Source: a virus
Length of the DNA stretch: 64,000 nucleotides
Strand: one strand, 5' to 3'
Virus record (IMG/VR): IMGVR_UViG_3300042465_009257
Span: 109,359 to 173,358 of that record
This document shows, in pieces, positions 1 to 64,000 of the stretch (position 1 is its first letter; each line of letters starts with the position of its first letter). Made by a program: the position numbers and the translations under genes. A model generated the notes under the pieces. The model saw only the letters and a list, made by a program, of their open reading frames with translations. It ran no database searches and was not told where the DNA came from.

Positions 1-83
1 TTTCCTTGCCTGTGAAGATCCAGCAGAACCTTGCGGGCCTGATCTCCGTTTAAATTAAGAATGAAATCGACGTTTTGTGCCAT
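1..83 (-). CDS. 5' end of a gene running off the window (MAQNVDFILNLNGDQARKVLLDLHRQG...), probable tape measure protein
   Basis: ATG at 83 with an open frame to the window edge; late promoter at 104-130; position after tail tube and chaperone-like genes. Function inferred from position only. Confidence 0.45.
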   Translation of the reverse strand, partial: MAQNVDFILNLNGDQARKVLLDLHRQG

Positions 84-103
84 GACCTTTTACCTATCAC
101 ATA

Positions 104-130
104 TTACAATCGACTACTCCAAAATGGAAA
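104..130 (-). promoter_or_regulatory. late promoter TTTCC-N17-TGTAA
   Basis: Exact match to the motif repeated upstream of minus-strand genes. Confidence 0.75.
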
Positions 131-131
131 T

Positions 132-1004
132 TTAATTGCGTTTTTTCTTACTCTGCGCCAAATCAGCCTCAACCTCCGATCCCGACAATTCTTTTTCCTC
201 TGGCGGCGCGTTATTTTTAACGATAGCGTAGGTCTCCAGCATTTTCGGCTCTTTATAGAAATCCTCTGGCGCTTCCCAAGCAATTTTAATAACCTCATTA
301 TATCTCTTAGCCAAACGAAGCAAATTCATTTGATATACTGTCAATTCCGGCGCGGGTTTTTTAAAGAAATCTCCTGGATTTGAAACGTAATTATCAAAAA
401 CAGAATAGAAAAAAGAAGAAACAACAAGAAGTTCTAGGTATTCCTCATTGAATTTTAATACTTTATTAGAGTAATCATTGCGCAAAATGGTCAATTCAAC
501 TTCGCCCAATAGATTAAATTCTTCTTCTTCAAAGAACGGCGACCCATCAAGTTTGCGGCTGGCCAAGAAAATTTCAAAATCATACGAGCGACTATAGGCA
601 TAAGACTCGCAACAATCCTGGGTAGCAATATTCCGCTTCATAGCGTCAGAATCAATGTCGTCCTTCATCTCCCGCAAAGTCTCATGGAAGCTTCGAATAT
701 TCTGCACCATTCCCATTGCCGGAATTTTGGAACGCCGCGCCCAAATCATCTTATAATCATCTAATTTTCTTTTAAATGATTCTTCATTTTCTTGGCTCCA
801 AAAAGTCGGATCATTAAATTTATTTAATATAGTATCCCGCAACTCTACTCCGTGATCTTTGGCCCATTTTAGATGTTTCTCGCGGTCCTCATCTACTAAA
901 CACTGGTCAAAAATAGATTGATGAATATATACGATAGGCTGGCCCCTGAAAACAGAGGTAGTCTTACCTTCGCAAATCTCTTTATATCCGAAAACTTGGC
1001 TCAC
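132..1004 (-). CDS. hypothetical protein, possible tail assembly chaperone
   Basis: 290 aa ORF; GTG start overlaps the upstream TGA; lies just before the putative tape measure. Confidence 0.5.
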   Translation of the reverse strand: MSQVFGYKEICEGKTTSVFRGQPIVYIHQSIFDQCLVDEDREKHLKWAKDHGVELRDTILNKFNDPTFWSQENEESFKRKLDDYKMIWARRSKIPAMGMVQNIRSFHETLREMKDDIDSDAMKRNIATQDCCESYAYSRSYDFEIFLASRKLDGSPFFEEEEFNLLGEVELTILRNDYSNKVLKFNEEYLELLVVSSFFYSVFDNYVSNPGDFFKKPAPELTVYQMNLLRLAKRYNEVIKIAWEAPEDFYKEPKMLETYAIVKNNAPPEEKELSGSEVEADLAQSKKKRN

Positions 1005-1702
1005 TCGGTTCTAATGAGTTCGGCAAAATCTTCCATTTTATCTTCTGTAACCCCCTTGAAAAGGAAAGCGTCAAGAATTAGAAAGGCTCTTTCAAAGGCG
1101 GCAATTTCAGCACCGTGCGTTTCTACACCGTCGAAAGCCTCGTAGTAATGAGTGCGCCGCGTTTCGTCTGCATGGCCCGCAAAGACAGGTTGACCTGATT
1201 CCCAGTGAAGAAGATTCAAGACCGCCCAGAGGCACGTTTCGCGCTCAGAAATCGATTCTGCGGTATGTTCATAAACCTCCAAGAGTCGCGCTTCCATTTT
1301 CTGGACCTGTTCGTAAAGATCTTGGAATTCCAGTTCAACTTTAGAGGTATCGCCACCTTCAACCTTAATTTTCTGGTATTCGTTACGCTTAATATTCAAT
1401 TCCGGCAGGATAACATCAAGTTCTTCCAAATCAGCCTTGGCATAAGCAAAACCACCTTGATTTAGAATTGCAGTTCGCATTGATTCGCGGCTTTGAACAC
1501 CCATAGCGACAGCTTTGCCGAATTCGGCGGATTGAATTACCCGCATTTGCTCAATTTCGCGGCGACCTGGGAGTTTGACAAAACATCCAACATCCTCAAC
1601 TAATTTTACTTCTTTGGTAAGAATTCCATCTTCTGTTTTTTCTTCAACTTTTTTAGTAATCGTCTTCGGGACGGTAAACGTGTGTAATTTCTTAATAGTC
1701 AT
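1001..1702 (-). CDS. hypothetical protein, possible tail assembly chaperone
   Basis: ORF 1001-1726, likely ATG at 1702 (MTIKKLHTF); helical and acidic; tail-module position. Confidence 0.5.
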   Translation of the reverse strand: MTIKKLHTFTVPKTITKKVEEKTEDGILTKEVKLVEDVGCFVKLPGRREIEQMRVIQSAEFGKAVAMGVQSRESMRTAILNQGGFAYAKADLEELDVILPELNIKRNEYQKIKVEGGDTSKVELEFQDLYEQVQKMEARLLEVYEHTAESISERETCLWAVLNLLHWESGQPVFAGHADETRRTHYYEAFDGVETHGAEIAAFERAFLILDAFLFKGVTEDKMEDFAELIRTE

Positions 1703-1767
1703 ATGCTTTTTAGAAAAGTATGGCAAAATTTAATAGCCAAGCTTAGTTTTAATTTTTAATAAATAGT

Positions 1768-2058
1768 TTATAATCCTCTCCGTAATTCTCCACCGTAATC
1801 CAGCAATTTTTTCCTGTAGACTTGGTACTGAGCCTCACCTAAAGATTCTGCGTGTTTTGCCAAATGGGTCAATTCCACATCAATCCCTGATTTTTCGAAA
1901 ACAAATAATTCATATTCCGAAAGCGACTCTCCAAGCTTCTCTACTTGGGTTTCCTGCTGCACACGGGCATCCTCAAGAATTCCAAGACAGTATTTGACCA
2001 TCTCTGTGATTCTCCGCTCGGCACGAAACCGCAGAACTTCTTCTTTCACCTCATCCAT
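1768..2058 (-). CDS. hypothetical protein
   Basis: 96 aa ORF with a late-promoter variant upstream. Confidence 0.6.
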   Translation of the reverse strand: MDEVKEEVLRFRAERRITEMVKYCLGILEDARVQQETQVEKLGESLSEYELFVFEKSGIDVELTHLAKHAESLGEAQYQVYRKKLLDYGGELRRGL

Positions 2059-2073
2059 ATTCCTTAATCTATT

Positions 2074-2100
2074 TTACAAGAAAAAGGAAAAAAAGAGAAA
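2074..2100 (-). promoter_or_regulatory. late promoter variant TTTCT-N17-TGTAA
   Basis: One mismatch to consensus, correct 17-nt spacer. Confidence 0.55.
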
Positions 2101-2116
2101 GTTTATTTAAATAAAA

Positions 2117-3910
2117 TTAAAAAACCGGACCTGTAAAGAACTGGCGTGAAGTATTTACTGGGTTTGACGGATTGACCGGATCATAAGCTCCTCCACTAGG
2201 CGATCCGGCTACTGGTGTATAAGGTAAAGTGGTCGTCCATGCGTAGGCATTCCCACGGCTGTAGTGGGCAATACCAGCTAGTCCCTGAATCGTTGGCGAC
2301 TGACCTTGACCAAATGCTCGGATATTTTTATTATACATTGCGTCACGAATCAGGAAAGTTACTCCACCGCTGCATTTCAGCCCGTTAATGTTTACGCGGT
2401 CTTTGACATTATACGGAACGGGATTAAGGGCAACTGTTGAGTACGCTCTGCTAATTAAAACGCCAGTTCCGTAGCCAAAGTAACGTGTAGAATCATTAGT
2501 TGCATTGTATGTAATTGCATTTACCGCCGTTACTTCTGATTCATTTGCAAAATCTACTCCAGAAAGTCCATCTTCATAATATAATGCGCCTCGTGCAGGG
2601 TCTTGCAGTTGCCAGATATTCAAACTCGTTAAACTAATATTATTTCCGCCTGTGCTATTTTCTTCAACATGGATACCAACGACCGGACCTTCAATGTGAA
2701 TATTTGAAACAGACATATTTCCTTGCGCCTTAATTCCGATCAGTGGATATGTAACAACCCATGCAGGTTCTGGGTCCGCAGGCGCAACATTCCAAGCTGA
2801 GCTGATTCTTTTTACCATGCTCATGTCGATTGTTCCAACATTGACACTCGCGTTATTGGTAGCATATGAAAAATAAATAGGTATCATATCACGAACAGTA
2901 CGCCCGGTAATCCAGAAATTTTTAATACTTAGACCGTTGACAACTGATGCTGGATAAGACCCTCCTGCGACCCTATGGGAGCAGAACCCAATTCCAAACC
3001 CAGTTGGATTTGAAATAACAACTTCATCAATAATTGAACATTCCTCGACATTTCCTTTAGAGGAAATCCCTGAGATTCGTTTATTAGTTAAACGGTAGGC
3101 AAACGAAGCGTAGTAACATTCAATTAAGACTCCCGTAACTTGATTGCGATAAGTCGCTCCACCTCCAGGTCCTCCAATCCAAATAACTGCTCCGTGATTT
3201 GGCACATCCAGTGAAGGGTTATCCCAGACATCCGACTGAAGCCAAGTGTCTGCCACCCATTCAGATGTGGCAGTGATAGAAGTTTGCGCTGAGCCTGATC
3301 CTTTGATGTGAATGTATCCGCCATGGCAGTCGATTGGTCTCGCAACGTAGTAGATGCGTGGGCCAAGGCTGACGGTAGTCCCATGCCAATCAGGATATGT
3401 TAAACCAACGGCTCCGGCGCGGGTAGATGACTGAATCGCGCAGTTGATGGCAATGTCGTGACGGTCAGTTTGCAAGCCCCACCACTCAGGGTAGACTTCT
3501 GTTCTGCCGAACATTCCGACGATATCTCCTGCATCAAATCCGCTAAAGATCTGACTTCTATCGGCCAAGCACTGGCCAAAGAATTTCAAGGTAGATCCAG
3601 AGCCTTTTATTAATTTAAAAGTATTAAAATCAATTGTTTTTTCTACTGGAATTACTGTAGATCCAGCAGGAAGAGTAATATTTGCCCCAAGTCTAAGAGT
3701 TAAAGTTCCAGCTTCCGCTAAAGCGCTTGTTAATTGAGCTTGAGTAGTAATAAATCTTAAAGAGGAATCGGAATTAGTCTGTAACCAATTTTGCATTGCC
3801 GCCCGATCAGCCTTTGAATCTCCACTACTATCAATAAGATAAGTAAAGGCCGCACTACTAGGAGCGGTAGCTAAAGGTAAATCGCGAATTCTGTCTCCTG
3901 CTGTTGCCAT
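2117..3910 (-). CDS. tailspike-like protein with putative parallel beta-helix (pectate lyase-like) domain
   Basis: 597 aa; VYPEWWG...DIAINCAI...VSLGPRIYYV resembles the start of tailspike beta-helices; beta-rich repeats follow. Confidence 0.6.
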   Translation of the reverse strand: MATAGDRIRDLPLATAPSSAAFTYLIDSSGDSKADRAAMQNWLQTNSDSSLRFITTQAQLTSALAEAGTLTLRLGANITLPAGSTVIPVEKTIDFNTFKLIKGSGSTLKFFGQCLADRSQIFSGFDAGDIVGMFGRTEVYPEWWGLQTDRHDIAINCAIQSSTRAGAVGLTYPDWHGTTVSLGPRIYYVARPIDCHGGYIHIKGSGSAQTSITATSEWVADTWLQSDVWDNPSLDVPNHGAVIWIGGPGGGATYRNQVTGVLIECYYASFAYRLTNKRISGISSKGNVEECSIIDEVVISNPTGFGIGFCSHRVAGGSYPASVVNGLSIKNFWITGRTVRDMIPIYFSYATNNASVNVGTIDMSMVKRISSAWNVAPADPEPAWVVTYPLIGIKAQGNMSVSNIHIEGPVVGIHVEENSTGGNNISLTSLNIWQLQDPARGALYYEDGLSGVDFANESEVTAVNAITYNATNDSTRYFGYGTGVLISRAYSTVALNPVPYNVKDRVNINGLKCSGGVTFLIRDAMYNKNIRAFGQGQSPTIQGLAGIAHYSRGNAYAWTTTLPYTPVAGSPSGGAYDPVNPSNPVNTSRQFFTGPVF

Positions 3911-3918
3911 AATGTTTA

Positions 3919-3945
3919 TTACAATTCTTTTTTAAAAAATGGAAA
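3919..3945 (-). promoter_or_regulatory. late promoter TTTCC-N17-TGTAA
   Basis: Exact match, 8 nt before the ATG at 3910. Confidence 0.75.
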
Positions 3946-3985
3946 AAAATAAAGAGCCGCCCCGGAACTTTCCAGAGCGACTCTT
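3943..3985 (-). terminator. Rho-independent terminator after the tail tube gene
   Basis: AAGAGTCGCTCTGGAA-AG-TTCCGGGGCGGCTCTT stem followed by a T-rich tract. Confidence 0.8.
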
Positions 3986-4038
3986 CATAAACCTACTCAG
4001 AGAATTCCAAGGGGGTCCATAGGGAAATTTATCCCCTA

Positions 4039-5118
4039 TTAAGTGTTTGCGATACCAGACATAAACAATCCATTCAGAGAATCATTACCGCCACCGACAG
4101 TTCCTTGGAAGTTCATTGTTACCGTGGAAGCGTCCCCACCGATAGAGAAATCATGAGCTTGGCTTTCGTAAGAGAGGTTTTTCAGGCGGAAAAGAGAGGC
4201 AACTGCGCCAGTTCCAGAACAGTTTGGACGACGGATGGTGACATCAACACTATAAGATCCGGTTTCACAAGCAAAAGTGGACAAACGCCCAGCCGTCATA
4301 TCTTTTGCAAGGAATTCAACCGCAAAAGTTACAGGGATAACATCAGCAATAATACTATCTTTACGATAGAAAGCGCCGAGACATTGCTGCTGCTGACGAC
4401 CGAACTCAACTCCAATATCTACACTTTGCACGCAGGCATTGGCTAAATCGTAGAAAACCCCAGACGCGCCGGAAAGGTTGACGCTGATATCGCGGGGACG
4501 GAGAATTGGGTCGCGACCACCGAAAGCATTTCCAGAAGCGGTCGGTAGAGTAAATGTACCAGTGGCAATCGCTCCAGTATTTACGTTAATAGCGGGCAAA
4601 CGCTCAGCACTAGAATCAACGTAGTATTCCGCGTCAACAGCCTCAAAAGACATGGAAACAGTAGGATAAGAGCCGACTGCCGCATTAAAATTATACGAAG
4701 AGATCGTAGCATTTCCGAAACCAATACAAGGAGTAGAGCCAGGAACTGCGCCGATAGCATCAATCCCATCCGAAGAAATCATCGCAAAAATGTTACGTTC
4801 ATCTTTCGTTCCGTCAAGAAGATTTGAAAAAGCGCCGCTGATAGTACTATCAGTGATAAATCCGAAGCTTTTCTCGTTATCGAAATTACTTAGGTAGTAA
4901 GATAGATCAAAAGTCACTACGGGAGCAGCAGGATCTTCGCGACGATCAGCGGCACGTTTACCGAAGACCAGGATATCTTCCTTAGAGGTTGCGAAATTGT
5001 AACCAAAACTCTGAGTTCCGTAGATCTCTTTAATATTGGCGGTAGTATGTGTTCCAGTCGCAGGAGATGGGCCTGCGTAAAGGACAACGTTGGAAGAGGC
5101 GATTTTTTTGCGTGGCAT
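4039..5118 (-). CDS. major tail (tube) protein
   Basis: 359 aa, beta-rich, two-fold internal organisation; own late promoter and terminator; highly-expressed-type codon usage. Confidence 0.7.
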   Translation of the reverse strand: MPRKKIASSNVVLYAGPSPATGTHTTANIKEIYGTQSFGYNFATSKEDILVFGKRAADRREDPAAPVVTFDLSYYLSNFDNEKSFGFITDSTISGAFSNLLDGTKDERNIFAMISSDGIDAIGAVPGSTPCIGFGNATISSYNFNAAVGSYPTVSMSFEAVDAEYYVDSSAERLPAINVNTGAIATGTFTLPTASGNAFGGRDPILRPRDISVNLSGASGVFYDLANACVQSVDIGVEFGRQQQQCLGAFYRKDSIIADVIPVTFAVEFLAKDMTAGRLSTFACETGSYSVDVTIRRPNCSGTGAVASLFRLKNLSYESQAHDFSIGGDASTVTMNFQGTVGGGNDSLNGLFMSGIANT

Positions 5119-5141
5119 ACAGTAAAATTAGTTAATATTCT

Positions 5142-5168
5142 TTACAATCAGTCGGTTTTAAATGGAAA
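5142..5168 (-). promoter_or_regulatory. late promoter TTTCC-N17-TGTAA
   Basis: Exact match upstream of the tail tube gene. Confidence 0.75.
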
Positions 5169-5193
5169 TTTTAATTTTTGTTTTTTAATTAGC

Positions 5194-6810
5194 TTAAGGG
5201 GCCACTATTGGAGGTGCAGTTACAATGACTAAACGAGGGCGAATAGAGGCAACAAGATTATTAGCTGAATTAAATTGTAATCCATCTCCACTACTTTCAT
5301 CAGGCCCTTGAAGTAGCCAACCATTATTAGAAGATGGAGTCGTAACCCAGCCTTGTACGGTAGCTACATTTAGATTTATTGTGCAAAATCCAGTATAATT
5401 ATCCAAGCCTTGCCCTACAGGAGTGGGACCATAAATTGTTTCAGGAGTACTTACAGCATCTACGTTATTAGCGCTGATTCCATTTACAAGGGTATCCCAA
5501 GTATCTGTAGCTACCCATGGAATTAAGATCTTATGCATTACGAAGCCAAGCCCTTCAGTTCCGATAAGTATTTCCAGATAAGCCTGGATTACTATTTGAT
5601 CTGTAGGTATAGATGATAAATCAAACTGAATAAATGCTTGTCTTGTTCTAGAGACAGTTGGATAAGCCGAATAATCCCAGTCAACCACCAAAGTTGTTGA
5701 TGTTCCATTCGCAGTAGTAGGAAGACTTGAATCTAAATACGTATCAACATTTCCCGTGTAAGATGATACCCCTTGTTGAAAACTATAAGTAGTAGGTGCT
5801 CCCAATGAACGATCAAAGCGAAAAAGTGGATAATTCGTACTAGTCCCGCCGTGTGTTGTAACGTATTCAGAACAGGTATAATAATATAAACCAGATGAGT
5901 CAAAGCAGATTGCTTCCCCCTGAGGTTCTGCGTTGGTTTGAACAGCTTTAAAACCACTTGCTTTTATTCCTGTCGCGCATGGCATTTGAGTTGGCGCAGT
6001 CGCCAAAGCATCATAAACGGTTTGAGTTGATGGATTGCGGGAAAAACGAGAGACTTTATCGTAAGAGCGAACTAGAATTTCGGTTCCATTTGGGGAAATA
6101 CAGCCCCCGGTCGCATACCCATCATTACCAGAAGGTGTGGTGGAAAGTGTATTAAAAGTAGCATCTGCCGAAAGTTCCCCCATGTAAGTCAGCGTTTGAG
6201 TTCCGGTGTAACTCGCGGCCCATGACAATTTATAACATAAAGTTGGTGTAATTCTCTTTGTAATAATAAAAAGATCTCCAGTAAGAGGGTCTATAATCGC
6301 CGCCTCAACATCTTTATGCGTAGGAATATTCCCTCCTGGAAAGGCACAGACGATTTCTTCCCAATCAGTTCCGCTGGCTAAAGTCCCATCACTTCCTGTG
6401 ACAACTGGCTCTTTTATCCGAAATACTTTAAATGTAGCCCTGGCATTGGCATTATCACCAGTATCCAGTAAATATACATAAGCGATGCCGCCGCGCCGAA
6501 CTGAGCCGCATTCTTCTACGTCAGAAACACTCGCTCCAGTAAGAACCCACTTTCCTGCATTGGCGGCAGTGGCGCGATTAATGGCGATAATATGAGGATT
6601 TGCGCCGTCCTCAATTGCCCAAATATAATTCTTATTTTCTTGACGTTGAGCAGTAGCTAATCCAGAAAGTTCAACATAAGCAATCGGTAAATTGCCAACC
6701 TTGACTGGGCCATAAAACCACCCTTTTTTACTCTGCTGTGAAGCAGCAGGATGCCCTGATAAGCTGACAACCGATAAGAGTAAAAAAATAATAAATAGAA
6801 TACGATTCAT
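5194..6810 (-). CDS. signal-peptide protein with beta-propeller and C-terminal DNRLRE/CBM96-like domain
   Basis: N-terminal hydrophobic signal; ELSGL, DVEA and PQGEAICF propeller motifs; DTYL...QAFIQFDLSSIP...NNGWLL...RPRLVI C-terminal domain. Confidence 0.6.
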   Translation of the reverse strand: MNRILFIIFLLLSVVSLSGHPAASQQSKKGWFYGPVKVGNLPIAYVELSGLATAQRQENKNYIWAIEDGANPHIIAINRATAANAGKWVLTGASVSDVEECGSVRRGGIAYVYLLDTGDNANARATFKVFRIKEPVVTGSDGTLASGTDWEEIVCAFPGGNIPTHKDVEAAIIDPLTGDLFIITKRITPTLCYKLSWAASYTGTQTLTYMGELSADATFNTLSTTPSGNDGYATGGCISPNGTEILVRSYDKVSRFSRNPSTQTVYDALATAPTQMPCATGIKASGFKAVQTNAEPQGEAICFDSSGLYYYTCSEYVTTHGGTSTNYPLFRFDRSLGAPTTYSFQQGVSSYTGNVDTYLDSSLPTTANGTSTTLVVDWDYSAYPTVSRTRQAFIQFDLSSIPTDQIVIQAYLEILIGTEGLGFVMHKILIPWVATDTWDTLVNGISANNVDAVSTPETIYGPTPVGQGLDNYTGFCTINLNVATVQGWVTTPSSNNGWLLQGPDESSGDGLQFNSANNLVASIRPRLVIVTAPPIVAP

Positions 6811-6811
6811 A

Positions 6812-8551
6812 TTATTGCAGATTTCCAGAGATTACAACGGCATTGGTGGCGTAGCTCATTATATCTACGACAGCGAATTGACCTTGGGTGGAGAGAAGAG
6901 TTCCGAAACTATTAATGGTCGCCGAAGCTCCTGGCGCGAGAGTAACAACGCCCGCTCCCCCTTGAACGATTTTGCAGGTAAAGTTCGCGGCGAGACCACT
7001 TGGAACAGTAAGAGTAATAGCTGAAGCATTTGTAAGAGTCACAACCTTATCTTTATCAGAAGCTTGAAGAGTATAAGTAGTTCCTGTTTGGGCATTAATA
7101 CCCCCAAGTGTAGCCCATTGTGGAGCAGTTGCCCCAGCATTAACTTGCAAAACTTGTCCAGCTGTTCCAATTGCAAGCCGAGTCGCTGTGTCGGAACCAG
7201 TCCCATAGGCAAGATCTCCAGCTACATTCCATAATACATCAGTAGCCATATTCCCGCCTGAGGAAGGAGTCTGCCATGTTGCAGTTGTCCCACTTGTTGC
7301 CATTAGAACTTGACCATTAGTTGGAGCGGTTGCGGCTGATACGCTTACAGTGGTGGTCGCAGATCTTAAAGCATTAGAAGTTCCAGCTGTAAATCCATTA
7401 GCAGTTCCGCTAATATTCGTTCCAACCAAAGTAGAAGGAGTTCCTAAATTAGGATTTATTAGGGTTGGCGAATCATTCATGACAACGAATCCCGTTCCTG
7501 TTTCATTAGAAATTACTCCTGCAAATTGGGCCGAGGTTGTGGCGGCAAATTGACTAAGGGGATTAGTAGTTAAAGCGTTTCCTGATGTAGCAGGATTTTG
7601 CCAACTTGCGACGCTTGAACTTGTGGCCGTTAAAATTTGACCAGCACTAGGAGCAGCAGAGGCCGATACACTGACAGTCGTAGTAGCAGACTTTAATGCA
7701 TTGGAAACGCCAGAAGTAAGATTAGCAGCAGTTCCACTAATGTTTGTTCCGACTAAAGTGGAAGGAGTTCCTAAATTTGGAGCAATCAGAGTAGGATTAT
7801 TGTTCATAACAACAAAACCAATTCCCGTTTCATCTGAAATCGCATTGGCAAAATTTCCACTGCTAGGAGTTCCCAAAAAGGTGGCAACTGCTGGCCCTAA
7901 ACCGCTTACACCAGTACTGATTGGCAAGCCCGTCGCATTCGTTAAAGTCACGCTGGTCGGAGTTCCTAAAATTGGAGTTACTAAAGTTGGGGAGGTATTA
8001 TAAACTAAAAGATTAGTTCCTGTTTCATTTGACATAACTCCGGCGAGTTGGGCGGAAGTCGTTGCCGCAAACTGGCTGAGAGGATTTTCCGTTAAAGCAT
8101 TCCCTGATCCAACCGAAACAGTTGCCCCGTTAATTCTAGCTTTTAAAGCATTTGCGGTAGAATCATACCATAAATCACCGTTGACAAGAGTTGATGGATC
8201 AGAGGCTACCGCGCCGACATTAATGCCCGCCACTGTAGCACCAGGATTAAAACTAATGCGGACATTATCAAGCCAAGTCGCCGCGCCATTGACGGTCAAA
8301 GACGCGAAAGTCCCCGCGCCTGGAGTCACTGCCCCGATTGCGCCGGGTGCCCCCATCATTGTAGAAAGCAACGTACTATAATAGAGATTTTGGGTGGCAT
8401 TGGTTCCAGAGTCCCAAAATAGAAAGGCATCCCCGGCGGCGGGGGTAGAATTAGTTGGGTAATCAGTTCCAGACCCTTGTTTCTTCCACGCGCCAAAAGA
8501 GGAGGTCGTAAGAGCCAGGACTAAAATCAGAGAGAGATAGATTTTATTCAT
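6812..8551 (-). CDS. tail fibre-like protein with internal duplications and signal-peptide-like N-terminus
   Basis: Duplicated NALTxNPLSQFAATTSAQ..SNETGT..PTL..P.LGTP blocks; C-terminal INAQTGTTYTL...VTLTNASAITLTVP module typical of fibres. Confidence 0.7.
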   Translation of the reverse strand: MNKIYLSLILVLALTTSSFGAWKKQGSGTDYPTNSTPAAGDAFLFWDSGTNATQNLYYSTLLSTMMGAPGAIGAVTPGAGTFASLTVNGAATWLDNVRISFNPGATVAGINVGAVASDPSTLVNGDLWYDSTANALKARINGATVSVGSGNALTENPLSQFAATTSAQLAGVMSNETGTNLLVYNTSPTLVTPILGTPTSVTLTNATGLPISTGVSGLGPAVATFLGTPSSGNFANAISDETGIGFVVMNNNPTLIAPNLGTPSTLVGTNISGTAANLTSGVSNALKSATTTVSVSASAAPSAGQILTATSSSVASWQNPATSGNALTTNPLSQFAATTSAQFAGVISNETGTGFVVMNDSPTLINPNLGTPSTLVGTNISGTANGFTAGTSNALRSATTTVSVSAATAPTNGQVLMATSGTTATWQTPSSGGNMATDVLWNVAGDLAYGTGSDTATRLAIGTAGQVLQVNAGATAPQWATLGGINAQTGTTYTLQASDKDKVVTLTNASAITLTVPSGLAANFTCKIVQGGAGVVTLAPGASATINSFGTLLSTQGQFAVVDIMSYATNAVVISGNLQ

Positions 8552-8572
8552 TTTTAAATTATTTAAATAATA

Positions 8573-10075
8573 TTATGCTAGAGTGAGGGAGACGGATCTG
8601 ACTACGCCATCAGAGCCTTTCAGTCTGAGAGTTAATGAGGTATTACTAGTTGCCTCGACAACAAGGTCACCGTTGCTAGCTGGAATTACAGATGCCAAGG
8701 GCTGCTGTACGAAAGTTCCATTATTTGTAATTTTAACCGTTTTACCATTTGCGTTCGCTTCAAGTAAATTATCGCATGTAACACTAGTTGAATTAAGAAC
8801 AATTCCTTTATGACCATTTGGAACTGAAACCCCCACCTCAGTAGAGCCAAGGGCGGCTCCAGCAACCATTATTTTAGCTACAGAAAATGTACATACACTT
8901 GATATATTATTAGAATCTAACATTCTTAAAACAGTAGTGCCGCCTAATATAAAATCAATCCCACGATTATCAGCGTAAGATCCGCCTTTCTCCGTCCCAA
9001 TCCTTAGAATATTACTTGTCCAGCCAAATGTCGCCCGGTCAAAATTGGTGGCTGGGGTGGCGTCAGTAGAATTATAAACGCGGAATGTTTGAGCGTTACC
9101 AATATTACGCTGGGCTAGAGTTCCGGTTGCATCTCGAAATAAAAATAAATCGTTGCCGCCGTTGTAATTATTATTTACGTTATTCCACCCAATACGAGCG
9201 GTACTAATTAAGCTAATACCGTTATAGTTCCCAGTTGGATGGTAAATATTATTTCCAATTAATGCCCCATCTGCCCCAGCGATATAAACATTACCGCCTC
9301 CATGGGCAGAAATTCCCGCCCCTCCACCGCAATAGATTAATCCTGATTTATTTACAGTAAACTTACTTATCCCACCAACTTGCAAATCTATCAAATTTGA
9401 TGAAATATTCGACGCCGTATCAGTCACATTCAACTTCACACTTGTAAACAACTGCTGAATCGTCCCCCCGGAAACCCAGGTAGCCGTAGTAGCATTTGCA
9501 TAAGAAACTGAAGTCGTAGTAGAAGCAGTCACCACAAAAGTCCCGTTATATCCAGCTGGATTGATACTCGCGACGACAATAGTAGATCCAACCACTATCG
9601 CGGCACTTTGCGCGGCAAAAGTAATAGTCGCAATCGAACCCGTGCCGCTTGCGCCCGTGACGGTGATATTACTATTCCAAGTTTCGGCGATGTCGAGTTT
9701 GGCCGTTGGCGCGGGATTACCGATACCAATTTTATTATCATTAACAACCAAAGCATTACTTCCGTAAGTCCCCATTGTAATTTTGTCCGTAAAATTAGAT
9801 TCAACTTCAACAATAGGCAGGCCCGCCGCGTCATTGACGGAAAATACAACCCCAGTCACACTATCGGACACGCCGAATAATCTGCCGTAAGAGCCGTCAA
9901 CAGTAAATCTATCCAAGAAGCTTTCCCCGGTAGTGTAGCTGCTTATATTCAAGCCGCCAGCATTATCGTAAGACAATCGCGGCGCGGCGGAAAGGGGGGA
10001 AATTCCGCTGAAATTCGGCGATTGTGAATCGAAAATAATAGCGCCTGAAGCGGGAATCATTAATATATTTGCCAT
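8573..10075 (-). CDS. tail fibre/adhesin protein
   Basis: Gly/Thr/Asn-rich; shares modules with the fibres at 12206 and 22018. Confidence 0.7.
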   Translation of the reverse strand: MANILMIPASGAIIFDSQSPNFSGISPLSAAPRLSYDNAGGLNISSYTTGESFLDRFTVDGSYGRLFGVSDSVTGVVFSVNDAAGLPIVEVESNFTDKITMGTYGSNALVVNDNKIGIGNPAPTAKLDIAETWNSNITVTGASGTGSIATITFAAQSAAIVVGSTIVVASINPAGYNGTFVVTASTTTSVSYANATTATWVSGGTIQQLFTSVKLNVTDTASNISSNLIDLQVGGISKFTVNKSGLIYCGGGAGISAHGGGNVYIAGADGALIGNNIYHPTGNYNGISLISTARIGWNNVNNNYNGGNDLFLFRDATGTLAQRNIGNAQTFRVYNSTDATPATNFDRATFGWTSNILRIGTEKGGSYADNRGIDFILGGTTVLRMLDSNNISSVCTFSVAKIMVAGAALGSTEVGVSVPNGHKGIVLNSTSVTCDNLLEANANGKTVKITNNGTFVQQPLASVIPASNGDLVVEATSNTSLTLRLKGSDGVVRSVSLTLA

Positions 10076-10093
10076 TTTAATTATTTATTAGTT

Positions 10094-10780
10094 TTAGAGT
10101 AATCCAAATCTGGATTTAGTCGCGTTAAAATTTTGTTTGATTTCTTGAGGAGATAAGGCTCTGTTGTAAATAGATGTTTGAGCAATATTACCTTTCCAAA
10201 AACTATTGCCAGCAACACTTCCATTTCCAATCCATGGACCATCAGGAAATCCCGCAGATGATCCAGCAGATGATTGAGATAATAATACTGAATTTACATA
10301 TATTTTAGCGGCTCCATCATAAACTGCGACTGCATTATACCAAGTATTGATTAAAGGCGCATTATTATTATTATTTGTTTGTATAGCTGGACCTAAATAT
10401 AAATTAAATCCATTTGCGCCATTATTTCCGACATTAATTCCAAAAAAAGAACCAATGCCACCTCCAACGTAAACCTTAGGACATGCTATCATTGGAAAAT
10501 TTCCAGCGCCAGAAATAAGATAGACCCAAGAAGATATAGTAAAAAAACTATTAGATGTGATAATAGATGACGTATCTACATAATCATTTGTCCCATCAAA
10601 AACTATATTTCCACCATTAGCGCCACTAAATGTGGAACCATTAATTAATGTCCCATTATTCCCATTCCCGCTCCGATCAAACCAAGTCGCGCCGCTGCCA
10701 GGATAACTTTTCTTATCCGCCGCGTCTAAACATAATACCAAACCATTTGTCACAATATCAGGACTGGCGCTAGAACTCAT
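10094..10780 (-). CDS. LamG/concanavalin A-like lectin domain protein
   Basis: IVTNGLVLCLDAADKKSYPGSG...FDGTNDYV...YNRALS..EI.QNF signature. Confidence 0.85.
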   Translation of the reverse strand: MSSSASPDIVTNGLVLCLDAADKKSYPGSGATWFDRSGNGNNGTLINGSTFSGANGGNIVFDGTNDYVDTSSIITSNSFFTISSWVYLISGAGNFPMIACPKVYVGGGIGSFFGINVGNNGANGFNLYLGPAIQTNNNNNAPLINTWYNAVAVYDGAAKIYVNSVLLSQSSAGSSAGFPDGPWIGNGSVAGNSFWKGNIAQTSIYNRALSPQEIKQNFNATKSRFGLL

Positions 10781-11472
10781 ATTCCATACCTCCCTCTTGT
10801 GGCGTTGAAGTTTTGGAGGATTTCTTGTGCTGTGAGCGCTCTATTGTATATTTTAACGCCACCAATGCTACCACCAAATCCTGAACCTCCAGAACGAGAG
10901 CCTATAAGTAAAGGTTGAGTGTGGCCCGTTGGTCCATTTAAAATAGAGGAATTGGTGTTTCTTAAAATGCCATTAACATAAATTTTAGCCGTAGTTACCG
11001 TTCGATCATAAGTTCCTACTACATGATACCAGTTTCCATCATTAGTAACAATTCCAGTAACTACCCAATTATCACTATTAGGTTGTAACATAAAAACTAA
11101 TTGACCAGGTATTCCAGGTGATCCTAGCGAACTACTAAAAATTTGAAGTTGATAGTGACTGTTAATACTAGATTTCTCTATTAATACAGTGTTAAGAGGT
11201 GTCGTATATTTTACCCATGTCTCTAAACTAATAGTATTTACTAAATTTATATTATCGCTATTAGGTACTGTTACATAATCTGTTCCATCAAAACTCAAAG
11301 AACCTCCATTGCCACTATTAAATGTTGGGGTACTTACTAATGTTCCATTATTCCCATTCCCGCTCCGATCAGTCCAAAGCGTTCCAGTCCCAGGATAACT
11401 CTTCTTATCGGCGGCGTCTAAACACAAGACCAGCCCATTAGTTACAATTTTAGGAGAGTGACTTAAGCTCAT
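10777..11472 (-). CDS. LamG/concanavalin A-like lectin domain protein
   Basis: Paralogue with the same signature; WYHVVGTYD motif. Confidence 0.85.
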   Translation of the reverse strand: MSLSHSPKIVTNGLVLCLDAADKKSYPGTGTLWTDRSGNGNNGTLVSTPTFNSGNGGSLSFDGTDYVTVPNSDNINLVNTISLETWVKYTTPLNTVLIEKSSINSHYQLQIFSSSLGSPGIPGQLVFMLQPNSDNWVVTGIVTNDGNWYHVVGTYDRTVTTAKIYVNGILRNTNSSILNGPTGHTQPLLIGSRSGGSGFGGSIGGVKIYNRALTAQEILQNFNATRGRYGI

Positions 11473-12203
11473 ATTCCGAACCTTCCTCTTGTTGAATTGA
11501 AGTTTTGTTGAATTTCTGCTGTAGAGAATGCTCTATTATAAAATCGTATTAGCGGTATAGTTCCTATCCAGTTATTTGCTCCGCCACTGGACCTTGAACC
11601 AATGTTCCTATGGGTTGTTCCAGCACCTAGTGTATTTACATTCGGTCTGCCGTTTCCAATCTGATTTGTACTAGTAGTACTTTGTAATACTCCATTTAAG
11701 TATATAGAAACGCTAGATCCATTCCAAGAGCATACTAAATAGTAAAAAGTGTTTGCGAATAATGTTGAAGTAGTTCTTGCTCCTGTATTAAAACCTCCAG
11801 CATTGTCAAACCAACCTGATCCATTATTTAAATCTATTCCAAAAGCTATTACACCAGAAGGATTATAAAGCGCTATCCAAGTGCTATTTTCTTGAATATA
11901 AAGTTGATGATAGTTTCCTACTGTTGGTAGTGAATTTGAATAGCAAATAAATTCATACGTAGCCGAAGTAAATCCTGATTGTATATTTGTTGTCAAATTA
12001 ACATGATCATTGGTCCCATCAAAAATAATAGACCCGCCATTGGCACTGCTAAATGTAGGTCCATTTGTTAAAGTGCCATTATTTCCTCTACCACTCCTAT
12101 CCGCCCAAACAGTGCCGCTTCCAGGATAGCTCTTCTTATCCGCCGCATCTAAACACAGCACCAGCCCATTACTCACAATCTTATTCTGATAATTACACGC
12201 CAT
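11469..12203 (-). CDS. LamG/concanavalin A-like lectin domain protein
   Basis: Third paralogue; ATGA-coupled to the next gene. Confidence 0.85.
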   Translation of the reverse strand: MACNYQNKIVSNGLVLCLDAADKKSYPGSGTVWADRSGRGNNGTLTNGPTFSSANGGSIIFDGTNDHVNLTTNIQSGFTSATYEFICYSNSLPTVGNYHQLYIQENSTWIALYNPSGVIAFGIDLNNGSGWFDNAGGFNTGARTTSTLFANTFYYLVCSWNGSSVSIYLNGVLQSTTSTNQIGNGRPNVNTLGAGTTHRNIGSRSSGGANNWIGTIPLIRFYNRAFSTAEIQQNFNSTRGRFGI

Positions 12204-12205
12204 AT

Positions 12206-15200
12206 TTAAATCTCAGTCTGTAGTTTATCAACGTCTTTGCGCTCCCCGAAAATTACGTAATTGTAAAAACCATCAACATTGCCCACCTCGACGCTCTCGG
12301 AATTCTGAGACGCGACGAATAGCTGCTGGGGCTTGCCGATTTGCGTGAGGGTGACGGTGACGGAATCTTCGTCTACTAATTCGCGCCAATACTCCGGCAA
12401 AAGAATAATGGATTCATTTGTTTTGCCGCGAATGTAAACGCCGTTTTCTGGACCTTCCAAACAGGCGTATTGGAGTTGTTTGGCGGCTTTGGTGGGATGC
12501 GGGATTAGGAATGATTTAGTCGCGGCGGAAAAGTGGCCGGAGACTTTGGCATTGCCGACAACGTCGAGTTTTTCTGTGGGAAGGGCTATCCCAATACCAA
12601 TATTTCCTGTTCTTAATATAGTTAAAGATGGAGTAGCATTCCATGATCCTAATTTAGAATCAATATTAAAACTGCCGTTAAGATCAAGTCTAAATGCGCA
12701 GTATATATTGCTTGTGCCTGCTTGGCCAAGCATTACAGAACTATCAGTCGATCCAATAGTACTGGTTAAAGGGCTTTGTACATTTAGTCTTGCGCCTGGA
12801 GCATTTGTTCCAATACCAACATCCCCAGTACTAGTAACCGTCATTCGAGTCGTACCGTCCGTCTGAAACTCCATCGCACGAGCCGCGCCGCCGACGCTCC
12901 CCTTCTCAGTCCCGATCTTCAGAACATTAGTGTCCCATTTCAGATTTAAGCGCTCAAATGTCGTCGCGTCTGTGTAGGTGTTATAGAGTCTGAAGGTTTG
13001 AGCGTTGGCAAGATTACGTTGAGCTAGGATTCCTGCTCCTTCTCTGGAAAGGACAATATCTTGAGCTACTAATCCCCAGCTTAAAGTACATCCCGTCATT
13101 TCATATTGTAGCCCCGAATAAGCAGTTGTATCATTTAAACTGCTTACTCCGCTCATAGCGAATTGTATTTTATAACTACTAGGGCTATATACACCTACTG
13201 CATAGCTACCAGACAATGGGAATGCTAAAGCAGGACTATTAGAAGCTCCTGATGCTCCTCCAATGTAACTTCCGTATTTTGTAACTTTAGCTTTACTTAC
13301 TCCACCAACTTGGAAATCTAAAAGATTACTACCAACATTCGATGCCGTATCAGTCACATTAAGCTTTACCGCTGTAAATAATTGCTGCACAGTTCCTCCA
13401 GAAACCCAGGCTGCCGTAGTTGTATTCGCGTAAGAAACCGAAGTTAAACTCGAAGCCGTTACAATGAAAGTTCCATTATATCCAGAAGGATTAATACCCG
13501 TGACAACAATCGTAGATCCAACTGGAATTACAGCAGTTTGCGTAGCGAAAGTAATTGTTGCAATTGTGCCCGTGCCACTCGCTCCAGTAATAGCCACGCT
13601 ATTATTATTCCATGTTTCTGCTATATCTAGTTTAGCAAATGGCGCGGCAGTTCCGATGCCGACATTACCAATTGCGGTAGTGCCATCATGAGCCAGAATT
13701 ACATCTCCGTCTTTCGGACTAGTATTGGCCGCAACAGCTTTGCCGCCATAAACAAAAATTTTACCGCCAAAATTAAGACCACCTGTTGCTGCACTATTAG
13801 CGTCACCAGCCTTAAGTTTTAGCATTTCTCCAGGATGACCAGTTGACGCAGTTTCATTGATTTGGATAAATCTAGAACCTGTACCATTAGTTCCTGTTGT
13901 ACTAAATTGGATTCCCGTATTGGTATAGTTGCCACCCTGATCACCGGGGTTTTGAACTAGATTTCCTGATGAATCTAGTTGCCACATTCTTCTCAAAACT
14001 CCAGCAGAATCTGAGATAAAGAAGTTTAAAGAATTAAATCCTGCGGGGCGATACGCAGATCCTTCAATTTTAGCTGACTCGTAATTCCCTTGGCTATTAT
14101 TAGAATGAAAACTAATTGATGGTAATACATAAACTGCTCCTGCATCGTAACCTTCGATTTTGATTGTAGGGGATACGCCGCCGCGCAAATGAAGAAGAGT
14201 GGAAGGAGTCGTGGTTCCAATACCAACATTCCCTGCGCTTGGATTAAGAAGAACTTTCCCATTATCACCATTGAAAATTTGAATCTTAGATAATTGATCT
14301 GATGATCCTAAAGAGTTATAAACTGTAAAGTTAATTGCAGGATTTGTCGTATCCCCTGATGGAAACCAGTTTGAAGTTAACTTTAACTGATTATATGTAG
14401 CCCCTGCAATACTACTACTTGTAATAGTTTTTACATGTAACCCAACTCCATCAAATGAGAATAAAGTATTACCTGTATTTCCAGAATCTATAACACTAAA
14501 TCCTCCTCCACCAAGTTGTAATGTTGTTCCAAAAACCCCTTGTACGAAAGCCTCTATAGATGTATTATACGGCTTAAAGCTTATACGAGAATTATTTGAT
14601 GTATCACCAAAACTTCCAATAATAACGCCCGTACCGCCAGACTTTTTAACATCAAGAAGATATGAAGGAGCATTCGTACCAATACCAACATTCCCCGTAC
14701 TTAATACCCTTAATCTTTCCGTCGCATCAGTTTCTAAAACAAGATCTCTCGCCGCGCCGCCGACACTGCCTTTTTCAGTCCCGATCTTCAGAACATTCGT
14801 GTCCCATTTTAGGTTTAGTCTCTCGAAGGCAGTGGCATCTGTATATGTATTATAAAGTCGGAAGGTTTGAGCGTTTAATCCGTTTCGTTGGGCTAGGGTC
14901 CCTGTCGCATCTCTAAAAAGTGCTAAATCTCCATTACCATTTGCGGCATAACTTAAAGAGGACCATGAAAAACTTCCATTATTAGCTAATTGGACTAGTC
15001 CAAGAAGACTTTCCCAAAATGCAATTTTAGATGTATTTGGAGTTAAAACATTAGCTTTGCTTCCAATTTCAATCCATCCGCTTGGAGCAGCACCTTTTAT
15101 GGCGAAAGCATCGTCTAAAATAATTGCATTTGCTCCAAGATTTGCATATGTAGAATCATCCGCCAGTCTAATATCTAGCCCCGCGCCGTTGCGTTTAATC

Positions 15201-17058
15201 GCGGGGAATGAGGAAGTAATTCCTCCTATACAAAGAGAATTAGCTACGTTTGGACTTGCGCGAAGTAATAATTGCGCTCCAGAAGCAGGATCAGAATTTG
15301 AGTTTGAAAAATGAATAGGAGCATCTCTTAATGTGAAATAACCCCCATTTGCTAAAACACTACTTCCTACATAAAGATTCCTTGGTCTAGTCGCCCCACT
15401 TGCGCCAATATCATAGATATTGTCAGTATTAGCTAGTAAATACCCAGCATTAGATATTTTCCATTTTACTGCTGTTCCAGTTTTAAAACGGATTTCTTGG
15501 GATGTATTATCGCCGTAGATTCCAGTCCCACTGCCCGATTCTGCCGTTAACGAGCCAAAGGAAAATGAGCCTACATTAATAGTTGAGTTTGTCGCTACGC
15601 TACGTGCGAATAAGTTTCCTGAACCGTCAATATAGGTTTCATTTGGACTACTCGCCCAGCCCCATGACTGTAATTTGGCGGCTTGACCTCCACTTTGCCC
15701 CAAAACGGTAATAGCCTGCGTATTTGTATCAGGGGTACTAATTGTAATAGTTGGGGTAATGACACTTGTCCCAAAATAGCCAGTCCTCGGCCTAGTCGCC
15801 CCACTTGCGCCGATGTCCTTGGTGTTATCCGTCCCAGTCAACAAGTGACCGGCACTAAAGGTCCAGTCTACTCCTGCATTTGCTAAAGAGCCAAATCCCA
15901 CAACTGATGATCCGCCAGTAATATTGATGGGTCTCGCAATTCCTGTTCCTGACCATTCTCTGCCAATCACAAAAGTGCCAGCAGACCAGCCATTGAAATC
16001 CGCTCGTAATCAACTCCTGAGTTAGTATATGTATTATAAATTCTAAAAGTCTGAGCAACTCCTGCATTACGTAATGCTAGACTATTTGCAGCATCACGCT
16101 GTAAGTAAACATCAGGATTCGGCGTACTTGCTCCCATAGCAAGGTGACCTACCGTTACTAGTCCATTTGTACTAGTCTGAAAGATGCGATTTGTGCCATC
16201 TATAATAGAGAAACTGCGACTGCCTCCACCAGCAGGAACTTTAAAAGAAAAGTCATTATACTACCCTCCAATTGTAATATTACGATCACTATCAATAGTT
16301 AAAGCTGCTAATAAAGCATTCTGAGCAGAGCCTGAGCTTCCTGCGGGGGCGACTTGAAAGATTACAGATCCACCCGCCCCAGTCCCCGTTCCTTGGGACC
16401 CGGCGATGGTTAAGTTTGTTCCAGCGGTATTAGTTGTTCCCGCTATTACGGATTGAACGGATATAGTTTGAGCTATTGGGGCGGCGACATCTGTGTTTCC
16501 TAATCTAATGTTGGCGGCAGCGCGGCGAGTGAGAAATAAATCATAACTACCACCATCGGCAAAAGATCCAGTAGACCACTGTAGGGCCAAAGAGTTTCCT
16601 AGAAATAATCCTGCAAATTGACCATTATAAAGACCCGCTCCAGCATAAGCTTGCGTTGGCACGTCGCCACGAGCAAAAATAACTAATTGACCAGTACCAC
16701 TATTAATAACTGATCTTTGATTAGGGGTATTTGATGGACCGAAATCCATAGCCCCTGTCTTAGTAATTTTAAATCTACTAATTGCATTAAGCTGCAAATC
16801 TAAAAGATTACTAGACGGACTAGAAAATACATCATTGACATTCAGCTTTATAGCCGAAGGAATCCCACTGGTATTCCAAGTCGTCGCCAGATCCAGCAGC
16901 GAATTCGCCGCCGTCCCAGTGATAGACTGCCCCGTTAATACCAGTGATGAAAAACCCGCGCTACCAGAAGACCCAAGGCCAATCGAAGAGCGTATTTGCG
17001 CTTGCTGCTGAGGGGTCGGCGGGGTGCCTTTCGGCATGTCTCCAAGGTCAATTGCCAT
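12206..17058 (-). CDS. long tail fibre (about 1617 aa if intact), interrupted by an in-frame TAG at 16261-16263 and a 1-nt frameshift near 15990
   Basis: The frame continues past the TAG with fibre motifs (DVYLQRDAANSLALRNAGVAQTFRIYNTYT); adding one G at ATG-GC-TGG joins it to ORF 12206-15970; GNVGIGT repeats; C-terminal KSFLIPHPTK...LEGPE domain. Confidence 0.7.
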
Positions 17059-17074
17059 AATTAGTTAGTACTAA

Positions 17075-17101
17075 TTACAAATATTGAAGGGAAAATGGAA
17101 A
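17075..17101 (-). promoter_or_regulatory. late promoter TTTCC-N17-TGTAA
   Basis: Exact match. Confidence 0.75.
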
Positions 17102-17140
17102 TTTTAATTTCTAATATTATTAGCTCCCTATTTACATATA

Positions 17141-19975
17141 TTAAAAGATTAATGTCCTATAAGCTTTCGTTCCAGTGTGCTGCATCAGGTATAGATAAGG
17201 AACCCCATCTACAGATTTAACGATTTCCATCCTATTCCCAACTGTCGCGGTTGAGTGCAAGTCCGTAAGCTGGAAAGCGGCCCTTTGTTCTTCAGTTACA
17301 ACATTGAGAGAAAACACCCTGCCCGTCCCGTCCTTATGCAAGTAAATGGTATCAACTCCGTCATAAGCATACATTGAGCCGGTAGTATAAGTCTCTTGCT
17401 GAGGGGAGAAGAACGATCCATAATTCCAAGTTCCGGTTGTGAGATCGTAAATGTCAAACATATTCGAAACACCGCCCCTTGGAGCGAACATATACTTGCC
17501 CTTGGTCGCAGTATCCGAAGTTCCCCACAGCCAGAGCAACTGAATGCCTGCGCCGCGTTGAGGAATTCCAAGAATTGCATATGTAGAAGTTATGTCAGGA
17601 GCAGTCATTGCGCCAGTCGTCAAAACGGTTGACGTATTTGATGCAATTGTAACTTCTTGACCCAATCCGGTTCCAGCCGTTACGCGAAGACGTTTACCGC
17701 CAAACGCATTTACAGCCCAGTTCTTTGTTCCCGTTTCTGTAACAGAGCTTGCGCTACCGGCAGTCATGAGACCCCATGTATCAGCAATCTCATAGAATGT
17801 TGCAGCGGTTGGAGTAAATGTCTGCGTAGCATAAGTCAAAGTATTAGCAGTGTTCGAGATAATAGCAATAATACCAAAACCAAGTCCTGGACCAGCCTCA
17901 ATCCTAATTTTATATCCAGCCCATTGATTGATAAACCAATTTTTGGTTGAATCTACAAGAGTTGCAGTTGTGCCGCCAGTTGCAAATCCGTCACGGCCTT
18001 TATCAGCTTGTTTGTATTGCTCATCAACACCAAATACTTTGGAATCTTCAATAACGTATTTTGAAGTTCCGTTAATACCAGCAACAATTGGTGCGACTAC
18101 AAGGGAGCTTGCGGTGTTGGATATAATCCACCTTTTTTGAGCGGTGCCGCCAGTGCCAGCAGTAATAAGACTTACAATTCTTCCTGCGTGCTCGTTTATA
18201 GTCCAGTTCTTTGAGCTATCAACAATTAGGGTTGTTGTCTGCGTAAGAGACGGAGCCATATTCGCAGCAGCCGAAGTGGTAATGTCAAAAGACGTAATAC
18301 CATTTGCGCATAATACAGTTGTCGATACATTATAAGGAGTTTCCGTACAGCCAGAAATGGTAATGTTATCGCCTTTTTCGAGGAAATGGCTTGTTGCTGT
18401 AACTACTTTACAAACAACTCCAACGGAGGTGATTGAAATAGTGCAACCAGTTCCAGTGCCGCCAGTTGTTGCTTGCCCAGTTGCAACGGTATAACCCGTG
18501 GTTACGCCAGCATTTTGCAATTCAATAGCCGTGACAACACCGCCAGTTGTAATGCCTGTAACAATTACTTGCGCTCCAGTTCCGCCAACAGAACAGGTCA
18601 ATACATCACCAAGGGAATAGTTTGTTCCGCCAGCAGTTGGTGCTGAGGCAACTCCGGTAACGCCTGCCGCCAACCGTGTTCCAGTATTGATACCAAAAGG
18701 AATCCAGCCGTTAAGCTGAACAGACATATTGGCTGTAACGCCATCATCAAACGAATGCCCTTGCATCCAATAGTCGTTTTCTGGAGAGTAAGCGTAAATT
18801 GCTGAAGCAGCATTTCCAGCAAGATATAACTTGTCATAATCTGCCCAAATTTCAAATGTAGATGTTGCGTCAGGGGTAAGAGTCCATGCTCTTCCAAAGT
18901 TGAACGTATTTGCCGTATGAGAAACAATTCGTAAATTTTGACCAACACCTGTTCCACCAGTAATTAGCATTCGGTAATTCCTATACCTATTTGGAACAAG
19001 GGATAGCCCGGTAACAAGAGTTCTTGAGCTACCAGACGAAGCGGTGCCGCTCAAGAATGCAGAACCAAATTTGCCGGTCCTTTCTAATGAAAGATCAGTT
19101 CCGTAAGCGGCCAAGATAAGACCTTGTGGCACCGTCTTTGTTTGCCAGTTATCGTTGGCAATATCATAGTATTGTAAAGAGATAAATGGAGCAGCACTAG
19201 AAGAGGATGCAAGATAAATACCGCCAGTCAAAGTAGTAAAGAATGAACTCAAGTCTGGAGTAACCGTCCAAGCTGTAACGCTATAGGTAGACGAGAAAAT
19301 CCGATAATGAGCTTGAGTATTTACGTTTGCATTGGCAAGTGCGTATGGAGCATTAGCTACAATAGCTTGGTTATTCCAAGGATCATGTGGTTGCAAGTTT
19401 ACATCGTTGAAATACAAAGTCGTTGCATCATTATACAATACTTTTTTGTAAACAGATTGACCACTACCAAAAGTAATACCAACTTGATAACCAGCCCATT
19501 GATTTATTTTCCATTTCTTCAACCCATCAGTAATATTGGTTGAACCAGTGCCAGCCGTCATTACGCCAAAATCATGAGTCGTTTCACCAGTATAGGTAAG
19601 TGTGCGCTCTTGACCTGCCCCAGTTCCTTGGAGGATTCGCAATTTCTTTCCGTCAAATATTTTCCCTCTCAATCCGGGAATTGTAACGCTTGTAGACGTT
19701 GCTCCAAGAACGCGGCCATGGAAGCCTCTGTTCATTGTAACCCGTAGACTTGCAACAGTCAATGGAACAACGTTAGGAGTCGCGAGTTGCTGCCAAGCAT
19801 CGCCATCAATGTCATAACGATAAAACAAAGCTCCAGCGAGGTAGTAGATATATTTGCTATCTCCAGTTTCGACGGTGGTCCATGAAGAAAGTGCTGACGA
19901 CGCAGTCGGAGCTTGGTTAAGGAGTTCCCAAACCGGGAGATCTACAGTTTTTTTAAGATTGCTAGTATAAGACAT
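17141..19975 (-). CDS. large virion-associated beta-propeller (kelch-like) / repeat protein
   Basis: 944 aa; YDI..D.WQ blades at both ends and repeated DSTKNW..N.WAG..IRI..G.G.GQ...I.SNT modules. Confidence 0.6.
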   Translation of the reverse strand: MSYTSNLKKTVDLPVWELLNQAPTASSALSSWTTVETGDSKYIYYLAGALFYRYDIDGDAWQQLATPNVVPLTVASLRVTMNRGFHGRVLGATSTSVTIPGLRGKIFDGKKLRILQGTGAGQERTLTYTGETTHDFGVMTAGTGSTNITDGLKKWKINQWAGYQVGITFGSGQSVYKKVLYNDATTLYFNDVNLQPHDPWNNQAIVANAPYALANANVNTQAHYRIFSSTYSVTAWTVTPDLSSFFTTLTGGIYLASSSSAAPFISLQYYDIANDNWQTKTVPQGLILAAYGTDLSLERTGKFGSAFLSGTASSGSSRTLVTGLSLVPNRYRNYRMLITGGTGVGQNLRIVSHTANTFNFGRAWTLTPDATSTFEIWADYDKLYLAGNAASAIYAYSPENDYWMQGHSFDDGVTANMSVQLNGWIPFGINTGTRLAAGVTGVASAPTAGGTNYSLGDVLTCSVGGTGAQVIVTGITTGGVVTAIELQNAGVTTGYTVATGQATTGGTGTGCTISITSVGVVCKVVTATSHFLEKGDNITISGCTETPYNVSTTVLCANGITSFDITTSAAANMAPSLTQTTTLIVDSSKNWTINEHAGRIVSLITAGTGGTAQKRWIISNTASSLVVAPIVAGINGTSKYVIEDSKVFGVDEQYKQADKGRDGFATGGTTATLVDSTKNWFINQWAGYKIRIEAGPGLGFGIIAIISNTANTLTYATQTFTPTAATFYEIADTWGLMTAGSASSVTETGTKNWAVNAFGGKRLRVTAGTGLGQEVTIASNTSTVLTTGAMTAPDITSTYAILGIPQRGAGIQLLWLWGTSDTATKGKYMFAPRGGVSNMFDIYDLTTGTWNYGSFFSPQQETYTTGSMYAYDGVDTIYLHKDGTGRVFSLNVVTEEQRAAFQLTDLHSTATVGNRMEIVKSVDGVPYLYLMQHTGTKAYRTLIF

Positions 19976-19979
19976 ATTT

Positions 19980-20258
19980 CTAAAAAGTTAAATTGTTTCT
20001 TACGGAATTTGCGTAAGTGTTACGAGCCTGGTCTTTAGCCATCACAAAAGCGTTTACAGTTCCCATATTCGCTTGGTTTGTGACGGAGGAAACGGTATTA
20101 ACGGTTCCCACGGTAGTAACGGTAGTCACGGTGCCCGAGGCAACATCAACACTTAAGTTATTTCTTCCTCCACCCGTAATAATTCCAAGAGGCTTCAGTA
20201 GTATTAAAATTTTCTTTAATACTGAGTTTGTTTCATCGAGTGATTCAAAATATGACAT
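19980..20258 (-). CDS. small virion-associated protein
   Basis: 92 aa with a VTTVTTVGTV repeat; closely coupled to neighbouring genes. Confidence 0.6.
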   Translation of the reverse strand: MSYFESLDETNSVLKKILILLKPLGIITGGGRNNLSVDVASGTVTTVTTVGTVNTVSSVTNQANMGTVNAFVMAKDQARNTYANSVRNNLTF

Positions 20259-20272
20259 ATATTTGTTTTATT

Positions 20273-21262
20273 TTATACAATATACCAATTAAAGCCAGAA
20301 GACCTTAGTTGTGCTGTAGAGTTATGATTTTTAATAATAAGTTGTGAATCATCATCAACAAAATCTCCAGCAAACGCAGTGACGGTGACTTCGCCAGATG
20401 ACTGGTTTGAGATAGTTATACTCCTACTGACGGATGTGACTTTGGGCAAGAAAATTGTCACAGGATTGGTAGCGATGATATATTGATTTTCGTCAGTCGC
20501 CGTTAAATTAGACGTAGCTATAATTGTCCCCACCTCAAGGCCGAGGGCGATTCGGTGAGCCAAAGCAGAACCAGTCCCGTATGAATAGGCGGCAGAGTTG
20601 CCCCATGTGGTTGATCCGATAGAAGTTGTCCCGTTGACGTTTAGCCCTGCGAAGGTTGGGCTGTCTGCCGTCCCAACGCCGAGGGCAGTTCGGTGGGCCA
20701 AAGCGGAACCAGTTCCGTATGAATAACTAGCAGAGTTACCCCATGTAGTTGATCCAAGAGAAGTGGTTCCGCTGACGTTTAATCCTGCGAAGGTCGGGCT
20801 GTCTGTCGTCCCTAAGCCTAAGTTTGTCCGCGCTCCCGCAGCCGTAGTGGCCCCTGTGCCGCCCCGTGAGAGGCCCCCGATATCCACAGTCCACTTGCTA
20901 ATTCCGTCAGAGACCAGTGTCGGAGACGATCCCGAGGTCGACAGCACTACACTGACGCCCCCGTTAATCGTATCCGCCCCGGACCTGGCAAGGGTTACGG
21001 TGTTGGTTGCGGTAATGGTTGACGCACCGTCTGAGAAATTAAGCCTGAATCCAGCCTGGTACGAGCTTGCGGGGGGGATCGTATAGATTCGCGCAGCCGT
21101 CAGTGCGCTGGTCAGGATAATGTCTATTGTCCCATTAGGAATCGTGGCGTTGGCATTGCCTACGAATTGCGTATTGATCAGGCCAAGGGCGGTGAGAATC
21201 TGCAATTTTTCAGCCGGGGACGGCGGGGTGCCTACCGGGGCGTTTCCTAAGTCGATTGACAT
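20273..21262 (-). CDS. short tail fibre-like protein
   Basis: N-terminus shared with the long fibre (IDLG..P.GTPP); 45-aa tandem duplication; GGTGATTAAGARTNLGLG motif. Confidence 0.7.
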   Translation of the reverse strand: MSIDLGNAPVGTPPSPAEKLQILTALGLINTQFVGNANATIPNGTIDIILTSALTAARIYTIPPASSYQAGFRLNFSDGASTITATNTVTLARSGADTINGGVSVVLSTSGSSPTLVSDGISKWTVDIGGLSRGGTGATTAAGARTNLGLGTTDSPTFAGLNVSGTTSLGSTTWGNSASYSYGTGSALAHRTALGVGTADSPTFAGLNVNGTTSIGSTTWGNSAAYSYGTGSALAHRIALGLEVGTIIATSNLTATDENQYIIATNPVTIFLPKVTSVSRSITISNQSSGEVTVTAFAGDFVDDDSQLIIKNHNSTAQLRSSGFNWYIV

Positions 21263-21279
21263 AAATTAATTAATACTGT

Positions 21280-21306
21280 TTACAGCTATTTCTTTTTAAA
21301 ATGAAA
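21280..21306 (-). promoter_or_regulatory. late promoter variant TTTCA-N17-TGTAA
   Basis: One mismatch, correct spacing. Confidence 0.6.
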
Positions 21307-21384
21307 TTCTATTTTAGTATTATTTTAATTAAGATCCGATTTTTGACCTAATCAAGATCTAAAGGCAAATTTCTTTGCTTTTTA

Positions 21385-21798
21385 TCAAGGAGCGACAGGC
21401 TCAGCAGGTGCAACAGGCTCAGCAGGTGCAACAGGCTCAGCAGGTGCGGCAGGCTCAACGGGAGCAACAGGTGCAACAGGCTCAACAGGAGGATTGTTCT
21501 TTGCCTCTTGATAAGCAATCAAATCGGGCAGACATGTGGCGACGGCGGCGAAGGCGGCTCCAGCAGTCGGGACGGCTTGCACTACTTCCCAGAAAGGAAG
21601 GCGAACTTCGCGACGATCAGATAGCAGACGATCACCTGTTACCTGGTCATAGGGAACATATTCAACATAAATGCTGTCCTGTTCGCCCATCGACCGGGCC
21701 GCGATGGCAAGGTCCATGATGTAAATTTCATTGAATGTCTTCGGGGTTACCTCGGGACGTTCGGCGGGAGTAGAGAGTGGAATTGTAATTGCGGCCAT
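21385..21798 (-). CDS. hypothetical protein (possible fibre chaperone) with PVAPAE repeat tail
   Basis: 137 aa ORF downstream of a fibre gene. Confidence 0.6.
   Translation of the reverse strand: MAAITIPLSTPAERPEVTPKTFNEIYIMDLAIAARSMGEQDSIYVEYVPYDQVTGDRLLSDRREVRLPFWEVVQAVPTAGAAFAAVATCLPDLIAYQEAKNNPPVEPVAPVAPVEPAAPAEPVAPAEPVAPAEPVAP
21390..21490. repeat. imperfect 9/18-bp coding tandem repeat (gcaacaggctcagcaggt)
   Basis: Visible tandem copies encoding PVAPAE. Confidence 0.85.
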
Positions 21799-21806
21799 AT
21801 TATTAT

Positions 21807-22004
21807 TTATTTAGTAGAGGTTGCTTGGGGTTCAGGCTTGGCGCTTTCGGCTTCGGCTGCTTCGATTTGGCTCAAGACGGCGATAGCTCCCTTGAGTTGG
21901 GTCTCTTCGCTTTCGAGTTGTTTAAGCCGTTCCCGCAGATCGTGCTGTTCGGCGAGGTTGGCGTTACGGGAGGTGATGAGGTTGGTTTTGTAGGTTTGGT
22001 TCAT
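21807..22004 (-). CDS. small coiled-coil protein
   Basis: 65 aa heptad-rich ORF next to a fibre gene. Confidence 0.6.
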   Translation of the reverse strand: MNQTYKTNLITSRNANLAEQHDLRERLKQLESEETQLKGAIAVLSQIEAAEAESAKPEPQATSTK

Positions 22005-22017
22005 GTGGGAATTGTTG

Positions 22018-23250
22018 TTAGACAGCAGTAATCGTCAGCACCGTCCCACCGTTCGGCACCGTAACTCGGTATCGTGTGCCGTCTGGGGATTTCAGGATCA
22101 CTCCTTTTGCGATGGTATCGACCTCAATGTCTCCGGAAGATACTTGCAGTTTAGATGCCGGAGTGGTCGTGCCGATGCCAAGGTTGCCGTTGGCAGACAT
22201 CTGCATATAAGTGGTTGTATAATTGACCCACGTAAACAATGGGCGTGTGCCAACCGCGCTTAAAGTCCCATTGTTTGGATCAGCGGCATTACTTGTAATA
22301 GCCGCAGAAAAAGCGACTATTGGCGCGGTGCCTGTGTCGTTGGCTGAGGTTGTTTGGCCCGACATATTAAGGCAGTAGCGAGCAGAAGAAGAAAACACAG
22401 CTCCAATAAACCCCGGAACAAAACTGCCATCCGAAACTGTGCCGTTTGCCATGTAAAAGGCATCATTCCCAGAATCAGAAACCGTGCATTTTAACAAGTT
22501 TTCTCTGACGCCAGTTTGCCCGGTCGCCTGAATGTGCAACGGAGACCCCGGAGCAGTTGTTCCAATCCCAACATTCCCACCCGCAGCAATCGACATCCGA
22601 ACCACCCCACCCGTAACAAAATCAATCGGACGAGCCGTCCCCGTCCCACCATGCTCCGTCCCGATCCGAAGCGTATTGGCCGTGGTCAGCCAGTCAAATC
22701 CACCCCATTCATTGGCGGTTGTTCCCAAGAAGGTGTTATAGACCCGGTGGACCTGTTTTGCTGTCCCGTTCCGCTGGGCTAGGATTCCGGCGGCGTCTCT
22801 AATTAAGATGGCATCAAGCGCAATGCTGTCTGGATTAAAGTAAGGGCCAAATCCAATATATCCGTTACCTCCAATGGCAATTGGAATGTGAGATGCTACA
22901 CGGGTGTTTGTTGTGTTAAAATTTCCACTTCCAGCGGAAACCTGCCCGCCTTTGTCTACATTAAACTTACTCACCCCACCCACCTGAAGGTCCATCAAGT
23001 TTGACGTAGCGCCGCTTGCTGTATTTGTTACGTTAAGCTTCAATGCGCTCGGCGTTCCGGTCGTGTTCCATGTTGTCGCCAGGTCGACCAGACTAGTCGC
23101 CTGCGTCCCGGTCAGCGATTGGCCGGTCAGGGATTGGGCCAAAAACGTCGGCGCGTCCGTTTGGCCTAGGCCGATGGCGGTGCGGATCGCGGCGTTATCG
23201 GCGGCACGGAGCATCGTGTCTACATTCGTGGATACAGTATGATTAGGCAT
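22018..23250 (-). CDS. tail fibre protein
   Basis: GNVGIGTT repeats; shared LAQRN..Q..RVYNT module; GVILKSPDGTRYRVTV C-terminus. Confidence 0.75.
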   Translation of the reverse strand: MPNHTVSTNVDTMLRAADNAAIRTAIGLGQTDAPTFLAQSLTGQSLTGTQATSLVDLATTWNTTGTPSALKLNVTNTASGATSNLMDLQVGGVSKFNVDKGGQVSAGSGNFNTTNTRVASHIPIAIGGNGYIGFGPYFNPDSIALDAILIRDAAGILAQRNGTAKQVHRVYNTFLGTTANEWGGFDWLTTANTLRIGTEHGGTGTARPIDFVTGGVVRMSIAAGGNVGIGTTAPGSPLHIQATGQTGVRENLLKCTVSDSGNDAFYMANGTVSDGSFVPGFIGAVFSSSARYCLNMSGQTTSANDTGTAPIVAFSAAITSNAADPNNGTLSAVGTRPLFTWVNYTTTYMQMSANGNLGIGTTTPASKLQVSSGDIEVDTIAKGVILKSPDGTRYRVTVPNGGTVLTITAV

Positions 23251-23254
23251 AAAA

Positions 23255-23425
23255 TTAAGGAATCAAGTAAAGTGAAGAGCCGTCTGGTTGGAAATAGTTG
23301 GTACCGTCAGACTGGACGTAAGTTGAAGGGCTAGTAGTAGTAGAAGTCCTGGTCCTGACTCCGGACAAAGCTCCGCTAAGAATAGGCCGAAGAATTGGCC
23401 CGAGAATCGAACGAAGAACGGTCAT
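23255..23425 (-). CDS. small protein of 56 aa (MTVLRSILGPILRPIL...YFQPDGSSLYLIP), not in the ORF track
   Basis: ATG overlaps the upstream TAA (TAATG) and the ORF fills the gap exactly. Confidence 0.6.
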   Translation of the reverse strand: MTVLRSILGPILRPILSGALSGVRTRTSTTTSPSTYVQSDGTNYFQPDGSSLYLIP

Positions 23426-23700
23426 TAAGGGAAAGTGGTTACTTCAACGTTAATCGCGTTATAAGGATCTGGATTTAAAATCTCAAATTTCAAATTCGCG
23501 CCTGGGAAAACAATAGATTCCGCGAAATTGCCGTTATAGGAGGCCAGGCCCGCGAAAGTCCCCGAAGTCGCGCCCGCAAAACTATAGGAGACTTTAACCT
23601 TAGTATTCGGCGCAAACGGCCCGGTGGAAGAGATAACCCCGTTCGCGCCAGGAGTCGTGGTAAATAGTCCTGTTCCGGACGCTGAATTTAGTGTGATCAT
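23425..23700 (-). CDS. stand-alone 91-aa anchor-like domain (MITLNS family)
   Basis: Homologous over its whole length to the N-termini of 23782-25842 and 25896-27863. Confidence 0.7.
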   Translation of the reverse strand: MITLNSASGTGLFTTTPGANGVISSTGPFAPNTKVKVSYSFAGATSGTFAGLASYNGNFAESIVFPGANLKFEILNPDPYNAINVEVTTFP

Positions 23701-23712
23701 ACCTGCTACTTT

Positions 23713-23739
23713 TTACAGTCAAAGGTAAAATTAAGGAAA
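23713..23739 (-). promoter_or_regulatory. late promoter TTTCC-N17-TGTAA
   Basis: Exact match. Confidence 0.75.
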
Positions 23740-23781
23740 TAAAAAGAAAAATAAAATTTCGGTTGGCGGCGGGATGAAAAA

Positions 23782-25842
23782 TTAAAGTTTATTGTAGTAA
23801 GTACTTAAGGAAACGTTTCTATTGAAGGCTCCTGTACCACCTTGAAATACTCCCACGTTTGTTGAATTAAGCGGAATGAGAATGATTTTTCCACTTGAAA
23901 TCATAACCGCTCCATGAAAAGCACTAACTCCTTTGCCATGCGTTGGACCATCTGTATAAGTATTAGCAACTGGATCGTAAATTCCTATAGCTGTAGAATT
24001 GAAAGGGGCTAAAATAACTTTTCCACTTGGAGTTAAAACTCCTCCGATAAAAGCACTAGCCCCTTTTCCATGCGCTGGGCCATCTGTGTAAGTATTGGCA
24101 ATAGGATCGTAAATGGCTATATTTGTAGAATTGAAAGGAACTAAAATAACTTTTCCACTTGGAGATAAAACCCCTCCGGCAAAAGCACTAGTCCCTTTTC
24201 CATGCGTTGGACCATCTATATAAGTATTAGCAACTGGATCGTAAATTCCTATATTCGTTGAATAATGAGGTATAAAAATCACTTTTCCGCCTGGAGTTAA
24301 AATACCTACAACAAAAGCATATATCCCTTTCCCATGAACTGGACCATCTGTATAAGTATTGGCGACAGGATCATAAATTCCTATATTTGTTGAACTATGA
24401 GGTATTAAAATGACTTTTCCGCTTGGGGTTAAAATAGTTCCAACGAAAGCTCCTGCACCTTTCCCGTGCGTTGGACCATCTGTGTAAGTATTAGCGACAG
24501 GGTCATAAATTCCTATAGTTGTTGAGTTCAAAGAATCCAAAATAATTTTTCCATTTGGGGCTAAAGTTGCTCCTCCACCAAAAGCACTGGTTCCTTTCCC
24601 ATGCGCGGGACCATTTGTATAAGTATTGGCAACAGGGTCGTAAATTCCTATATTCACTGAGTTTCTTGGAATTAAAATAACTTTTCCATCTAGAGTTAAA
24701 ATGCCTCCAGCAAAAGCAGTAGCCCCCTTTCCATGCAACGGCCCATCCACATAAGCATTCGGATCAGTCGGCCCGGTCGCAATCGTCGCGTCAATACTCG
24801 CCTTGTAATCTGGCCAATACGTCGGCCCGACATCCCGCCAGTCAAGTACAACCGGAATACCATACTTTCCGCCCAAATAAAGCTCAACGTTCTGGCGGTC
24901 AGCGTCTGAAAGTGCGGTGGGGAAAACGAGGATTTCGGCAAGATCTATGTTGGAGCATTGAGTGAATGCTGTTGAAGAAGGACAACCAATGGTAATTTCA
25001 ATAGATGGGGTATCGCTTGTATTTCCATCTGTTTGAAAATTTGTAACTTGACCGTTAGCGCCTCCATTTATATATTGAAATAAATTAGAATTAGCATAAT
25101 CCCATACTCCTGTATGAACAAAATACGAAGTTGGGCTGTCATCAATAGAATCTAATCTTCCAAAAACATCTGCATCTAATCTGCGTCCACCACATGCAAG
25201 TTTTGTGGTTCCAAATCCTGAGCCAAAAAATGTTCTTGAGCTTGACGCACCTATACCATTTGTAGCAACAAATACTCCTTTATTATTTACAGAATTTGTT
25301 ATGTATTTGTATACAGCTATGACTGTTGCTCCAGGTACGTTTTGTAACATTCCCAAGCCTGTAGTTAAGGACAGAAGATCATCAACCCCATCAAACCTTC
25401 TTACCTGCCGCCCATTCAGCGCACTCGTAATAATTGCTGGCCGACTCCCCGCCGTCGCTTGTGTAGCGTGCCTATTATTGCCCGAAATATCAGACCAAAT
25501 TGAAACATCCGAACCTGTATCTGAAAGCCACAGTGCGGGCGAAAGAGAAAGGGGACTAAATGCCTCGGCGGATGACGCAAAAACATCAATATTAATCTGA
25601 TTATAAGGATCTGGATTAATAATCTCAAATTTAAGATTAGAACTTGGAAAAACAATAGACTGAGCGAAATTCCCTTTATAAGCTACTAGTCCAGCATAAA
25701 TCCCAGAAGTCGCCCCATCGAAACTATAAGAAACTTTAACAAATGAATTTGGGGAAAACGGGCCTGTTGAAGCCATAACACCTTTCGCGCCAGCAATTGT
25801 AGAAATTATCCCTGTCCCTGATGCTGAATTTAGTGTGATCAT
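23782..25842 (-). CDS. MITLNS anchor + LamG-like domain + 7-bladed beta-propeller
   Basis: Seven ~42-aa repeats GPxHGKGxxAFxGGxLTPxGKVILIPxNSTNIGIYDPVANTY. Confidence 0.7.
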   Translation of the reverse strand: MITLNSASGTGIISTIAGAKGVMASTGPFSPNSFVKVSYSFDGATSGIYAGLVAYKGNFAQSIVFPSSNLKFEIINPDPYNQINIDVFASSAEAFSPLSLSPALWLSDTGSDVSIWSDISGNNRHATQATAGSRPAIITSALNGRQVRRFDGVDDLLSLTTGLGMLQNVPGATVIAVYKYITNSVNNKGVFVATNGIGASSSRTFFGSGFGTTKLACGGRRLDADVFGRLDSIDDSPTSYFVHTGVWDYANSNLFQYINGGANGQVTNFQTDGNTSDTPSIEITIGCPSSTAFTQCSNIDLAEILVFPTALSDADRQNVELYLGGKYGIPVVLDWRDVGPTYWPDYKASIDATIATGPTDPNAYVDGPLHGKGATAFAGGILTLDGKVILIPRNSVNIGIYDPVANTYTNGPAHGKGTSAFGGGATLAPNGKIILDSLNSTTIGIYDPVANTYTDGPTHGKGAGAFVGTILTPSGKVILIPHSSTNIGIYDPVANTYTDGPVHGKGIYAFVVGILTPGGKVIFIPHYSTNIGIYDPVANTYIDGPTHGKGTSAFAGGVLSPSGKVILVPFNSTNIAIYDPIANTYTDGPAHGKGASAFIGGVLTPSGKVILAPFNSTAIGIYDPVANTYTDGPTHGKGVSAFHGAVMISSGKIILIPLNSTNVGVFQGGTGAFNRNVSLSTYYNKL

Positions 25843-25895
25843 ACTTAACTTTGTTTATATTTTAAAATAATAAAAATGAGATTATTTAAATCTTT

Positions 25896-27863
25896 TTATA
25901 GCCCATTAATTATTGGCCGAATTACTGCCTCCAATAGAACTTGTCCCGCATTGGTAGGATTAGTCCCATCAGAATAGTAAGTAACGTTTGATGCGGCGGC
26001 ATCTGGCCCCATTGTTGCATCTGCCGCAAAATTGGCAATAGCGTCACAATGGAGTCCTACCCAAGTAGTAAGTGTAGAGTTTGCTGTATTCCGCGCCGCA
26101 TTGAATCCTACTGCCGTTGAAGGTAGAATTGTTCCCAAGACAACAATCCAGCCAGCGGCGCGGCGTGCGTCAAGATAAGCGGCGAGATTAACCAGCCAAG
26201 TAGCAGTTCCAAGTGTAAGTAAATCATTTCTTCCAATCATTACAGAAAGAATGAATTTCCGCCCAGCTACGGATGGCGGTAGAATTGCGTCTAATGTTGC
26301 GGCCCGTGCAGCCATAGTTGCAATTGTTGAACCGTTGAGAGCTACTACGTTACCAAATACGGCAGGCAAAGCATTCGCTCCAAATTTATGAGCATAAGAA
26401 GTTGCCCCAGAAGCCTGAGTAATACTATCTCCTTCTGCAACATAGATTCGTGGAGCTGGAGTCGCCGTCAGCCCATTTTCAATAGCGTGGGTCGCGAGGG
26501 AAGAATAGGCGTTTCTTATTTCCGCATTCGATAATGCTCTATTATAAAGGGCCATTCCAAAAAGTTTTAGGCCACTTGATAAAGTAGTATCAGTAACAAT
26601 ACCTACAAAGAAATCCCTGACCGTTTGTGCCGTAAGTGCTCCAGGAATTTGGAATAATAGAATATCATCCAGCCAGAACTGAGTTAAGGCACCATCATAA
26701 ACGTGGGTAAAAGCATGATAACCTTTATTGAGTAGACTCCAGAGTCCAGCTTCATTAATGATAGCTGTTCCATTAATTCCTCGATATGGAGAATTAGAAA
26801 CTTCTGTATAACCACTAAAATGCGTATAGTTTTGCATTTTAGAAATCCAGGCTTGATAGGCGCTTCCCGCGCTTACCTTGGAAACAAGGGCAATTGTAGT
26901 CGCGGCAGTAGTGATGAAACCACTTGCAAGTTGAATTTGGCCCCAGCCCACAGAGCTTAGATTTAATTCACTTCCAGAGCAGCTTGGGCGGGGGTCAAAG
27001 GCATTGCTCCCAAGATAAAGGTGCCCAGATGGAACGGACGGGCCAAGATCAGATGACCCAGCATAAAGTTCAAAATCACAAATATGCAGGACAGTTCCAG
27101 TTGACCCATTGAAAGAGCAGATTACCAACGCCGCAGTATTAGTAGGAGCATCTAAAGTAAATGTATAGTGAAAGCGTTGCCAGGCATTACTCGTAACCAT
27201 CGTGCTAGATCGTGTAGCAGCATTATCTTTAGAAAAAGCAAAAGAATGATTACCAGTATTATGCCTTTTAGCATTAATGGCCATAGTATAGGTTCCCGCT
27301 GGAATATTATAACTTGCCTTTGGCCCCATAGACCAATTGGCCGCAGCATCTAATGTAGTAGCGTCAGAGCTTCCATCTGGAGCAATGGCGTTTTCATCTG
27401 TAATCGTTGCCCCACTATATTGCCAAAATGGGAAGGTATTAGAGAAAACTCTTCGCGGCGCGGCGAACAGATTAGAGCTAGTACCTCCTACAGAAATAGA
27501 ATTTGGAATATAAGGGCGCGGATTTGCCTGATATTCGTCTGCATACCAGATTCCAATTGCGCCAGACGGCATCATAGGCACTGATAATTCTGAAGAAACT
27601 ATAACTTGAATATTAATATCATTATAAGAATCTGGATTAATAATTTCAAATTTAAGATAAGACCCAGGAAAAGTAATAGATTGACTAAAATTCCCATTAT
27701 AACTCACCAGTCCCGCATAAATATTAGAAAGAGATCCTGAAAAACTATAAGAGATTTTAACGCGAGAATTAGCACCAAACGAGCCTGTAGAAGAAATCAT
27801 CCCAATCGCACCAGGACTTGTAGCAATCAGTCCTATTGGGGTCTCTGAATTTAATGTAATCAT
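25896..27863 (-). CDS. MITLNS anchor + LamG-like domain + SGNH/GDSL esterase-like domain
   Basis: EGDSIT, GRND and DGTNP blocks; the expected catalytic His reads as Asn. Confidence 0.7.
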   Translation of the reverse strand: MITLNSETPIGLIATSPGAIGMISSTGSFGANSRVKISYSFSGSLSNIYAGLVSYNGNFSQSITFPGSYLKFEIINPDSYNDINIQVIVSSELSVPMMPSGAIGIWYADEYQANPRPYIPNSISVGGTSSNLFAAPRRVFSNTFPFWQYSGATITDENAIAPDGSSDATTLDAAANWSMGPKASYNIPAGTYTMAINAKRHNTGNHSFAFSKDNAATRSSTMVTSNAWQRFHYTFTLDAPTNTAALVICSFNGSTGTVLHICDFELYAGSSDLGPSVPSGHLYLGSNAFDPRPSCSGSELNLSSVGWGQIQLASGFITTAATTIALVSKVSAGSAYQAWISKMQNYTHFSGYTEVSNSPYRGINGTAIINEAGLWSLLNKGYHAFTHVYDGALTQFWLDDILLFQIPGALTAQTVRDFFVGIVTDTTLSSGLKLFGMALYNRALSNAEIRNAYSSLATHAIENGLTATPAPRIYVAEGDSITQASGATSYAHKFGANALPAVFGNVVALNGSTIATMAARAATLDAILPPSVAGRKFILSVMIGRNDLLTLGTATWLVNLAAYLDARRAAGWIVVLGTILPSTAVGFNAARNTANSTLTTWVGLHCDAIANFAADATMGPDAAASNVTYYSDGTNPTNAGQVLLEAVIRPIINGL

Positions 27864-27882
27864 AGTTAATTTTTATTATTAA

Positions 27883-28731
27883 TTAATTATATCTAATCGC
27901 CGCTCCATTGTATTGCATAGTTGATGTCGGCGAGATAAAATAACAAATATCAATATTACCTATTCCCACATACATATTCGGCTGATCGTCGGTAAACACA
28001 TCCAACTCTTGAATTTTAAAAGTTGAATTATCTATTATTCCGTAATCGGTCATTGCCTCCATCTCCGATTGATAAGTCCAATTTGGATCGTTTAGTCCAT
28101 TGTATTGATTCATTACTGAGGTAGAAATCAAAGGAAAGATATCTTGGCGGCAATTTCTTACGACATTCTGAAAACCAATAAGCTGCGATTCACTTCGCAT
28201 CATGGCGATTAAACGAAAATTTATTTTAGCTTCTGTTTCGCCACCAAGGCAATGATCAACATTCTCAGAGCGGTAGCTTTTAACGAAAACACACGGCGCA
28301 ATAAATGATCTCGGCGGCAAAACGCCCGTCGCTGCTTTAAAAGTAGGATTTTGTAGATATTTGTCCCGAAAAATCAATTTAGCGTCTGGATCAGAACTGA
28401 CATAGAAATTAATGTCGTTGACAGAAAAAGAAGTAGATAGTCCCGTAGCCACAGTCCCCGTTGGCGCAAGGAACCTTCCATTTTTATAATCGACAATTAT
28501 ATCAGAATACCCTGGAAGTCCCATGGGAACCGTCGCGCCAGGAATAGAAGAGTCATAAACGAAGCTGGCGTAACTAGAGCCAATCGCGGTTTTCTGAGTC
28601 CATTTCGGATCTGTATATTGTGTGAGCGCCGCCCCAGAAACTGTAGTAAAAGCCTGTAGCTCCGTCAGACAACGATAATTAAGAAACTCCTTTAGAGAAG
28701 ACGCCAAGAAGTGATCGACCGTTTTAATCAT
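27883..28731 (-). CDS. putative tail terminator/neck protein
   Basis: 282 aa; PCVFV...INFRLIAM pattern; position after head-joining genes. Confidence 0.45.
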   Translation of the reverse strand: MIKTVDHFLASSLKEFLNYRCLTELQAFTTVSGAALTQYTDPKWTQKTAIGSSYASFVYDSSIPGATVPMGLPGYSDIIVDYKNGRFLAPTGTVATGLSTSFSVNDINFYVSSDPDAKLIFRDKYLQNPTFKAATGVLPPRSFIAPCVFVKSYRSENVDHCLGGETEAKINFRLIAMMRSESQLIGFQNVVRNCRQDIFPLISTSVMNQYNGLNDPNWTYQSEMEAMTDYGIIDNSTFKIQELDVFTDDQPNMYVGIGNIDICYFISPTSTMQYNGAAIRYN

Positions 28732-28745
28732 TGTTTCAGGTTATA

Positions 28746-28772
28746 TTACAGTTAAAAATAGAAAAAAGGAAA
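28746..28772 (-). promoter_or_regulatory. late promoter TTTCC-N17-TGTAA
   Basis: Exact match. Confidence 0.75.
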
Positions 28773-29369
28773 TTATCTAAACTTCTTCATTTCGTCCTTG
28801 AAGGATTTTAAGATTGGAGTCAGCCACGGGCGCGATTGGAATTGCCTGGCCCTGACAGGATTTTTGGATTGAATACCTTCCTGCGAAACGGACCTAGCTG
28901 GCATTTTGCGCGGGTATAAATAATAGTGCAAACCAGATACTCCTTTTTCAATCCCATCAACAATTCCGCCGCCGCCCTCCCAAGGCATTTGTAAAGTTTT
29001 CGTTCTAAAATCAGATAATTCAGGAATTTTTGTTGAAACTTTAACCCCGCCGCGAACTAAACGGCGCGAAACCTTTGGAACCATAATTCTATTAATAATT
29101 GATATGATTTCGGCGACAGGATCACTTCCGGCGGGAAGTCCAAGAAAACCAAATAATGTTCCATGAATGCCTCCCAGAATTGGGGAAGGATCAGGGTGAT
29201 TAATCAACTCTTGGGTAACAGTATCGTTTATAATTCGATCAATTAATTGGGCTTTAATATTTTCAAAAAAGATATGAGCAACCGTCAATTGTTCCCGCGA
29301 AATTCCCTTTTTGTCAACTTCCTTAAAGAATAAATTGACAAATTGAGACGGGGAAGTTCTCCTGGCCAT
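28773..29369 (-). CDS. putative tail completion/neck protein
   Basis: Basic 198 aa protein ending RPWLTPIL; neck-module position. Confidence 0.45.
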   Translation of the reverse strand: MARRTSPSQFVNLFFKEVDKKGISREQLTVAHIFFENIKAQLIDRIINDTVTQELINHPDPSPILGGIHGTLFGFLGLPAGSDPVAEIISIINRIMVPKVSRRLVRGGVKVSTKIPELSDFRTKTLQMPWEGGGGIVDGIEKGVSGLHYYLYPRKMPARSVSQEGIQSKNPVRARQFQSRPWLTPILKSFKDEMKKFR

Positions 29370-29818
29370 TATGCAATTCTTTGAAGGGCGATTTGATAAA
29401 TTTGGAAATCCTCCAAGACTCCGAGTTTACTCCACCCCTGTTCAATTGCGAATTGCTGTCCATCAAACTCAAAAGCTACGGCATCTTTCATAAACTCAAA
29501 AGCATCAGCTTCCACCTGAACTCTAATTCTATTATAAACAGCTTTGAACCTAATATTTGAATCGTCGCCCTTGATAAAATCACTGAACTCCTGCCGCTCC
29601 ATATAAGAGACGCACGCTGGGAAATCAGAAGAGACAACAGTTGAAATATTATTATTGCCGTCAACTTCATCAAAATCCGCCATGTAGTTCGGATCATAGA
29701 CGACGACTTCTTTTGCTTGGAGATAAAAACGGAAAGTCAGAGTTCTTTTAAAAGAATCAAAGATATTCTTATGAACCCTTGTTACCTGGGCGCGAAGTTC
29801 GGCGTCAAATAAATTCAT
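29369..29818 (-). CDS. putative head closure protein
   Basis: Likely ATG at 29818 (TAATG coupling); beta-rich; position. Confidence 0.45.
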   Translation of the reverse strand: MNLFDAELRAQVTRVHKNIFDSFKRTLTFRFYLQAKEVVVYDPNYMADFDEVDGNNNISTVVSSDFPACVSYMERQEFSDFIKGDDSNIRFKAVYNRIRVQVEADAFEFMKDAVAFEFDGQQFAIEQGWSKLGVLEDFQIYQIALQRIA

Positions 29819-30345
29819 TAAGGATCGTATCGATAGAATTGAGAGAAAACCGTGGCACTCGTCATTGGGTCGCAAGGATTATTGCCATAAATCATATTTT
29901 GCCGGTCGCCGAAGATAATTTGAGCAGCTAGTGGTGATCCGCCTTGGTCATCATCGATTTGTTTAATTAATGCGGCGAGTCTTAAGTCACAGTCTTTAGC
30001 CAAGGAGCGATAAGTCTTGCTGCGCTCATTTCGGGAAACAAAACGCATCCTTCCCTGCTGATTCATCTCAGACTCAACCAAGTCAAACTCGGCGACTCCA
30101 AGAGTATCCATCGCCCGCTTATTTAAATAATAGCAGGTAAAAATTCCTTCATAAACCCCAGAGTGATCTCTTACAATAGTAGGAGTAATCCCTGATCCAG
30201 ACAGCGCGTAATTTGTTCCAAGTGCCGCATTAAGGCGATAAGGATTATATTGTAGCCACGAGACAATCTGTCCAGTCGTGGAAGTCCCTGACTGGAGATT
30301 TTCCAGGATTCGTCCCGCCCATTCTGTCAGATCTTCAGAGGCCAT
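29818..30345 (-). CDS. putative head-tail adaptor
   Basis: 175 aa helical ORF, translationally coupled, downstream of the capsid gene. Confidence 0.45.
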   Translation of the reverse strand: MASEDLTEWAGRILENLQSGTSTTGQIVSWLQYNPYRLNAALGTNYALSGSGITPTIVRDHSGVYEGIFTCYYLNKRAMDTLGVAEFDLVESEMNQQGRMRFVSRNERSKTYRSLAKDCDLRLAALIKQIDDDQGGSPLAAQIIFGDRQNMIYGNNPCDPMTSATVFSQFYRYDP

Positions 30346-30698
30346 TAAGATTTAAAGGTGCTGATGAATTTTTCGAAATTTTCGTTGATCTCGCGGGTTT
30401 CGGGCGAGACAGCGGAAAAAGATTGATCACTATATCGTTCAACTGACCTGGCGGCGTCATCATAAGCCTTCATCATCCCTAAGGTTAACATGCGGCGTTC
30501 CCCAGATGGGCGCAAACCAATCTTGGAGGCATAATTGGATAGGTCACAATTGCTCATAGCCTTAATTTTGGCTTCATATTCGGCGCGAGTCTGACCCTCG
30601 AATAGATTCATTTTCTTTTTCGCCTGGGCGTAATCTAAGCTTAGAATTACTGGATTTCCAGTGCGCCCCGTGGCGACTTGATCGATTTTCTTTTTCAT
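30345..30698 (-). CDS. hypothetical protein
   Basis: 117 aa ORF with a late promoter. Confidence 0.6.
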   Translation of the reverse strand: MKKKIDQVATGRTGNPVILSLDYAQAKKKMNLFEGQTRAEYEAKIKAMSNCDLSNYASKIGLRPSGERRMLTLGMMKAYDDAARSVERYSDQSFSAVSPETREINENFEKFISTFKS

Positions 30699-30709
30699 CT
30701 TAATGGTGT

Positions 30710-30736
30710 TTACAGGAGTAATGAGAAAAAAGGAAA
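30710..30736 (-). promoter_or_regulatory. late promoter TTTCC-N17-TGTAA
   Basis: Exact match. Confidence 0.75.
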
Positions 30737-30761
30737 ATTTAATTTCCTAAAAATATACAAT

Positions 30762-30792
30762 AAAAAGGAGCGCCCTGTTTCCAGAGCGCCCC
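30762..30792 (-). terminator. Rho-independent terminator after the major capsid gene
   Basis: GGGGCGCTCTG-GAAA-CAGGGCGCTCC followed by a T tract. Confidence 0.85.
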
Positions 30793-30858
30793 AATCTTAT
30801 TTTTATTCCCTACTCAAAGAATCGAGCGGGAGGTCATAGGAGGGGTGAACCCCCCTTA

Positions 30859-31983
30859 TTACCAGAGGAGACCGACGATAGCCTTGTCGAGACCAACCAA
30901 CCAGCCTTCTTCGGTGAAACCGTAGTAGCCCATTTTCTCAGAGCGGGCAAGGTGTTGGTCATCAACCAGAAGCTGGAAGGTAGAACCGTTGGTATCAGCG
31001 TTGATCACGCGGGCGAAAGCACCGAGGGACTTGTCAATACCGATTACGAGTTCATCAGTCGCCACGGTCCAAGCAGGAGCGCCGCCGCCAACCGCATTAT
31101 ACTTCTGGCGGAAGAGTTCGTTATAGACCTGACCAACGCCCATTTCGTTGAGTTCGTGGAGGGTTTTACCGTAGATTTCGGTGGCACCACCGTTACGGTA
31201 GATTTCCATCCGCATTTCATCAGGAAGACCGAGAGCAGTGGACTCAGCGCTATCAGGAACGCCAGTGGTGTTCATTGGGTTGTAGGTCATCTTGCGGATC
31301 TGTTCCATAGTCTCTGGGGAGATATAGAGATCAGTAAGACCGGAACCGGCAGAACGGGAGGTCCCGTTAGCCCAGGAACTGTTCAGGCGCTTGATTTTGG
31401 TCATCAAACGATTGACATCGTCAAGCTGGAACTGGCGGGCAGTGCTGTTGGTTTTCGCGGTTGAGGCGATAACGTGGGACTGATTTGCGGTACGAGCAGC
31501 GCCAAGGGCGTCAGCCAAAACCGTGAAGGCGTTGAACTGGCTCTTAACCATGATTTCGTCCATCAAGCGCATCAGGCCGCGCTCCACAACTTTCATACGA
31601 GCATCAGCGGCGTAGGACTTATTCCAAGCAATCGCGGAATCCATACGGGAAGTCCGGAAGCGGAAGCTGTCAAAGCCAGAGATTTCGTTGTAAGCTAGAC
31701 CACCGGGATAACCGTTGGACCAGACGCGGAAGGCACCTTCACCGACTCCATAATAGAGATCGATTGGGATTTCAGGGACATCGCGGCCCGTATAAACTTC
31801 CACTTCCGTGAAAATATCGTTAGCGACATTGAGGGGTTCTAGAACACGGGAGAGGGACGAACTCATGATAGAAGCAAAAGCTTCTTGAGCGGCGTCGGCA
31901 ACCGACTTGTTGGTGGAGCCGGAATCGCGGAGGAGTTGAAGAGTCTTCGCTTCCGCTTCCTTGGTTTTGAATTGAATAGCCAT
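30859..31983 (-). CDS. major capsid protein (HK97 fold expected)
   Basis: 374 aa after protease/scaffold and decoration genes; strong codon bias; followed by a terminator. Confidence 0.75.
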   Translation of the reverse strand: MAIQFKTKEAEAKTLQLLRDSGSTNKSVADAAQEAFASIMSSSLSRVLEPLNVANDIFTEVEVYTGRDVPEIPIDLYYGVGEGAFRVWSNGYPGGLAYNEISGFDSFRFRTSRMDSAIAWNKSYAADARMKVVERGLMRLMDEIMVKSQFNAFTVLADALGAARTANQSHVIASTAKTNSTARQFQLDDVNRLMTKIKRLNSSWANGTSRSAGSGLTDLYISPETMEQIRKMTYNPMNTTGVPDSAESTALGLPDEMRMEIYRNGGATEIYGKTLHELNEMGVGQVYNELFRQKYNAVGGGAPAWTVATDELVIGIDKSLGAFARVINADTNGSTFQLLVDDQHLARSEKMGYYGFTEEGWLVGLDKAIVGLLW

Positions 31984-32009
31984 ATTAGTATTTTTTCAGG
32001 ATTTGAAGA

Positions 32010-32612
32010 TTAGAGTTCAAGTTTGAAGAGGGCGTAACCATCAGCGTCAGCGCCTTCAAGGAACTTTCCAACGATTCCTGGGAAAAGGGTTTTATTATAT
32101 ACACAAGGAACGAGAGAGCCATTGTTAACATAAGCACCAGAGTTAAAAGCAGCGACACCAGTGATATTGTTAACAGAGAAGATTCCCTTGGTTACGATCT
32201 TGAGACCTTCGCCAGAGAGAACCACTTGGGCTTCATTGCGTTTGTCCCGACCTTGGTAAGCGTAGTTGACGCCATAGTCGTCATTTTCAACGCAGTCAAC
32301 GAGGGTCATCCCGAGAACGACTTCACCAGAGTTCGCGGCGCGAACTTTATTCCCACCAATACCGAAACGGAGGGAGGTAGCGTAAACGGGAGCGTTGCCC
32401 CAATTGCCAAGAGCGCCAACGAAAGGAACAACAGGAGTTAACCCAGTACCAGTGAGGTTGACATTAGGATTGCCGGATGACACCGTTACGGTGACAAAAG
32501 ATCCCTTATAAAGAGGGATTGTGGTTGCGGAGTATAGTCCATTGACTACATCATGTTCGGAGTACGAACGGAAAGCTTTCAAATCGATAGCTCTAGAGTG
32601 GGCGATTGCCAT
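32010..32612 (-). CDS. capsid decoration/cement protein
   Basis: 200 aa beta-rich protein between scaffold and capsid genes. Confidence 0.6.
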   Translation of the reverse strand: MAIAHSRAIDLKAFRSYSEHDVVNGLYSATTIPLYKGSFVTVTVSSGNPNVNLTGTGLTPVVPFVGALGNWGNAPVYATSLRFGIGGNKVRAANSGEVVLGMTLVDCVENDDYGVNYAYQGRDKRNEAQVVLSGEGLKIVTKGIFSVNNITGVAAFNSGAYVNNGSLVPCVYNKTLFPGIVGKFLEGADADGYALFKLEL

Positions 32613-32642
32613 TTTAGTTTAGTGTTAGTTGTTGATTATTAA

Positions 32643-34964
32643 TTAAGCCTTGATTTCGATTAAGTCCGATAAATCAAGAATATTAAATTTTGGTTTGTCC
32701 GCGAGATCTTGAGCATTTGGCAGATCTTCAACGGAAGCTTTCGCTTCTTTCATAAGTTCTGTAGCTTGTTCAATATTTACAGGAGTTTTTTCTTTCTCTT
32801 TACCCGCAAGGATAACGAGTCCGTCCTCTTGTTTCCAAGATTCAAAAGCCGCTTCATCTAGGTCACGGATTTGTTTGGCGATAAGGGAACGAAGTTTTGG
32901 ATCTTCGACATTGTAAACCTCTGAAAGAGAGTTAAAACGTGCGTCAAAAATATCTTGAGCAGCTTGTGCGGCAGCTTGAGCTTCAACTTCGGCAAGACGA
33001 GCGGAAAGCTCTTCAAACTTGGCTTTGGCTTCAGTAGCGTCGGAAAGAGCAGCAGCAAGGCTGGCTTCACTTTCAGCTTTCAAAGTTTGTTCAGTGACGT
33101 AAAGCTCATTGGCCTTAGCGATCTCCGAAGTAATAAAGTCACAGACGGCCTTGGACGCGAACGCCTCGGAGTCTACTCCTTCAATTGCGGCGATAGCCGA
33201 TTTTAGATCTGTAATTTTCATAGGTTGGTTAATAGGAGTTACAATAGGTTTATTAGATGAGGAAATTTTATTTTCACTTTTTTTAATATTTTTTCCAGCA
33301 TAAGATTCCTCTACTTCTTTGGCACTTGCTAGCGTTGGATCAATGCGTAAAAGTTCTGCTTGGGAAAACTCTTTTTCACCATCCCATTCGTAGTCATCCC
33401 CTTGAGCCTTTTTATAGGCATCTTTATCTGGATAGTCATCACTACCTGGCTTTGCAGGTCTGTAATTCTTGCCCATTTTCTTTTTCTTATCACGAATATT
33501 TTCCCAAAGACCTTTCTTCGCGGCCTCAATCTTTTCCATATCTTCCTCGTCTTCCATTTCTGATGGCTCTTGGCTATAAATGACATAGTCATGAATGCTA
33601 GAAACATAATCTTCTGCTAAAGCCGCCATCCCTTGTAGAAAAGGCTCAGAAAGGTTTTCTTTTACAACTGGATCATTAGCATAAGTTAAAATAGTTTCAG
33701 CGTGCTTTTGGATGGAAGAAATAGACCCAAGAACCATTTCCGCAAGATCTTCTTTTAGATCCATCATTTCTTCTTCTACGGAAGCGACAATTTCACTGAC
33801 AGGTTCGCCGCTCCACATTTTGCAACTCCAATAATTAGCTTTCCACTTTGGCCCAGGATTGACATCACAACCATGACGAGAACGGTAAGCTTTTCGACGA
33901 TCAGGATCATCCCGCTTAATTTCCATATTTGGGTCGCCGAACTTTACAGTAACGACATTCCCCTTATCATTTTTAACATAGACACCAAATTTCTTTTTTG
34001 ATCCAGATGGAAGACGGAAAGGTTTATTTAAAACTTTTTCAGCAGCAGAAACTTCAATTTCAAGTTCAATTTTAACCATCTTTTTGCCCTCTTCGTCATC
34101 ATCCTCCATTTCAGGAGATTCTTCTTCTGGTTCTTCCATCTCTGGTTCTTCCATTTCCATTTCTGGATCTTCCATTTCAGAATCGTCCATTTCCATATCA
34201 GGTTCTTTCATTTCCATATCATTTTTATAAGTCAAAATTCCTTTAACATCTGCCGCTGGTTGTAGAACCAAGCCCGCCCCAAGAATAGTAGGCTTTGAAA
34301 TTACCCTGTATAGTGATTGACCATCTGGTGTAATTCCTTTCCCACCGTTGCACCTTAAATATTTAGATAAGCTTTCAACTTCTTTTTCGTCTTCAATAAT
34401 TGTGGCATAAGCAAGATTCCTACTATTTAAAGCGATCTTATAGCTTTGGAATCCAACTTCGAAAGAGGTAGAAATGCTTTGATAATGTGGAGAATCTGGA
34501 TTATCACACTCTTCTACGATTTGATCAATATCTCCAATAACTCTCCAAATAACGGCAGAAGCGGCAAGGTTAAAGGGAGTGGAAAGACCCATCACTTCTT
34601 TTTCAGTCATTAATTTGCTATCAGCATAGCTGGAAAAAGATGCTGAGGTAAGACATCCTACTACTTCTTCTCGATTGTGTTCAATATTAAATTGTTTATA
34701 CTTAATATTCTTAGCCATTTCAATAATATCTGCTGTTAAAACAGCATCGTCATTTAAATTAGCTTGATTGGCTACAGCTAAATTAAAACTGACATAAAGT
34801 AAATCTGGATTTTTATCAATTTCTTCTTTGCTTGGGAGAAGACCGGATAAAGCGGAAATATCCCGCGCCGCTGAAGCAAAAGCGGAAAAACTCTCGAAGT
34901 CTTTGCGTTCCCGGTGTAAAATAGAAGCCTTCGAAGTAAAGGTCGTGCGATATTTAAAATCCAT
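32643..34964 (-). CDS. prohead protease/scaffold fusion with inserted basic modules
   Basis: NLNDD, NIEH and STSFEVGF protease-like motifs; acidic linker; C-terminal coiled coil. Confidence 0.7.
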   Translation of the reverse strand: MDFKYRTTFTSKASILHRERKDFESFSAFASAARDISALSGLLPSKEEIDKNPDLLYVSFNLAVANQANLNDDAVLTADIIEMAKNIKYKQFNIEHNREEVVGCLTSASFSSYADSKLMTEKEVMGLSTPFNLAASAVIWRVIGDIDQIVEECDNPDSPHYQSISTSFEVGFQSYKIALNSRNLAYATIIEDEKEVESLSKYLRCNGGKGITPDGQSLYRVISKPTILGAGLVLQPAADVKGILTYKNDMEMKEPDMEMDDSEMEDPEMEMEEPEMEEPEEESPEMEDDDEEGKKMVKIELEIEVSAAEKVLNKPFRLPSGSKKKFGVYVKNDKGNVVTVKFGDPNMEIKRDDPDRRKAYRSRHGCDVNPGPKWKANYWSCKMWSGEPVSEIVASVEEEMMDLKEDLAEMVLGSISSIQKHAETILTYANDPVVKENLSEPFLQGMAALAEDYVSSIHDYVIYSQEPSEMEDEEDMEKIEAAKKGLWENIRDKKKKMGKNYRPAKPGSDDYPDKDAYKKAQGDDYEWDGEKEFSQAELLRIDPTLASAKEVEESYAGKNIKKSENKISSSNKPIVTPINQPMKITDLKSAIAAIEGVDSEAFASKAVCDFITSEIAKANELYVTEQTLKAESEASLAAALSDATEAKAKFEELSARLAEVEAQAAAQAAQDIFDARFNSLSEVYNVEDPKLRSLIAKQIRDLDEAAFESWKQEDGLVILAGKEKEKTPVNIEQATELMKEAKASVEDLPNAQDLADKPKFNILDLSDLIEIKA

Positions 34965-34973
34965 ATATTTTTG

Positions 34974-35000
34974 TTACAATCAAATGTAAAAAAAAGGAAA
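34974..35000 (-). promoter_or_regulatory. late promoter TTTCC-N17-TGTAA
   Basis: Exact match upstream of the head operon. Confidence 0.75.
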
Positions 35001-35849
35001 TTAAAATTTCACAACTAAATCTTGATCTGAAAATATTGGCCGAATCAATTTGTTTCCAATACAATCTAAATCATTAATTTTGAAATCACCTTTATTTAAA
35101 AAGAAATAAATATCTGAGAAGACATTAAATTTCGCCGCAGATTTAGGCAGTTCCGATAACGCGATAAATACAGAATCTCCTCCATTCCCAGAAATCGACA
35201 GATTTGAAAATCGATTGTAGTTTGAATGTCTCATAAAAATTCCTTCCTTTTTATTCCCATTAATAGAGCTATAAAGAATAGTATTCTTATCAAAATTTAA
35301 GTCTAAGCTAATCCCTGCGGCCTCATTCTGCGTAGATTCTAAATTATATAATAAACATCCTTCTGATTCATAACCTGCGACTCCATCGAAAAAGTTTTCG
35401 CTGAATACTGAGTTTAGTACAGCAACCCGCCGCGAACCTCTTTCTAAAACCAAGCCGCCCGACCGGCAATTCCGTACCGAGACATTGCTTATAATCACAT
35501 TGTCAGCGTTTCTCACGGAAATTCCGTTATTCCTAATATGGCCGCGCTTTTCAATTTCAAATTGCTGATTGGCTTTATTTCCATCTATCTCAACACCATA
35601 GATAAAAATGTCACGGCTGACCGTGGGAAAATCTTCGTCCGACCCCGCAATTATGACTGGGCAATTCGCGCCGCTTTCAAGGTAAAGTGTGGAGTTATCG
35701 CCGATCAAACTCTGTCCGGATTTCAGGATAATAGGAGTTTTGACGATGGTTACTCCGGGTGGAAGAAAAATTGTATTTGCGTCTGCGCCTACAGGCTTAT
35801 AAGACGGGAACAGGCAAAAAATAAGAATAGCTACAATGGAGGCTTTCAT
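35001..35849 (-). CDS. right-handed beta-helix (pectin lyase-like) protein with signal peptide
   Basis: IDGNKANQ motif and N..DGI-type repeats; hydrophobic N-terminus. Confidence 0.7.
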   Translation of the reverse strand: MKASIVAILIFCLFPSYKPVGADANTIFLPPGVTIVKTPIILKSGQSLIGDNSTLYLESGANCPVIIAGSDEDFPTVSRDIFIYGVEIDGNKANQQFEIEKRGHIRNNGISVRNADNVIISNVSVRNCRSGGLVLERGSRRVAVLNSVFSENFFDGVAGYESEGCLLYNLESTQNEAAGISLDLNFDKNTILYSSINGNKKEGIFMRHSNYNRFSNLSISGNGGDSVFIALSELPKSAAKFNVFSDIYFFLNKGDFKINDLDCIGNKLIRPIFSDQDLVVKF

Positions 35850-37123
35850 GATGTTATTTTAATTTTAGATATCAGAGTCCATTTTTTATAATGGTTCGCA
35901 TTGTCACACACAATTCTTCTTAACCCCTGATAGTTAAGATTGTGGTCTTTAGCGAATTGATAAACATTTTCAAATTCATATTCTTTTCCCTCTGGAGATC
36001 TGACTTTGAATAAAAACCTATTGCCGTTCTTACCCAAAAACCAACCAGATAAAGAGTCTATTTCCTTGGAAATAAGAAGTCTTAAATCAGATGAATTAAG
36101 CCCATGATCCAAGGAAAATTTATCAATATTGTCAACTCTAAAGGATATCTTATCTGGTGACGTAACATACTTTTTCATAACAATTTCTGCTCCTGCGATT
36201 CTTGTCCATCCATCAATAACATTAATTTTTCCTTCAAAGAGATGGTAAATACTTCTCCATGGCACATCATACTCTTCCGCAAACTTAATAATAGATTCAA
36301 ACTTAACTACACCAAAACTATCTTTAAATAGGGAAAACTGATTTCTGGGGATTTCAATTCCTGGTAATGTCCACCCCTTAGCTTCCATGAAAGTAGATTT
36401 TAACACTGAAGTGACAGAAACGGGACTTAAATGGTTTTCTTTGCAAAATTTTCTAATATTCGAAAATGAATGAATTCTTCCATCAGGCGACTTTAATTTA
36501 TAAATTGGAATATCAGTTTCTGGTAGACTCCATCCCTTATGTTTCTTTCTTACCCCACTTATGACTGAATTAACTTTAGATTCGATAAGTCCGTGAATTT
36601 GAGAAAAACGACGAACGCTTGTAGAAAACTCATGAATTTTTCCTTCTGGATCTTTTAATTTAATTGTAGATCCACCTCTTCTTTCCATCGCTCGAAGATC
36701 ACACTCCTCTTGAGTAAGAATTTTTCCATATCCCGCAGAATATGTTGATCTACACAAATTCATTCCATTGCCTGTCCAAGGAAATGGCTGTAGCAAATCA
36801 AGGTAAGTTTGTTCAACTGTTGTTACCGCTTCTGGATTTTGAATAGATTCAAGAAGATACCAAGCGAAGCTAGAACCATATTTTTCATACTCAGCCTGAA
36901 GAACACGATTCTCATGCTTTTTATTTTTTAGCAAGCGTATATGATTTCTCAATCTTTTTTTAATATTAGTAGAACTTCCAATATAGACTCTTCCAGTTTT
37001 AACTGACAGGCAAGCATAAACTCCGCACATACAAGTTTTAAGAAAACCCTCTTTAAAAATATCGAAACCTTCTGCTATTAATAGCACAGGTTCAATTTCA
37101 ATGTCCATTAAATCAAATATCAT
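35846..37123 (-). CDS. GIY-YIG homing endonuclease with repeated DNA-binding modules
   Basis: GVY...VYIGSS...R...H...H.N..LQ; repeated SPDG..H.F.N...F....L.....KGW units. Confidence 0.85.
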   Translation of the reverse strand: MIFDLMDIEIEPVLLIAEGFDIFKEGFLKTCMCGVYACLSVKTGRVYIGSSTNIKKRLRNHIRLLKNKKHENRVLQAEYEKYGSSFAWYLLESIQNPEAVTTVEQTYLDLLQPFPWTGNGMNLCRSTYSAGYGKILTQEECDLRAMERRGGSTIKLKDPEGKIHEFSTSVRRFSQIHGLIESKVNSVISGVRKKHKGWSLPETDIPIYKLKSPDGRIHSFSNIRKFCKENHLSPVSVTSVLKSTFMEAKGWTLPGIEIPRNQFSLFKDSFGVVKFESIIKFAEEYDVPWRSIYHLFEGKINVIDGWTRIAGAEIVMKKYVTSPDKISFRVDNIDKFSLDHGLNSSDLRLLISKEIDSLSGWFLGKNGNRFLFKVRSPEGKEYEFENVYQFAKDHNLNYQGLRRIVCDNANHYKKWTLISKIKITS

Positions 37124-37773
37124 TAACCTTTTTTAAATAAAGCTGCTTCAGCACGGCGACGACGACGTAAACCAGGGTGTCCGCTTTGAGGGTCATCGCT
37201 CGGCCAGACCCGTTGCATAGCTAAAAACTGAGTCGTGATTTTATCAACCTTTTCCCCCAAATCAATATTAGATTTAAGGATTGTAGCTATATTTTTCATT
37301 TCTACCCTACGTGAACCTTCTAATAGAGTTCCGCGATTAAAAACTAAACTTGTCAAAACTCCACGCTGATTAGGAGTCAGAAGCTCAAGGCCAGGAAAAG
37401 TGTCATAAGCTTTTTTCGTCCATTTCGGAACAATGCATCTATCAAAGACTTCCCGCGCCTGAATTTTTGTGATTGGAGTAATTCCACGAAAACGAGATTC
37501 AATAGCCTCTGCCGCCGCCCCTTTTTTCCCAATAGCAGTTAAAAGTAAATTAAAATCCTGTAGAGATAAATGCTGCTTCCAATAGTCTGTAAATTCTGCT
37601 ACTGTAGTATAACCTAAATCTACTCCATATCCTAAAGTAATTCCAGAGTCGCCAGGGGGTCTCTTCCAAGGTTGGTCGATTCCTTCAAATTCTAAAATGA
37701 GATCAATTGATTCTTTTCCGATTATCATAGTTTTTTCTTTGCGCGAAAATAGATTATTAAGCCACTTCCACAT
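37123..37773 (-). CDS. endolysin, lysozyme/pesticin-like muramidase
   Basis: LEFEG, SGITLGYGVDLG, SLVFNRG and GLRRRRRAEAALF motifs. Confidence 0.85.
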   Translation of the reverse strand: MWKWLNNLFSRKEKTMIIGKESIDLILEFEGIDQPWKRPPGDSGITLGYGVDLGYTTVAEFTDYWKQHLSLQDFNLLLTAIGKKGAAAEAIESRFRGITPITKIQAREVFDRCIVPKWTKKAYDTFPGLELLTPNQRGVLTSLVFNRGTLLEGSRRVEMKNIATILKSNIDLGEKVDKITTQFLAMQRVWPSDDPQSGHPGLRRRRRAEAALFKKG

Positions 37774-37786
37774 AATTTTTAATTAG

Positions 37787-38161
37787 TTATCGAACTCCCG
37801 CTTTAAATTTATCAGATAAAACGACAAAATGAACTGCTGCTTCCGAAGTCAGATAAATTTTGCCGCTTGGTTCAATGGTTACGCCCTCGCCAGATAGAAT
37901 CGGCGGAATTTCCTTTGTGCCTAATAGAGCAACAAGAGATTCATATCTCGTTAAAGCCTTATTGGTAATAAGAAATCCTTTTCCTTCCACGTATTCAATA
38001 ATGCCAGAGTTCTGGGTATTCTCGTCCCAAGAGGGTTGTTCCTCTACAATACGTGGTGGAATAATCGTTTTAATATCCGCCGCTTTACAAGCGACAAAAA
38101 CGAAACTAGCCAGAAACGCGAATACGCAATTGATCCAAAGCTTCTTGTTTTTGTTTTTCAT
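37787..38161 (-). CDS. putative o-spanin lipoprotein
   Basis: Lipobox VFVA-C; overlaps the preceding gene in another frame. Confidence 0.6.
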   Translation of the reverse strand: MKNKNKKLWINCVFAFLASFVFVACKAADIKTIIPPRIVEEQPSWDENTQNSGIIEYVEGKGFLITNKALTRYESLVALLGTKEIPPILSGEGVTIEPSGKIYLTSEAAVHFVVLSDKFKAGVR

Positions 38162-38357
38162 TTCCAGTATTGATTATTTTGACAAGATTTTCTGCGCTGT
38201 CCTTGGCCTTAATATCCTCTATTTGTTCTGCACGTTTAACTTGTTCATCTGTATTCTTCTTTTTAAACTCTTCTACTTTGAGATCCTCTTTCGATTTTCT
38301 AATTCCAAAAAATTTATCAATAATAGAGAGAACGGCGGCAACGATACTAGTCCACAT
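38106..38357 (-). CDS. putative i-spanin
   Basis: N-terminal hydrophobic helix plus coiled coil; overlaps the lipoprotein gene. Confidence 0.55.
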   Translation of the reverse strand: MWTSIVAAVLSIIDKFFGIRKSKEDLKVEEFKKKNTDEQVKRAEQIEDIKAKDSAENLVKIINTGNEKQKQEALDQLRIRVSG

Positions 38358-38360
38358 GAA

Positions 38361-38792
38361 TTAAATATATTTTTGAGAAGAAAGGCTTAAGCCAAGCGCA
38401 ATTTCATTAATTAGCTTTGCAGCTTTTACTACATCGTCATCAGAAAGTCCCTTGGTTGTGGATTCATAATAACTCCCCAAGGTCGCGGCAAGTACAACCC
38501 AATGGGGTTTATCAGGAAGACTATTCATAACAAACTGTTCCAAATCTTCACGGGTTGGCTTTGCGTCAAAAGTGATGCCCTTAAGTTTTTCAGAAAGATT
38601 AAAAACAATCCTAGCTTTTTCGATGCGATCTTCGTCAGATACAGCTTTTTCAAAGATTACAGAAGAAATTAATGCCGCAGTAGGAGCAACGAGAATTTGA
38701 TTATCGGTGACAGAGTCAATGACCTTACGGTAGGTCGTGCAAGAAGTAAATAAAAGTGAGGTCGCTAGTGCGGCGAGGATTGCGGTTTTCAT
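38361..38792 (-). CDS. lipoprotein in the lysis cassette
   Basis: MKTAILAALATSLLFTS-C lipobox. Confidence 0.65.
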   Translation of the reverse strand: MKTAILAALATSLLFTSCTTYRKVIDSVTDNQILVAPTAALISSVIFEKAVSDEDRIEKARIVFNLSEKLKGITFDAKPTREDLEQFVMNSLPDKPHWVVLAATLGSYYESTTKGLSDDDVVKAAKLINEIALGLSLSSQKYI

Positions 38793-38796
38793 ATAA

Positions 38797-39126
38797 TTAA
38801 TTAATCTTTTTCTGGTTTACGTCCGATTCATCAGACATTAATTCCTTCTTACCTTCTGGTTGATTTTCAGTAAGTACTTCTTTGATTACATCTTTTTCTA
38901 CTAAAGTCTCTGGGCGAGATTGAGCGGCGAAGAAAAGACCGGCTGCGAGACTCATCTCTTTTAAGAAATTAGCCATCCCTACGAGGAAAGTAGCGACATC
39001 TGGACCGAGAAAAGCTACAGACCCAGGATTGTTTGAAATCGAGTATGAGAGTAAAGCCACTAATCCGCACCACGATGTTAATGGATCACGCCGAAAGTTT
39101 GTCAGAAATTTAGTTAGAGACTCCAT
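38797..39126 (-). CDS. putative holin
   Basis: Likely ATG at 39126; two hydrophobic segments and a charged C-terminal tail; first gene of the lysis cassette. Confidence 0.55.
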   Translation of the reverse strand: MESLTKFLTNFRRDPLTSWCGLVALLSYSISNNPGSVAFLGPDVATFLVGMANFLKEMSLAAGLFFAAQSRPETLVEKDVIKEVLTENQPEGKKELMSDESDVNQKKIN

Positions 39127-39130
39127 AATT

Positions 39131-39328
39131 CTAGTTACAATAGTTTTTCGATTTAGGGAAATTATATTCACTCGGGGTATATATTGACCACCCTTTATAA
39201 AATTTCCGGTATCCGTTTAACATCCGTTTAAAAGGAGATTGAATTAAGAAGTGCGTTTTGCAAAACTCGTCAACATTTGAAACTAAAAATAAAATTCCCT
39301 TCGGACTGTGTAAAATTATAGATTTCAT
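39131..39328 (-). CDS. single endonuclease-type DNA-binding repeat (possible fragment)
   Basis: SPKG...NVDEFCKTH.L......LNG..K.YKGW matches the repeats of the adjacent GIY-YIG proteins. Confidence 0.55.
   Translation of the reverse strand: MKSIILHSPKGILFLVSNVDEFCKTHFLIQSPFKRMLNGYRKFYKGWSIYTPSEYNFPKSKNYCN
39135..39161 (-). promoter_or_regulatory. late promoter TTTCC-N17-TGTAA for the lysis cassette
   Basis: Exact match 8 nt before ATG 39126. Confidence 0.75.
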
Positions 39329-39330
39329 TA

Positions 39331-40461
39331 TTAATTATTTGAAAATTCAGACACTTTGAATCTATTAATTTCACTTAAAGTTGAAGAAAAACCTTTATGT
39401 TCTTTGTGAGAGCCATTAAAAATTTTAGCTAAATTTGATAGTGTTATATCGTTCTCTTCGCAAAAATGATAACGATTTTTAATCTTTACGAAATGCCCCT
39501 CCGAAGAAATTAAATACTCTGGATCGCTTGAAAGTTTCCACCCCTTATAAATTTTTACCTTGCCGTTTAAGACATTTAAAAGAGAACTACACACTAAATT
39601 ATGACGTTTTGCAAATTCTACGTTGTTGACAACTTTTAAAAGCTCTCCGTCAGGGCTTTCTATCCACGGATAAGAAGATTCTGGAAGAGGATTACCCCCT
39701 TTTAAGAACCAGCCACGGAATGAATCTCTTTTCCCTTTAAGTAAATCGTATACCTTATCTTTATGAAGCTTATATTTTTTAATAAAATCGCTTGCGACTG
39801 GCACACTGACCTCTTCACCAGTTGGAGAAACTAAAACAGGGATAGCTTGAAATTCTGATTCTGGTAATGTCCACCCACGATGGCTTTTTATCGAGCCGTT
39901 TGTTAAGTGAGATATTCCATTAGAAGAAATCCCGTGCTTGGAAGCAAAATTCTTAAATGATCCTGAAAATTCATGAGTGACTCCATTTGGGTCCCTAATC
40001 TTTACGGGGTCTAGACTCCCCCTCTTTTTTTGAAGGTAATCCAAACCTCTTTCCCTTTGTCTTGTTTTACCAGCAACCGTGCATATGTTAAATCCAGTCC
40101 CTTCGAATGGCAATAAAACGTCTAAAAATATCTGCTCCAAAGAAAATAGTTCATCTTTATCCTCGACTCGCACTAAAGCGTACCATACAAAAGAATCATT
40201 GCCATATTTGTTATAAGATCGTTGAAGGTAGGAATTACCATGAATATTCTTCCCCAAGAGTCTTTTATGACCATTTATCCTGCGTCTAATATCTGCGGAA
40301 CTCCCTATGTAAAATTTTCCATTTCCTTTACAGTAGGCTGCATACACTGCCATAAAAGTTCCGGAAGCTCTTTTCAAAAAGTCTTCTGAATCAGATAAAA
40401 TAACAAAAGGGTCTACCTCTAATGTTATTTGGTTCCAAAAATTAAAAACCTCGTTATTCAT
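39331..40461 (-). CDS. GIY-YIG homing endonuclease
   Basis: AVY...FYIGSS...R...H...HGNSYLQ; paralogue of 35846-37123. Confidence 0.85.
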   Translation of the reverse strand: MNNEVFNFWNQITLEVDPFVILSDSEDFLKRASGTFMAVYAAYCKGNGKFYIGSSADIRRRINGHKRLLGKNIHGNSYLQRSYNKYGNDSFVWYALVRVEDKDELFSLEQIFLDVLLPFEGTGFNICTVAGKTRQRERGLDYLQKKRGSLDPVKIRDPNGVTHEFSGSFKNFASKHGISSNGISHLTNGSIKSHRGWTLPESEFQAIPVLVSPTGEEVSVPVASDFIKKYKLHKDKVYDLLKGKRDSFRGWFLKGGNPLPESSYPWIESPDGELLKVVNNVEFAKRHNLVCSSLLNVLNGKVKIYKGWKLSSDPEYLISSEGHFVKIKNRYHFCEENDITLSNLAKIFNGSHKEHKGFSSTLSEINRFKVSEFSNN

Positions 40462-40489
40462 ATTTCACCGTTAATTTTCAGAAATAAGA

Positions 40490-42400
40490 CTATTCACCCA
40501 TACCATGGAAAAGAATCGTTGCTGCGGTCAAATCTAACTCGTGATCCTCCATTAATTCGCAAATTTTGTTATATTGAGTGCCAGAGTAATCGAAACTCAA
40601 CGGGCTCTCAACGTAATTGGCGACAACTCCTCCAATCCACCTATCAATCGGCTCAATAGACATGATTCGCTCCCACATGGAATCTACCAGTTTTTTATGA
40701 TTCTGGCTTAGACGGGTAATAGAATTCTTCTCCTTGTAAATGGAGCCAACCATATTTGCCAATTCCTGCATTTTCGGCATATTCTCTTTGATTTTTGCCA
40801 AGCTTGCCTTTCCTTGTGGGGAAATAGTATTCTTGCTCTTTGGCGCAGTAGTTCCAGTTGGGCGACCAGCTTCGGCTTTGTTCCCGATTAGAGGTTCATA
40901 AATTTTATCTTTTTTCTGCGCTTTAAATACCTTTTGATTCTCCAAGGACTCTTCCTCAATGGGGAGGTGGTTGGTTTCGTAAGCATTGAATAGTTCTTTT
41001 GGCGTCAAAGCTCCGAGTTCATAGAGTCGGTTGTAGAGTTTCTTGCTTTCGTTCAGGGACTCCAAGGTGACCTCTTCAAATCGTGGCATTGGGGTTTCTT
41101 TAAAACCCATCTCCTCAGCAATTAACTTCATTTCAGGATAAAGGAAGTATTGGATGAATGATTCCCTTGCCTGTGATAAAAGCTCAAGATAAATCTTTGT
41201 TTTAGTTTGACCTGTGGCGAAATTCTCATCAGAACCCATGATATCATTCATTCCGTTCAGGATTTCTTTGTCCACGTTTACATACTTCTCATTTCCGAAA
41301 ATCTCGTTCAATTTAGGAATAACAAATTGAGCTTGGGCACTATAATCTGCGAAAAGAACTCTTCCTACGCTTTGGGCGGAAAAAAGATTAGCCATGCCTT
41401 CAAGCAATTGACGATTCTTCTTGCCTTCTCTTTTTTCATCCCCCGCCGTAATCAAAAGAATGCAGTAATCCGCCGAGGCCGCGACCTTCTCTTCCGAGGA
41501 GCGGAGAATTTGCTTAAAGTTAATCGATTTAAGAACTCCAAAATAAGGAGGGACAGCCATTGGCTCATAAGACTGTTTAGCATTGAACGCCAAACGCAAA
41601 CGGTCCATTTCCAATTTAATTACTGGTTGCTGACCAGTTGAAATTGCTTTTTTAGATTGTTCGTCCAGCCCGCTAAAAATGTCCTTATCATGCTGGGTTG
41701 TTCCATTCTTAAGCATCTCAACTTCATAAGGATTAAGCACTTTACCATATTCCTGTCCAGAAAAAACAGAAGATCCAATGCCGCGAACATCGACAGGATT
41801 AATGATGATATACTTGAGAGGAATTTTGCGGGCCTTGGCGATAGCTTCCTTTTCTCCCGCCACAGCGAGTTTTTTTACTTCAGATAATTTAATCTCTCCA
41901 TCAAAACGATAAACTAAAACATTTCCTGAACGGAACCACTCCAGAAAGAATTGATTTGCAATATCCCAGATATTTACCTTTTGTGCCCACTCATCAAAAA
42001 ATTTAATTATTTTTTTATCCTTACCCATGAAGTGAATCGGAGTATTGGATAGATAAGACTGCATCAAAATTGGATTGCGGAAAGAAGGAAAAGAATAAAA
42101 TGCTTTTTGGCATAATTCAATACTTTCGTGTGAGCCGATTCCACAGCGGTCATAAGAAAACGGATTGGCCGAATTTAAGATATGGAAATACTGGCTGGTT
42201 TCCGATTTATAAACTTGATTATCATAGCTTTCTGGGTTAACTCGGGAGATGCTGGCCTTTACCTCGTAGCCCTGCTTATTGAGAACCTCACTATTGATCA
42301 TTGCCCCGGCGCATAACTCATCCTCCCCTTTCCCAAAAATTTCGAGGACTACGCCTCTTGTATCTTTTTCACGCGGCTTATTAGGGTTGAGTCTGGACAT
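40490..42400 (-). CDS. portal protein
   Basis: 636 aa directly after TerL; FFLEWFRSGNVLVYR and YIIINPVDV portal-like segments. Confidence 0.75.
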   Translation of the reverse strand: MSRLNPNKPREKDTRGVVLEIFGKGEDELCAGAMINSEVLNKQGYEVKASISRVNPESYDNQVYKSETSQYFHILNSANPFSYDRCGIGSHESIELCQKAFYSFPSFRNPILMQSYLSNTPIHFMGKDKKIIKFFDEWAQKVNIWDIANQFFLEWFRSGNVLVYRFDGEIKLSEVKKLAVAGEKEAIAKARKIPLKYIIINPVDVRGIGSSVFSGQEYGKVLNPYEVEMLKNGTTQHDKDIFSGLDEQSKKAISTGQQPVIKLEMDRLRLAFNAKQSYEPMAVPPYFGVLKSINFKQILRSSEEKVAASADYCILLITAGDEKREGKKNRQLLEGMANLFSAQSVGRVLFADYSAQAQFVIPKLNEIFGNEKYVNVDKEILNGMNDIMGSDENFATGQTKTKIYLELLSQARESFIQYFLYPEMKLIAEEMGFKETPMPRFEEVTLESLNESKKLYNRLYELGALTPKELFNAYETNHLPIEEESLENQKVFKAQKKDKIYEPLIGNKAEAGRPTGTTAPKSKNTISPQGKASLAKIKENMPKMQELANMVGSIYKEKNSITRLSQNHKKLVDSMWERIMSIEPIDRWIGGVVANYVESPLSFDYSGTQYNKICELMEDHELDLTAATILFHGMGE

Positions 42401-42443
42401 AATTAGGTAAAATTAGGGATTAAAGTTGAATATCTGCTCTTAA

Positions 42444-42470
42444 TTACAGGATAAAGCGTATTAAAGGAAA
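42444..42470 (-). promoter_or_regulatory. late promoter TTTCC-N17-TGTAA
   Basis: Exact match upstream of the portal gene. Confidence 0.75.
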
Positions 42471-42472
42471 AT

Positions 42473-44332
42473 TTAATTGATGAAAAATCCCGCGAAGACT
42501 TCTTCATTATCATCATCGTCGCTCATCAATTTTTCATAACATCGCCGAGCATAATTACCTAAAAGAAGGCTAGTGTAGGAATCCTTTCGCGCACGATGTT
42601 TATTTCCAGATTTCGCTTCAGCGGGAAGATCAAAACTAATATTCCCTACTGAGTCTGTTTTTGTTTGAATCAAAGCAAGTTCCTTAGCTGTGTCGGCGAC
42701 AACTTTGTCAACATGTTCGATGAACTCGCGGCGGCGCTCGTCACCTGTAATTGAACTTGAAATCTGGTTAAATTCAAGATCTGGAACGTTCTTCAATAGA
42801 TTAATGTTATAATCAACATCCGCATCACTATAATTGGAAATAGGAGAGGCAAACATAATCTTACTATGCTGAAGGTCGCCCTGCATCATTTCATTAGCAT
42901 CACGAATCCAATTCTTTTTATTGAAAATCTGAGTAAATGCAATATGGCTAGTTTGTTTATTGTATAAGTGCTTTGTTTCCCGATAAGTATCTTCATCAGT
43001 AAAATCTAAGCCAGACATGAAAATCTGTTTTTCATCTGGAACCAAAGAATTATATTCTTCGATAAACCGAGGCCCGCCCGCGTGGTCAAGAATAATTAAA
43101 ACGACATTAAATGAATCCATAAGATAGCGGAAATATTCCACTTTTCTTTTTACTTCACTTTTCGGCGAGGCATAGCCATGAACTAAGGTCGCCACGCCTG
43201 TTCCGTTTCCTGCTAGCTCTAGAACCGAAATTGCAAAGTTATCCGCAGTTTCAGATCCAGCACTGGAGTTCGGGTCAACTGCGATAATATATTCCATTCC
43301 TCTTTTACCTTTAAACCTTACCTTTGGCTCTTCACCAACAGGCACAGTTGATCTAAGAATGTGTTCTACATTATAAAATCCGCCGCTGTCATCAGTGAAA
43401 ATAGCATTATACTCTCTGTCAAATTGTTGAGAAGAAAGAGTTTTTCTGGCGTTCTCAATACTGTCTAAATCTAGTAAATTAGCTGCGGCGCATTTGTAGC
43501 CGAGTCTAAATAAGGAGTGACTTACATGAGCCGCCGTTGGATCATGAATCGTATTTAGATATTGGAGATAAGTATTCTTATAGAGTGGCTGAAATTTATA
43601 AGTAGCAGAAGAAAGACCGATAATTTTATTGTTCTGGTAAACAGTCCTCTCCCACTCCTGCATTTCGCCGCGATCAATCAGGATTTGCTCTGCTTCCGCC
43701 ACTTTTCTTTGCTCTGCTCCATTGCCGCGCTTTACAGCTAAAAATGGAATAATAATATCTGATACAATCTTTTCCGGAACAGAAAGATATTCGTCAATAA
43801 TTACTAAGTTGGCGCGATAACCACGATTCTTTTCTGTTAAAGGGGTCGCCGTAATAGTAGAGGTTCCAATTTTCATTTCCCACCGGTCAGTCCCGCGAGA
43901 AGCTGGTTTTGGTGAACATTGTTTTAAGAATCCGCCCTGTTCAGATTCGATGAACTTTTCCACCTGGTCAAAGATCATCTTTGCTTGACGGAAAGACGCT
44001 GAGCAAATAATTACTTTTGTCCCTGGGTTGAAAAGTGCGTAGAGAACAATAAAAATACTGACTGTGTAACTCTTGCTGAAACCTCTTCCTGCTACAATTA
44101 AATTAAAATCCTTTTTAAACCACGTCCTAATAATAATATCTTGGATGGGGTGAATTTTTCCTAACTTAGGCCCTATCAAAAATTCGGCTGCTAAAAAAGG
44201 ATTACTAGCTAAAAACTTTGTAAACCATATGGCTGCATCCTCCGTACTTATATCACCTTTTACGTCCCGCCAATCGCTATTTATTTTTTCAATATTAATT
44301 TCTGGGGCATGCTCCCCTTCGTGCCAACTCAT
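42473..44332 (-). CDS. terL: terminase large subunit
   Basis: Walker A AGRGFSKS, Walker B VIIDE, LSSA coupling motif, nuclease AVDP...DNF...KDSY. Confidence 0.9.
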   Translation of the reverse strand: MSWHEGEHAPEINIEKINSDWRDVKGDISTEDAAIWFTKFLASNPFLAAEFLIGPKLGKIHPIQDIIIRTWFKKDFNLIVAGRGFSKSYTVSIFIVLYALFNPGTKVIICSASFRQAKMIFDQVEKFIESEQGGFLKQCSPKPASRGTDRWEMKIGTSTITATPLTEKNRGYRANLVIIDEYLSVPEKIVSDIIIPFLAVKRGNGAEQRKVAEAEQILIDRGEMQEWERTVYQNNKIIGLSSATYKFQPLYKNTYLQYLNTIHDPTAAHVSHSLFRLGYKCAAANLLDLDSIENARKTLSSQQFDREYNAIFTDDSGGFYNVEHILRSTVPVGEEPKVRFKGKRGMEYIIAVDPNSSAGSETADNFAISVLELAGNGTGVATLVHGYASPKSEVKRKVEYFRYLMDSFNVVLIILDHAGGPRFIEEYNSLVPDEKQIFMSGLDFTDEDTYRETKHLYNKQTSHIAFTQIFNKKNWIRDANEMMQGDLQHSKIMFASPISNYSDADVDYNINLLKNVPDLEFNQISSSITGDERRREFIEHVDKVVADTAKELALIQTKTDSVGNISFDLPAEAKSGNKHRARKDSYTSLLLGNYARRCYEKLMSDDDDNEEVFAGFFIN

Positions 44333-44362
44333 AGTATATTTATTTCTGTAAGGTATATAAAA

Positions 44363-45331
44363 TTAAAAAGTTTCATCAATAATCGGGTATAATTGCATAT
44401 CCTCTTCCGTAGGTATACTCCAATTGTAATTTTTCGTGAGGCTGCTCTTCCTCCTCCCTTCGAAAAAAGTGCGTAAGATTCCACAAGGAACGCTGTATTT
44501 ACTAGCAAACGTTTTAATCACTACGAATCTAGAAATAATCCCAAGATCTTTATTGAGTAGTAACTTTTTATTAAAAAGTCTATCAAGATTTTTTTGGTGT
44601 TCGGGCAATGGATTTTCAAGATGATAGCCTTTAGTATTGGAATATTTACCTTGGCAAACTAAGACTACAGAGCTTTCAGGTGCGCCTATTTTTCTTGCGA
44701 ATTCGGCCATATTATCGAATATGATTAATTCCTTTTCGGGGGAGAGCATGCGATACTCTCTTTTAACTACGTGAAACGAGGGGTTGACTGATTTCCAACC
44801 TTTGCAGGATTTCTCCGCTCCGGTTACAACATTAGATATACCTTGTCTGGGTAGTCCGCGCTCTTCGCAAAATTGACTTAAATTTTTCCCCTTAATTAAA
44901 TTTCCTTCGGGGTCAAGAATTTCGAACTCTTTTGCTTTAGCGTGATTTTCTCTGTATACTCCTGGGTATTCTTCAATAGACTGGTCATGCCTAAGATTGT
45001 AACCATCCTGAAAATACATAGCTTTTAAATTTACTATATATTCTGACTCTAGACTCAATAATGGTTCTCCATAACTTTTAAGCTCCAAAATTTCAAAAGT
45101 AAAGCAGTCCTCTCCATGCTTGTTAAAAGAATGCTGCAAATAAGGACAACAGTGTATATTTTGCCTTAAGTCGCTCCTGTGTTTTGACCATCTCTTGTAA
45201 AACCCCTGTCTATCAGCAGCCTTTCCAATATAAAATCTTCCCGTTTTGCGATTTGTTATCTTGTAAATTCCATTTGTTCTTGGCCAAAATCGTTTGAAGT
45301 TGGAATTCATATGAAAAATCACGCCTATCAT
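44363..45331 (-). CDS. GIY-YIG homing endonuclease
   Basis: GIYKITN...FYIGKA...RW..H motif. Confidence 0.85.
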   Translation of the reverse strand: MIGVIFHMNSNFKRFWPRTNGIYKITNRKTGRFYIGKAADRQGFYKRWSKHRSDLRQNIHCCPYLQHSFNKHGEDCFTFEILELKSYGEPLLSLESEYIVNLKAMYFQDGYNLRHDQSIEEYPGVYRENHAKAKEFEILDPEGNLIKGKNLSQFCEERGLPRQGISNVVTGAEKSCKGWKSVNPSFHVVKREYRMLSPEKELIIFDNMAEFARKIGAPESSVVLVCQGKYSNTKGYHLENPLPEHQKNLDRLFNKKLLLNKDLGIISRFVVIKTFASKYSVPCGILRTFFEGRRKSSLTKNYNWSIPTEEDMQLYPIIDETF

Positions 45332-46251
45332 TATAGAAGCCCCCTATCTTTTAAGTACTCAAGATCCGTCGTCTTAGCTGCTTCCCCCATACGAAAAATC
45401 TTATCAATAATCTCAACGCTACGGTAACGATTCGGCGCGAAAACAAATTGAATATTATTGTAATCGGTCATAAATTTGCGTAACTTGTTGAATAAGAACG
45501 CGCCTCCTATCTTTTGAGAAAAAGAATTCTTTGGAGAATATTCAAAAGCATCAATAAAAGAGCATTCTGTAACTACAACTAAGTAAATTCCAAGCTCCGC
45601 TGCCCGCTCAACCTCCTTAGCAAATCTTTCGATTCCTTTTGTAAGGGTTCCCGCAAGGTCGTAAATCGATTTCCTTTCAACAAAAACATTACAGAAGAAT
45701 TCTTCACTGGGGCAATAATCACCAACAATCAGTTTTTTTACTTCCGACGCCTGGCCGAAGTTCAATGGTGTCTGCTCTCGCGTATCGACATAAACATTCA
45801 TTGGGCCACTTTTAAACTCTGGACTTTCTGTCTGTAGTTTCATTTCCAGCCCCACTGTCCTCAAATTTGTTTTCAAATTTTCTACTCCCCCAAACATCGT
45901 AATATAGTCACTCAAGCATGGGACAAATAAACTCTTCATTTCAACATGGGACGGAATCAGATTAGTCTGTTTTTCTTCTGCTCTTTCTTTTAAAATATTA
46001 ATAGAATAATCTTGAACTTCTTTGCCGCCTGGAGCAATCCACTTAAGAAAATTGTACTTACTGTTGAAATTCGTAGAAAAATATTGTTTAATATCCTTAA
46101 ACTCAATTAATTCTCCATCGAATAGGTCGCGCCGATTGAAAAACAAAGGGTAGTAATCCCTTGGAATTAGACCGTGGTCCTTTTTAATATGGCGGTGAAG
46201 TGTCGAAAAGCTTCCTGTTTCCGCGCCGCATACTTGACATTTAAAATCCAT
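45331..46251 (-). CDS. ERCC4 (XPF/Mus81-like) nuclease with N-terminal C2H2 zinc finger
   Basis: VDTREQ, VGDY and VERKS..DL motifs; CQVC...HIKKDH. Confidence 0.85.
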   Translation of the reverse strand: MDFKCQVCGAETGSFSTLHRHIKKDHGLIPRDYYPLFFNRRDLFDGELIEFKDIKQYFSTNFNSKYNFLKWIAPGGKEVQDYSINILKERAEEKQTNLIPSHVEMKSLFVPCLSDYITMFGGVENLKTNLRTVGLEMKLQTESPEFKSGPMNVYVDTREQTPLNFGQASEVKKLIVGDYCPSEEFFCNVFVERKSIYDLAGTLTKGIERFAKEVERAAELGIYLVVVTECSFIDAFEYSPKNSFSQKIGGAFLFNKLRKFMTDYNNIQFVFAPNRYRSVEIIDKIFRMGEAAKTTDLEYLKDRGLL

Positions 46252-46253
46252 GA

Positions 46254-47405
46254 TTAATCATTTATCTGGTGAGAGAACCCTAATATTTCGTTGATTCCCA
46301 TCCCGTGGGCTTCTCCGATTTCTTGGGGAGTGTCTTTTATTTTTTGAATCTCAGTCATGAGAACCTTTTCCGCATAAACTTTCGATTTAAGAATAAATTT
46401 TTCACGATTACCTTGGTCGCAGACAGCATTAATATAACGCGCCAAAGACTCATGGTATTTCGATTCAGTATCTTTTCTTTTTGAATAAGATTTATTTAAT
46501 GTATCTTGCAGAGCCTTGATGTTCTTCTGACATTTATCTAATTCGTTGGTTTTTGCTGAAAGGTTTTCCGCGAATACCATATTCGTCTTTTCGTCCCCTT
46601 CAAGCGAAGATTTTACTCTGCCGTCTAAAAGATTCATCATTTCCCGAATCTGCATTTCTCGAATATATTCGCCGCAGAGCATCATACAAGCGTTGATGTC
46701 ATCTGGAATCATATCGGGTTTATTGTAGGTCGCCCGAATGAATTCAATTTCGAATAATTCTCTTTCCTGAATCTTTTTAAAACTATTAATAGTAAGACAG
46801 AATTTCTTTAAACCCAAATTGGCTTTAAGAACTCTTACGCACTTGCGTTCAAAAGAAGAAAGTCTGTGTTTCGCCATGTCCGCGCCGCCATCTGCCCGAT
46901 TGATCTTTCTGATCACTGTTTCGTCTGTAAGCGGCGGGCGGTACTCTCCGTCCTGAATATCGTCAACTTCATGTAGAACCTCAGCAGGACCCTTGTATTC
47001 GCGTCCTAAGGCTACCTGTAGAGCTTTTACGCTATTGGCGCGGCTATTCGCTTCCCCGCTTTCAATTGTGCCCTCAAAAAGAATATTAACAATCTCACCT
47101 GGCTTGCGGGAAGCGGTAAGACTAATAATTTTTTCAATTTCTTTATCGGTAAAATTATAATATTCGCGGCCTTGTTTAAGTCGAAGATAAAAAGCCTTTG
47201 CTTTCGTAAACTTCGTGTCACGCTTGTCAATCATCATGTCCCCAAAAGCCTTGCGGACAAAGTCAAGCATATCCTTCGTTTCCTCAGATTCTAAATTCTC
47301 CCGAATATACTTTTGGGCATGATAAGGAATTTTCTGAGTAGCTTCGATGATAATAGCGTCAGTTTTATTGACGGCATCAAAGGATAGTAGTGATGCAGGA
47401 TTCAT
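46254..47405 (-). CDS. hypothetical protein in the packaging module (terminase small subunit candidate)
   Basis: 383 aa helical/coiled-coil ORF; function from position only. Confidence 0.45.
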   Translation of the reverse strand: MNPASLLSFDAVNKTDAIIIEATQKIPYHAQKYIRENLESEETKDMLDFVRKAFGDMMIDKRDTKFTKAKAFYLRLKQGREYYNFTDKEIEKIISLTASRKPGEIVNILFEGTIESGEANSRANSVKALQVALGREYKGPAEVLHEVDDIQDGEYRPPLTDETVIRKINRADGGADMAKHRLSSFERKCVRVLKANLGLKKFCLTINSFKKIQERELFEIEFIRATYNKPDMIPDDINACMMLCGEYIREMQIREMMNLLDGRVKSSLEGDEKTNMVFAENLSAKTNELDKCQKNIKALQDTLNKSYSKRKDTESKYHESLARYINAVCDQGNREKFILKSKVYAEKVLMTEIQKIKDTPQEIGEAHGMGINEILGFSHQIND

Positions 47406-48115
47406 TGTGCAAAAATATCGATATCTTTCATTATAACTTTCGCCCGATTAATTAAAACTTTTTTAATGTTTGTAATTTGGCGATAACCGGGCAATTTACC
47501 CTCTTCCGAAGTTTTAAATTTCATAGCCTCAGAAATAAATTCATCAGAGCGGTGTTCAATGTACAACCAACGGTAAAGCTTTTGCATTTTCGGGGTTAAT
47601 CCCGTCATTACTAGTTGGTGTAAACGGTCTGATGCGGCGGCGTAATCAGGAGACTCTTTGGATTCTAAAGTAATTCTACTTTCCCCTTCTGGGTCTGAAT
47701 CATAAGCCTTATCAGTTGATTCCGCCAAGAGCATATTGTAGCCAACCCCTTTTGAGACTTCCCATTTTGCGAATTTAGAGCATTGAGAGTTTTTTGCGCC
47801 ACTGGGAGTAAAGGAACATTGTCCGCCACCGATATTAAATTCACATGTTTGGCATGGAGGGGCAAGTCGCCCGTAGAATTTCTTTTTTAAATTAATAATT
47901 TGGCGGTTAATTAGACTTGCCGCCCAAGGAGAAAAAGGAAGGTTTTGATTCCACTGGTCGAATTTAGTAAAGATATGAAGTCTAATGATCTGGGATACAT
48001 CATCATATCCAACTTGGCTAATAGAATCTAACGTCCAGAACGAACGCTTAGATGATAAAATTGAGTCAATCTCCTCTTGACAATCTTCGTAAGTTTTAAC
48101 CTTTATCATCGGCAT
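47402..48115 (-). CDS. phage ECF-like RNA polymerase sigma factor with Cys4 insertion
   Basis: Region 2-like DDVSQIIRLHIF...FSPWAASLINRQIINL; region 4-like LTPKMQKLY...SDEFISEAM. Confidence 0.75.
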   Translation of the reverse strand: MPMIKVKTYEDCQEEIDSILSSKRSFWTLDSISQVGYDDVSQIIRLHIFTKFDQWNQNLPFSPWAASLINRQIINLKKKFYGRLAPPCQTCEFNIGGGQCSFTPSGAKNSQCSKFAKWEVSKGVGYNMLLAESTDKAYDSDPEGESRITLESKESPDYAAASDRLHQLVMTGLTPKMQKLYRWLYIEHRSDEFISEAMKFKTSEEGKLPGYRQITNIKKVLINRAKVIMKDIDIFAQ

Positions 48116-48458
48116 CCATCTTGGTCGTTGTGGTCATCCGCTTTGTAAATTCTTTGAAATCTTTTTGAGAAACTTTTTTACGATCAACCCAACCCGTTTC
48201 TCCTTGGCCGATTACTGAACCGAATTTAACCCCTTGTTTGGCGCTTGCAGTAATAGCAACTTGATCAAGATCAGGGATTTCTGGTTCATATTCCTCTTCG
48301 AAGTAGCGGCGCGGGGGCGTCGGACGCGAAACTGGTGCAGGGGCGGGAGAAGAAGCGATAGCCCCACCATTCATTTTAGTGCCACATTGAGTGCAAAAAT
48401 TTGGACGCTGGGAATGATATTCCATTGAATGCCCACAATGGGCGCAAAAACTTTTCAT
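48096..48458 (-). CDS. zinc-ribbon protein
   Basis: FCAHCG...NFCTQCG. Confidence 0.75.
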   Translation of the reverse strand: MKSFCAHCGHSMEYHSQRPNFCTQCGTKMNGGAIASSPAPAPVSRPTPPRRYFEEEYEPEIPDLDQVAITASAKQGVKFGSVIGQGETGWVDRKKVSQKDFKEFTKRMTTTTKMDADDKG

Positions 48459-48472
48459 GATATACTACTTAA

Positions 48473-48501
48473 ATTAAATGAACTTTTTCAAAAAAAGTCA
48501 A
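48473..48501 (-). promoter_or_regulatory. sigma70-type promoter TTGACT-N17-TTTAAT upstream of the zinc-ribbon and sigma genes
   Basis: Near-consensus hexamers with a 17-nt spacer. Confidence 0.55.
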
Positions 48502-48513
48502 CTAAAAATAAAT

Positions 48514-50160
48514 TTAGGTTTTAATAATTGTCACGCCCAAGAGTCTTGCGTCGGCAGTAAATGTATCCGATGCGTTGGTTGCATTGCGATAAACTTGAAG
48601 TTTGATCGGGGCATATGCGGCTGGAACTGGCGGGGTAATAGAGGAGGTGAAGCTACTTATATGAACTCCGCTAGATGTGACTTTAGTATCAATAATGTTT
48701 TGAGGTGGACCGTAAATAACATCTAAAGCGCCAAAATCTGCCAGAGCTATACCTCTTGCACCCCACATGATAGCCCCCGCACCTACTGTCCCACAAGTCC
48801 AAATAAATTGGCATTTAAAGCTATCCCATCCCAATGGTAATAAAAAGTCACCTTGAGCGTACTCAATAGCAGACTGATCAAAGTCAAGAACTTTATAATC
48901 GATTTTATTCGTAGTAGTCGTAATTAAACCAGTTGCCGCTCCGCTTACAGTCGTAGGATACAATTGCCCGACAGGAAGATGGATTATGGAAGAGGTATCA
49001 CAATTATTGAGATATAAATTATTCCCTTTCACGGAAACAAATGTTCTACCACCCAGCCCAGGACCTCTCAAAGTTCCACCAGCTAGAGTCAGATAATCAT
49101 TATCGGTAGACGACATCGTACAAGCTGCACTAGTTTGGTGGATAATTTGACATGAGAACCCATCTACTAGTGGACCGTATTCAAAATTGATAAAATGATC
49201 TGTAGCTTTTGTATTATATAGAATTTTACCGTCGTACTCTGCCCCAATCTCAATAAAATCATTTATTCCATAGTCCAATGTTCTATAAATATCGTCTGAA
49301 TGAGCATAACGATTAACTCCAGTAATTCCTGGCGCTAGTTGGATATTAACACCACTAGAAGTGCGGACATTTAAACTTGAATTTCCAGAGGAGAAAAGAA
49401 TTGTCCCGCTGGGGTGAAAAGTTGTAGGATTGACATTTGCATGACGAATAACAAATGATCCTTTTCCCCCAATATCAGTGCGCGTACCAAATTCTTGGAA
49501 ATAACCCACTTCTACTGAATCTCTTTGAGCTTTTAAGACACTAAATAAATTGTATGCTCCGTCCCACATGCCCCAGCCAAATCCCATGAAATTTGAAGGA
49601 ATAGTAGCAGAGTTGACTTGTGGATTTACATAATCAAAACTTGAATAAGTATTGGCAGCGGTAAAATCGTAGATTCCCGGAAGAGTAGCGCTGGCATAAC
49701 CACCTAAATTCGATTTAAATAGCGCCTTAGATCCTACGAAATTAGAAACTTCTGTATATTTCAGATTTGCGTTTGTTCGTTTTACGATTTGGGGTGGACC
49801 GTAACCTGCATTAAAATCAGTTTGATTAACGCCAAATCCGAAGTCAGTATTAGAAGTATAATCACCGTTCCAATAAACTTGTAATGCTCCAGATCCAGAT
49901 GTTCCGCCTATAGTTCCGTTGCCAAATCGCATCCGGCCTTGATTAAAATAGAAATCATTATTATTTCCTGAGATCAGATTTAAAGTCGGAACTTCGCCTG
50001 AAAATGTGGAAAATAAAACTTTTGGTATCCCCGTCGAACTCGCCAAGTAAAGGTCAATTAAACCGGGAGAACTCCCACTTCTAAAAAAAGCGAAACCTGG
50101 GGGATCTGCAACCAATGATGGGTAGACCGCTACTAAACCGAATCCTGATGGGAATGACAT
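48514..50160 (-). CDS. putative virion structural protein
   Basis: 548 aa beta-rich; C-terminal LDFD...RNATNASDTFTADARLLGV module seen in phage structural proteins. Confidence 0.5.
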   Translation of the reverse strand: MSFPSGFGLVAVYPSLVADPPGFAFFRSGSSPGLIDLYLASSTGIPKVLFSTFSGEVPTLNLISGNNNDFYFNQGRMRFGNGTIGGTSGSGALQVYWNGDYTSNTDFGFGVNQTDFNAGYGPPQIVKRTNANLKYTEVSNFVGSKALFKSNLGGYASATLPGIYDFTAANTYSSFDYVNPQVNSATIPSNFMGFGWGMWDGAYNLFSVLKAQRDSVEVGYFQEFGTRTDIGGKGSFVIRHANVNPTTFHPSGTILFSSGNSSLNVRTSSGVNIQLAPGITGVNRYAHSDDIYRTLDYGINDFIEIGAEYDGKILYNTKATDHFINFEYGPLVDGFSCQIIHQTSAACTMSSTDNDYLTLAGGTLRGPGLGGRTFVSVKGNNLYLNNCDTSSIIHLPVGQLYPTTVSGAATGLITTTTNKIDYKVLDFDQSAIEYAQGDFLLPLGWDSFKCQFIWTCGTVGAGAIMWGARGIALADFGALDVIYGPPQNIIDTKVTSSGVHISSFTSSITPPVPAAYAPIKLQVYRNATNASDTFTADARLLGVTIIKT

Positions 50161-50163
50161 ATA

Positions 50164-50979
50164 TTAAGAAATAATTTTAAACAGATTTCCTCTCCTAGAG
50201 GGTTTATCCAATTTACTTGACCTTGAAACGGAGTTCCAAGTATCTCCTGTGTAAAGCGTGGCATCCTTAATAGAACGAAAAGATTTAATAATGTTACTAT
50301 TTTCATCTATAAGATTAACAATTGTGTAGGAGACACGCAAGTTTTTTTTAAACCCTTGAATTTTATCGCCTCTGTATTCAAGGAAAAACATAAAACCATT
50401 TGTAGATTTTTGCCTTTTCCGATTAACCTGTAAACTATTTTCTCTATTAGCTATTTCACTAATAGTCCTTTGATTTACACCTAAATCTCTTGAGCAGTCA
50501 GCCATGCAGTCATATTTTTTGTAAAACTCTCCATCAATAGTATAAGCGAAAACTTTAACCGCTTTTGGATTTAATGCACCTTTCCGATTCTTAGATGTGT
50601 TATTTTTTCTCATATTGGCCCGAGCTTCATCCGTATATATATAACCACTTTCTTTTTCCCCGCCATCTGTCAAATTGCACAGAGTTCCCGTCCCAAGGTC
50701 CTTCCTCCCATATAGTTTAATAAATTCTATCTCTTTATTTAAAATAAAAGACTGGTCTTCGCTTTCAAACAAAATTTGGACTTTTCGACCGCCTTTTTTT
50801 ACAGTGTTTTTCCATAATTTGGATCTTCCAGCCTTCATTTCGTAACCTCTTTGATAACGACTTTTCTCAGATTTATAGTTTTTAACCGTCCCTTTCCCAA
50901 TATATATAACTTCATTTTTATCCAAGCGGATATGTCGATAGAGGTAATAACGCTTTCCCTCCTGTTGTTTTTGATGCAT
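50164..50979 (-). CDS. GIY-YIG-type homing endonuclease with NUMOD-like modules
   Basis: YLYRHIRLDKNEVIYIGKG...E...IKLYGR...LCNLTDGGE. Confidence 0.85.
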   Translation of the reverse strand: MHQKQQEGKRYYLYRHIRLDKNEVIYIGKGTVKNYKSEKSRYQRGYEMKAGRSKLWKNTVKKGGRKVQILFESEDQSFILNKEIEFIKLYGRKDLGTGTLCNLTDGGEKESGYIYTDEARANMRKNNTSKNRKGALNPKAVKVFAYTIDGEFYKKYDCMADCSRDLGVNQRTISEIANRENSLQVNRKRQKSTNGFMFFLEYRGDKIQGFKKNLRVSYTIVNLIDENSNIIKSFRSIKDATLYTGDTWNSVSRSSKLDKPSRRGNLFKIIS

Positions 50980-50991
50980 GATTACCCTTTT

Positions 50992-51018
50992 TTACAGACG
51001 AAATTATATTTTACGAAA
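50992..51018 (-). promoter_or_regulatory. late promoter variant TTTCG-N17-TGTAA
   Basis: One mismatch, correct spacing. Confidence 0.55.
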
Positions 51019-51027
51019 TTTTAAATT

Positions 51028-51765
51028 TTATTTCAGCGTATCTAATTTATCGCAAATAAACTTAAGAATTTCGGCCCTCATTATGTCCTCCTTTTGAAAC
51101 TCAAAGGTGTGAATGCCCTTAGCGCGGGAATCTTCTCCTGAAAACAGATGAAAGAATTCCATGAAACCTGACCGTTTTTGATCAATTTGCTTAGGATCGC
51201 CGACAAAGATGAATTTTCCTCCGTTGGCGTATCGGGTAAGGATAGTCTGTAGTTCGAATCTTTCAAATCCTTGAGCTTCATCAATAATCACATAGGATCG
51301 AAACTGCACTCCACGTAAAAAGTTGTTAGAAATTGCTTTAACAACTCCATTCTCCGCTAAAGAATTAACTTGTTTAAAAGGAAGAAGTTCGTCTAGTTTT
51401 TCTTGTAATGGAGCGAAAAAAGGACCGACCTTACTTTCAATATCCCCTGGCAAAAATCCGAGTGAACGAGCGGCAGATTCAACCACGCTACGAATATAAA
51501 CCATATTATCGTATCTCTTTTCCTTAATTAGTTGCAGTGCGCAATATACAGCAACGAGCGTTTTGGAACTTCCAGCAGGACCACTAACAAAAATAGCCTT
51601 AGTCTTCTTATCCAAGATCAACTCAATCAATTGTTTTTGCTTTGGAGTCCATTTAAACTCTCTGATTAGCAACTCGTCGGTATTTAGTTCGACAAACTCG
51701 TTGGTGATGTCTTTCTCGATCCGTTTCTTTTTCGCCGTCGCCTTTACAGGGGGTTTTTTGCTCAT
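51028..51765 (-). CDS. phoH: PhoH-like ATPase
   Basis: GPAGSSKT, LGFLPGD, FLRG, IIDEAQ and GDPKQID motifs. Confidence 0.92.
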   Translation of the reverse strand: MSKKPPVKATAKKKRIEKDITNEFVELNTDELLIREFKWTPKQKQLIELILDKKTKAIFVSGPAGSSKTLVAVYCALQLIKEKRYDNMVYIRSVVESAARSLGFLPGDIESKVGPFFAPLQEKLDELLPFKQVNSLAENGVVKAISNNFLRGVQFRSYVIIDEAQGFERFELQTILTRYANGGKFIFVGDPKQIDQKRSGFMEFFHLFSGEDSRAKGIHTFEFQKEDIMRAEILKFICDKLDTLK

Positions 51766-51793
51766 ATAGGAAAGTTATTGTCCTCATTAAATA

Positions 51794-51820
51794 TTACAAT
51801 CATATTATATTATAAGGAAA
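51794..51820 (-). promoter_or_regulatory. late promoter TTTCC-N17-TGTAA
   Basis: Exact match in the divergent intergenic region. Confidence 0.75.
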
Positions 51821-51841
51821 TTTTAAAAACTTTTTCTTACA

Positions 51842-51870
51842 TTGACTTTTCTCTTTAAAATCCCTCTAAT
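51842..51870 (+). promoter_or_regulatory. sigma70-type early promoter TTGACT-N17-TCTAAT
   Basis: Near consensus; 6 nt before ATG 51877. Confidence 0.6.
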
Positions 51871-51876
51871 GTATAG

Positions 51877-52593
51877 ATGCAAATTCAGACTCATACCGAA
51901 ATTGGACGGCGCGATGAAAACCAAGACCGGATTTATACTTCGCAGAAAGATCACGGATTCTTATTAGCCGTCGCCGATGGACACGGAAAGCATGGGACAA
52001 TGGTCGCAGAACGGGCAATTCGAGCCGTTAAGGCAGGCGGCGCACCTAAGCTAGTCGGCAAATTTGAAACTTGGGTCGCACGGCTTCACCGCAAAGTTGT
52101 CATGCAAACCCGCGCTTTCACCCAAGGAGGATCAACTCTTTCTATTTTTTACCACCTTGACGGCGAATCTCACATTTATCAAGTAGGGGATTCCCCTATC
52201 TTTGTGAAAACAGGCAACACAATTCAGCAATTTCGCGGTCACGGAGTTGATTTTCAAGAAAATGATGAGGATTTATTGCGGGCCGTTGCGGCGGGAGGAC
52301 AAATGAAGATGATTAATGAATCTTTATACTTGACAAGCGGCAAAAGTGCCTTAAGATTGACTCGCGCCTTAGGTAATTCTGGATTTGGGGATGCACTAAG
52401 CTCTGATCCACTGATTAAAAAAATTGAAGGTATCGTAGATTCTGTCTTAGTTGCCAGTGATGGTTTTAATGGAGAAAAAGAAGAAGTATTTAATTTGATG
52501 AAGCGTCAGGAAGACATTTCAAGATTCGTGGAATTACAGAAGAAGCGCGGGATTGGGGATAATATGTCAATTAGTTTAAAATATTTGTTTTAA
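51877..52593 (+). CDS. PP2C-family Ser/Thr protein phosphatase
   Basis: R..NQD, VADGHG, VGDS, TRALG, ASDG and DNMS motifs. Confidence 0.9.
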   Translation: MQIQTHTEIGRRDENQDRIYTSQKDHGFLLAVADGHGKHGTMVAERAIRAVKAGGAPKLVGKFETWVARLHRKVVMQTRAFTQGGSTLSIFYHLDGESHIYQVGDSPIFVKTGNTIQQFRGHGVDFQENDEDLLRAVAAGGQMKMINESLYLTSGKSALRLTRALGNSGFGDALSSDPLIKKIEGIVDSVLVASDGFNGEKEEVFNLMKRQEDISRFVELQKKRGIGDNMSISLKYLF

Positions 52594-52597
52594 AAAA

Positions 52598-52858
52598 ATG
52601 AGCTACTATACAGATTCAGCATGGGTTCATCGAAAAGGAAAATCCACTTGGATGTTCCAGCCAGATCCTATTTATGGAAAACTCGCGCATACTACGCGCA
52701 ATGGCACAACATATCTTATTATGGATGGACTTCAAGAGGGTAAACCATTCTGGATCGGAGAGGTAACGGGCAAAACAATCTTTACGGTAGAGAAGTATCT
52801 TCGTGCCCGCGAAATTGAATTTTCAAATGGGGGAAGATATCTTTTCCCGAAGAAATAA
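52598..52858 (+). CDS. hypothetical protein
   Basis: 86 aa ORF in a tightly packed operon. Confidence 0.6.
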   Translation: MSYYTDSAWVHRKGKSTWMFQPDPIYGKLAHTTRNGTTYLIMDGLQEGKPFWIGEVTGKTIFTVEKYLRAREIEFSNGGRYLFPKK

Positions 52859-52870
52859 ATTATAAATAAA

Positions 52871-53086
52871 ATGAGATTTAAAGATATTGTTGGAAAAACG
52901 ATTATTGGTGCGGCAGAAATGAAAAAGCCGGAATATGATGATCAAGGTTGGCTTAAACTAAGCTTTTCAGATGGAACTGATTGTATTATTTGGGCCGGAT
53001 ATGGTTTTTACACTGGAGAATCGGAAGGTGAATATCCAGCCATTCTCGGAATTGCGAAAAATGTAGAAGATTTAATCGAAGCATGA
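52871..53086 (+). CDS. hypothetical protein
   Basis: 71 aa ORF, ATGA-coupled to the next gene. Confidence 0.6.
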   Translation: MRFKDIVGKTIIGAAEMKKPEYDDQGWLKLSFSDGTDCIIWAGYGFYTGESEGEYPAILGIAKNVEDLIEA

Positions 53087-53364
53087 AACCAATTCATAAA
53101 TTAGAAGTTCACCTCCAAAACCTTGGAGATATTTGTATTCCTGAACTCGGCGACCCTTGGATTCTGGTAGATGATGACGATAATGATCTTGCGGAAGCAG
53201 ATACTTTAGAAAAAGCTGCGGCCATGCTTCCAGGGGATAATACAGAAGACCTTTCAGAAATTGAACGGCTCAATTCTGTTATTAATGCTCAGCGGCGGCT
53301 TTTGATCCAGTGGACAGAAGCATACCAAGAGCTTTTAGAACAAACTCAGTTCATTATAAAATGA
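53083..53364 (+). CDS. hypothetical protein
   Basis: 93 aa coupled ORF. Confidence 0.6.
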   Translation: MKPIHKLEVHLQNLGDICIPELGDPWILVDDDDNDLAEADTLEKAAAMLPGDNTEDLSEIERLNSVINAQRRLLIQWTEAYQELLEQTQFIIK

Positions 53365-53675
53365 GGCCGGAACTCAAAGATTTTCACAAATCTATTTCCG
53401 ATTCGCGCAAACAGGCAGAAAACGAACTCCATTGTCTACAAGTCATTGAGAGCTTAATTAAAGATTCAGATGGAAAACAATGGGTTAAGGTTTCGGCGGA
53501 TTTAAAAATGGGCTTGGCAATAGCGCGATTTCCTAAAGAGGGCGGGGATGATAAAGATTTGTTTTTCGCGGTGGAAAACACAATGACTTGGGGCCTGCGG
53601 GAATATCCAACCAGCAACTCAGAAGATTCTATTTTTGACTTTTTTCCTCTTGACGAACTAGAAGTTTTGGTGTAA
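53361..53675 (+). CDS. hypothetical protein
   Basis: Likely ATG at 53361 overlapping the upstream TGA. Confidence 0.6.
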   Translation: MRPELKDFHKSISDSRKQAENELHCLQVIESLIKDSDGKQWVKVSADLKMGLAIARFPKEGGDDKDLFFAVENTMTWGLREYPTSNSEDSIFDFFPLDELEVLV

Positions 53676-53690
53676 TTAATTAAATCTACT

Positions 53691-53897
53691 ATGACTATCA
53701 CATTAAACATGCAAAATAAACTTTCCAATCAAGATTGGGAGTTGCTCTTTTTTGATAATGAATTTCGCCATTCAGTTTGGTATAATTCTTTGGAAGAGGC
53801 GGCAACTGAAGGACGCAATTGGCTAGAATCAAGTTCGGGTGACGTTCAGCCGGGAATTGAAATCTGGAAAGAGAATGAATTAATTCACAAAGAGTAA
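53691..53897 (+). CDS. hypothetical protein
   Basis: 68 aa ORF. Confidence 0.55.
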   Translation: MTITLNMQNKLSNQDWELLFFDNEFRHSVWYNSLEEAATEGRNWLESSSGDVQPGIEIWKENELIHKE

Positions 53898-53902
53898 ATT
53901 TC

Positions 53903-54100
53903 ATGAAAGAGGAAGCATCTTTTGAACGTTTATCTATTCACTTGGTAGATTGTTTACCTTGTCCTTTTTGCGGGTCAAAACGAATTATTAAAGGCGAACG
54001 ATGGTTTGGAATGTGCGTTGATTGCGGCGCGACCGGGCCGGAAAGAACAGGTAAATCAAACGAGAATAAAGTAAAACTTGATTGGAATACTAGAAAATAA
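53903..54100 (+). CDS. Lar-family (restriction alleviation-like) zinc-finger protein
   Basis: LPCPFCG...CVDCGATGP...WNTR signature. Confidence 0.75.
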   Translation: MKEEASFERLSIHLVDCLPCPFCGSKRIIKGERWFGMCVDCGATGPERTGKSNENKVKLDWNTRK

Positions 54101-54101
54101 A

Positions 54102-54317
54102 ATGAGCGTAAAAATCTGCACTGATTGCAAATACTGTGTTGAGAACACCGACTACCAGAATCTATCTCAATGTTCGCGGCCTTGGGTTTGTTTAATTTCG
54201 GGGAGAAAGGTCTGGAGCGGCGGGGAAGAAACAATTCCTTGTTGGCAAGCCAGAAAACAATTTTGCGGGACGACGGGATTGGGCTGGGAAAAGAAGGAGA
54301 TGGAACCCGTACTTTAA
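54102..54317 (+). CDS. small Cys-rich protein
   Basis: CTDCKYC...C...C...CG pattern. Confidence 0.6.
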   Translation: MSVKICTDCKYCVENTDYQNLSQCSRPWVCLISGRKVWSGGEETIPCWQARKQFCGTTGLGWEKKEMEPVL

Positions 54318-54345
54318 AGTTGAGAGTATAAAAAAGTTAATTAAT

Positions 54346-54660
54346 ATGGCAGTTAAAAAGAAAGCCCCTATGGCCCCTGAGTTTGGCCAAAAATGGATTA
54401 ATAAAAAAGGTGAGAAGTTTCAAGTCATTGCCGTAGCTAATAACCCGCCGACTCCTAAATATCCTTTGTGTGTCGTTTGCCAAGGAGACAATAAAAATTA
54501 TTGGTCTATTCCTATGGCTGATTGGCACGCCTCTTTTAAATTTGAAGCCCCTAAAGAAATGACCTTTGAGGAATACAAGACTTTGGGCGCGGATAGAGAA
54601 ATTATTCCTGAATTTGAATTAAAAATAATGGAAGAGAGGGTTATCTGGAGGAATAATTAA
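54346..54660 (+). CDS. hypothetical protein (DUF1653-like small beta domain)
   Basis: W..KKG..FQVIAVAN...VV.QG....WS.P..W pattern. Confidence 0.5.
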   Translation: MAVKKKAPMAPEFGQKWINKKGEKFQVIAVANNPPTPKYPLCVVCQGDNKNYWSIPMADWHASFKFEAPKEMTFEEYKTLGADREIIPEFELKIMEERVIWRNN

Positions 54661-54664
54661 AGAT

Positions 54665-55099
54665 ATGGAGATTAAGGAAAAATTAAAATCATTTTTTAAA
54701 AAAATTTTCCACATTCCGCAAAATATGGAAGAGAGTAAAGGGAGAGATGAATCTATTATTTTTGAGAATATCCGGCGACTTCGGCAATATGGCCATACAC
54801 CCGCCCCATTTCTAATTAATAATGAATTAGATTTTTTTACCGAGTTTGAATATGAATCGGAGAGTCTTCGCGGAAATCAAATCAGATATATTAAAGAAAA
54901 AATAGAAATTTTAGCCCCGACGCAAGCTTTACAATCATTTATGGCATTTGGGATAGTAACCAACGCGGAAAAGCTTGAGGAATTAGTTGAGGGATTGATT
55001 TCTCTCAATGATATGGCGTGGAAGAAGGTCGATTGGCGGGAATTAATGCGGGCCGTGGGGCGAATTGAAATTTACCCAAATACTGTTTTTGTAGATTAA
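54665..55099 (+). CDS. hypothetical protein
   Basis: 144 aa ORF. Confidence 0.55.
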   Translation: MEIKEKLKSFFKKIFHIPQNMEESKGRDESIIFENIRRLRQYGHTPAPFLINNELDFFTEFEYESESLRGNQIRYIKEKIEILAPTQALQSFMAFGIVTNAEKLEELVEGLISLNDMAWKKVDWRELMRAVGRIEIYPNTVFVD

Positions 55100-55102
55100 A
55101 AA

Positions 55103-55735
55103 ATGAGAAATGTAAACTGCCCTAAAACAAGAATCTTCGTGCGCTGCGATACGTTCGGCGGTTCCATTAATGAATATGAACCCGCTTGGCTTGTCTCTGC
55201 GCGGGCAATGCGCAACCGCCCCCTAATCTTTCAGGTTTGGGTGGAGAAATATGCCGCATGTTTTGATAAAGTGCCGCCGCATTGTTTGTTTTGGCGTATG
55301 CCTAGCAGACAAGAACAGGCGCTACCGTTGCATAAAATCCAGATGTGGGAATGCTTATCAGGATCAATTGAGGTTTGGCGCAAAGATCAACTTACTGATG
55401 TGCCGGTGCTAGTTAATCTTGGAAAAGAAATGCCGCCGATTAAGGGCCACTATTGGTTTACAATTGATTTTATGCCGGAGGGGCAAGGCGGCGGATTACT
55501 TGATATTGGCGATGTAGAACTTCTCGAAGAGCATAAAGAAGGAAATATTATTAAACTCGAAAACGGGCAAATCGCAATTTATCCAAATAATAGAATTAAG
55601 TGGCTTCCAGTTTCGCTTACTGGCAAAGCTGCGGCGGCGGCAATTCCAGATTGGGATGTCGCGACGAATGCAAAATGGGATGAGTGGTGGTCATATTCAG
55701 ATGAAGTTCTTGGAGATGAGAAATGGGCTTATTAA
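55103..55735 (+). CDS. conserved phage hypothetical protein
   Basis: 210 aa; YWFTID...EHK....IKLENGQIAIYPNNRI motif. Confidence 0.65.
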   Translation: MRNVNCPKTRIFVRCDTFGGSINEYEPAWLVSARAMRNRPLIFQVWVEKYAACFDKVPPHCLFWRMPSRQEQALPLHKIQMWECLSGSIEVWRKDQLTDVPVLVNLGKEMPPIKGHYWFTIDFMPEGQGGGLLDIGDVELLEEHKEGNIIKLENGQIAIYPNNRIKWLPVSLTGKAAAAAIPDWDVATNAKWDEWWSYSDEVLGDEKWAY

Positions 55736-55771
55736 AATGAAGGATTAGCGGGATTATTATGAAATTTCACC

Positions 55772-55800
55772 TTGACAAAGATCTTTTCGTGTGCTAAACT
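55772..55800 (+). promoter_or_regulatory. sigma70-type promoter TTGACA-N17-TAAACT with extended -10 TG
   Basis: Consensus -35; 5 nt before ATG 55806. Confidence 0.75.
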
Positions 55801-55805
55801 GCGGC

Positions 55806-56198
55806 ATGGAAGAAACAATAGACATCATTGAACGAATGGAATCCGGCAATTACGAATACGATCAAATGGAAGCTTTCGAGGCTTGGGTAAAGCGCCACCA
55901 CGGGGATAAAAAAGAAAAAGAGATTAATAATATCAAAGCCCAAATGGCGGATTATGAGAGCGGCCCGAAATACCTCCATGACTATGTAAGCGGCGAGGCG
56001 GCTTTAAGAAATCGTATTTTGCGGCTTGGCGAGGAAACTAAGCAGGGAACAGAAGGCGGGGTAGATAAGGTTCAGGCTTATTGCAAGGCGATACAGGAAG
56101 CGGCGATGGTTATTAAGAAGCAGGCAGATTGGGAGATTGAGCCGTTTGACTTGGGAGTCGCGATGAGGTTTCGATTCATCCTTCACTGGAATGATTAA
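55806..56198 (+). CDS. hypothetical protein
   Basis: Likely ATG at 55806. Confidence 0.6.
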   Translation: MEETIDIIERMESGNYEYDQMEAFEAWVKRHHGDKKEKEINNIKAQMADYESGPKYLHDYVSGEAALRNRILRLGEETKQGTEGGVDKVQAYCKAIQEAAMVIKKQADWEIEPFDLGVAMRFRFILHWND

Positions 56199-56580
56199 AA
56201 TTAGTAATTCACTTATGACAAAAGAAAACGCACATCTATATCTGCCGCTGATGCAAGCCCTCGCCGAGGGAAAGACGATTGAGTATGGCTCAGGATCAAT
56301 TTGGGGGCAAGTAAACGAACCAAAATTTATTTACCCTCCTCAGTATTACCGCATCAAGCCCGAACCAGTAATGGTGCCGCTGGGGCCGGAGGATGTGCCG
56401 CCGGGGAGCGTGATTCGCATGGATCACTGGGCTGATCACACATGGAAGTTGGTATCAAGTATCGACGAAAATCAGATTAATTTTGGGCAAAATAGCTGGT
56501 CCACCTACGAAGCACTTCAGAAATGTTTTGAAATTAAACGACCCGGCGAGGATTGGAAGCCTTGCCACAAACCTGCTTGA
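56191..56580 (+). CDS. hypothetical phage protein
   Basis: LPLMQALAEGKTIE...YRIKPEP motif common in small phage proteins. Confidence 0.65.
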   Translation: MIKISNSLMTKENAHLYLPLMQALAEGKTIEYGSGSIWGQVNEPKFIYPPQYYRIKPEPVMVPLGPEDVPPGSVIRMDHWADHTWKLVSSIDENQINFGQNSWSTYEALQKCFEIKRPGEDWKPCHKPA

Positions 56581-56588
56581 ACTAAATC

Positions 56589-56798
56589 ATGATCCCAATC
56601 GACAAATTAGAAGAGACGCCATCCCCACTTATCACTCAATTTGAACTGCTGGTGCTGCTCGACGGACTGCACGGATCGATGCGATTTGCGGACGGCGGGA
56701 ACGTCTGGAAGTGGTCCATCGAACAACGGAAGGATGTCTTGGAATCCATCTACGGGCGGCTGGCCAATATGCCTATCGACACCCCAACCAAGTCATGA
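56589..56798 (+). CDS. hypothetical protein
   Basis: 69 aa ORF, ATGA-coupled. Confidence 0.55.
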   Translation: MIPIDKLEETPSPLITQFELLVLLDGLHGSMRFADGGNVWKWSIEQRKDVLESIYGRLANMPIDTPTKS

Positions 56799-56965
56799 GC
56801 GACACAAATTGGACAACTTGGTGTGATAACTGCCTCAACCGCCGCCCATGCCGCGCCATGACATCCGGCATCGTTATCAACTGCATCGAGATGGAAATTC
56901 ATCTTTGCCAATGGTGCCGGGGACAACGCACCCGCCGAGCCAAAGCCGTAACCACAAAACCATGA
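56795..56965 (+). CDS. small zinc-finger protein
   Basis: MSDT start; CDNC...CQWC. Confidence 0.55.
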   Translation: MSDTNWTTWCDNCLNRRPCRAMTSGIVINCIEMEIHLCQWCRGQRTRRAKAVTTKP

Positions 56966-57426
56966 GCACCCCAGAAACAGACAGCCCGCCGCGACTTGTT
57001 CGTCCATATTTCCTTCTTGCTGGCGTGACCGAAGTCCCTCTGTCGCACTACCAGGGCATGAAAGTGGGACTGCCGCCAATCTGCATTTGCTGCCGCCGCG
57101 CTACCGATGGACCAGCGAGCGGATGTGCCGAGGCCCTCTGTTTTGAATGCTACGAACTTGTCAGAACGCGGGGATCAAGTCTTAGGACGAACAACGAACA
57201 ACGAACCAACAAAGCCATGAACGACACCATCTACGAAACCCTCGAATCAGCAAAACAGGCTTGTAAAAAATACATCGAAGCGGAGCAAGCCCTTGAAGAC
57301 CAGTTTGGCATAACCGAAGAGATTACCGATTCCTGCGTCAGGTCAATCTTCATTGGCCAATATTGGGACGAGACGGGCCGACTTAAGAGCTTCGGATTCA
57401 CTAACTGGGATTTAACAAAACCATGA
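56962..57426 (+). CDS. hypothetical protein, probably two in-frame units (second ATG at 57217)
   Basis: Starts MSTPETDSPPRLVR; Cys-rich first half bounded by inverted repeats. Confidence 0.5.
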   Translation: MSTPETDSPPRLVRPYFLLAGVTEVPLSHYQGMKVGLPPICICCRRATDGPASGCAEALCFECYELVRTRGSSLRTNNEQRTNKAMNDTIYETLESAKQACKKYIEAEQALEDQFGITEEITDSCVRSIFIGQYWDETGRLKSFGFTNWDLTKP

Positions 57427-57668
57427 GCGACACCGAAAACGACAGCCCGCCGCGCCTTGTGCGACTTCTTTTTGGAAGCAAGTTTGAGTGGGACTTTGCG
57501 CCATTTGGGGATTTCTTTATGATGACTGTATCGCCAGTTACCGCGCCAAATATCATCCGCCGCATGATGCAAAGGATCATCATGGGATCAAGGTATCGGC
57601 TGATCGAGGATCGCCCACTTACGGCAATCCTCATTTCTCCACCAAACAACGAAACAACAAAACCATGA
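57423..57668 (+). CDS. hypothetical protein
   Basis: Starts MSDTENDSPPRLVR, the same leader as the previous gene. Confidence 0.55.
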   Translation: MSDTENDSPPRLVRLLFGSKFEWDFAPFGDFFMMTVSPVTAPNIIRRMMQRIIMGSRYRLIEDRPLTAILISPPNNETTKP

Positions 57669-57976
57669 GCGACACCCCAAAAATAAATAAAGACGCGCCT
57701 TGTTCATCCTCTTCCGAACTACCAACAAACACCGATATGCAAAAACGATTCTTTGATATGACCAACGACGAAATCGAAAAGAAGGTCCGGCTCACGCCAG
57801 ACGAGAAAACCGCCGTGGATAACTTCCTCGCTGCCGCCAAAGCTCTCCCGAAAAGCATCTGCATCGAAGTGGATGACAACTGGGATGGGGAAGGCCACCT
57901 GCGAGTCAGTAAGCGGATCACCAGCGGGTCATGCCGCCAGGTGGCGAGCCTCCGCAAGAAGTCTCTGAATTTCTGA
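57665..57976 (+). CDS. hypothetical protein
   Basis: MSDTP start, ATGA-coupled. Confidence 0.55.
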   Translation: MSDTPKINKDAPCSSSSELPTNTDMQKRFFDMTNDEIEKKVRLTPDEKTAVDNFLAAAKALPKSICIEVDDNWDGEGHLRVSKRITSGSCRQVASLRKKSLNF

Positions 57977-58023
57977 TGAACGGCGTGCTACCCAAACCCT
58001 GATTAAAATATCCAACCAAAACC

Positions 58024-58281
58024 ATGAGCACCATAGAAACAGATAACACCATGAAGCTTAACGAAGAAAGATTTGCCACCAATCTCGCCGCCAGCACAAA
58101 GACCCACGACGAATGGCTATCAGTCGTCAAATTCGGGCTTCAAACTCTGCTGGAAAACCAAGGAACGCTTGCGGAAATAATCGCAGTTGAAGCTGCCCGC
58201 GAGGCCATGAAAAACGACTATCCGCCGCACTTTGAGATGCACCGCATGATGCGCGAACTTGGGTTGCGATTTATTGGATGA
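58024..58281 (+). CDS. hypothetical protein
   Basis: 85 aa ORF after an AAAACC-ATG context. Confidence 0.55.
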   Translation: MSTIETDNTMKLNEERFATNLAASTKTHDEWLSVVKFGLQTLLENQGTLAEIIAVEAAREAMKNDYPPHFEMHRMMRELGLRFIG

Positions 58282-58303
58282 ACAACGTAATACCCAAACA
58301 ACC

Positions 58304-58777
58304 ATGAGCGACACCCCAAGAACAGACGAACAAATCAACGGCAAGCCCTGCACGCGCTTTGCTCTCATGGCGGGCGACTCTCTGCGGGACGCAACAGTCC
58401 AGTCTGAGTTCGCCCGAACGCTTGAGCGCGAGCTTAACGAGGCTCGTGATCGCCAATGGGCGAATAGCATCCACTCATGCCACAACGAGTGCGCCAGACC
58501 GATGTGCGTTCTGAGGCGCGAACGAGACGAGTGGAAGGAAAAAGCAGAACGCCTGCAAGCTGCTTGCAACAAATGGAGTGAGTCCGATATGCTGCTTACT
58601 AACTGCCCAGATTGCCGGAAGTTTCGCGGGCATGGGCACGAATGCAAATCTGAGCCGCCGCAACCGCCCATCAAAAACTGCCGCAAATGCTTTGGAGATG
58701 GGCAGGTAGAAATCCAGAGTGGGCCATACATGAGGGAATGCCCAGAATGCGGGGGTTCCGGCAAACAAAAAAAATAA
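58304..58777 (+). CDS. MSDTPRTD-type protein with coiled coil and C-terminal CxxCxGxG zinc finger
   Basis: FARTLERELNEA; CRKCFGDG...CPECGGSG. Confidence 0.65.
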   Translation: MSDTPRTDEQINGKPCTRFALMAGDSLRDATVQSEFARTLERELNEARDRQWANSIHSCHNECARPMCVLRRERDEWKEKAERLQAACNKWSESDMLLTNCPDCRKFRGHGHECKSEPPQPPIKNCRKCFGDGQVEIQSGPYMRECPECGGSGKQKK

Positions 58778-58780
58778 ATT

Positions 58781-58996
58781 ATGATTCTAATTGAATTCAA
58801 ACCGAAGCCGGACATCACGGCATACGAACTCGCCATGATTATGACTTGGAGGCTCAAGATGCACGGCCTCGCAGCCCTTGAGGCGATGACGGAGGAACTG
58901 AACGAGCACACCATGCGCCATTTCGAGGTTCTCGAACTGCCGCCGCCCAAGAAAACAATCTTCTCCAAGACGCGGGATTGGATTAAAAATCTCTAA
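58781..58996 (+). CDS. hypothetical protein
   Basis: 71 aa; FKPKPDITAYELA motif. Confidence 0.6.
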   Translation: MILIEFKPKPDITAYELAMIMTWRLKMHGLAALEAMTEELNEHTMRHFEVLELPPPKKTIFSKTRDWIKNL

Positions 58997-59048
58997 TATT
59001 TATCCAGCAAAGATTAAGTTTTAATCATAATTTTTAAAAAAGTTTATA

Positions 59049-59540
59049 ATGGCGCTAGGAATAACAAAAAAGAAAATTGAATCACAATTCGTTCGCATTT
59101 CCGTTCCTGAAGTACAATTTGGAATGTGCTTGGCGACCCAGCGGGACGCTTGTAAACCAAATCGCGACAGTCGTCTGTCTACTAAGCATTCTGGATTCGG
59201 AGTTCATTTCGCGGGGGTAATCGGGGAACTTTGTTTTCATCGCGTCTACGGCGGGAAGATTAATCAGTCGATATTGCCGCAAGGAGATCAACACGCCGCC
59301 GATATTGAACTTCCAGACGGTAGATGCGTTGAAGTAAAAACCAGTTTATATACTGGGCCGGATGTTGAGTTAAAGTTTGAAAGTAGAGAGCTTGAAAAAT
59401 GCGAATATTGCTGTCTAGTCCAAGTGACGTTACCTGATTCTGGTTTGGTTTTTCCGATTTGGAATCTGGAGGAGATTAAAAGCAAATTAATTAAAAAAGA
59501 TTATGGATATGGTGACCGTTGGGTTTTCCGGCCAGATTAA
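59049..59540 (+). CDS. PD-(D/E)XK nuclease-like protein
   Basis: GE....., D..ADI and VEVKT motifs. Confidence 0.65.
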   Translation: MALGITKKKIESQFVRISVPEVQFGMCLATQRDACKPNRDSRLSTKHSGFGVHFAGVIGELCFHRVYGGKINQSILPQGDQHAADIELPDGRCVEVKTSLYTGPDVELKFESRELEKCEYCCLVQVTLPDSGLVFPIWNLEEIKSKLIKKDYGYGDRWVFRPD

Positions 59541-59562
59541 TTAGGAATTTTAAAATCAAATT

Positions 59563-59739
59563 ATGAATCCCGAAATTAAAGAGAAATTTCCCGAGTGGGC
59601 CGCGAGATATGAAGAAATGCAGGATCTACTTTTTGGCCTATATTACGCCCGAAACTTTCAAATGGATCATAATGCCGTGGTGGATGGTCTAAATGAGGTT
59701 GATTATTTCCTTCGGCGGGAGGAAAAGAATTACAATTAA
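59563..59739 (+). CDS. hypothetical protein of 58 aa (MNPEIKEKFPEW...), not in the ORF track
   Basis: Open frame that fills the gap in the operon. Confidence 0.5.
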   Translation: MNPEIKEKFPEWAARYEEMQDLLFGLYYARNFQMDHNAVVDGLNEVDYFLRREEKNYN

Positions 59740-59763
59740 TTATGAATAAAAATAAAACAAAAC

Positions 59764-59974
59764 ATGAAAAACAATACATCACAAACTAATGCTATTTTGG
59801 AGTACCTTTCCAAAGGAAAAACTTTAACACCATTGGAAGCTTTAAATAAATTTTGGCTGTTTCCGTCTCGGCGCTCGGATTTATGACCTGAAAAAGCAGG
59901 GTTACGAGTTTAATACGGTTATGGTTAAAATTCCCTCTGGCGCGAGTGTGGCGCAGTATAGCTTAGACAACTAA
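59764..59974 (+). pseudogene. winged helix-turn-helix protein with a +1 frameshift near 59851
   Basis: SQTNAILEYLSKGKTLTPLEALNKF continues as GCFRLGARIYDLKKQGY if one T is removed from TTTT. Confidence 0.75.
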
Positions 59975-60020
59975 TTTTCCGCCCCGAATCGAATTAATTC
60001 TCTGAAAAGCAAATTTCCCC

Positions 60021-60049
60021 TTGACAGCCCCACTTTCGTGTGGTAGATT
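60021..60049 (+). promoter_or_regulatory. sigma70-type promoter TTGACA-N17-TAGATT with extended -10 TG
   Basis: Consensus -35; shares TTTCGTGTG in the spacer with the promoter at 55772. Confidence 0.75.
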
Positions 60050-60056
60050 AAATCCT

Positions 60057-60257
60057 ATGGATAAACACAACCCAATCACGCCTGTTCAGCAGGCATACCT
60101 AAACGCTAGCTTCCAAAACAAGTTGGAGCGATTGATTAATGAATTCCACCTAGAGGCAGACTCTGATACTCCAGACTATGTTTTGGCGAATTACATGATT
60201 CAATGTCTCATGGCGTTCAATACGGCGACTCAAGCGAAAATGAGAACTTCAGATTAA
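60057..60257 (+). CDS. small conserved phage protein
   Basis: LERLINEF..E..SDTPDYVLANY motif; likely ATG at 60057. Confidence 0.65.
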   Translation: MDKHNPITPVQQAYLNASFQNKLERLINEFHLEADSDTPDYVLANYMIQCLMAFNTATQAKMRTSD

Positions 60258-60312
60258 AGTCCCCCGCGCCGTCACCGAAGGAGAAAACCGAAGATCCGAT
60301 TTTGGGGAAGGA

Positions 60313-61458
60313 TTAAGCATCATAGTGGTCAAGGTTGTCGCGCTTGACAAAACAGTTTTCTCTTGCACATAGCGGGGAGAAATTGCTAAAATGGTTCAAA
60401 AGTTCTATCTCCCACTCGTTTTCTGCAATTGATGTGGGGATAATATGATCTAAATGCCAAGTTAAATTAAATTCTTCGGGAACTCTGTAGCCTATATTCC
60501 CATAATTATCCCAATTCATCCACGGCTCGAACCTAGATTCAATATAAGATCTGAAATCTTCGAACGATAAACCAAGTATTTCTTCCGTTTTCTTGTTCTT
60601 GGTTTTACCCAGTTTTCTGAACCTATTTGCAATAGCTGATCTAATCCTCCCGACAAAAACTGAAAGGCGTCTTTTTTCTTTTCGTTGCTCTTCGGTAAAT
60701 TTGAGTTTATACTTTTCTTCGTATCTTTTTTGAACGAGTCTCGTAACCCACTTTTCTCCAGCGTGGCAAGACTTGCTGTATTCTCGAAAAACATAATCTG
60801 GCCGCTGGGGATGTTCTTGGTCAAACTTCCAAGCTAAGTTTGGATTATCTTTAATCCATTGCTGTAAAAATTCCCATTCGTCTTCGTTCAGCAATCGCTT
60901 CACTGGGAAAAGGGTATATTGTCCGAATTCACTTTTTTCGCTAGGGAAAACTGGATCAAATTTTAAGTTATAAAGGTTATTTGCCGATCTTTGCTTTAAA
61001 CCTTTCGGAGTATAGGCTTTTTCTTGTAATTTTTGAAATTTTTCTTCTGTGGTCCACCATTCCCCGTTCGTAGAGCCTCGATTGTAACCAGCAAAAATAT
61101 AACCATCGGAACTCCTTCTATCACCACTCCTCCACTTCTGCGAGCTATTCACTTTAGTCCAATTTTTCAATTCGGCATATTCAGTATTGGTGAGTTGTCG
61201 GTTGACACAAAAAGGTGAAAATCCTTGGCTATTATCTCTTATTCGGGGCTTCGAAAAACCTGGGTGATAGACCCACCTTTCACCATTAATAAAAGAACGC
61301 CCATATTCGAGAAAATACATATTAGGATAATCTGGGGATTCATCATAAGCCCAAAGTCTTAAATCTGCATTTTTTGGATCATTTTTCCATTTTTGAAGAT
61401 CAATGTATTCTGATTTGGTCGGCATACGGTTAATATTTAAATAGCTCTTCTTTTCCAT
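60313..61458 (-). CDS. HNH endonuclease with three N-terminal repeats
   Basis: ILG.S...F..YIE..F..WMNWDNYG...WHLDHIIP...NHFSNFSPL....N; repeated Y.F..Y......GE.W units. Confidence 0.85.
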   Translation of the reverse strand: MEKKSYLNINRMPTKSEYIDLQKWKNDPKNADLRLWAYDESPDYPNMYFLEYGRSFINGERWVYHPGFSKPRIRDNSQGFSPFCVNRQLTNTEYAELKNWTKVNSSQKWRSGDRRSSDGYIFAGYNRGSTNGEWWTTEEKFQKLQEKAYTPKGLKQRSANNLYNLKFDPVFPSEKSEFGQYTLFPVKRLLNEDEWEFLQQWIKDNPNLAWKFDQEHPQRPDYVFREYSKSCHAGEKWVTRLVQKRYEEKYKLKFTEEQRKEKRRLSVFVGRIRSAIANRFRKLGKTKNKKTEEILGLSFEDFRSYIESRFEPWMNWDNYGNIGYRVPEEFNLTWHLDHIIPTSIAENEWEIELLNHFSNFSPLCARENCFVKRDNLDHYDA

Positions 61459-61459
61459 T

Positions 61460-61600
61460 TTATTTTTCGAAATACGAATCTAAGGCCCTCTTAATAATTT
61501 CAGACATCGTTGAGCCTGTTTCTTCCGCCCGACCCTTTAACTTTGCTTTAATAGCGTCAGTGAGAAAAACTTCGACCTTTTGCTTGTTTTTTAGTTTCAT
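61460..61600 (-). CDS. ribbon-helix-helix (CopG-like) DNA-binding protein of 46 aa, not in the ORF track
   Basis: KVEVFLTDAIKAKLKGRAEETGSTMSEIIKRALDSY. Confidence 0.75.
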   Translation of the reverse strand: MKLKNKQKVEVFLTDAIKAKLKGRAEETGSTMSEIIKRALDSYFEK

Positions 61601-61618
61601 AAATAATTATAATATGTA

Positions 61619-61645
61619 TTACATGTAATTTTCCTGAAATTGAAA
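61619..61645 (-). promoter_or_regulatory. late promoter variant TTTCA-N17-TGTAA
   Basis: One mismatch, correct spacing, upstream of the RHH-HNH pair. Confidence 0.55.
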
Positions 61646-61967
61646 TTTTATTTTTTCTGTATTTTGCAAAAGGCCTGGCTTTTTTTTCAAAAACCGAAAT
61701 TTTCGGTAATTGAAATGTTGTTTTGCTTTTGGTTTTTTGAGCGGAGCTTGTAAAGGGGATGGATAAGATAAAGGGGGGATAAAAAGAATATGAACGGTTT
61801 GGATTTTTGGGAGGTCGAGAGGTGAGTGTCCCCCCGGCGTTCCGTTAGGGTCTTGTTAGGACTAGCAACTATCAATACCCGGCCTAACACTAGCACGCTA
61901 ACACTAGCACCCTCACACTAGCACTAGCGTCCTGACAGTGTGCCGTGCTGCCGCTCCAGGCCCTAAC

Positions 61968-62005
61968 ACAAAAGGCCCCGCTACCCTTTCGGGCAACGGG
62001 GCTTT
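61968..62005 (-). terminator. Rho-independent terminator
   Basis: GCCCCGTTGCCC-GAAA-GGGTAGCGGGGC followed by CTTTTGT. Confidence 0.8.
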
Positions 62006-62012
62006 GCTAGTG

Positions 62013-62423
62013 TTAGTTGTAGTCGTTTTCGTCCTGCTCCACGATGACAAGCGGACCTGTTAGGACAGCGCCCTCTGTGGGACCGTCCTCCTCAATGTTA
62101 GGACTGGCGTTGATTGCCGCTTGTGTTAGGCTGCCATTCAATGCAGCCCGGAACATATCGTCTTTGTTAGGATATGCCTGTTTCATCGTAGCCGCCCATA
62201 CGGGGGCTTTAGTGTTAGGATTGAGACGCCGCCACTCGATTTCGTTAGGACCATACTTGGCTAGAATCGAAGGTGGAACGTCCAACGTGTTAGGACGAGC
62301 GGGAGGATCAGGAACCTCCGCTTGTGTTAGGGTGAAGCCTTCCGATCTCAGGAAGTCTAACATCTGCTTGACTTTGCTAGTGTCATCCGTTGCCCGGATT
62401 GCCAGGTTAATATTGATCTTCAT
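62013..62423 (-). CDS. hypothetical protein
   Basis: 136 aa ORF between a hairpin and the terminator. Confidence 0.65.
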   Translation of the reverse strand: MKININLAIRATDDTSKVKQMLDFLRSEGFTLTQAEVPDPPARPNTLDVPPSILAKYGPNEIEWRRLNPNTKAPVWAATMKQAYPNKDDMFRAALNGSLTQAAINASPNIEEDGPTEGAVLTGPLVIVEQDENDYN

Positions 62424-62438
62424 GTTAGGGTGGGTTGT

Positions 62439-62463
62439 GCCGGGGAGGATCTCCCTCCCCGGC
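62439..62463. other. intergenic hairpin GCCGGGGAGG-N5-CCTCCCCGGC
   Basis: Perfect 10-bp inverted repeat between the two island genes. Confidence 0.7.
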
Positions 62464-62469
62464 GTTATG

Positions 62470-63477
62470 TTAGGCAGTCACCACGGCGACCGTCTTCTTT
62501 GCTGTTAGGCTCTGGAGGTATGCGACCCCTGCCGAACTAGCAGCTTTCCTACTTTGGTTAGTGTTGAGGACAAAATCCGCTTGTCTCAACTCGTCTAACA
62601 CCTCTTTCGCTTCCTTGCTAGTCGCGCCTTGCATCGGCGTGGCTGCTACCTCTTGCACCTGACGCCCGGAAGCGTTAGTAGCAAGGAATGTTAGGACGGC
62701 GATGTGCTCCGTGTTCCAGCCGTCGCGGTAATAACCGCTAGCCTTAAGGGCTTTCCTAGCACCTTCTACCGTGAAGATGTCTAGCTCATTAGTGATGAAC
62801 TGCGCCCTAACATCTTGGATCTGCTTCTTTATCGCCCTTGCAAAGGGGCGAACGTTTTTACAGTATGTTAGGGTGGCTTCCTTGGTTGGCATCTTCTCGT
62901 TAGGCATGTAGACTGCCCACATGTTAGTGAAGATGCTAACTCTTTCGTCCAGCTCGTAAGGCATCAGCTTGAGTTCCGTTAGGCGACCACTAGATCCGCA
63001 CAAGGCACCGTCGCCGAGAGTTTCGTTAGTGGCCATGATCACCATGAAGTTAGAGGGTGAAAGCTCTAACTCATACTCGACTCCTTTGGAATCGTGTATT
63101 GTTAGGGTCTTGCGCTCCCCGCCAAGCTCTAGCAATTGTTTCAAAAAGGTCTTGAGACCCTTGTCTAACACTTGCACCTCGTCAAGAAAGAATACATTCT
63201 TGTTAGAGAAGCTAGTACAATTCTGAATCATGAGCGATTTGAATTGCGATAGGGTCACCCCTACGCTAACGTTGTGGGATTTGAACCCCGCAACCTCTAG
63301 CAACTTCATGCAGATGTTAGCGACCCGTGTTTTCCCCAGACCGGCGAAACCAGTTAGGAGAACGTGTTGGATAGGAGCGGCACCCATAGCGGCATCCCAT
63401 AGGATGGTCACTAACTTGACGAACAAGTTAGGCTGGAGCATTTCCTTCACGGCATTTTTGATAGTCTCGATTTGCAT
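62470..63477 (-). CDS. ruvB: RuvB-like AAA+ ATPase
   Basis: HVLLTGFAGLGKT Walker A, FFLDEVQ Walker B, MATNE sensor 1, GRL arginine finger, RuvB-like C-terminal winged helix; likely ATG at 63477. Confidence 0.75.
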   Translation of the reverse strand: MQIETIKNAVKEMLQPNLFVKLVTILWDAAMGAAPIQHVLLTGFAGLGKTRVANICMKLLEVAGFKSHNVSVGVTLSQFKSLMIQNCTSFSNKNVFFLDEVQVLDKGLKTFLKQLLELGGERKTLTIHDSKGVEYELELSPSNFMVIMATNETLGDGALCGSSGRLTELKLMPYELDERVSIFTNMWAVYMPNEKMPTKEATLTYCKNVRPFARAIKKQIQDVRAQFITNELDIFTVEGARKALKASGYYRDGWNTEHIAVLTFLATNASGRQVQEVAATPMQGATSKEAKEVLDELRQADFVLNTNQSRKAASSAGVAYLQSLTAKKTVAVVTA

Positions 63478-63733
63478 ATTGTTAGTATTATCTATGGTGC
63501 GGTTGGTTAGTAATTGCACCTTGCTGCCCTAACCTTGCGGCAGGGCAGGCTGGTAAAATTGACTATCAAATTTTCTAGGCTTACCGCTCCCCTAATCGTT
63601 AGGATCATCGCCGGGCTTTCCAGGGCAGGACTTGTCAGGATGGAGCGCCTGCCAGGCACACCCACCGGAAAGAGTCGATGCGTTCCGTTAGGATCGGGCC
63701 GCTCTTTCGTTTAACGCTTTCCAGCGCACAGCC

Positions 63734-63790
63734 AGTCTACACGACCCGGAAGGGATTGCAAATTCTTTTTTTTCTTTTTTTTCTTTTTCT
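63734..63790 (-). promoter_or_regulatory. sigma70-type early promoter TTGCAA-N16-TAGACT with upstream A tracts
   Basis: Plausible hexamers and an UP-element-like A-rich tract pointing into the RuvB-like operon. Confidence 0.55.
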
Positions 63791-63817
63791 TTATTGAGAT
63801 TGAATCTCAATTGCGAC

Positions 63818-64000
63818 CCCCCACGCGCCTGCCCCCACGCGCCTGCCCCCACGCGCCTGCCCCCACGCGCCTGCCCCCACGCGCCTGCCCCCACGCGCCT
63901 GCCCCCACGCGCCTGCCCCCACGCGCCTGCCCCCACGCGCCTGCCCCCACGCGCCTGCCCCCACGCGCCTGCCCCCACGCGCCTGCCCCCACGCGCCTGC
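63818..64000. repeat. perfect 14-bp tandem repeat (CCCCCACGCGCCTG)n, at least 13 copies, running off the window
   Basis: Directly visible. Confidence 0.95.

Follow-up and report, generated by a model that had tools for sequence, protein, structure and literature searches.

A GTTAG-saturated island in a large freshwater phage whose genome is otherwise nearly purged of the word

The island, its genes and the contig end

The window, the whole stretch of 64 kb that was analysed, is the final part of a 173-kb contig from a large freshwater phage, whose translation starts lack Shine-Dalgarno motifs, which hints at a Bacteroidota-like host. Near its end lies an island saturated with the asymmetric word (T)GTTAG(G). 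The portion inside the window (61844..63692) carries 44 copies, 32 as GTTAG on the plus strand and 12 as CTAAC (GTTAG on the minus strand), together with 18 copies of CTAG, whereas a zero-order model expects 3.8 copies of the pentamer on both strands. An earlier reading made from the letters alone (the sequence-only reading) had counted the same numbers by hand and estimated about four copies by chance, and both agree with our recount. The extended forms GTTAGG, TGTTAGG and CCTAACA occur 22, 14 and 3 times, and the plus-strand copies are preceded by T in 19 of 32 cases and followed by G in 22 of 32. The enrichment is 12-fold relative to composition and about 100-fold relative to the bulk frequency, and it spans the coding and non-coding DNA of the island. 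As had been described, the onset is abrupt, at 61844, where the GC content climbs from about 40% to 52-55%. Most copies are not arranged in tandem, and small local duplications are present.

Several features are embedded in the island. Its outer edge is marked by a conserved boundary element, TTGTTAGGACTAGCAAC (61853..61869, plus strand), which is found as the same composite element at the island edge of the related locus L004 and as a close variant in the flank of a more distant homologous locus, L011. It is followed by a dense block of CTAAC and CTAG composed of three 14-bp units of CCTAACACTAGCAC (61883..61924, plus strand); in L004 a larger homologous GTTAG/CTAG block follows the tandem repeat TR3. 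On the minus strand, a hairpin resembling an intrinsic terminator (61975..62002; a 12-pair stem with 9 GC pairs and a T-rich tail) lies after the smaller of the two island genes and is conserved in the relatives L004 and L002. Copies of the word are still dense downstream of this hairpin. At the other side of the genes, a non-coding leader or upstream region (63478..63817, minus strand) holds more copies and, at 63763-63792, a long homopurine/homopyrimidine A/T tract; its layout is the same in L004 and L008. The start and stop codons of both island genes lie within copies of the word.

The larger gene (62470..63477, minus strand) encodes a stand-alone RuvB homolog of 335 aa. The longest open reading frame begins with GTG at 63519, but the homologs begin at the ATG at 63477, which we took as the start. 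The protein matches Pfam RuvB_N with 31.1 bits (cut-off 27) and contains Walker A (GLGKT) and Walker B (DE) motifs. In a comparison with PDB profiles the best 18 matches were all RuvB (1in7, E 2.9e-10, query residues 15-310), and the top 43 Foldseek matches were also all RuvB (TM 0.55-0.66). Judged by the domain threshold and by this full-length similarity, the protein is a RuvB AAA+ motor. It resembles RuvB in full-length sequence and fold, including the pre-sensor hairpin region, but is only about 20% identical to the solved RuvB structures and belongs to a separate phage family of about 50 clusters. No match to RuvA_N was found in the 173-kb genome; in place of RuvA, the partner here would be the product of the smaller gene (62013..62423, minus strand), a protein of 136 aa that falls into no known family and whose C-terminal tail is acidic and disordered (mean pLDDT 60). 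It has no match in Pfam or PHROG, and its gene always follows that of the RuvB-like protein. Structure prediction suggests a weak contact between the two proteins (score 0.42, best control 0.00).

The contig stops at window position 64000, within a GC-rich 14-bp tandem repeat, CCCCCACGCGCCTG, present in 13.1 units (63818..64000). This repeat corresponds to one of the relatives, termed TR2, that splits the island, and comparison with the relatives indicates that about 1.4 kb of the island is absent past the contig end, so that the coordinates 61844-63692, from which the sequence-only reading started, cover only part of the feature. The contig end is an assembly break. In related phages the island is located in the middle of long contigs, which are possibly permuted assemblies, and the earlier idea of an early-expressed, possibly terminal or first-injected segment is a conjecture. 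The start of the contig showed no synteny with the upstream flanks of the relatives that would have indicated circular closure. The unit sequence of the tandem repeats varies between relatives, even at 98% protein identity, and the scaffold gaps of the relatives coincide with such repeats.

Selection on the word inside and outside the island

The sequence-only reading described the word as sporadic elsewhere. Its density outside the island is indeed low, but the word is in fact depleted there: of all pentamers, GTTAG/CTAAC shows the strongest depletion in the remaining 171 kb, with 39 copies compared with 135 expected from a Markov model and 369 from a zero-order model. The purge amounts to roughly 10-fold below expectation and affects both orientations. 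In the purged bulk of the window (1..61843) only 18 copies occur in 61.8 kb, and TGTTAGG and GGTTAG are absent. In bulk coding sequence, sense CTAAC was found 17 times compared with 86.5 in synonymous shuffles, and sense GTTAG 15 times compared with 111. A scan of all 5- and 6-mers over 173 kb revealed a single further k-mer island, which is a family of coding repeats.

The island genes show the opposite pattern. Using synonymous shuffles that drew on the island's own codon usage, we found 17 sense CTAAC in the RuvB-like gene compared with 5.2 (maximum 11 in 500 shuffles) and 7 antisense copies compared with 1.1 (maximum 4), and in the 136-aa gene 8 sense copies compared with 3.1 (maximum 6). 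The observed counts lie beyond every shuffle, which rules out an artefact of codon usage. The dipeptides Pro-Asn and Leu-Thr are 3-5-fold more frequent in the island, and the 8 sense copies of the 136-aa gene are accounted for by all 5 of its Pro-Asn and all 3 of its Leu-Thr pairs, as had been noticed before. At synonymous sites, 21% differ from L002 in motif codons and 45% elsewhere (p=4e-4), and 33% and 57%, respectively, differ from L004 (p=0.007). In proteins of 65-98% identity, copies of the word are conserved where the sequences align, with the remaining synonymous positions close to saturation. The proposal of a DNA-level code that constrains protein sequence is supported by these results: the word is enriched in either orientation within the island genes and purged from the rest, it also fills the DNA past the terminator, and synonymous change in motif codons is about halved.

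The sites are evenly spaced. In 61844-63692 the mean gap is 43 bp and the coefficient of variation of the gaps is 0.50, compared with 0.96 for random placement; in four islands it ranges from 0.43 to 0.62 (P<0.0002). Every gap in the tested gene segments is at most 120 bp, and whole islands have gaps of 136-381 bp at tandem repeats and scaffold gaps. No helical phasing of the sites at 10.5 bp was found. The sites also favour the sense strand roughly 3:1, and by 76:21 in three islands (p=8e-12), a bias that is confounded with the direction of transcription. Bulk proteins could encode either orientation about equally. The orientation flips at tandem repeats in L004 and L008, and the upstream segment of L002 is mixed.

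The phage also strongly avoids GTAC, GC-containing palindromes and GAGCCC. Inside the island, 6-bp palindromes remain at 0.43-0.61 of expectation and GAGCCC is absent, so that GTTAG is the sole avoidance rule that is inverted there. By this avoidance profile the island is native phage DNA.

Related phages and exchange of the cassette

The same island is present in related phages, with 56-78 sites over about 3-3.4 kb at four loci, and it lies inside contigs of 44 kb and 194 kb from independent samples, with flanks that are nearly free of sites. The freshwater sample from which L002 and L003 derive is described in PMC13350812. Such recurrence, together with the shared avoidance of palindromes, rules out a chimeric join or foreign DNA, which the sequence-only reading had named as a possible undoing of its claim. 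An artefact or neutral by-product in general, including a functionless slippage repeat, could be suspected from the position at the contig end, the GC content (about 53% compared with 38%) and the small local duplications. However, we regard it as scarcely credible, given that aligned sites are conserved and that most copies are non-tandem.

Identities of the RuvB-like protein and of TerL do not run in parallel. In the 194-kb contig they are 88% and 63%, respectively, and in the 44-kb contig 65% and 96%, so that the island behaves as a swappable cassette that moves as a unit. The purge accompanies the island and was seen only in island-bearing lineages: around the islands of phages with 63-96% TerL identity the observed/expected ratio of GTTAG is 0.05-0.15, compared with 0.43-0.9 in relatives at 36-42% TerL identity, island status being established only for the closer phages. 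The ratio is 0.30 in L138 (65% TerL identity), which is not among the contigs with established island status. Palindrome avoidance, unlike the purge of GTTAG, is family-wide.

The loci of distant RuvB-like homologs (L012 and L132-L134) are not saturated with GTTAG, which indicates that the word is not a general property of this motor family, and in L011 it is confined to the non-coding flanks. The family is therefore ruled out as an obligate carrier of the word. As to a different word filling these distant modules, the short contig of L012 carries GGCGCGCC five times and CTTAACC six times, and the likewise short contigs of L132-L134 show mild k-mer enrichments only. Viral, genome and metagenome collections, searched with the RuvB-like protein, yielded almost nothing beyond the word-index matches. 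In a scan of viral contigs for triple TGTTAGG, the hit that was inspected in full, L055, is a coding tandem repeat, and none of 16 candidates matched this genome by blastn.

The relatives carry further elements next to the word. These include at least three iteron-like units of about 30 bp, each beginning with CCTAACG and adjoined by a GC-rich repeat, a long tract of A/T and, after it, the AAA+ gene, as well as two promoter-like 108-bp units. Genes of anti-restriction type (Lar, methyltransferases and GmrSD_N) are located near the islands of relatives, and an N6/N4 methyltransferase gene adjoins the island in L002 and L004. The latter is missing from the present genome and is therefore not required, which rules it out as the cause. 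The genome-wide purge, the conservation, the even spacing, the strand bias and the horizontal exchange had all been missed by the sequence-only reading.

Possible readers of the word

We suggest, tentatively and at somewhat less than even confidence, that this phage group reserves the asymmetric word (T)GTTAG(G) for one cassette of about 3-4 kb, in which it is written every ~40 bp through non-coding DNA and two genes, and removes it from nearly everywhere else. The word would be a polar cis-acting signal on DNA, and a sequence-reading protein of the phage, or one of its DNA-tracking machines, would respond to it even in single copies. The purge affects both orientations and holds against synonymous shuffles, which speaks for recognition at the DNA level and for a penalty on individual ectopic sites. 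Action on single copies would explain the purge, and a direction-sensitive reader would explain the strand bias. Even spacing without phasing is what one would expect of a reader that tracks along or coats the DNA, more than of phased dimers. The array would then be the exclusive address of the cassette, the sole place where the factor loads, stops or switches state. Most plausible as effectors would be the cassette's own motor, a RuvB-type pump for double-strand DNA, together with its small partner, or else a machinery acting on genome ends or junctions where the tandem repeats lie. Against the reserved word speaks that 5 bp is very short for a specific DNA-binding protein, and no HU/IHF-type protein was found in the genome as a binder of the array. 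A bolder form of the proposal, which we hold to be doubtful, is that the cassette addresses itself: genome-wide clearing would make the word an exclusive directional load or stop signal for the cassette's own RuvB-type pump, the small partner would recruit the motor, and the motor would act from there on the phage chromosome, e.g., by pulling in, processing or remodelling the genome, while the cassette travels between phages with its own address.

A host factor, such as a restriction enzyme or another defence enzyme, could explain the purge equally well. GTTAG might be the 5-bp asymmetric target of a host restriction-modification or BREX-like system, and the island a purposely clustered set of unmodified sites by which the enzyme is absorbed or diverted, the word being otherwise purged like other avoided sites. 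The two-orientation purge resembles the family's avoidance of GTAC, GC-containing palindromes and GAGCCC, a host-specific system could underlie a lineage-specific purge, and the anti-restriction-type genes near the relatives' islands agree with this idea. However, a genome with 44-80 sites would be destroyed by a cutting enzyme, and sites in both orientations would offer abundant head-to-head pairs to a Type III enzyme. Every other avoided site is still avoided in the island, indicating that no general exemption from restriction applies there. It is not obvious what even spacing and a sense-strand bias would do for such a decoy, for which literature searches gave no described precedent, and we consider it unlikely. 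Restriction-site avoidance as known is like the bulk of this genome, in which a short word is strongly depleted in both orientations alongside avoided palindromes, but it predicts no cluster of 44-80 copies, and its hallmark of genome-wide depletion does not extend to the island, where the copies are positively selected.

A Chi-like array seems rather less promising still. In this case the word would be that of a host RecBCD/AddAB-type enzyme, stacked in the active orientation beside a DNA end or a programmed break at the tandem repeats, where it halts degradation and starts recombination. Chi is likewise an asymmetric, direction-sensitive word of 5-8 nt; it is read by a DNA-tracking enzyme and works as a single copy, and stacking raises the chance of recognition. 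The word of the island is short, asymmetric, strand-biased and without fixed spacing, its density suits a signal that is recognised with less than full probability per encounter, the flanking tandem repeats repeatedly terminate contigs, and a gene for a branch-migration motor lies within the array. On the other hand, assemblers produce contig ends at repeats anyway, the orientation is mixed in the upstream segment of L002, and nothing in Chi logic accounts for the purge from the remaining 171 kb. Chi sites are enriched throughout the host chromosome, and to our knowledge they are not purged from phage genomes.

It is improbable, in our view, that the word serves as a box to which an initiator binds, with a replication origin written through and around the initiator gene. 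The relatives' ~30-bp CCTAACG units, GC-rich repeat, A/T tract and AAA+ gene recall an iteron-type origin, and lambda and P4 have initiator-binding words in or near the initiator gene. However, the AAA+ protein is a RuvB homolog outside the initiator clades, known origins are unlike 65-80 boxes over 3.4 kb without helical phasing, and titration through stray boxes does not demand a 10-fold purge. More improbable yet is a code at the RNA level, in which CCUAACA in the cassette transcripts would be read by an RNA-binding protein, a ribonuclease or a complementary small RNA and would act as a sponge or selective decay tag. The 76:21 sense bias and the embedding of the start and stop codons of both genes in the word would suit such a code, and the two 108-bp promoter-like units of the relatives would yield short GUUAGG-bearing transcripts. 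Yet bulk genes are purged of antisense copies as strongly as of sense ones (15 compared with 111; 17 compared with 86.5), and in the RuvB-like genes antisense copies are likewise in 4-8-fold excess (7 compared with 1.1 in the window). The word is also dense beyond the terminator, and a search of Rfam gave nothing significant in the island or in three relatives. Integron attC or core sites, suggested earlier by the match of GTTAGG to GTTRRR, are ruled out: this genome has no match to the Phage_integrase family of tyrosine recombinases, whereas all 14 control genomes do, and the copies are dispersed through coding DNA, not paired at cassette ends as integron sites are.

The reserved word can be compared with several known systems, and literature searches for the word itself found no relevant description. 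The CCTAAAG heptamer arrays of T7, which adjoin its terminal repeats and to which the island had been likened, are also irregularly spaced copies of a short asymmetric word at one special place of the genome and on one preferred strand: of the 25 copies, 16 fall inside roughly the leftmost 340 bp or the rightmost 270 bp, all on one strand. Their function is still unclear. The likeness is partial: the T7 arrays are small (11 and 5 copies) and non-coding, whereas the island runs with 44-80 copies through two genes, and the rest of the T7 genome has 9 CCTAAAG with about 5 expected genome-wide, whereas the word of the island is 10-fold depleted elsewhere. The matS, KOPS and parS clusters, the lambda origin and P4 ori/crr provide examples of words that give a replicon region its identity or direction for a protein that binds DNA or translocates on it, some of them in coding sequence. 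Compared with the island word, matS, KOPS, parS and initiator boxes are longer (8-19 bp), far sparser and without a demonstrated purge of this strength, and we know of no such word in a swappable phage cassette. With regard to iteron-type origins, which have phased repeats of about 17-22 bp, an AT-rich unwinding element and a neighbouring initiator gene, the likeness of the relatives' units, A/T tract and AAA+ gene is set against a pentamer array that is unphased and an AAA+ protein that is RuvB-like.

Short words that steer DNA-handling machines, among them Chi, KOPS, parS and packaging signals, have a central part in chromosome biology, and nearly all known examples come from bacterial chromosomes and a few model phages. 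In this phage lineage, a density contrast of about 100-fold in one pentamer between a cassette and the rest of the genome reshapes two proteins and overrides synonymous drift, showing that, for kilobases on end, coding sequence can be governed by selection for a DNA signal. Should a phage factor be the reader, the island would represent a new kind of genome addressing, and if the cassette addresses itself, a new class of viral cis-acting 'zip code' with Chi/KOPS-like logic that is owned by the phage. If it is a host enzyme, the island would be a new device of counter-defence or end protection that reveals the recognition word of that enzyme. The system is compact, with two candidate proteins. 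There is also a practical concern: with hypervariable tandem repeats at their borders, such islands systematically interrupt the assembly of metagenomes and are left as orphan contigs of 1.5-3.5 kb.

GTTAG within the island and in the rest of the genome

The island at window positions 61844-63692 was found by exact count to hold 32 GTTAG, 12 CTAAC, 22 GTTAGG, 14 TGTTAGG, 3 CCTAACA, and 18 CTAG. The hand counts of GTTAG/CTAAC and CTAG in the sequence-only reading are identical, and its expectation of about 4 GTTAG/CTAAC on both strands is close to the 3.8 computed from composition. Alignment of the 44 sites gave the consensus (T)GTTAG(G); of the 32 plus-strand copies, 19 have T at −1 and 22 have G at +1. 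The sites are spaced much more evenly than at random (CV of 0.43 to 0.62 versus 0.96, P<0.0002), with a mean gap of about 40 bp and a largest gap of at most 120 bp in the tested gene segments; in whole islands, gaps of 136 to 381 bp occur at tandem repeats and scaffold gaps. Gap analysis of the islands revealed no helical periodicity. On the sense strand of three islands, CTAAC is present 76 times and GTTAG 21 times (p=8e-12), where the proteins of the bulk genome would permit both about equally.

Codon usage does not account for this enrichment, which persisted in the shuffling control proposed earlier and exceeded in both minus-strand genes of the island the maximum of 500 synonymous shuffles made with the island's own codon usage. 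The RuvB-like gene carries 17 sense CTAAC (5.2 when shuffled, maximum 11) and 7 antisense copies (1.1, maximum 4), and the gene for the 136-aa protein carries 8 (3.1, maximum 6). Pro-Asn and Leu-Thr dipeptides reach three to five times expectation in the island proteins and likewise in three related loci, indicating that protein sequence is bent to accommodate the word, as had been suspected. In aligned orthologs, many sites occupy identical positions and others are lineage-specific gains, one of which, in the locus of a 194-kb relative contig (L002), is a ten-residue insertion composed nearly wholly of the word. Where the amino acid is the same in the window and in L002, 21% of the codons that touch the motif differ, as do 45% of those elsewhere (p=4e-4); in the comparison with the locus of a 44-kb relative contig (L004), the proportions are 33% and 57%, respectively (p=0.007). 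Antisense to the gene for the 136-aa protein, a plus-strand ORF of 154 aa (window 62044-62508) runs without a stop through about a dozen GTTAG copies, which it reads as Val-Arg or Leu-Gly; it is skipped by gene callers in the relatives and is probably a by-product of the frame usage of the motif.

No pentamer is more underrepresented than GTTAG/CTAAC in the other 171 kb, which contains 39 copies where a Markov model predicts 135 and base composition 369. These 39 include no TGTTAGG, no GGTTAG, and only 5 GTTAGG. Synonymous-codon shuffling of the bulk coding sequence predicted 86.5 sense CTAAC and 111 sense GTTAG, and 17 and 15 were observed. This similar depletion of the two orientations suggests that the word is recognized on DNA and not on a single transcript strand. 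The genome-wide k-mer check that had been recommended was run as a local-clustering scan of every 5- and 6-mer, and only two islands stood out, the GTTAG island and a CTGTA/TACAGA cluster. The latter, outside the window at about 14.7-19 kb of the phage contig (G000:C1:14751-19500), reaches 85 copies in 2 kb and consists of related repeat mini-genes; their word, unlike GTTAG, is not depleted elsewhere.

The purge tracks the island. With relatedness gauged by the phage protein TerL, the observed/expected ratio of GTTAG is 0.15 in the TerL region of the window, 0.05 in the flanks of L004 (TerL identity of 96%), and 0.10 in those of L002 (63%), all with an island. In three TerL-bearing relatives for which the presence of an island is not established, it is 0.30 (L138, 65%), 0.9 (L139, 42%), and 0.43 (L140, 36%), the last being equal to its Markov expectation.

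Other words are avoided as well. In the phage contig and in L138-L140, GTAC and most GC-containing 6-bp palindromes are extremely avoided, many palindromes having 0 to 3 copies where about 23 are expected, and so is the asymmetric GAGCCC in the phage contig. The avoidance of GTAC and palindromes was found in all the regions compared above for GTTAG and is common to relatives down to 36% TerL identity. In the islands, GC-containing 6-bp palindromes stand at 0.43 to 0.61 of expectation (bulk, 0.55), and GAGCCC is absent there too. By these measures, the island is native phage DNA with the GTTAG rule alone reversed.

The cassette in related phages

Homologs of the RuvB-like protein with 98, 88, 87, and 65% identity lie on contigs with the same gene pair and the same island, answering in the affirmative whether related phages carry it, and with the same word. 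In the middle of its contig, L002 packs 78 sites into 2.9 kb, and L004 has 65 in 3.4 kb, whereas their flanks of about 18 kb hold 4 and 2, respectively, versus about 38 expected. A chimeric contig join is ruled out by these internal islands. Relative to our phage, the 194-kb contig is 88% identical in the RuvB-like protein and 63% in TerL, and the 44-kb contig is 65% and 96% identical, respectively; the DNA of the latter is 90-96% identical in the flanks and about 70% in the island. Since the phylogeny of the cassette disagrees with that of the rest, the cassette is, judging from these identities, swapped among phages. More distant homolog modules (L012 and L132-L134) have 0 to 2 copies of the word, and in another (L011) it is confined to the non-coding flanks, one stretch of which is almost a copy of the boundary element. 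In L012, whose module is 30% identical, the 8-bp palindrome GGCGCGCC occurs five times in the small downstream gene and terminator (L012:1279-1667) and CTTAACC six times in the flanks; these repeats, on a contig of only 1.7 kb, may be a different word with a similar role.

The order of parts in the cassette was read from L004 and another island-bearing relative, L008. In gene orientation, the GC-rich 14-bp tandem repeat TR1 is followed by two small minus-strand ORFs, two promoter-like 108-bp units, and at least three units of about 30 bp that each open with CCTAACG. Then come the tandem repeat TR2, a long A/T tract, and, in this order, the RuvB-like gene and the acidic-tailed small gene, followed by a terminator, the tandem repeat TR3 (only about one unit in the window), and a dense GTTAG/CTAG block with a conserved boundary element at its end. 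The perfect GC-rich repeats of 14-16 bp that partition the islands lie at window 63818-64000, L004:8364-8432, 9575-9704, and 11652-11720, L008:236-340 and 1482-1550, and L002:9005-9071. Their unit sequences differ even among islands with 98%-identical proteins, and in L004 the TR1 unit reappears just ahead of TR3. The two tandem 108-bp units (L004:8943-9172 and L008:848-1072), in the half of the island absent from the window, may be small-RNA genes; each contains TTGACGG-N17-TATGTT and a conserved GCATGGACCCCTGAAA block along with ATGTTAGG, a hairpin, and a T-run.

Our island lies at the extreme 3' end of a single 173,358-bp IMG/VR phage contig whose final 64 kb make up the window. This contig, rated complete by CheckV, stops inside TR2 (13.1 perfect copies of a 14-bp unit), so that about 1.4 kb of the island is missing from it. 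Because scaffold gaps and contig ends fall on the tandem repeats, and orphan contigs of 1.2-3.5 kb are the form of the island in many samples, its terminal position is best explained by assembly and has no bearing yet on virion ends.

The RuvB-like protein and the proposed reading of the word

The larger island protein is a full-length RuvB homolog according to profile and model comparisons. Its Pfam RuvB_N score exceeds the threshold, the best 18 matches in a PDB profile search are RuvB (E down to 2.9e-10, query positions 15-310), and RuvB makes up all of the top 43 Foldseek matches of a model with a mean pLDDT of 71 and a weak C-terminal domain. At E<1e-10, about 50 clusters make up the family, and RuvA was not found in the genome. 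The 136-aa protein, which has an acidic tail, has no family match and a low-confidence fold prediction. A weak hint that the two form a complex comes from a predicted-complex score of 0.42 (best of three controls, 0.00). Of 80 solved complexes, 58 cleared the pass mark, as did 2 of 110 mismatched pairs; scores of 0.60 or below account for only 7 of the 80 and for both passing mismatches. At least 54% of contacts agree between runs, and the partner pLDDT is at least 57. The hint is strengthened by a small gene adjoining the RuvB-like gene at every homolog locus.

The data require a DNA-level reader, a cost for each ectopic copy, a benefit of maximal tolerable density in one cassette, and sensitivity to direction. 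In our analysis, this profile fits the control words of DNA-tracking or -processing machines better than classical operator or iteron binding. We therefore favor, at somewhat less than even confidence, the view that the word is an address that the phage owns and reserves for the cassette. The word would be read on DNA by a putative reader, even as a single ectopic copy and with regard to direction, and the likely effectors would be the RuvB-type pump of the cassette with its partner, or else machinery that acts at the tandem repeats to process ends or junctions.

A sponge for host defence would be the best account of the purge, but the survival of a genome with 44-80 targets is then hard to explain, and the island still follows all other avoidance rules; we consider it unlikely. 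A Chi-like array, for its part, accounts for the density and polarity of the sites and leaves the purge unexplained; we rate it a little less probable again. That the island is an origin agrees with the adjacent iteron-like units and A/T tract, yet the family of the motor does not suit and the 65-80 copies are unphased; we regard this as improbable. The least probable is an RNA code, since the antisense orientation is purged equally, is enriched in the island as well, and copies remain dense past the terminator. The match of GTTAGG to the integron core GTTRRR had been pointed out, but integron sites are excluded, as the genome has no tyrosine recombinase. The CCTAAAG arrays of T7, also invoked in the sequence-only reading, are still the nearest textbook picture of the island; the likeness is partial, however, because those arrays are small and non-coding and their word is not purged elsewhere in T7, whereas here the word is written through genes and purged from the rest of the genome.

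Host and neighboring genes

TerL is closest to cultured phages at only about 26% identity, and L002 and L003 derive from freshwater viromes that are aquaculture impacted (PMC13350812). A Shine-Dalgarno-like motif precedes only 6% of 241 ORFs in the phage contig, and upstream regions are A-rich, from which our guess is a Bacteroidota-like host that initiates without such pairing.

A ribbon-helix-helix gene (61460-61600) and a gene for a 381-aa HNH-like endonuclease (60313-61458) directly adjoin the island, and the pair is an insertion of about 1.5 kb relative to L004, whose flanking sequences are contiguous. L004 (14833-15600) and L002/L003 carry an N6/N4 DNA methyltransferase gene that is precisely absent from this genome, the gap being at window position ~55745 (G000:C1:165103-165108) between stretches of DNA that are about 90% identical to L004.
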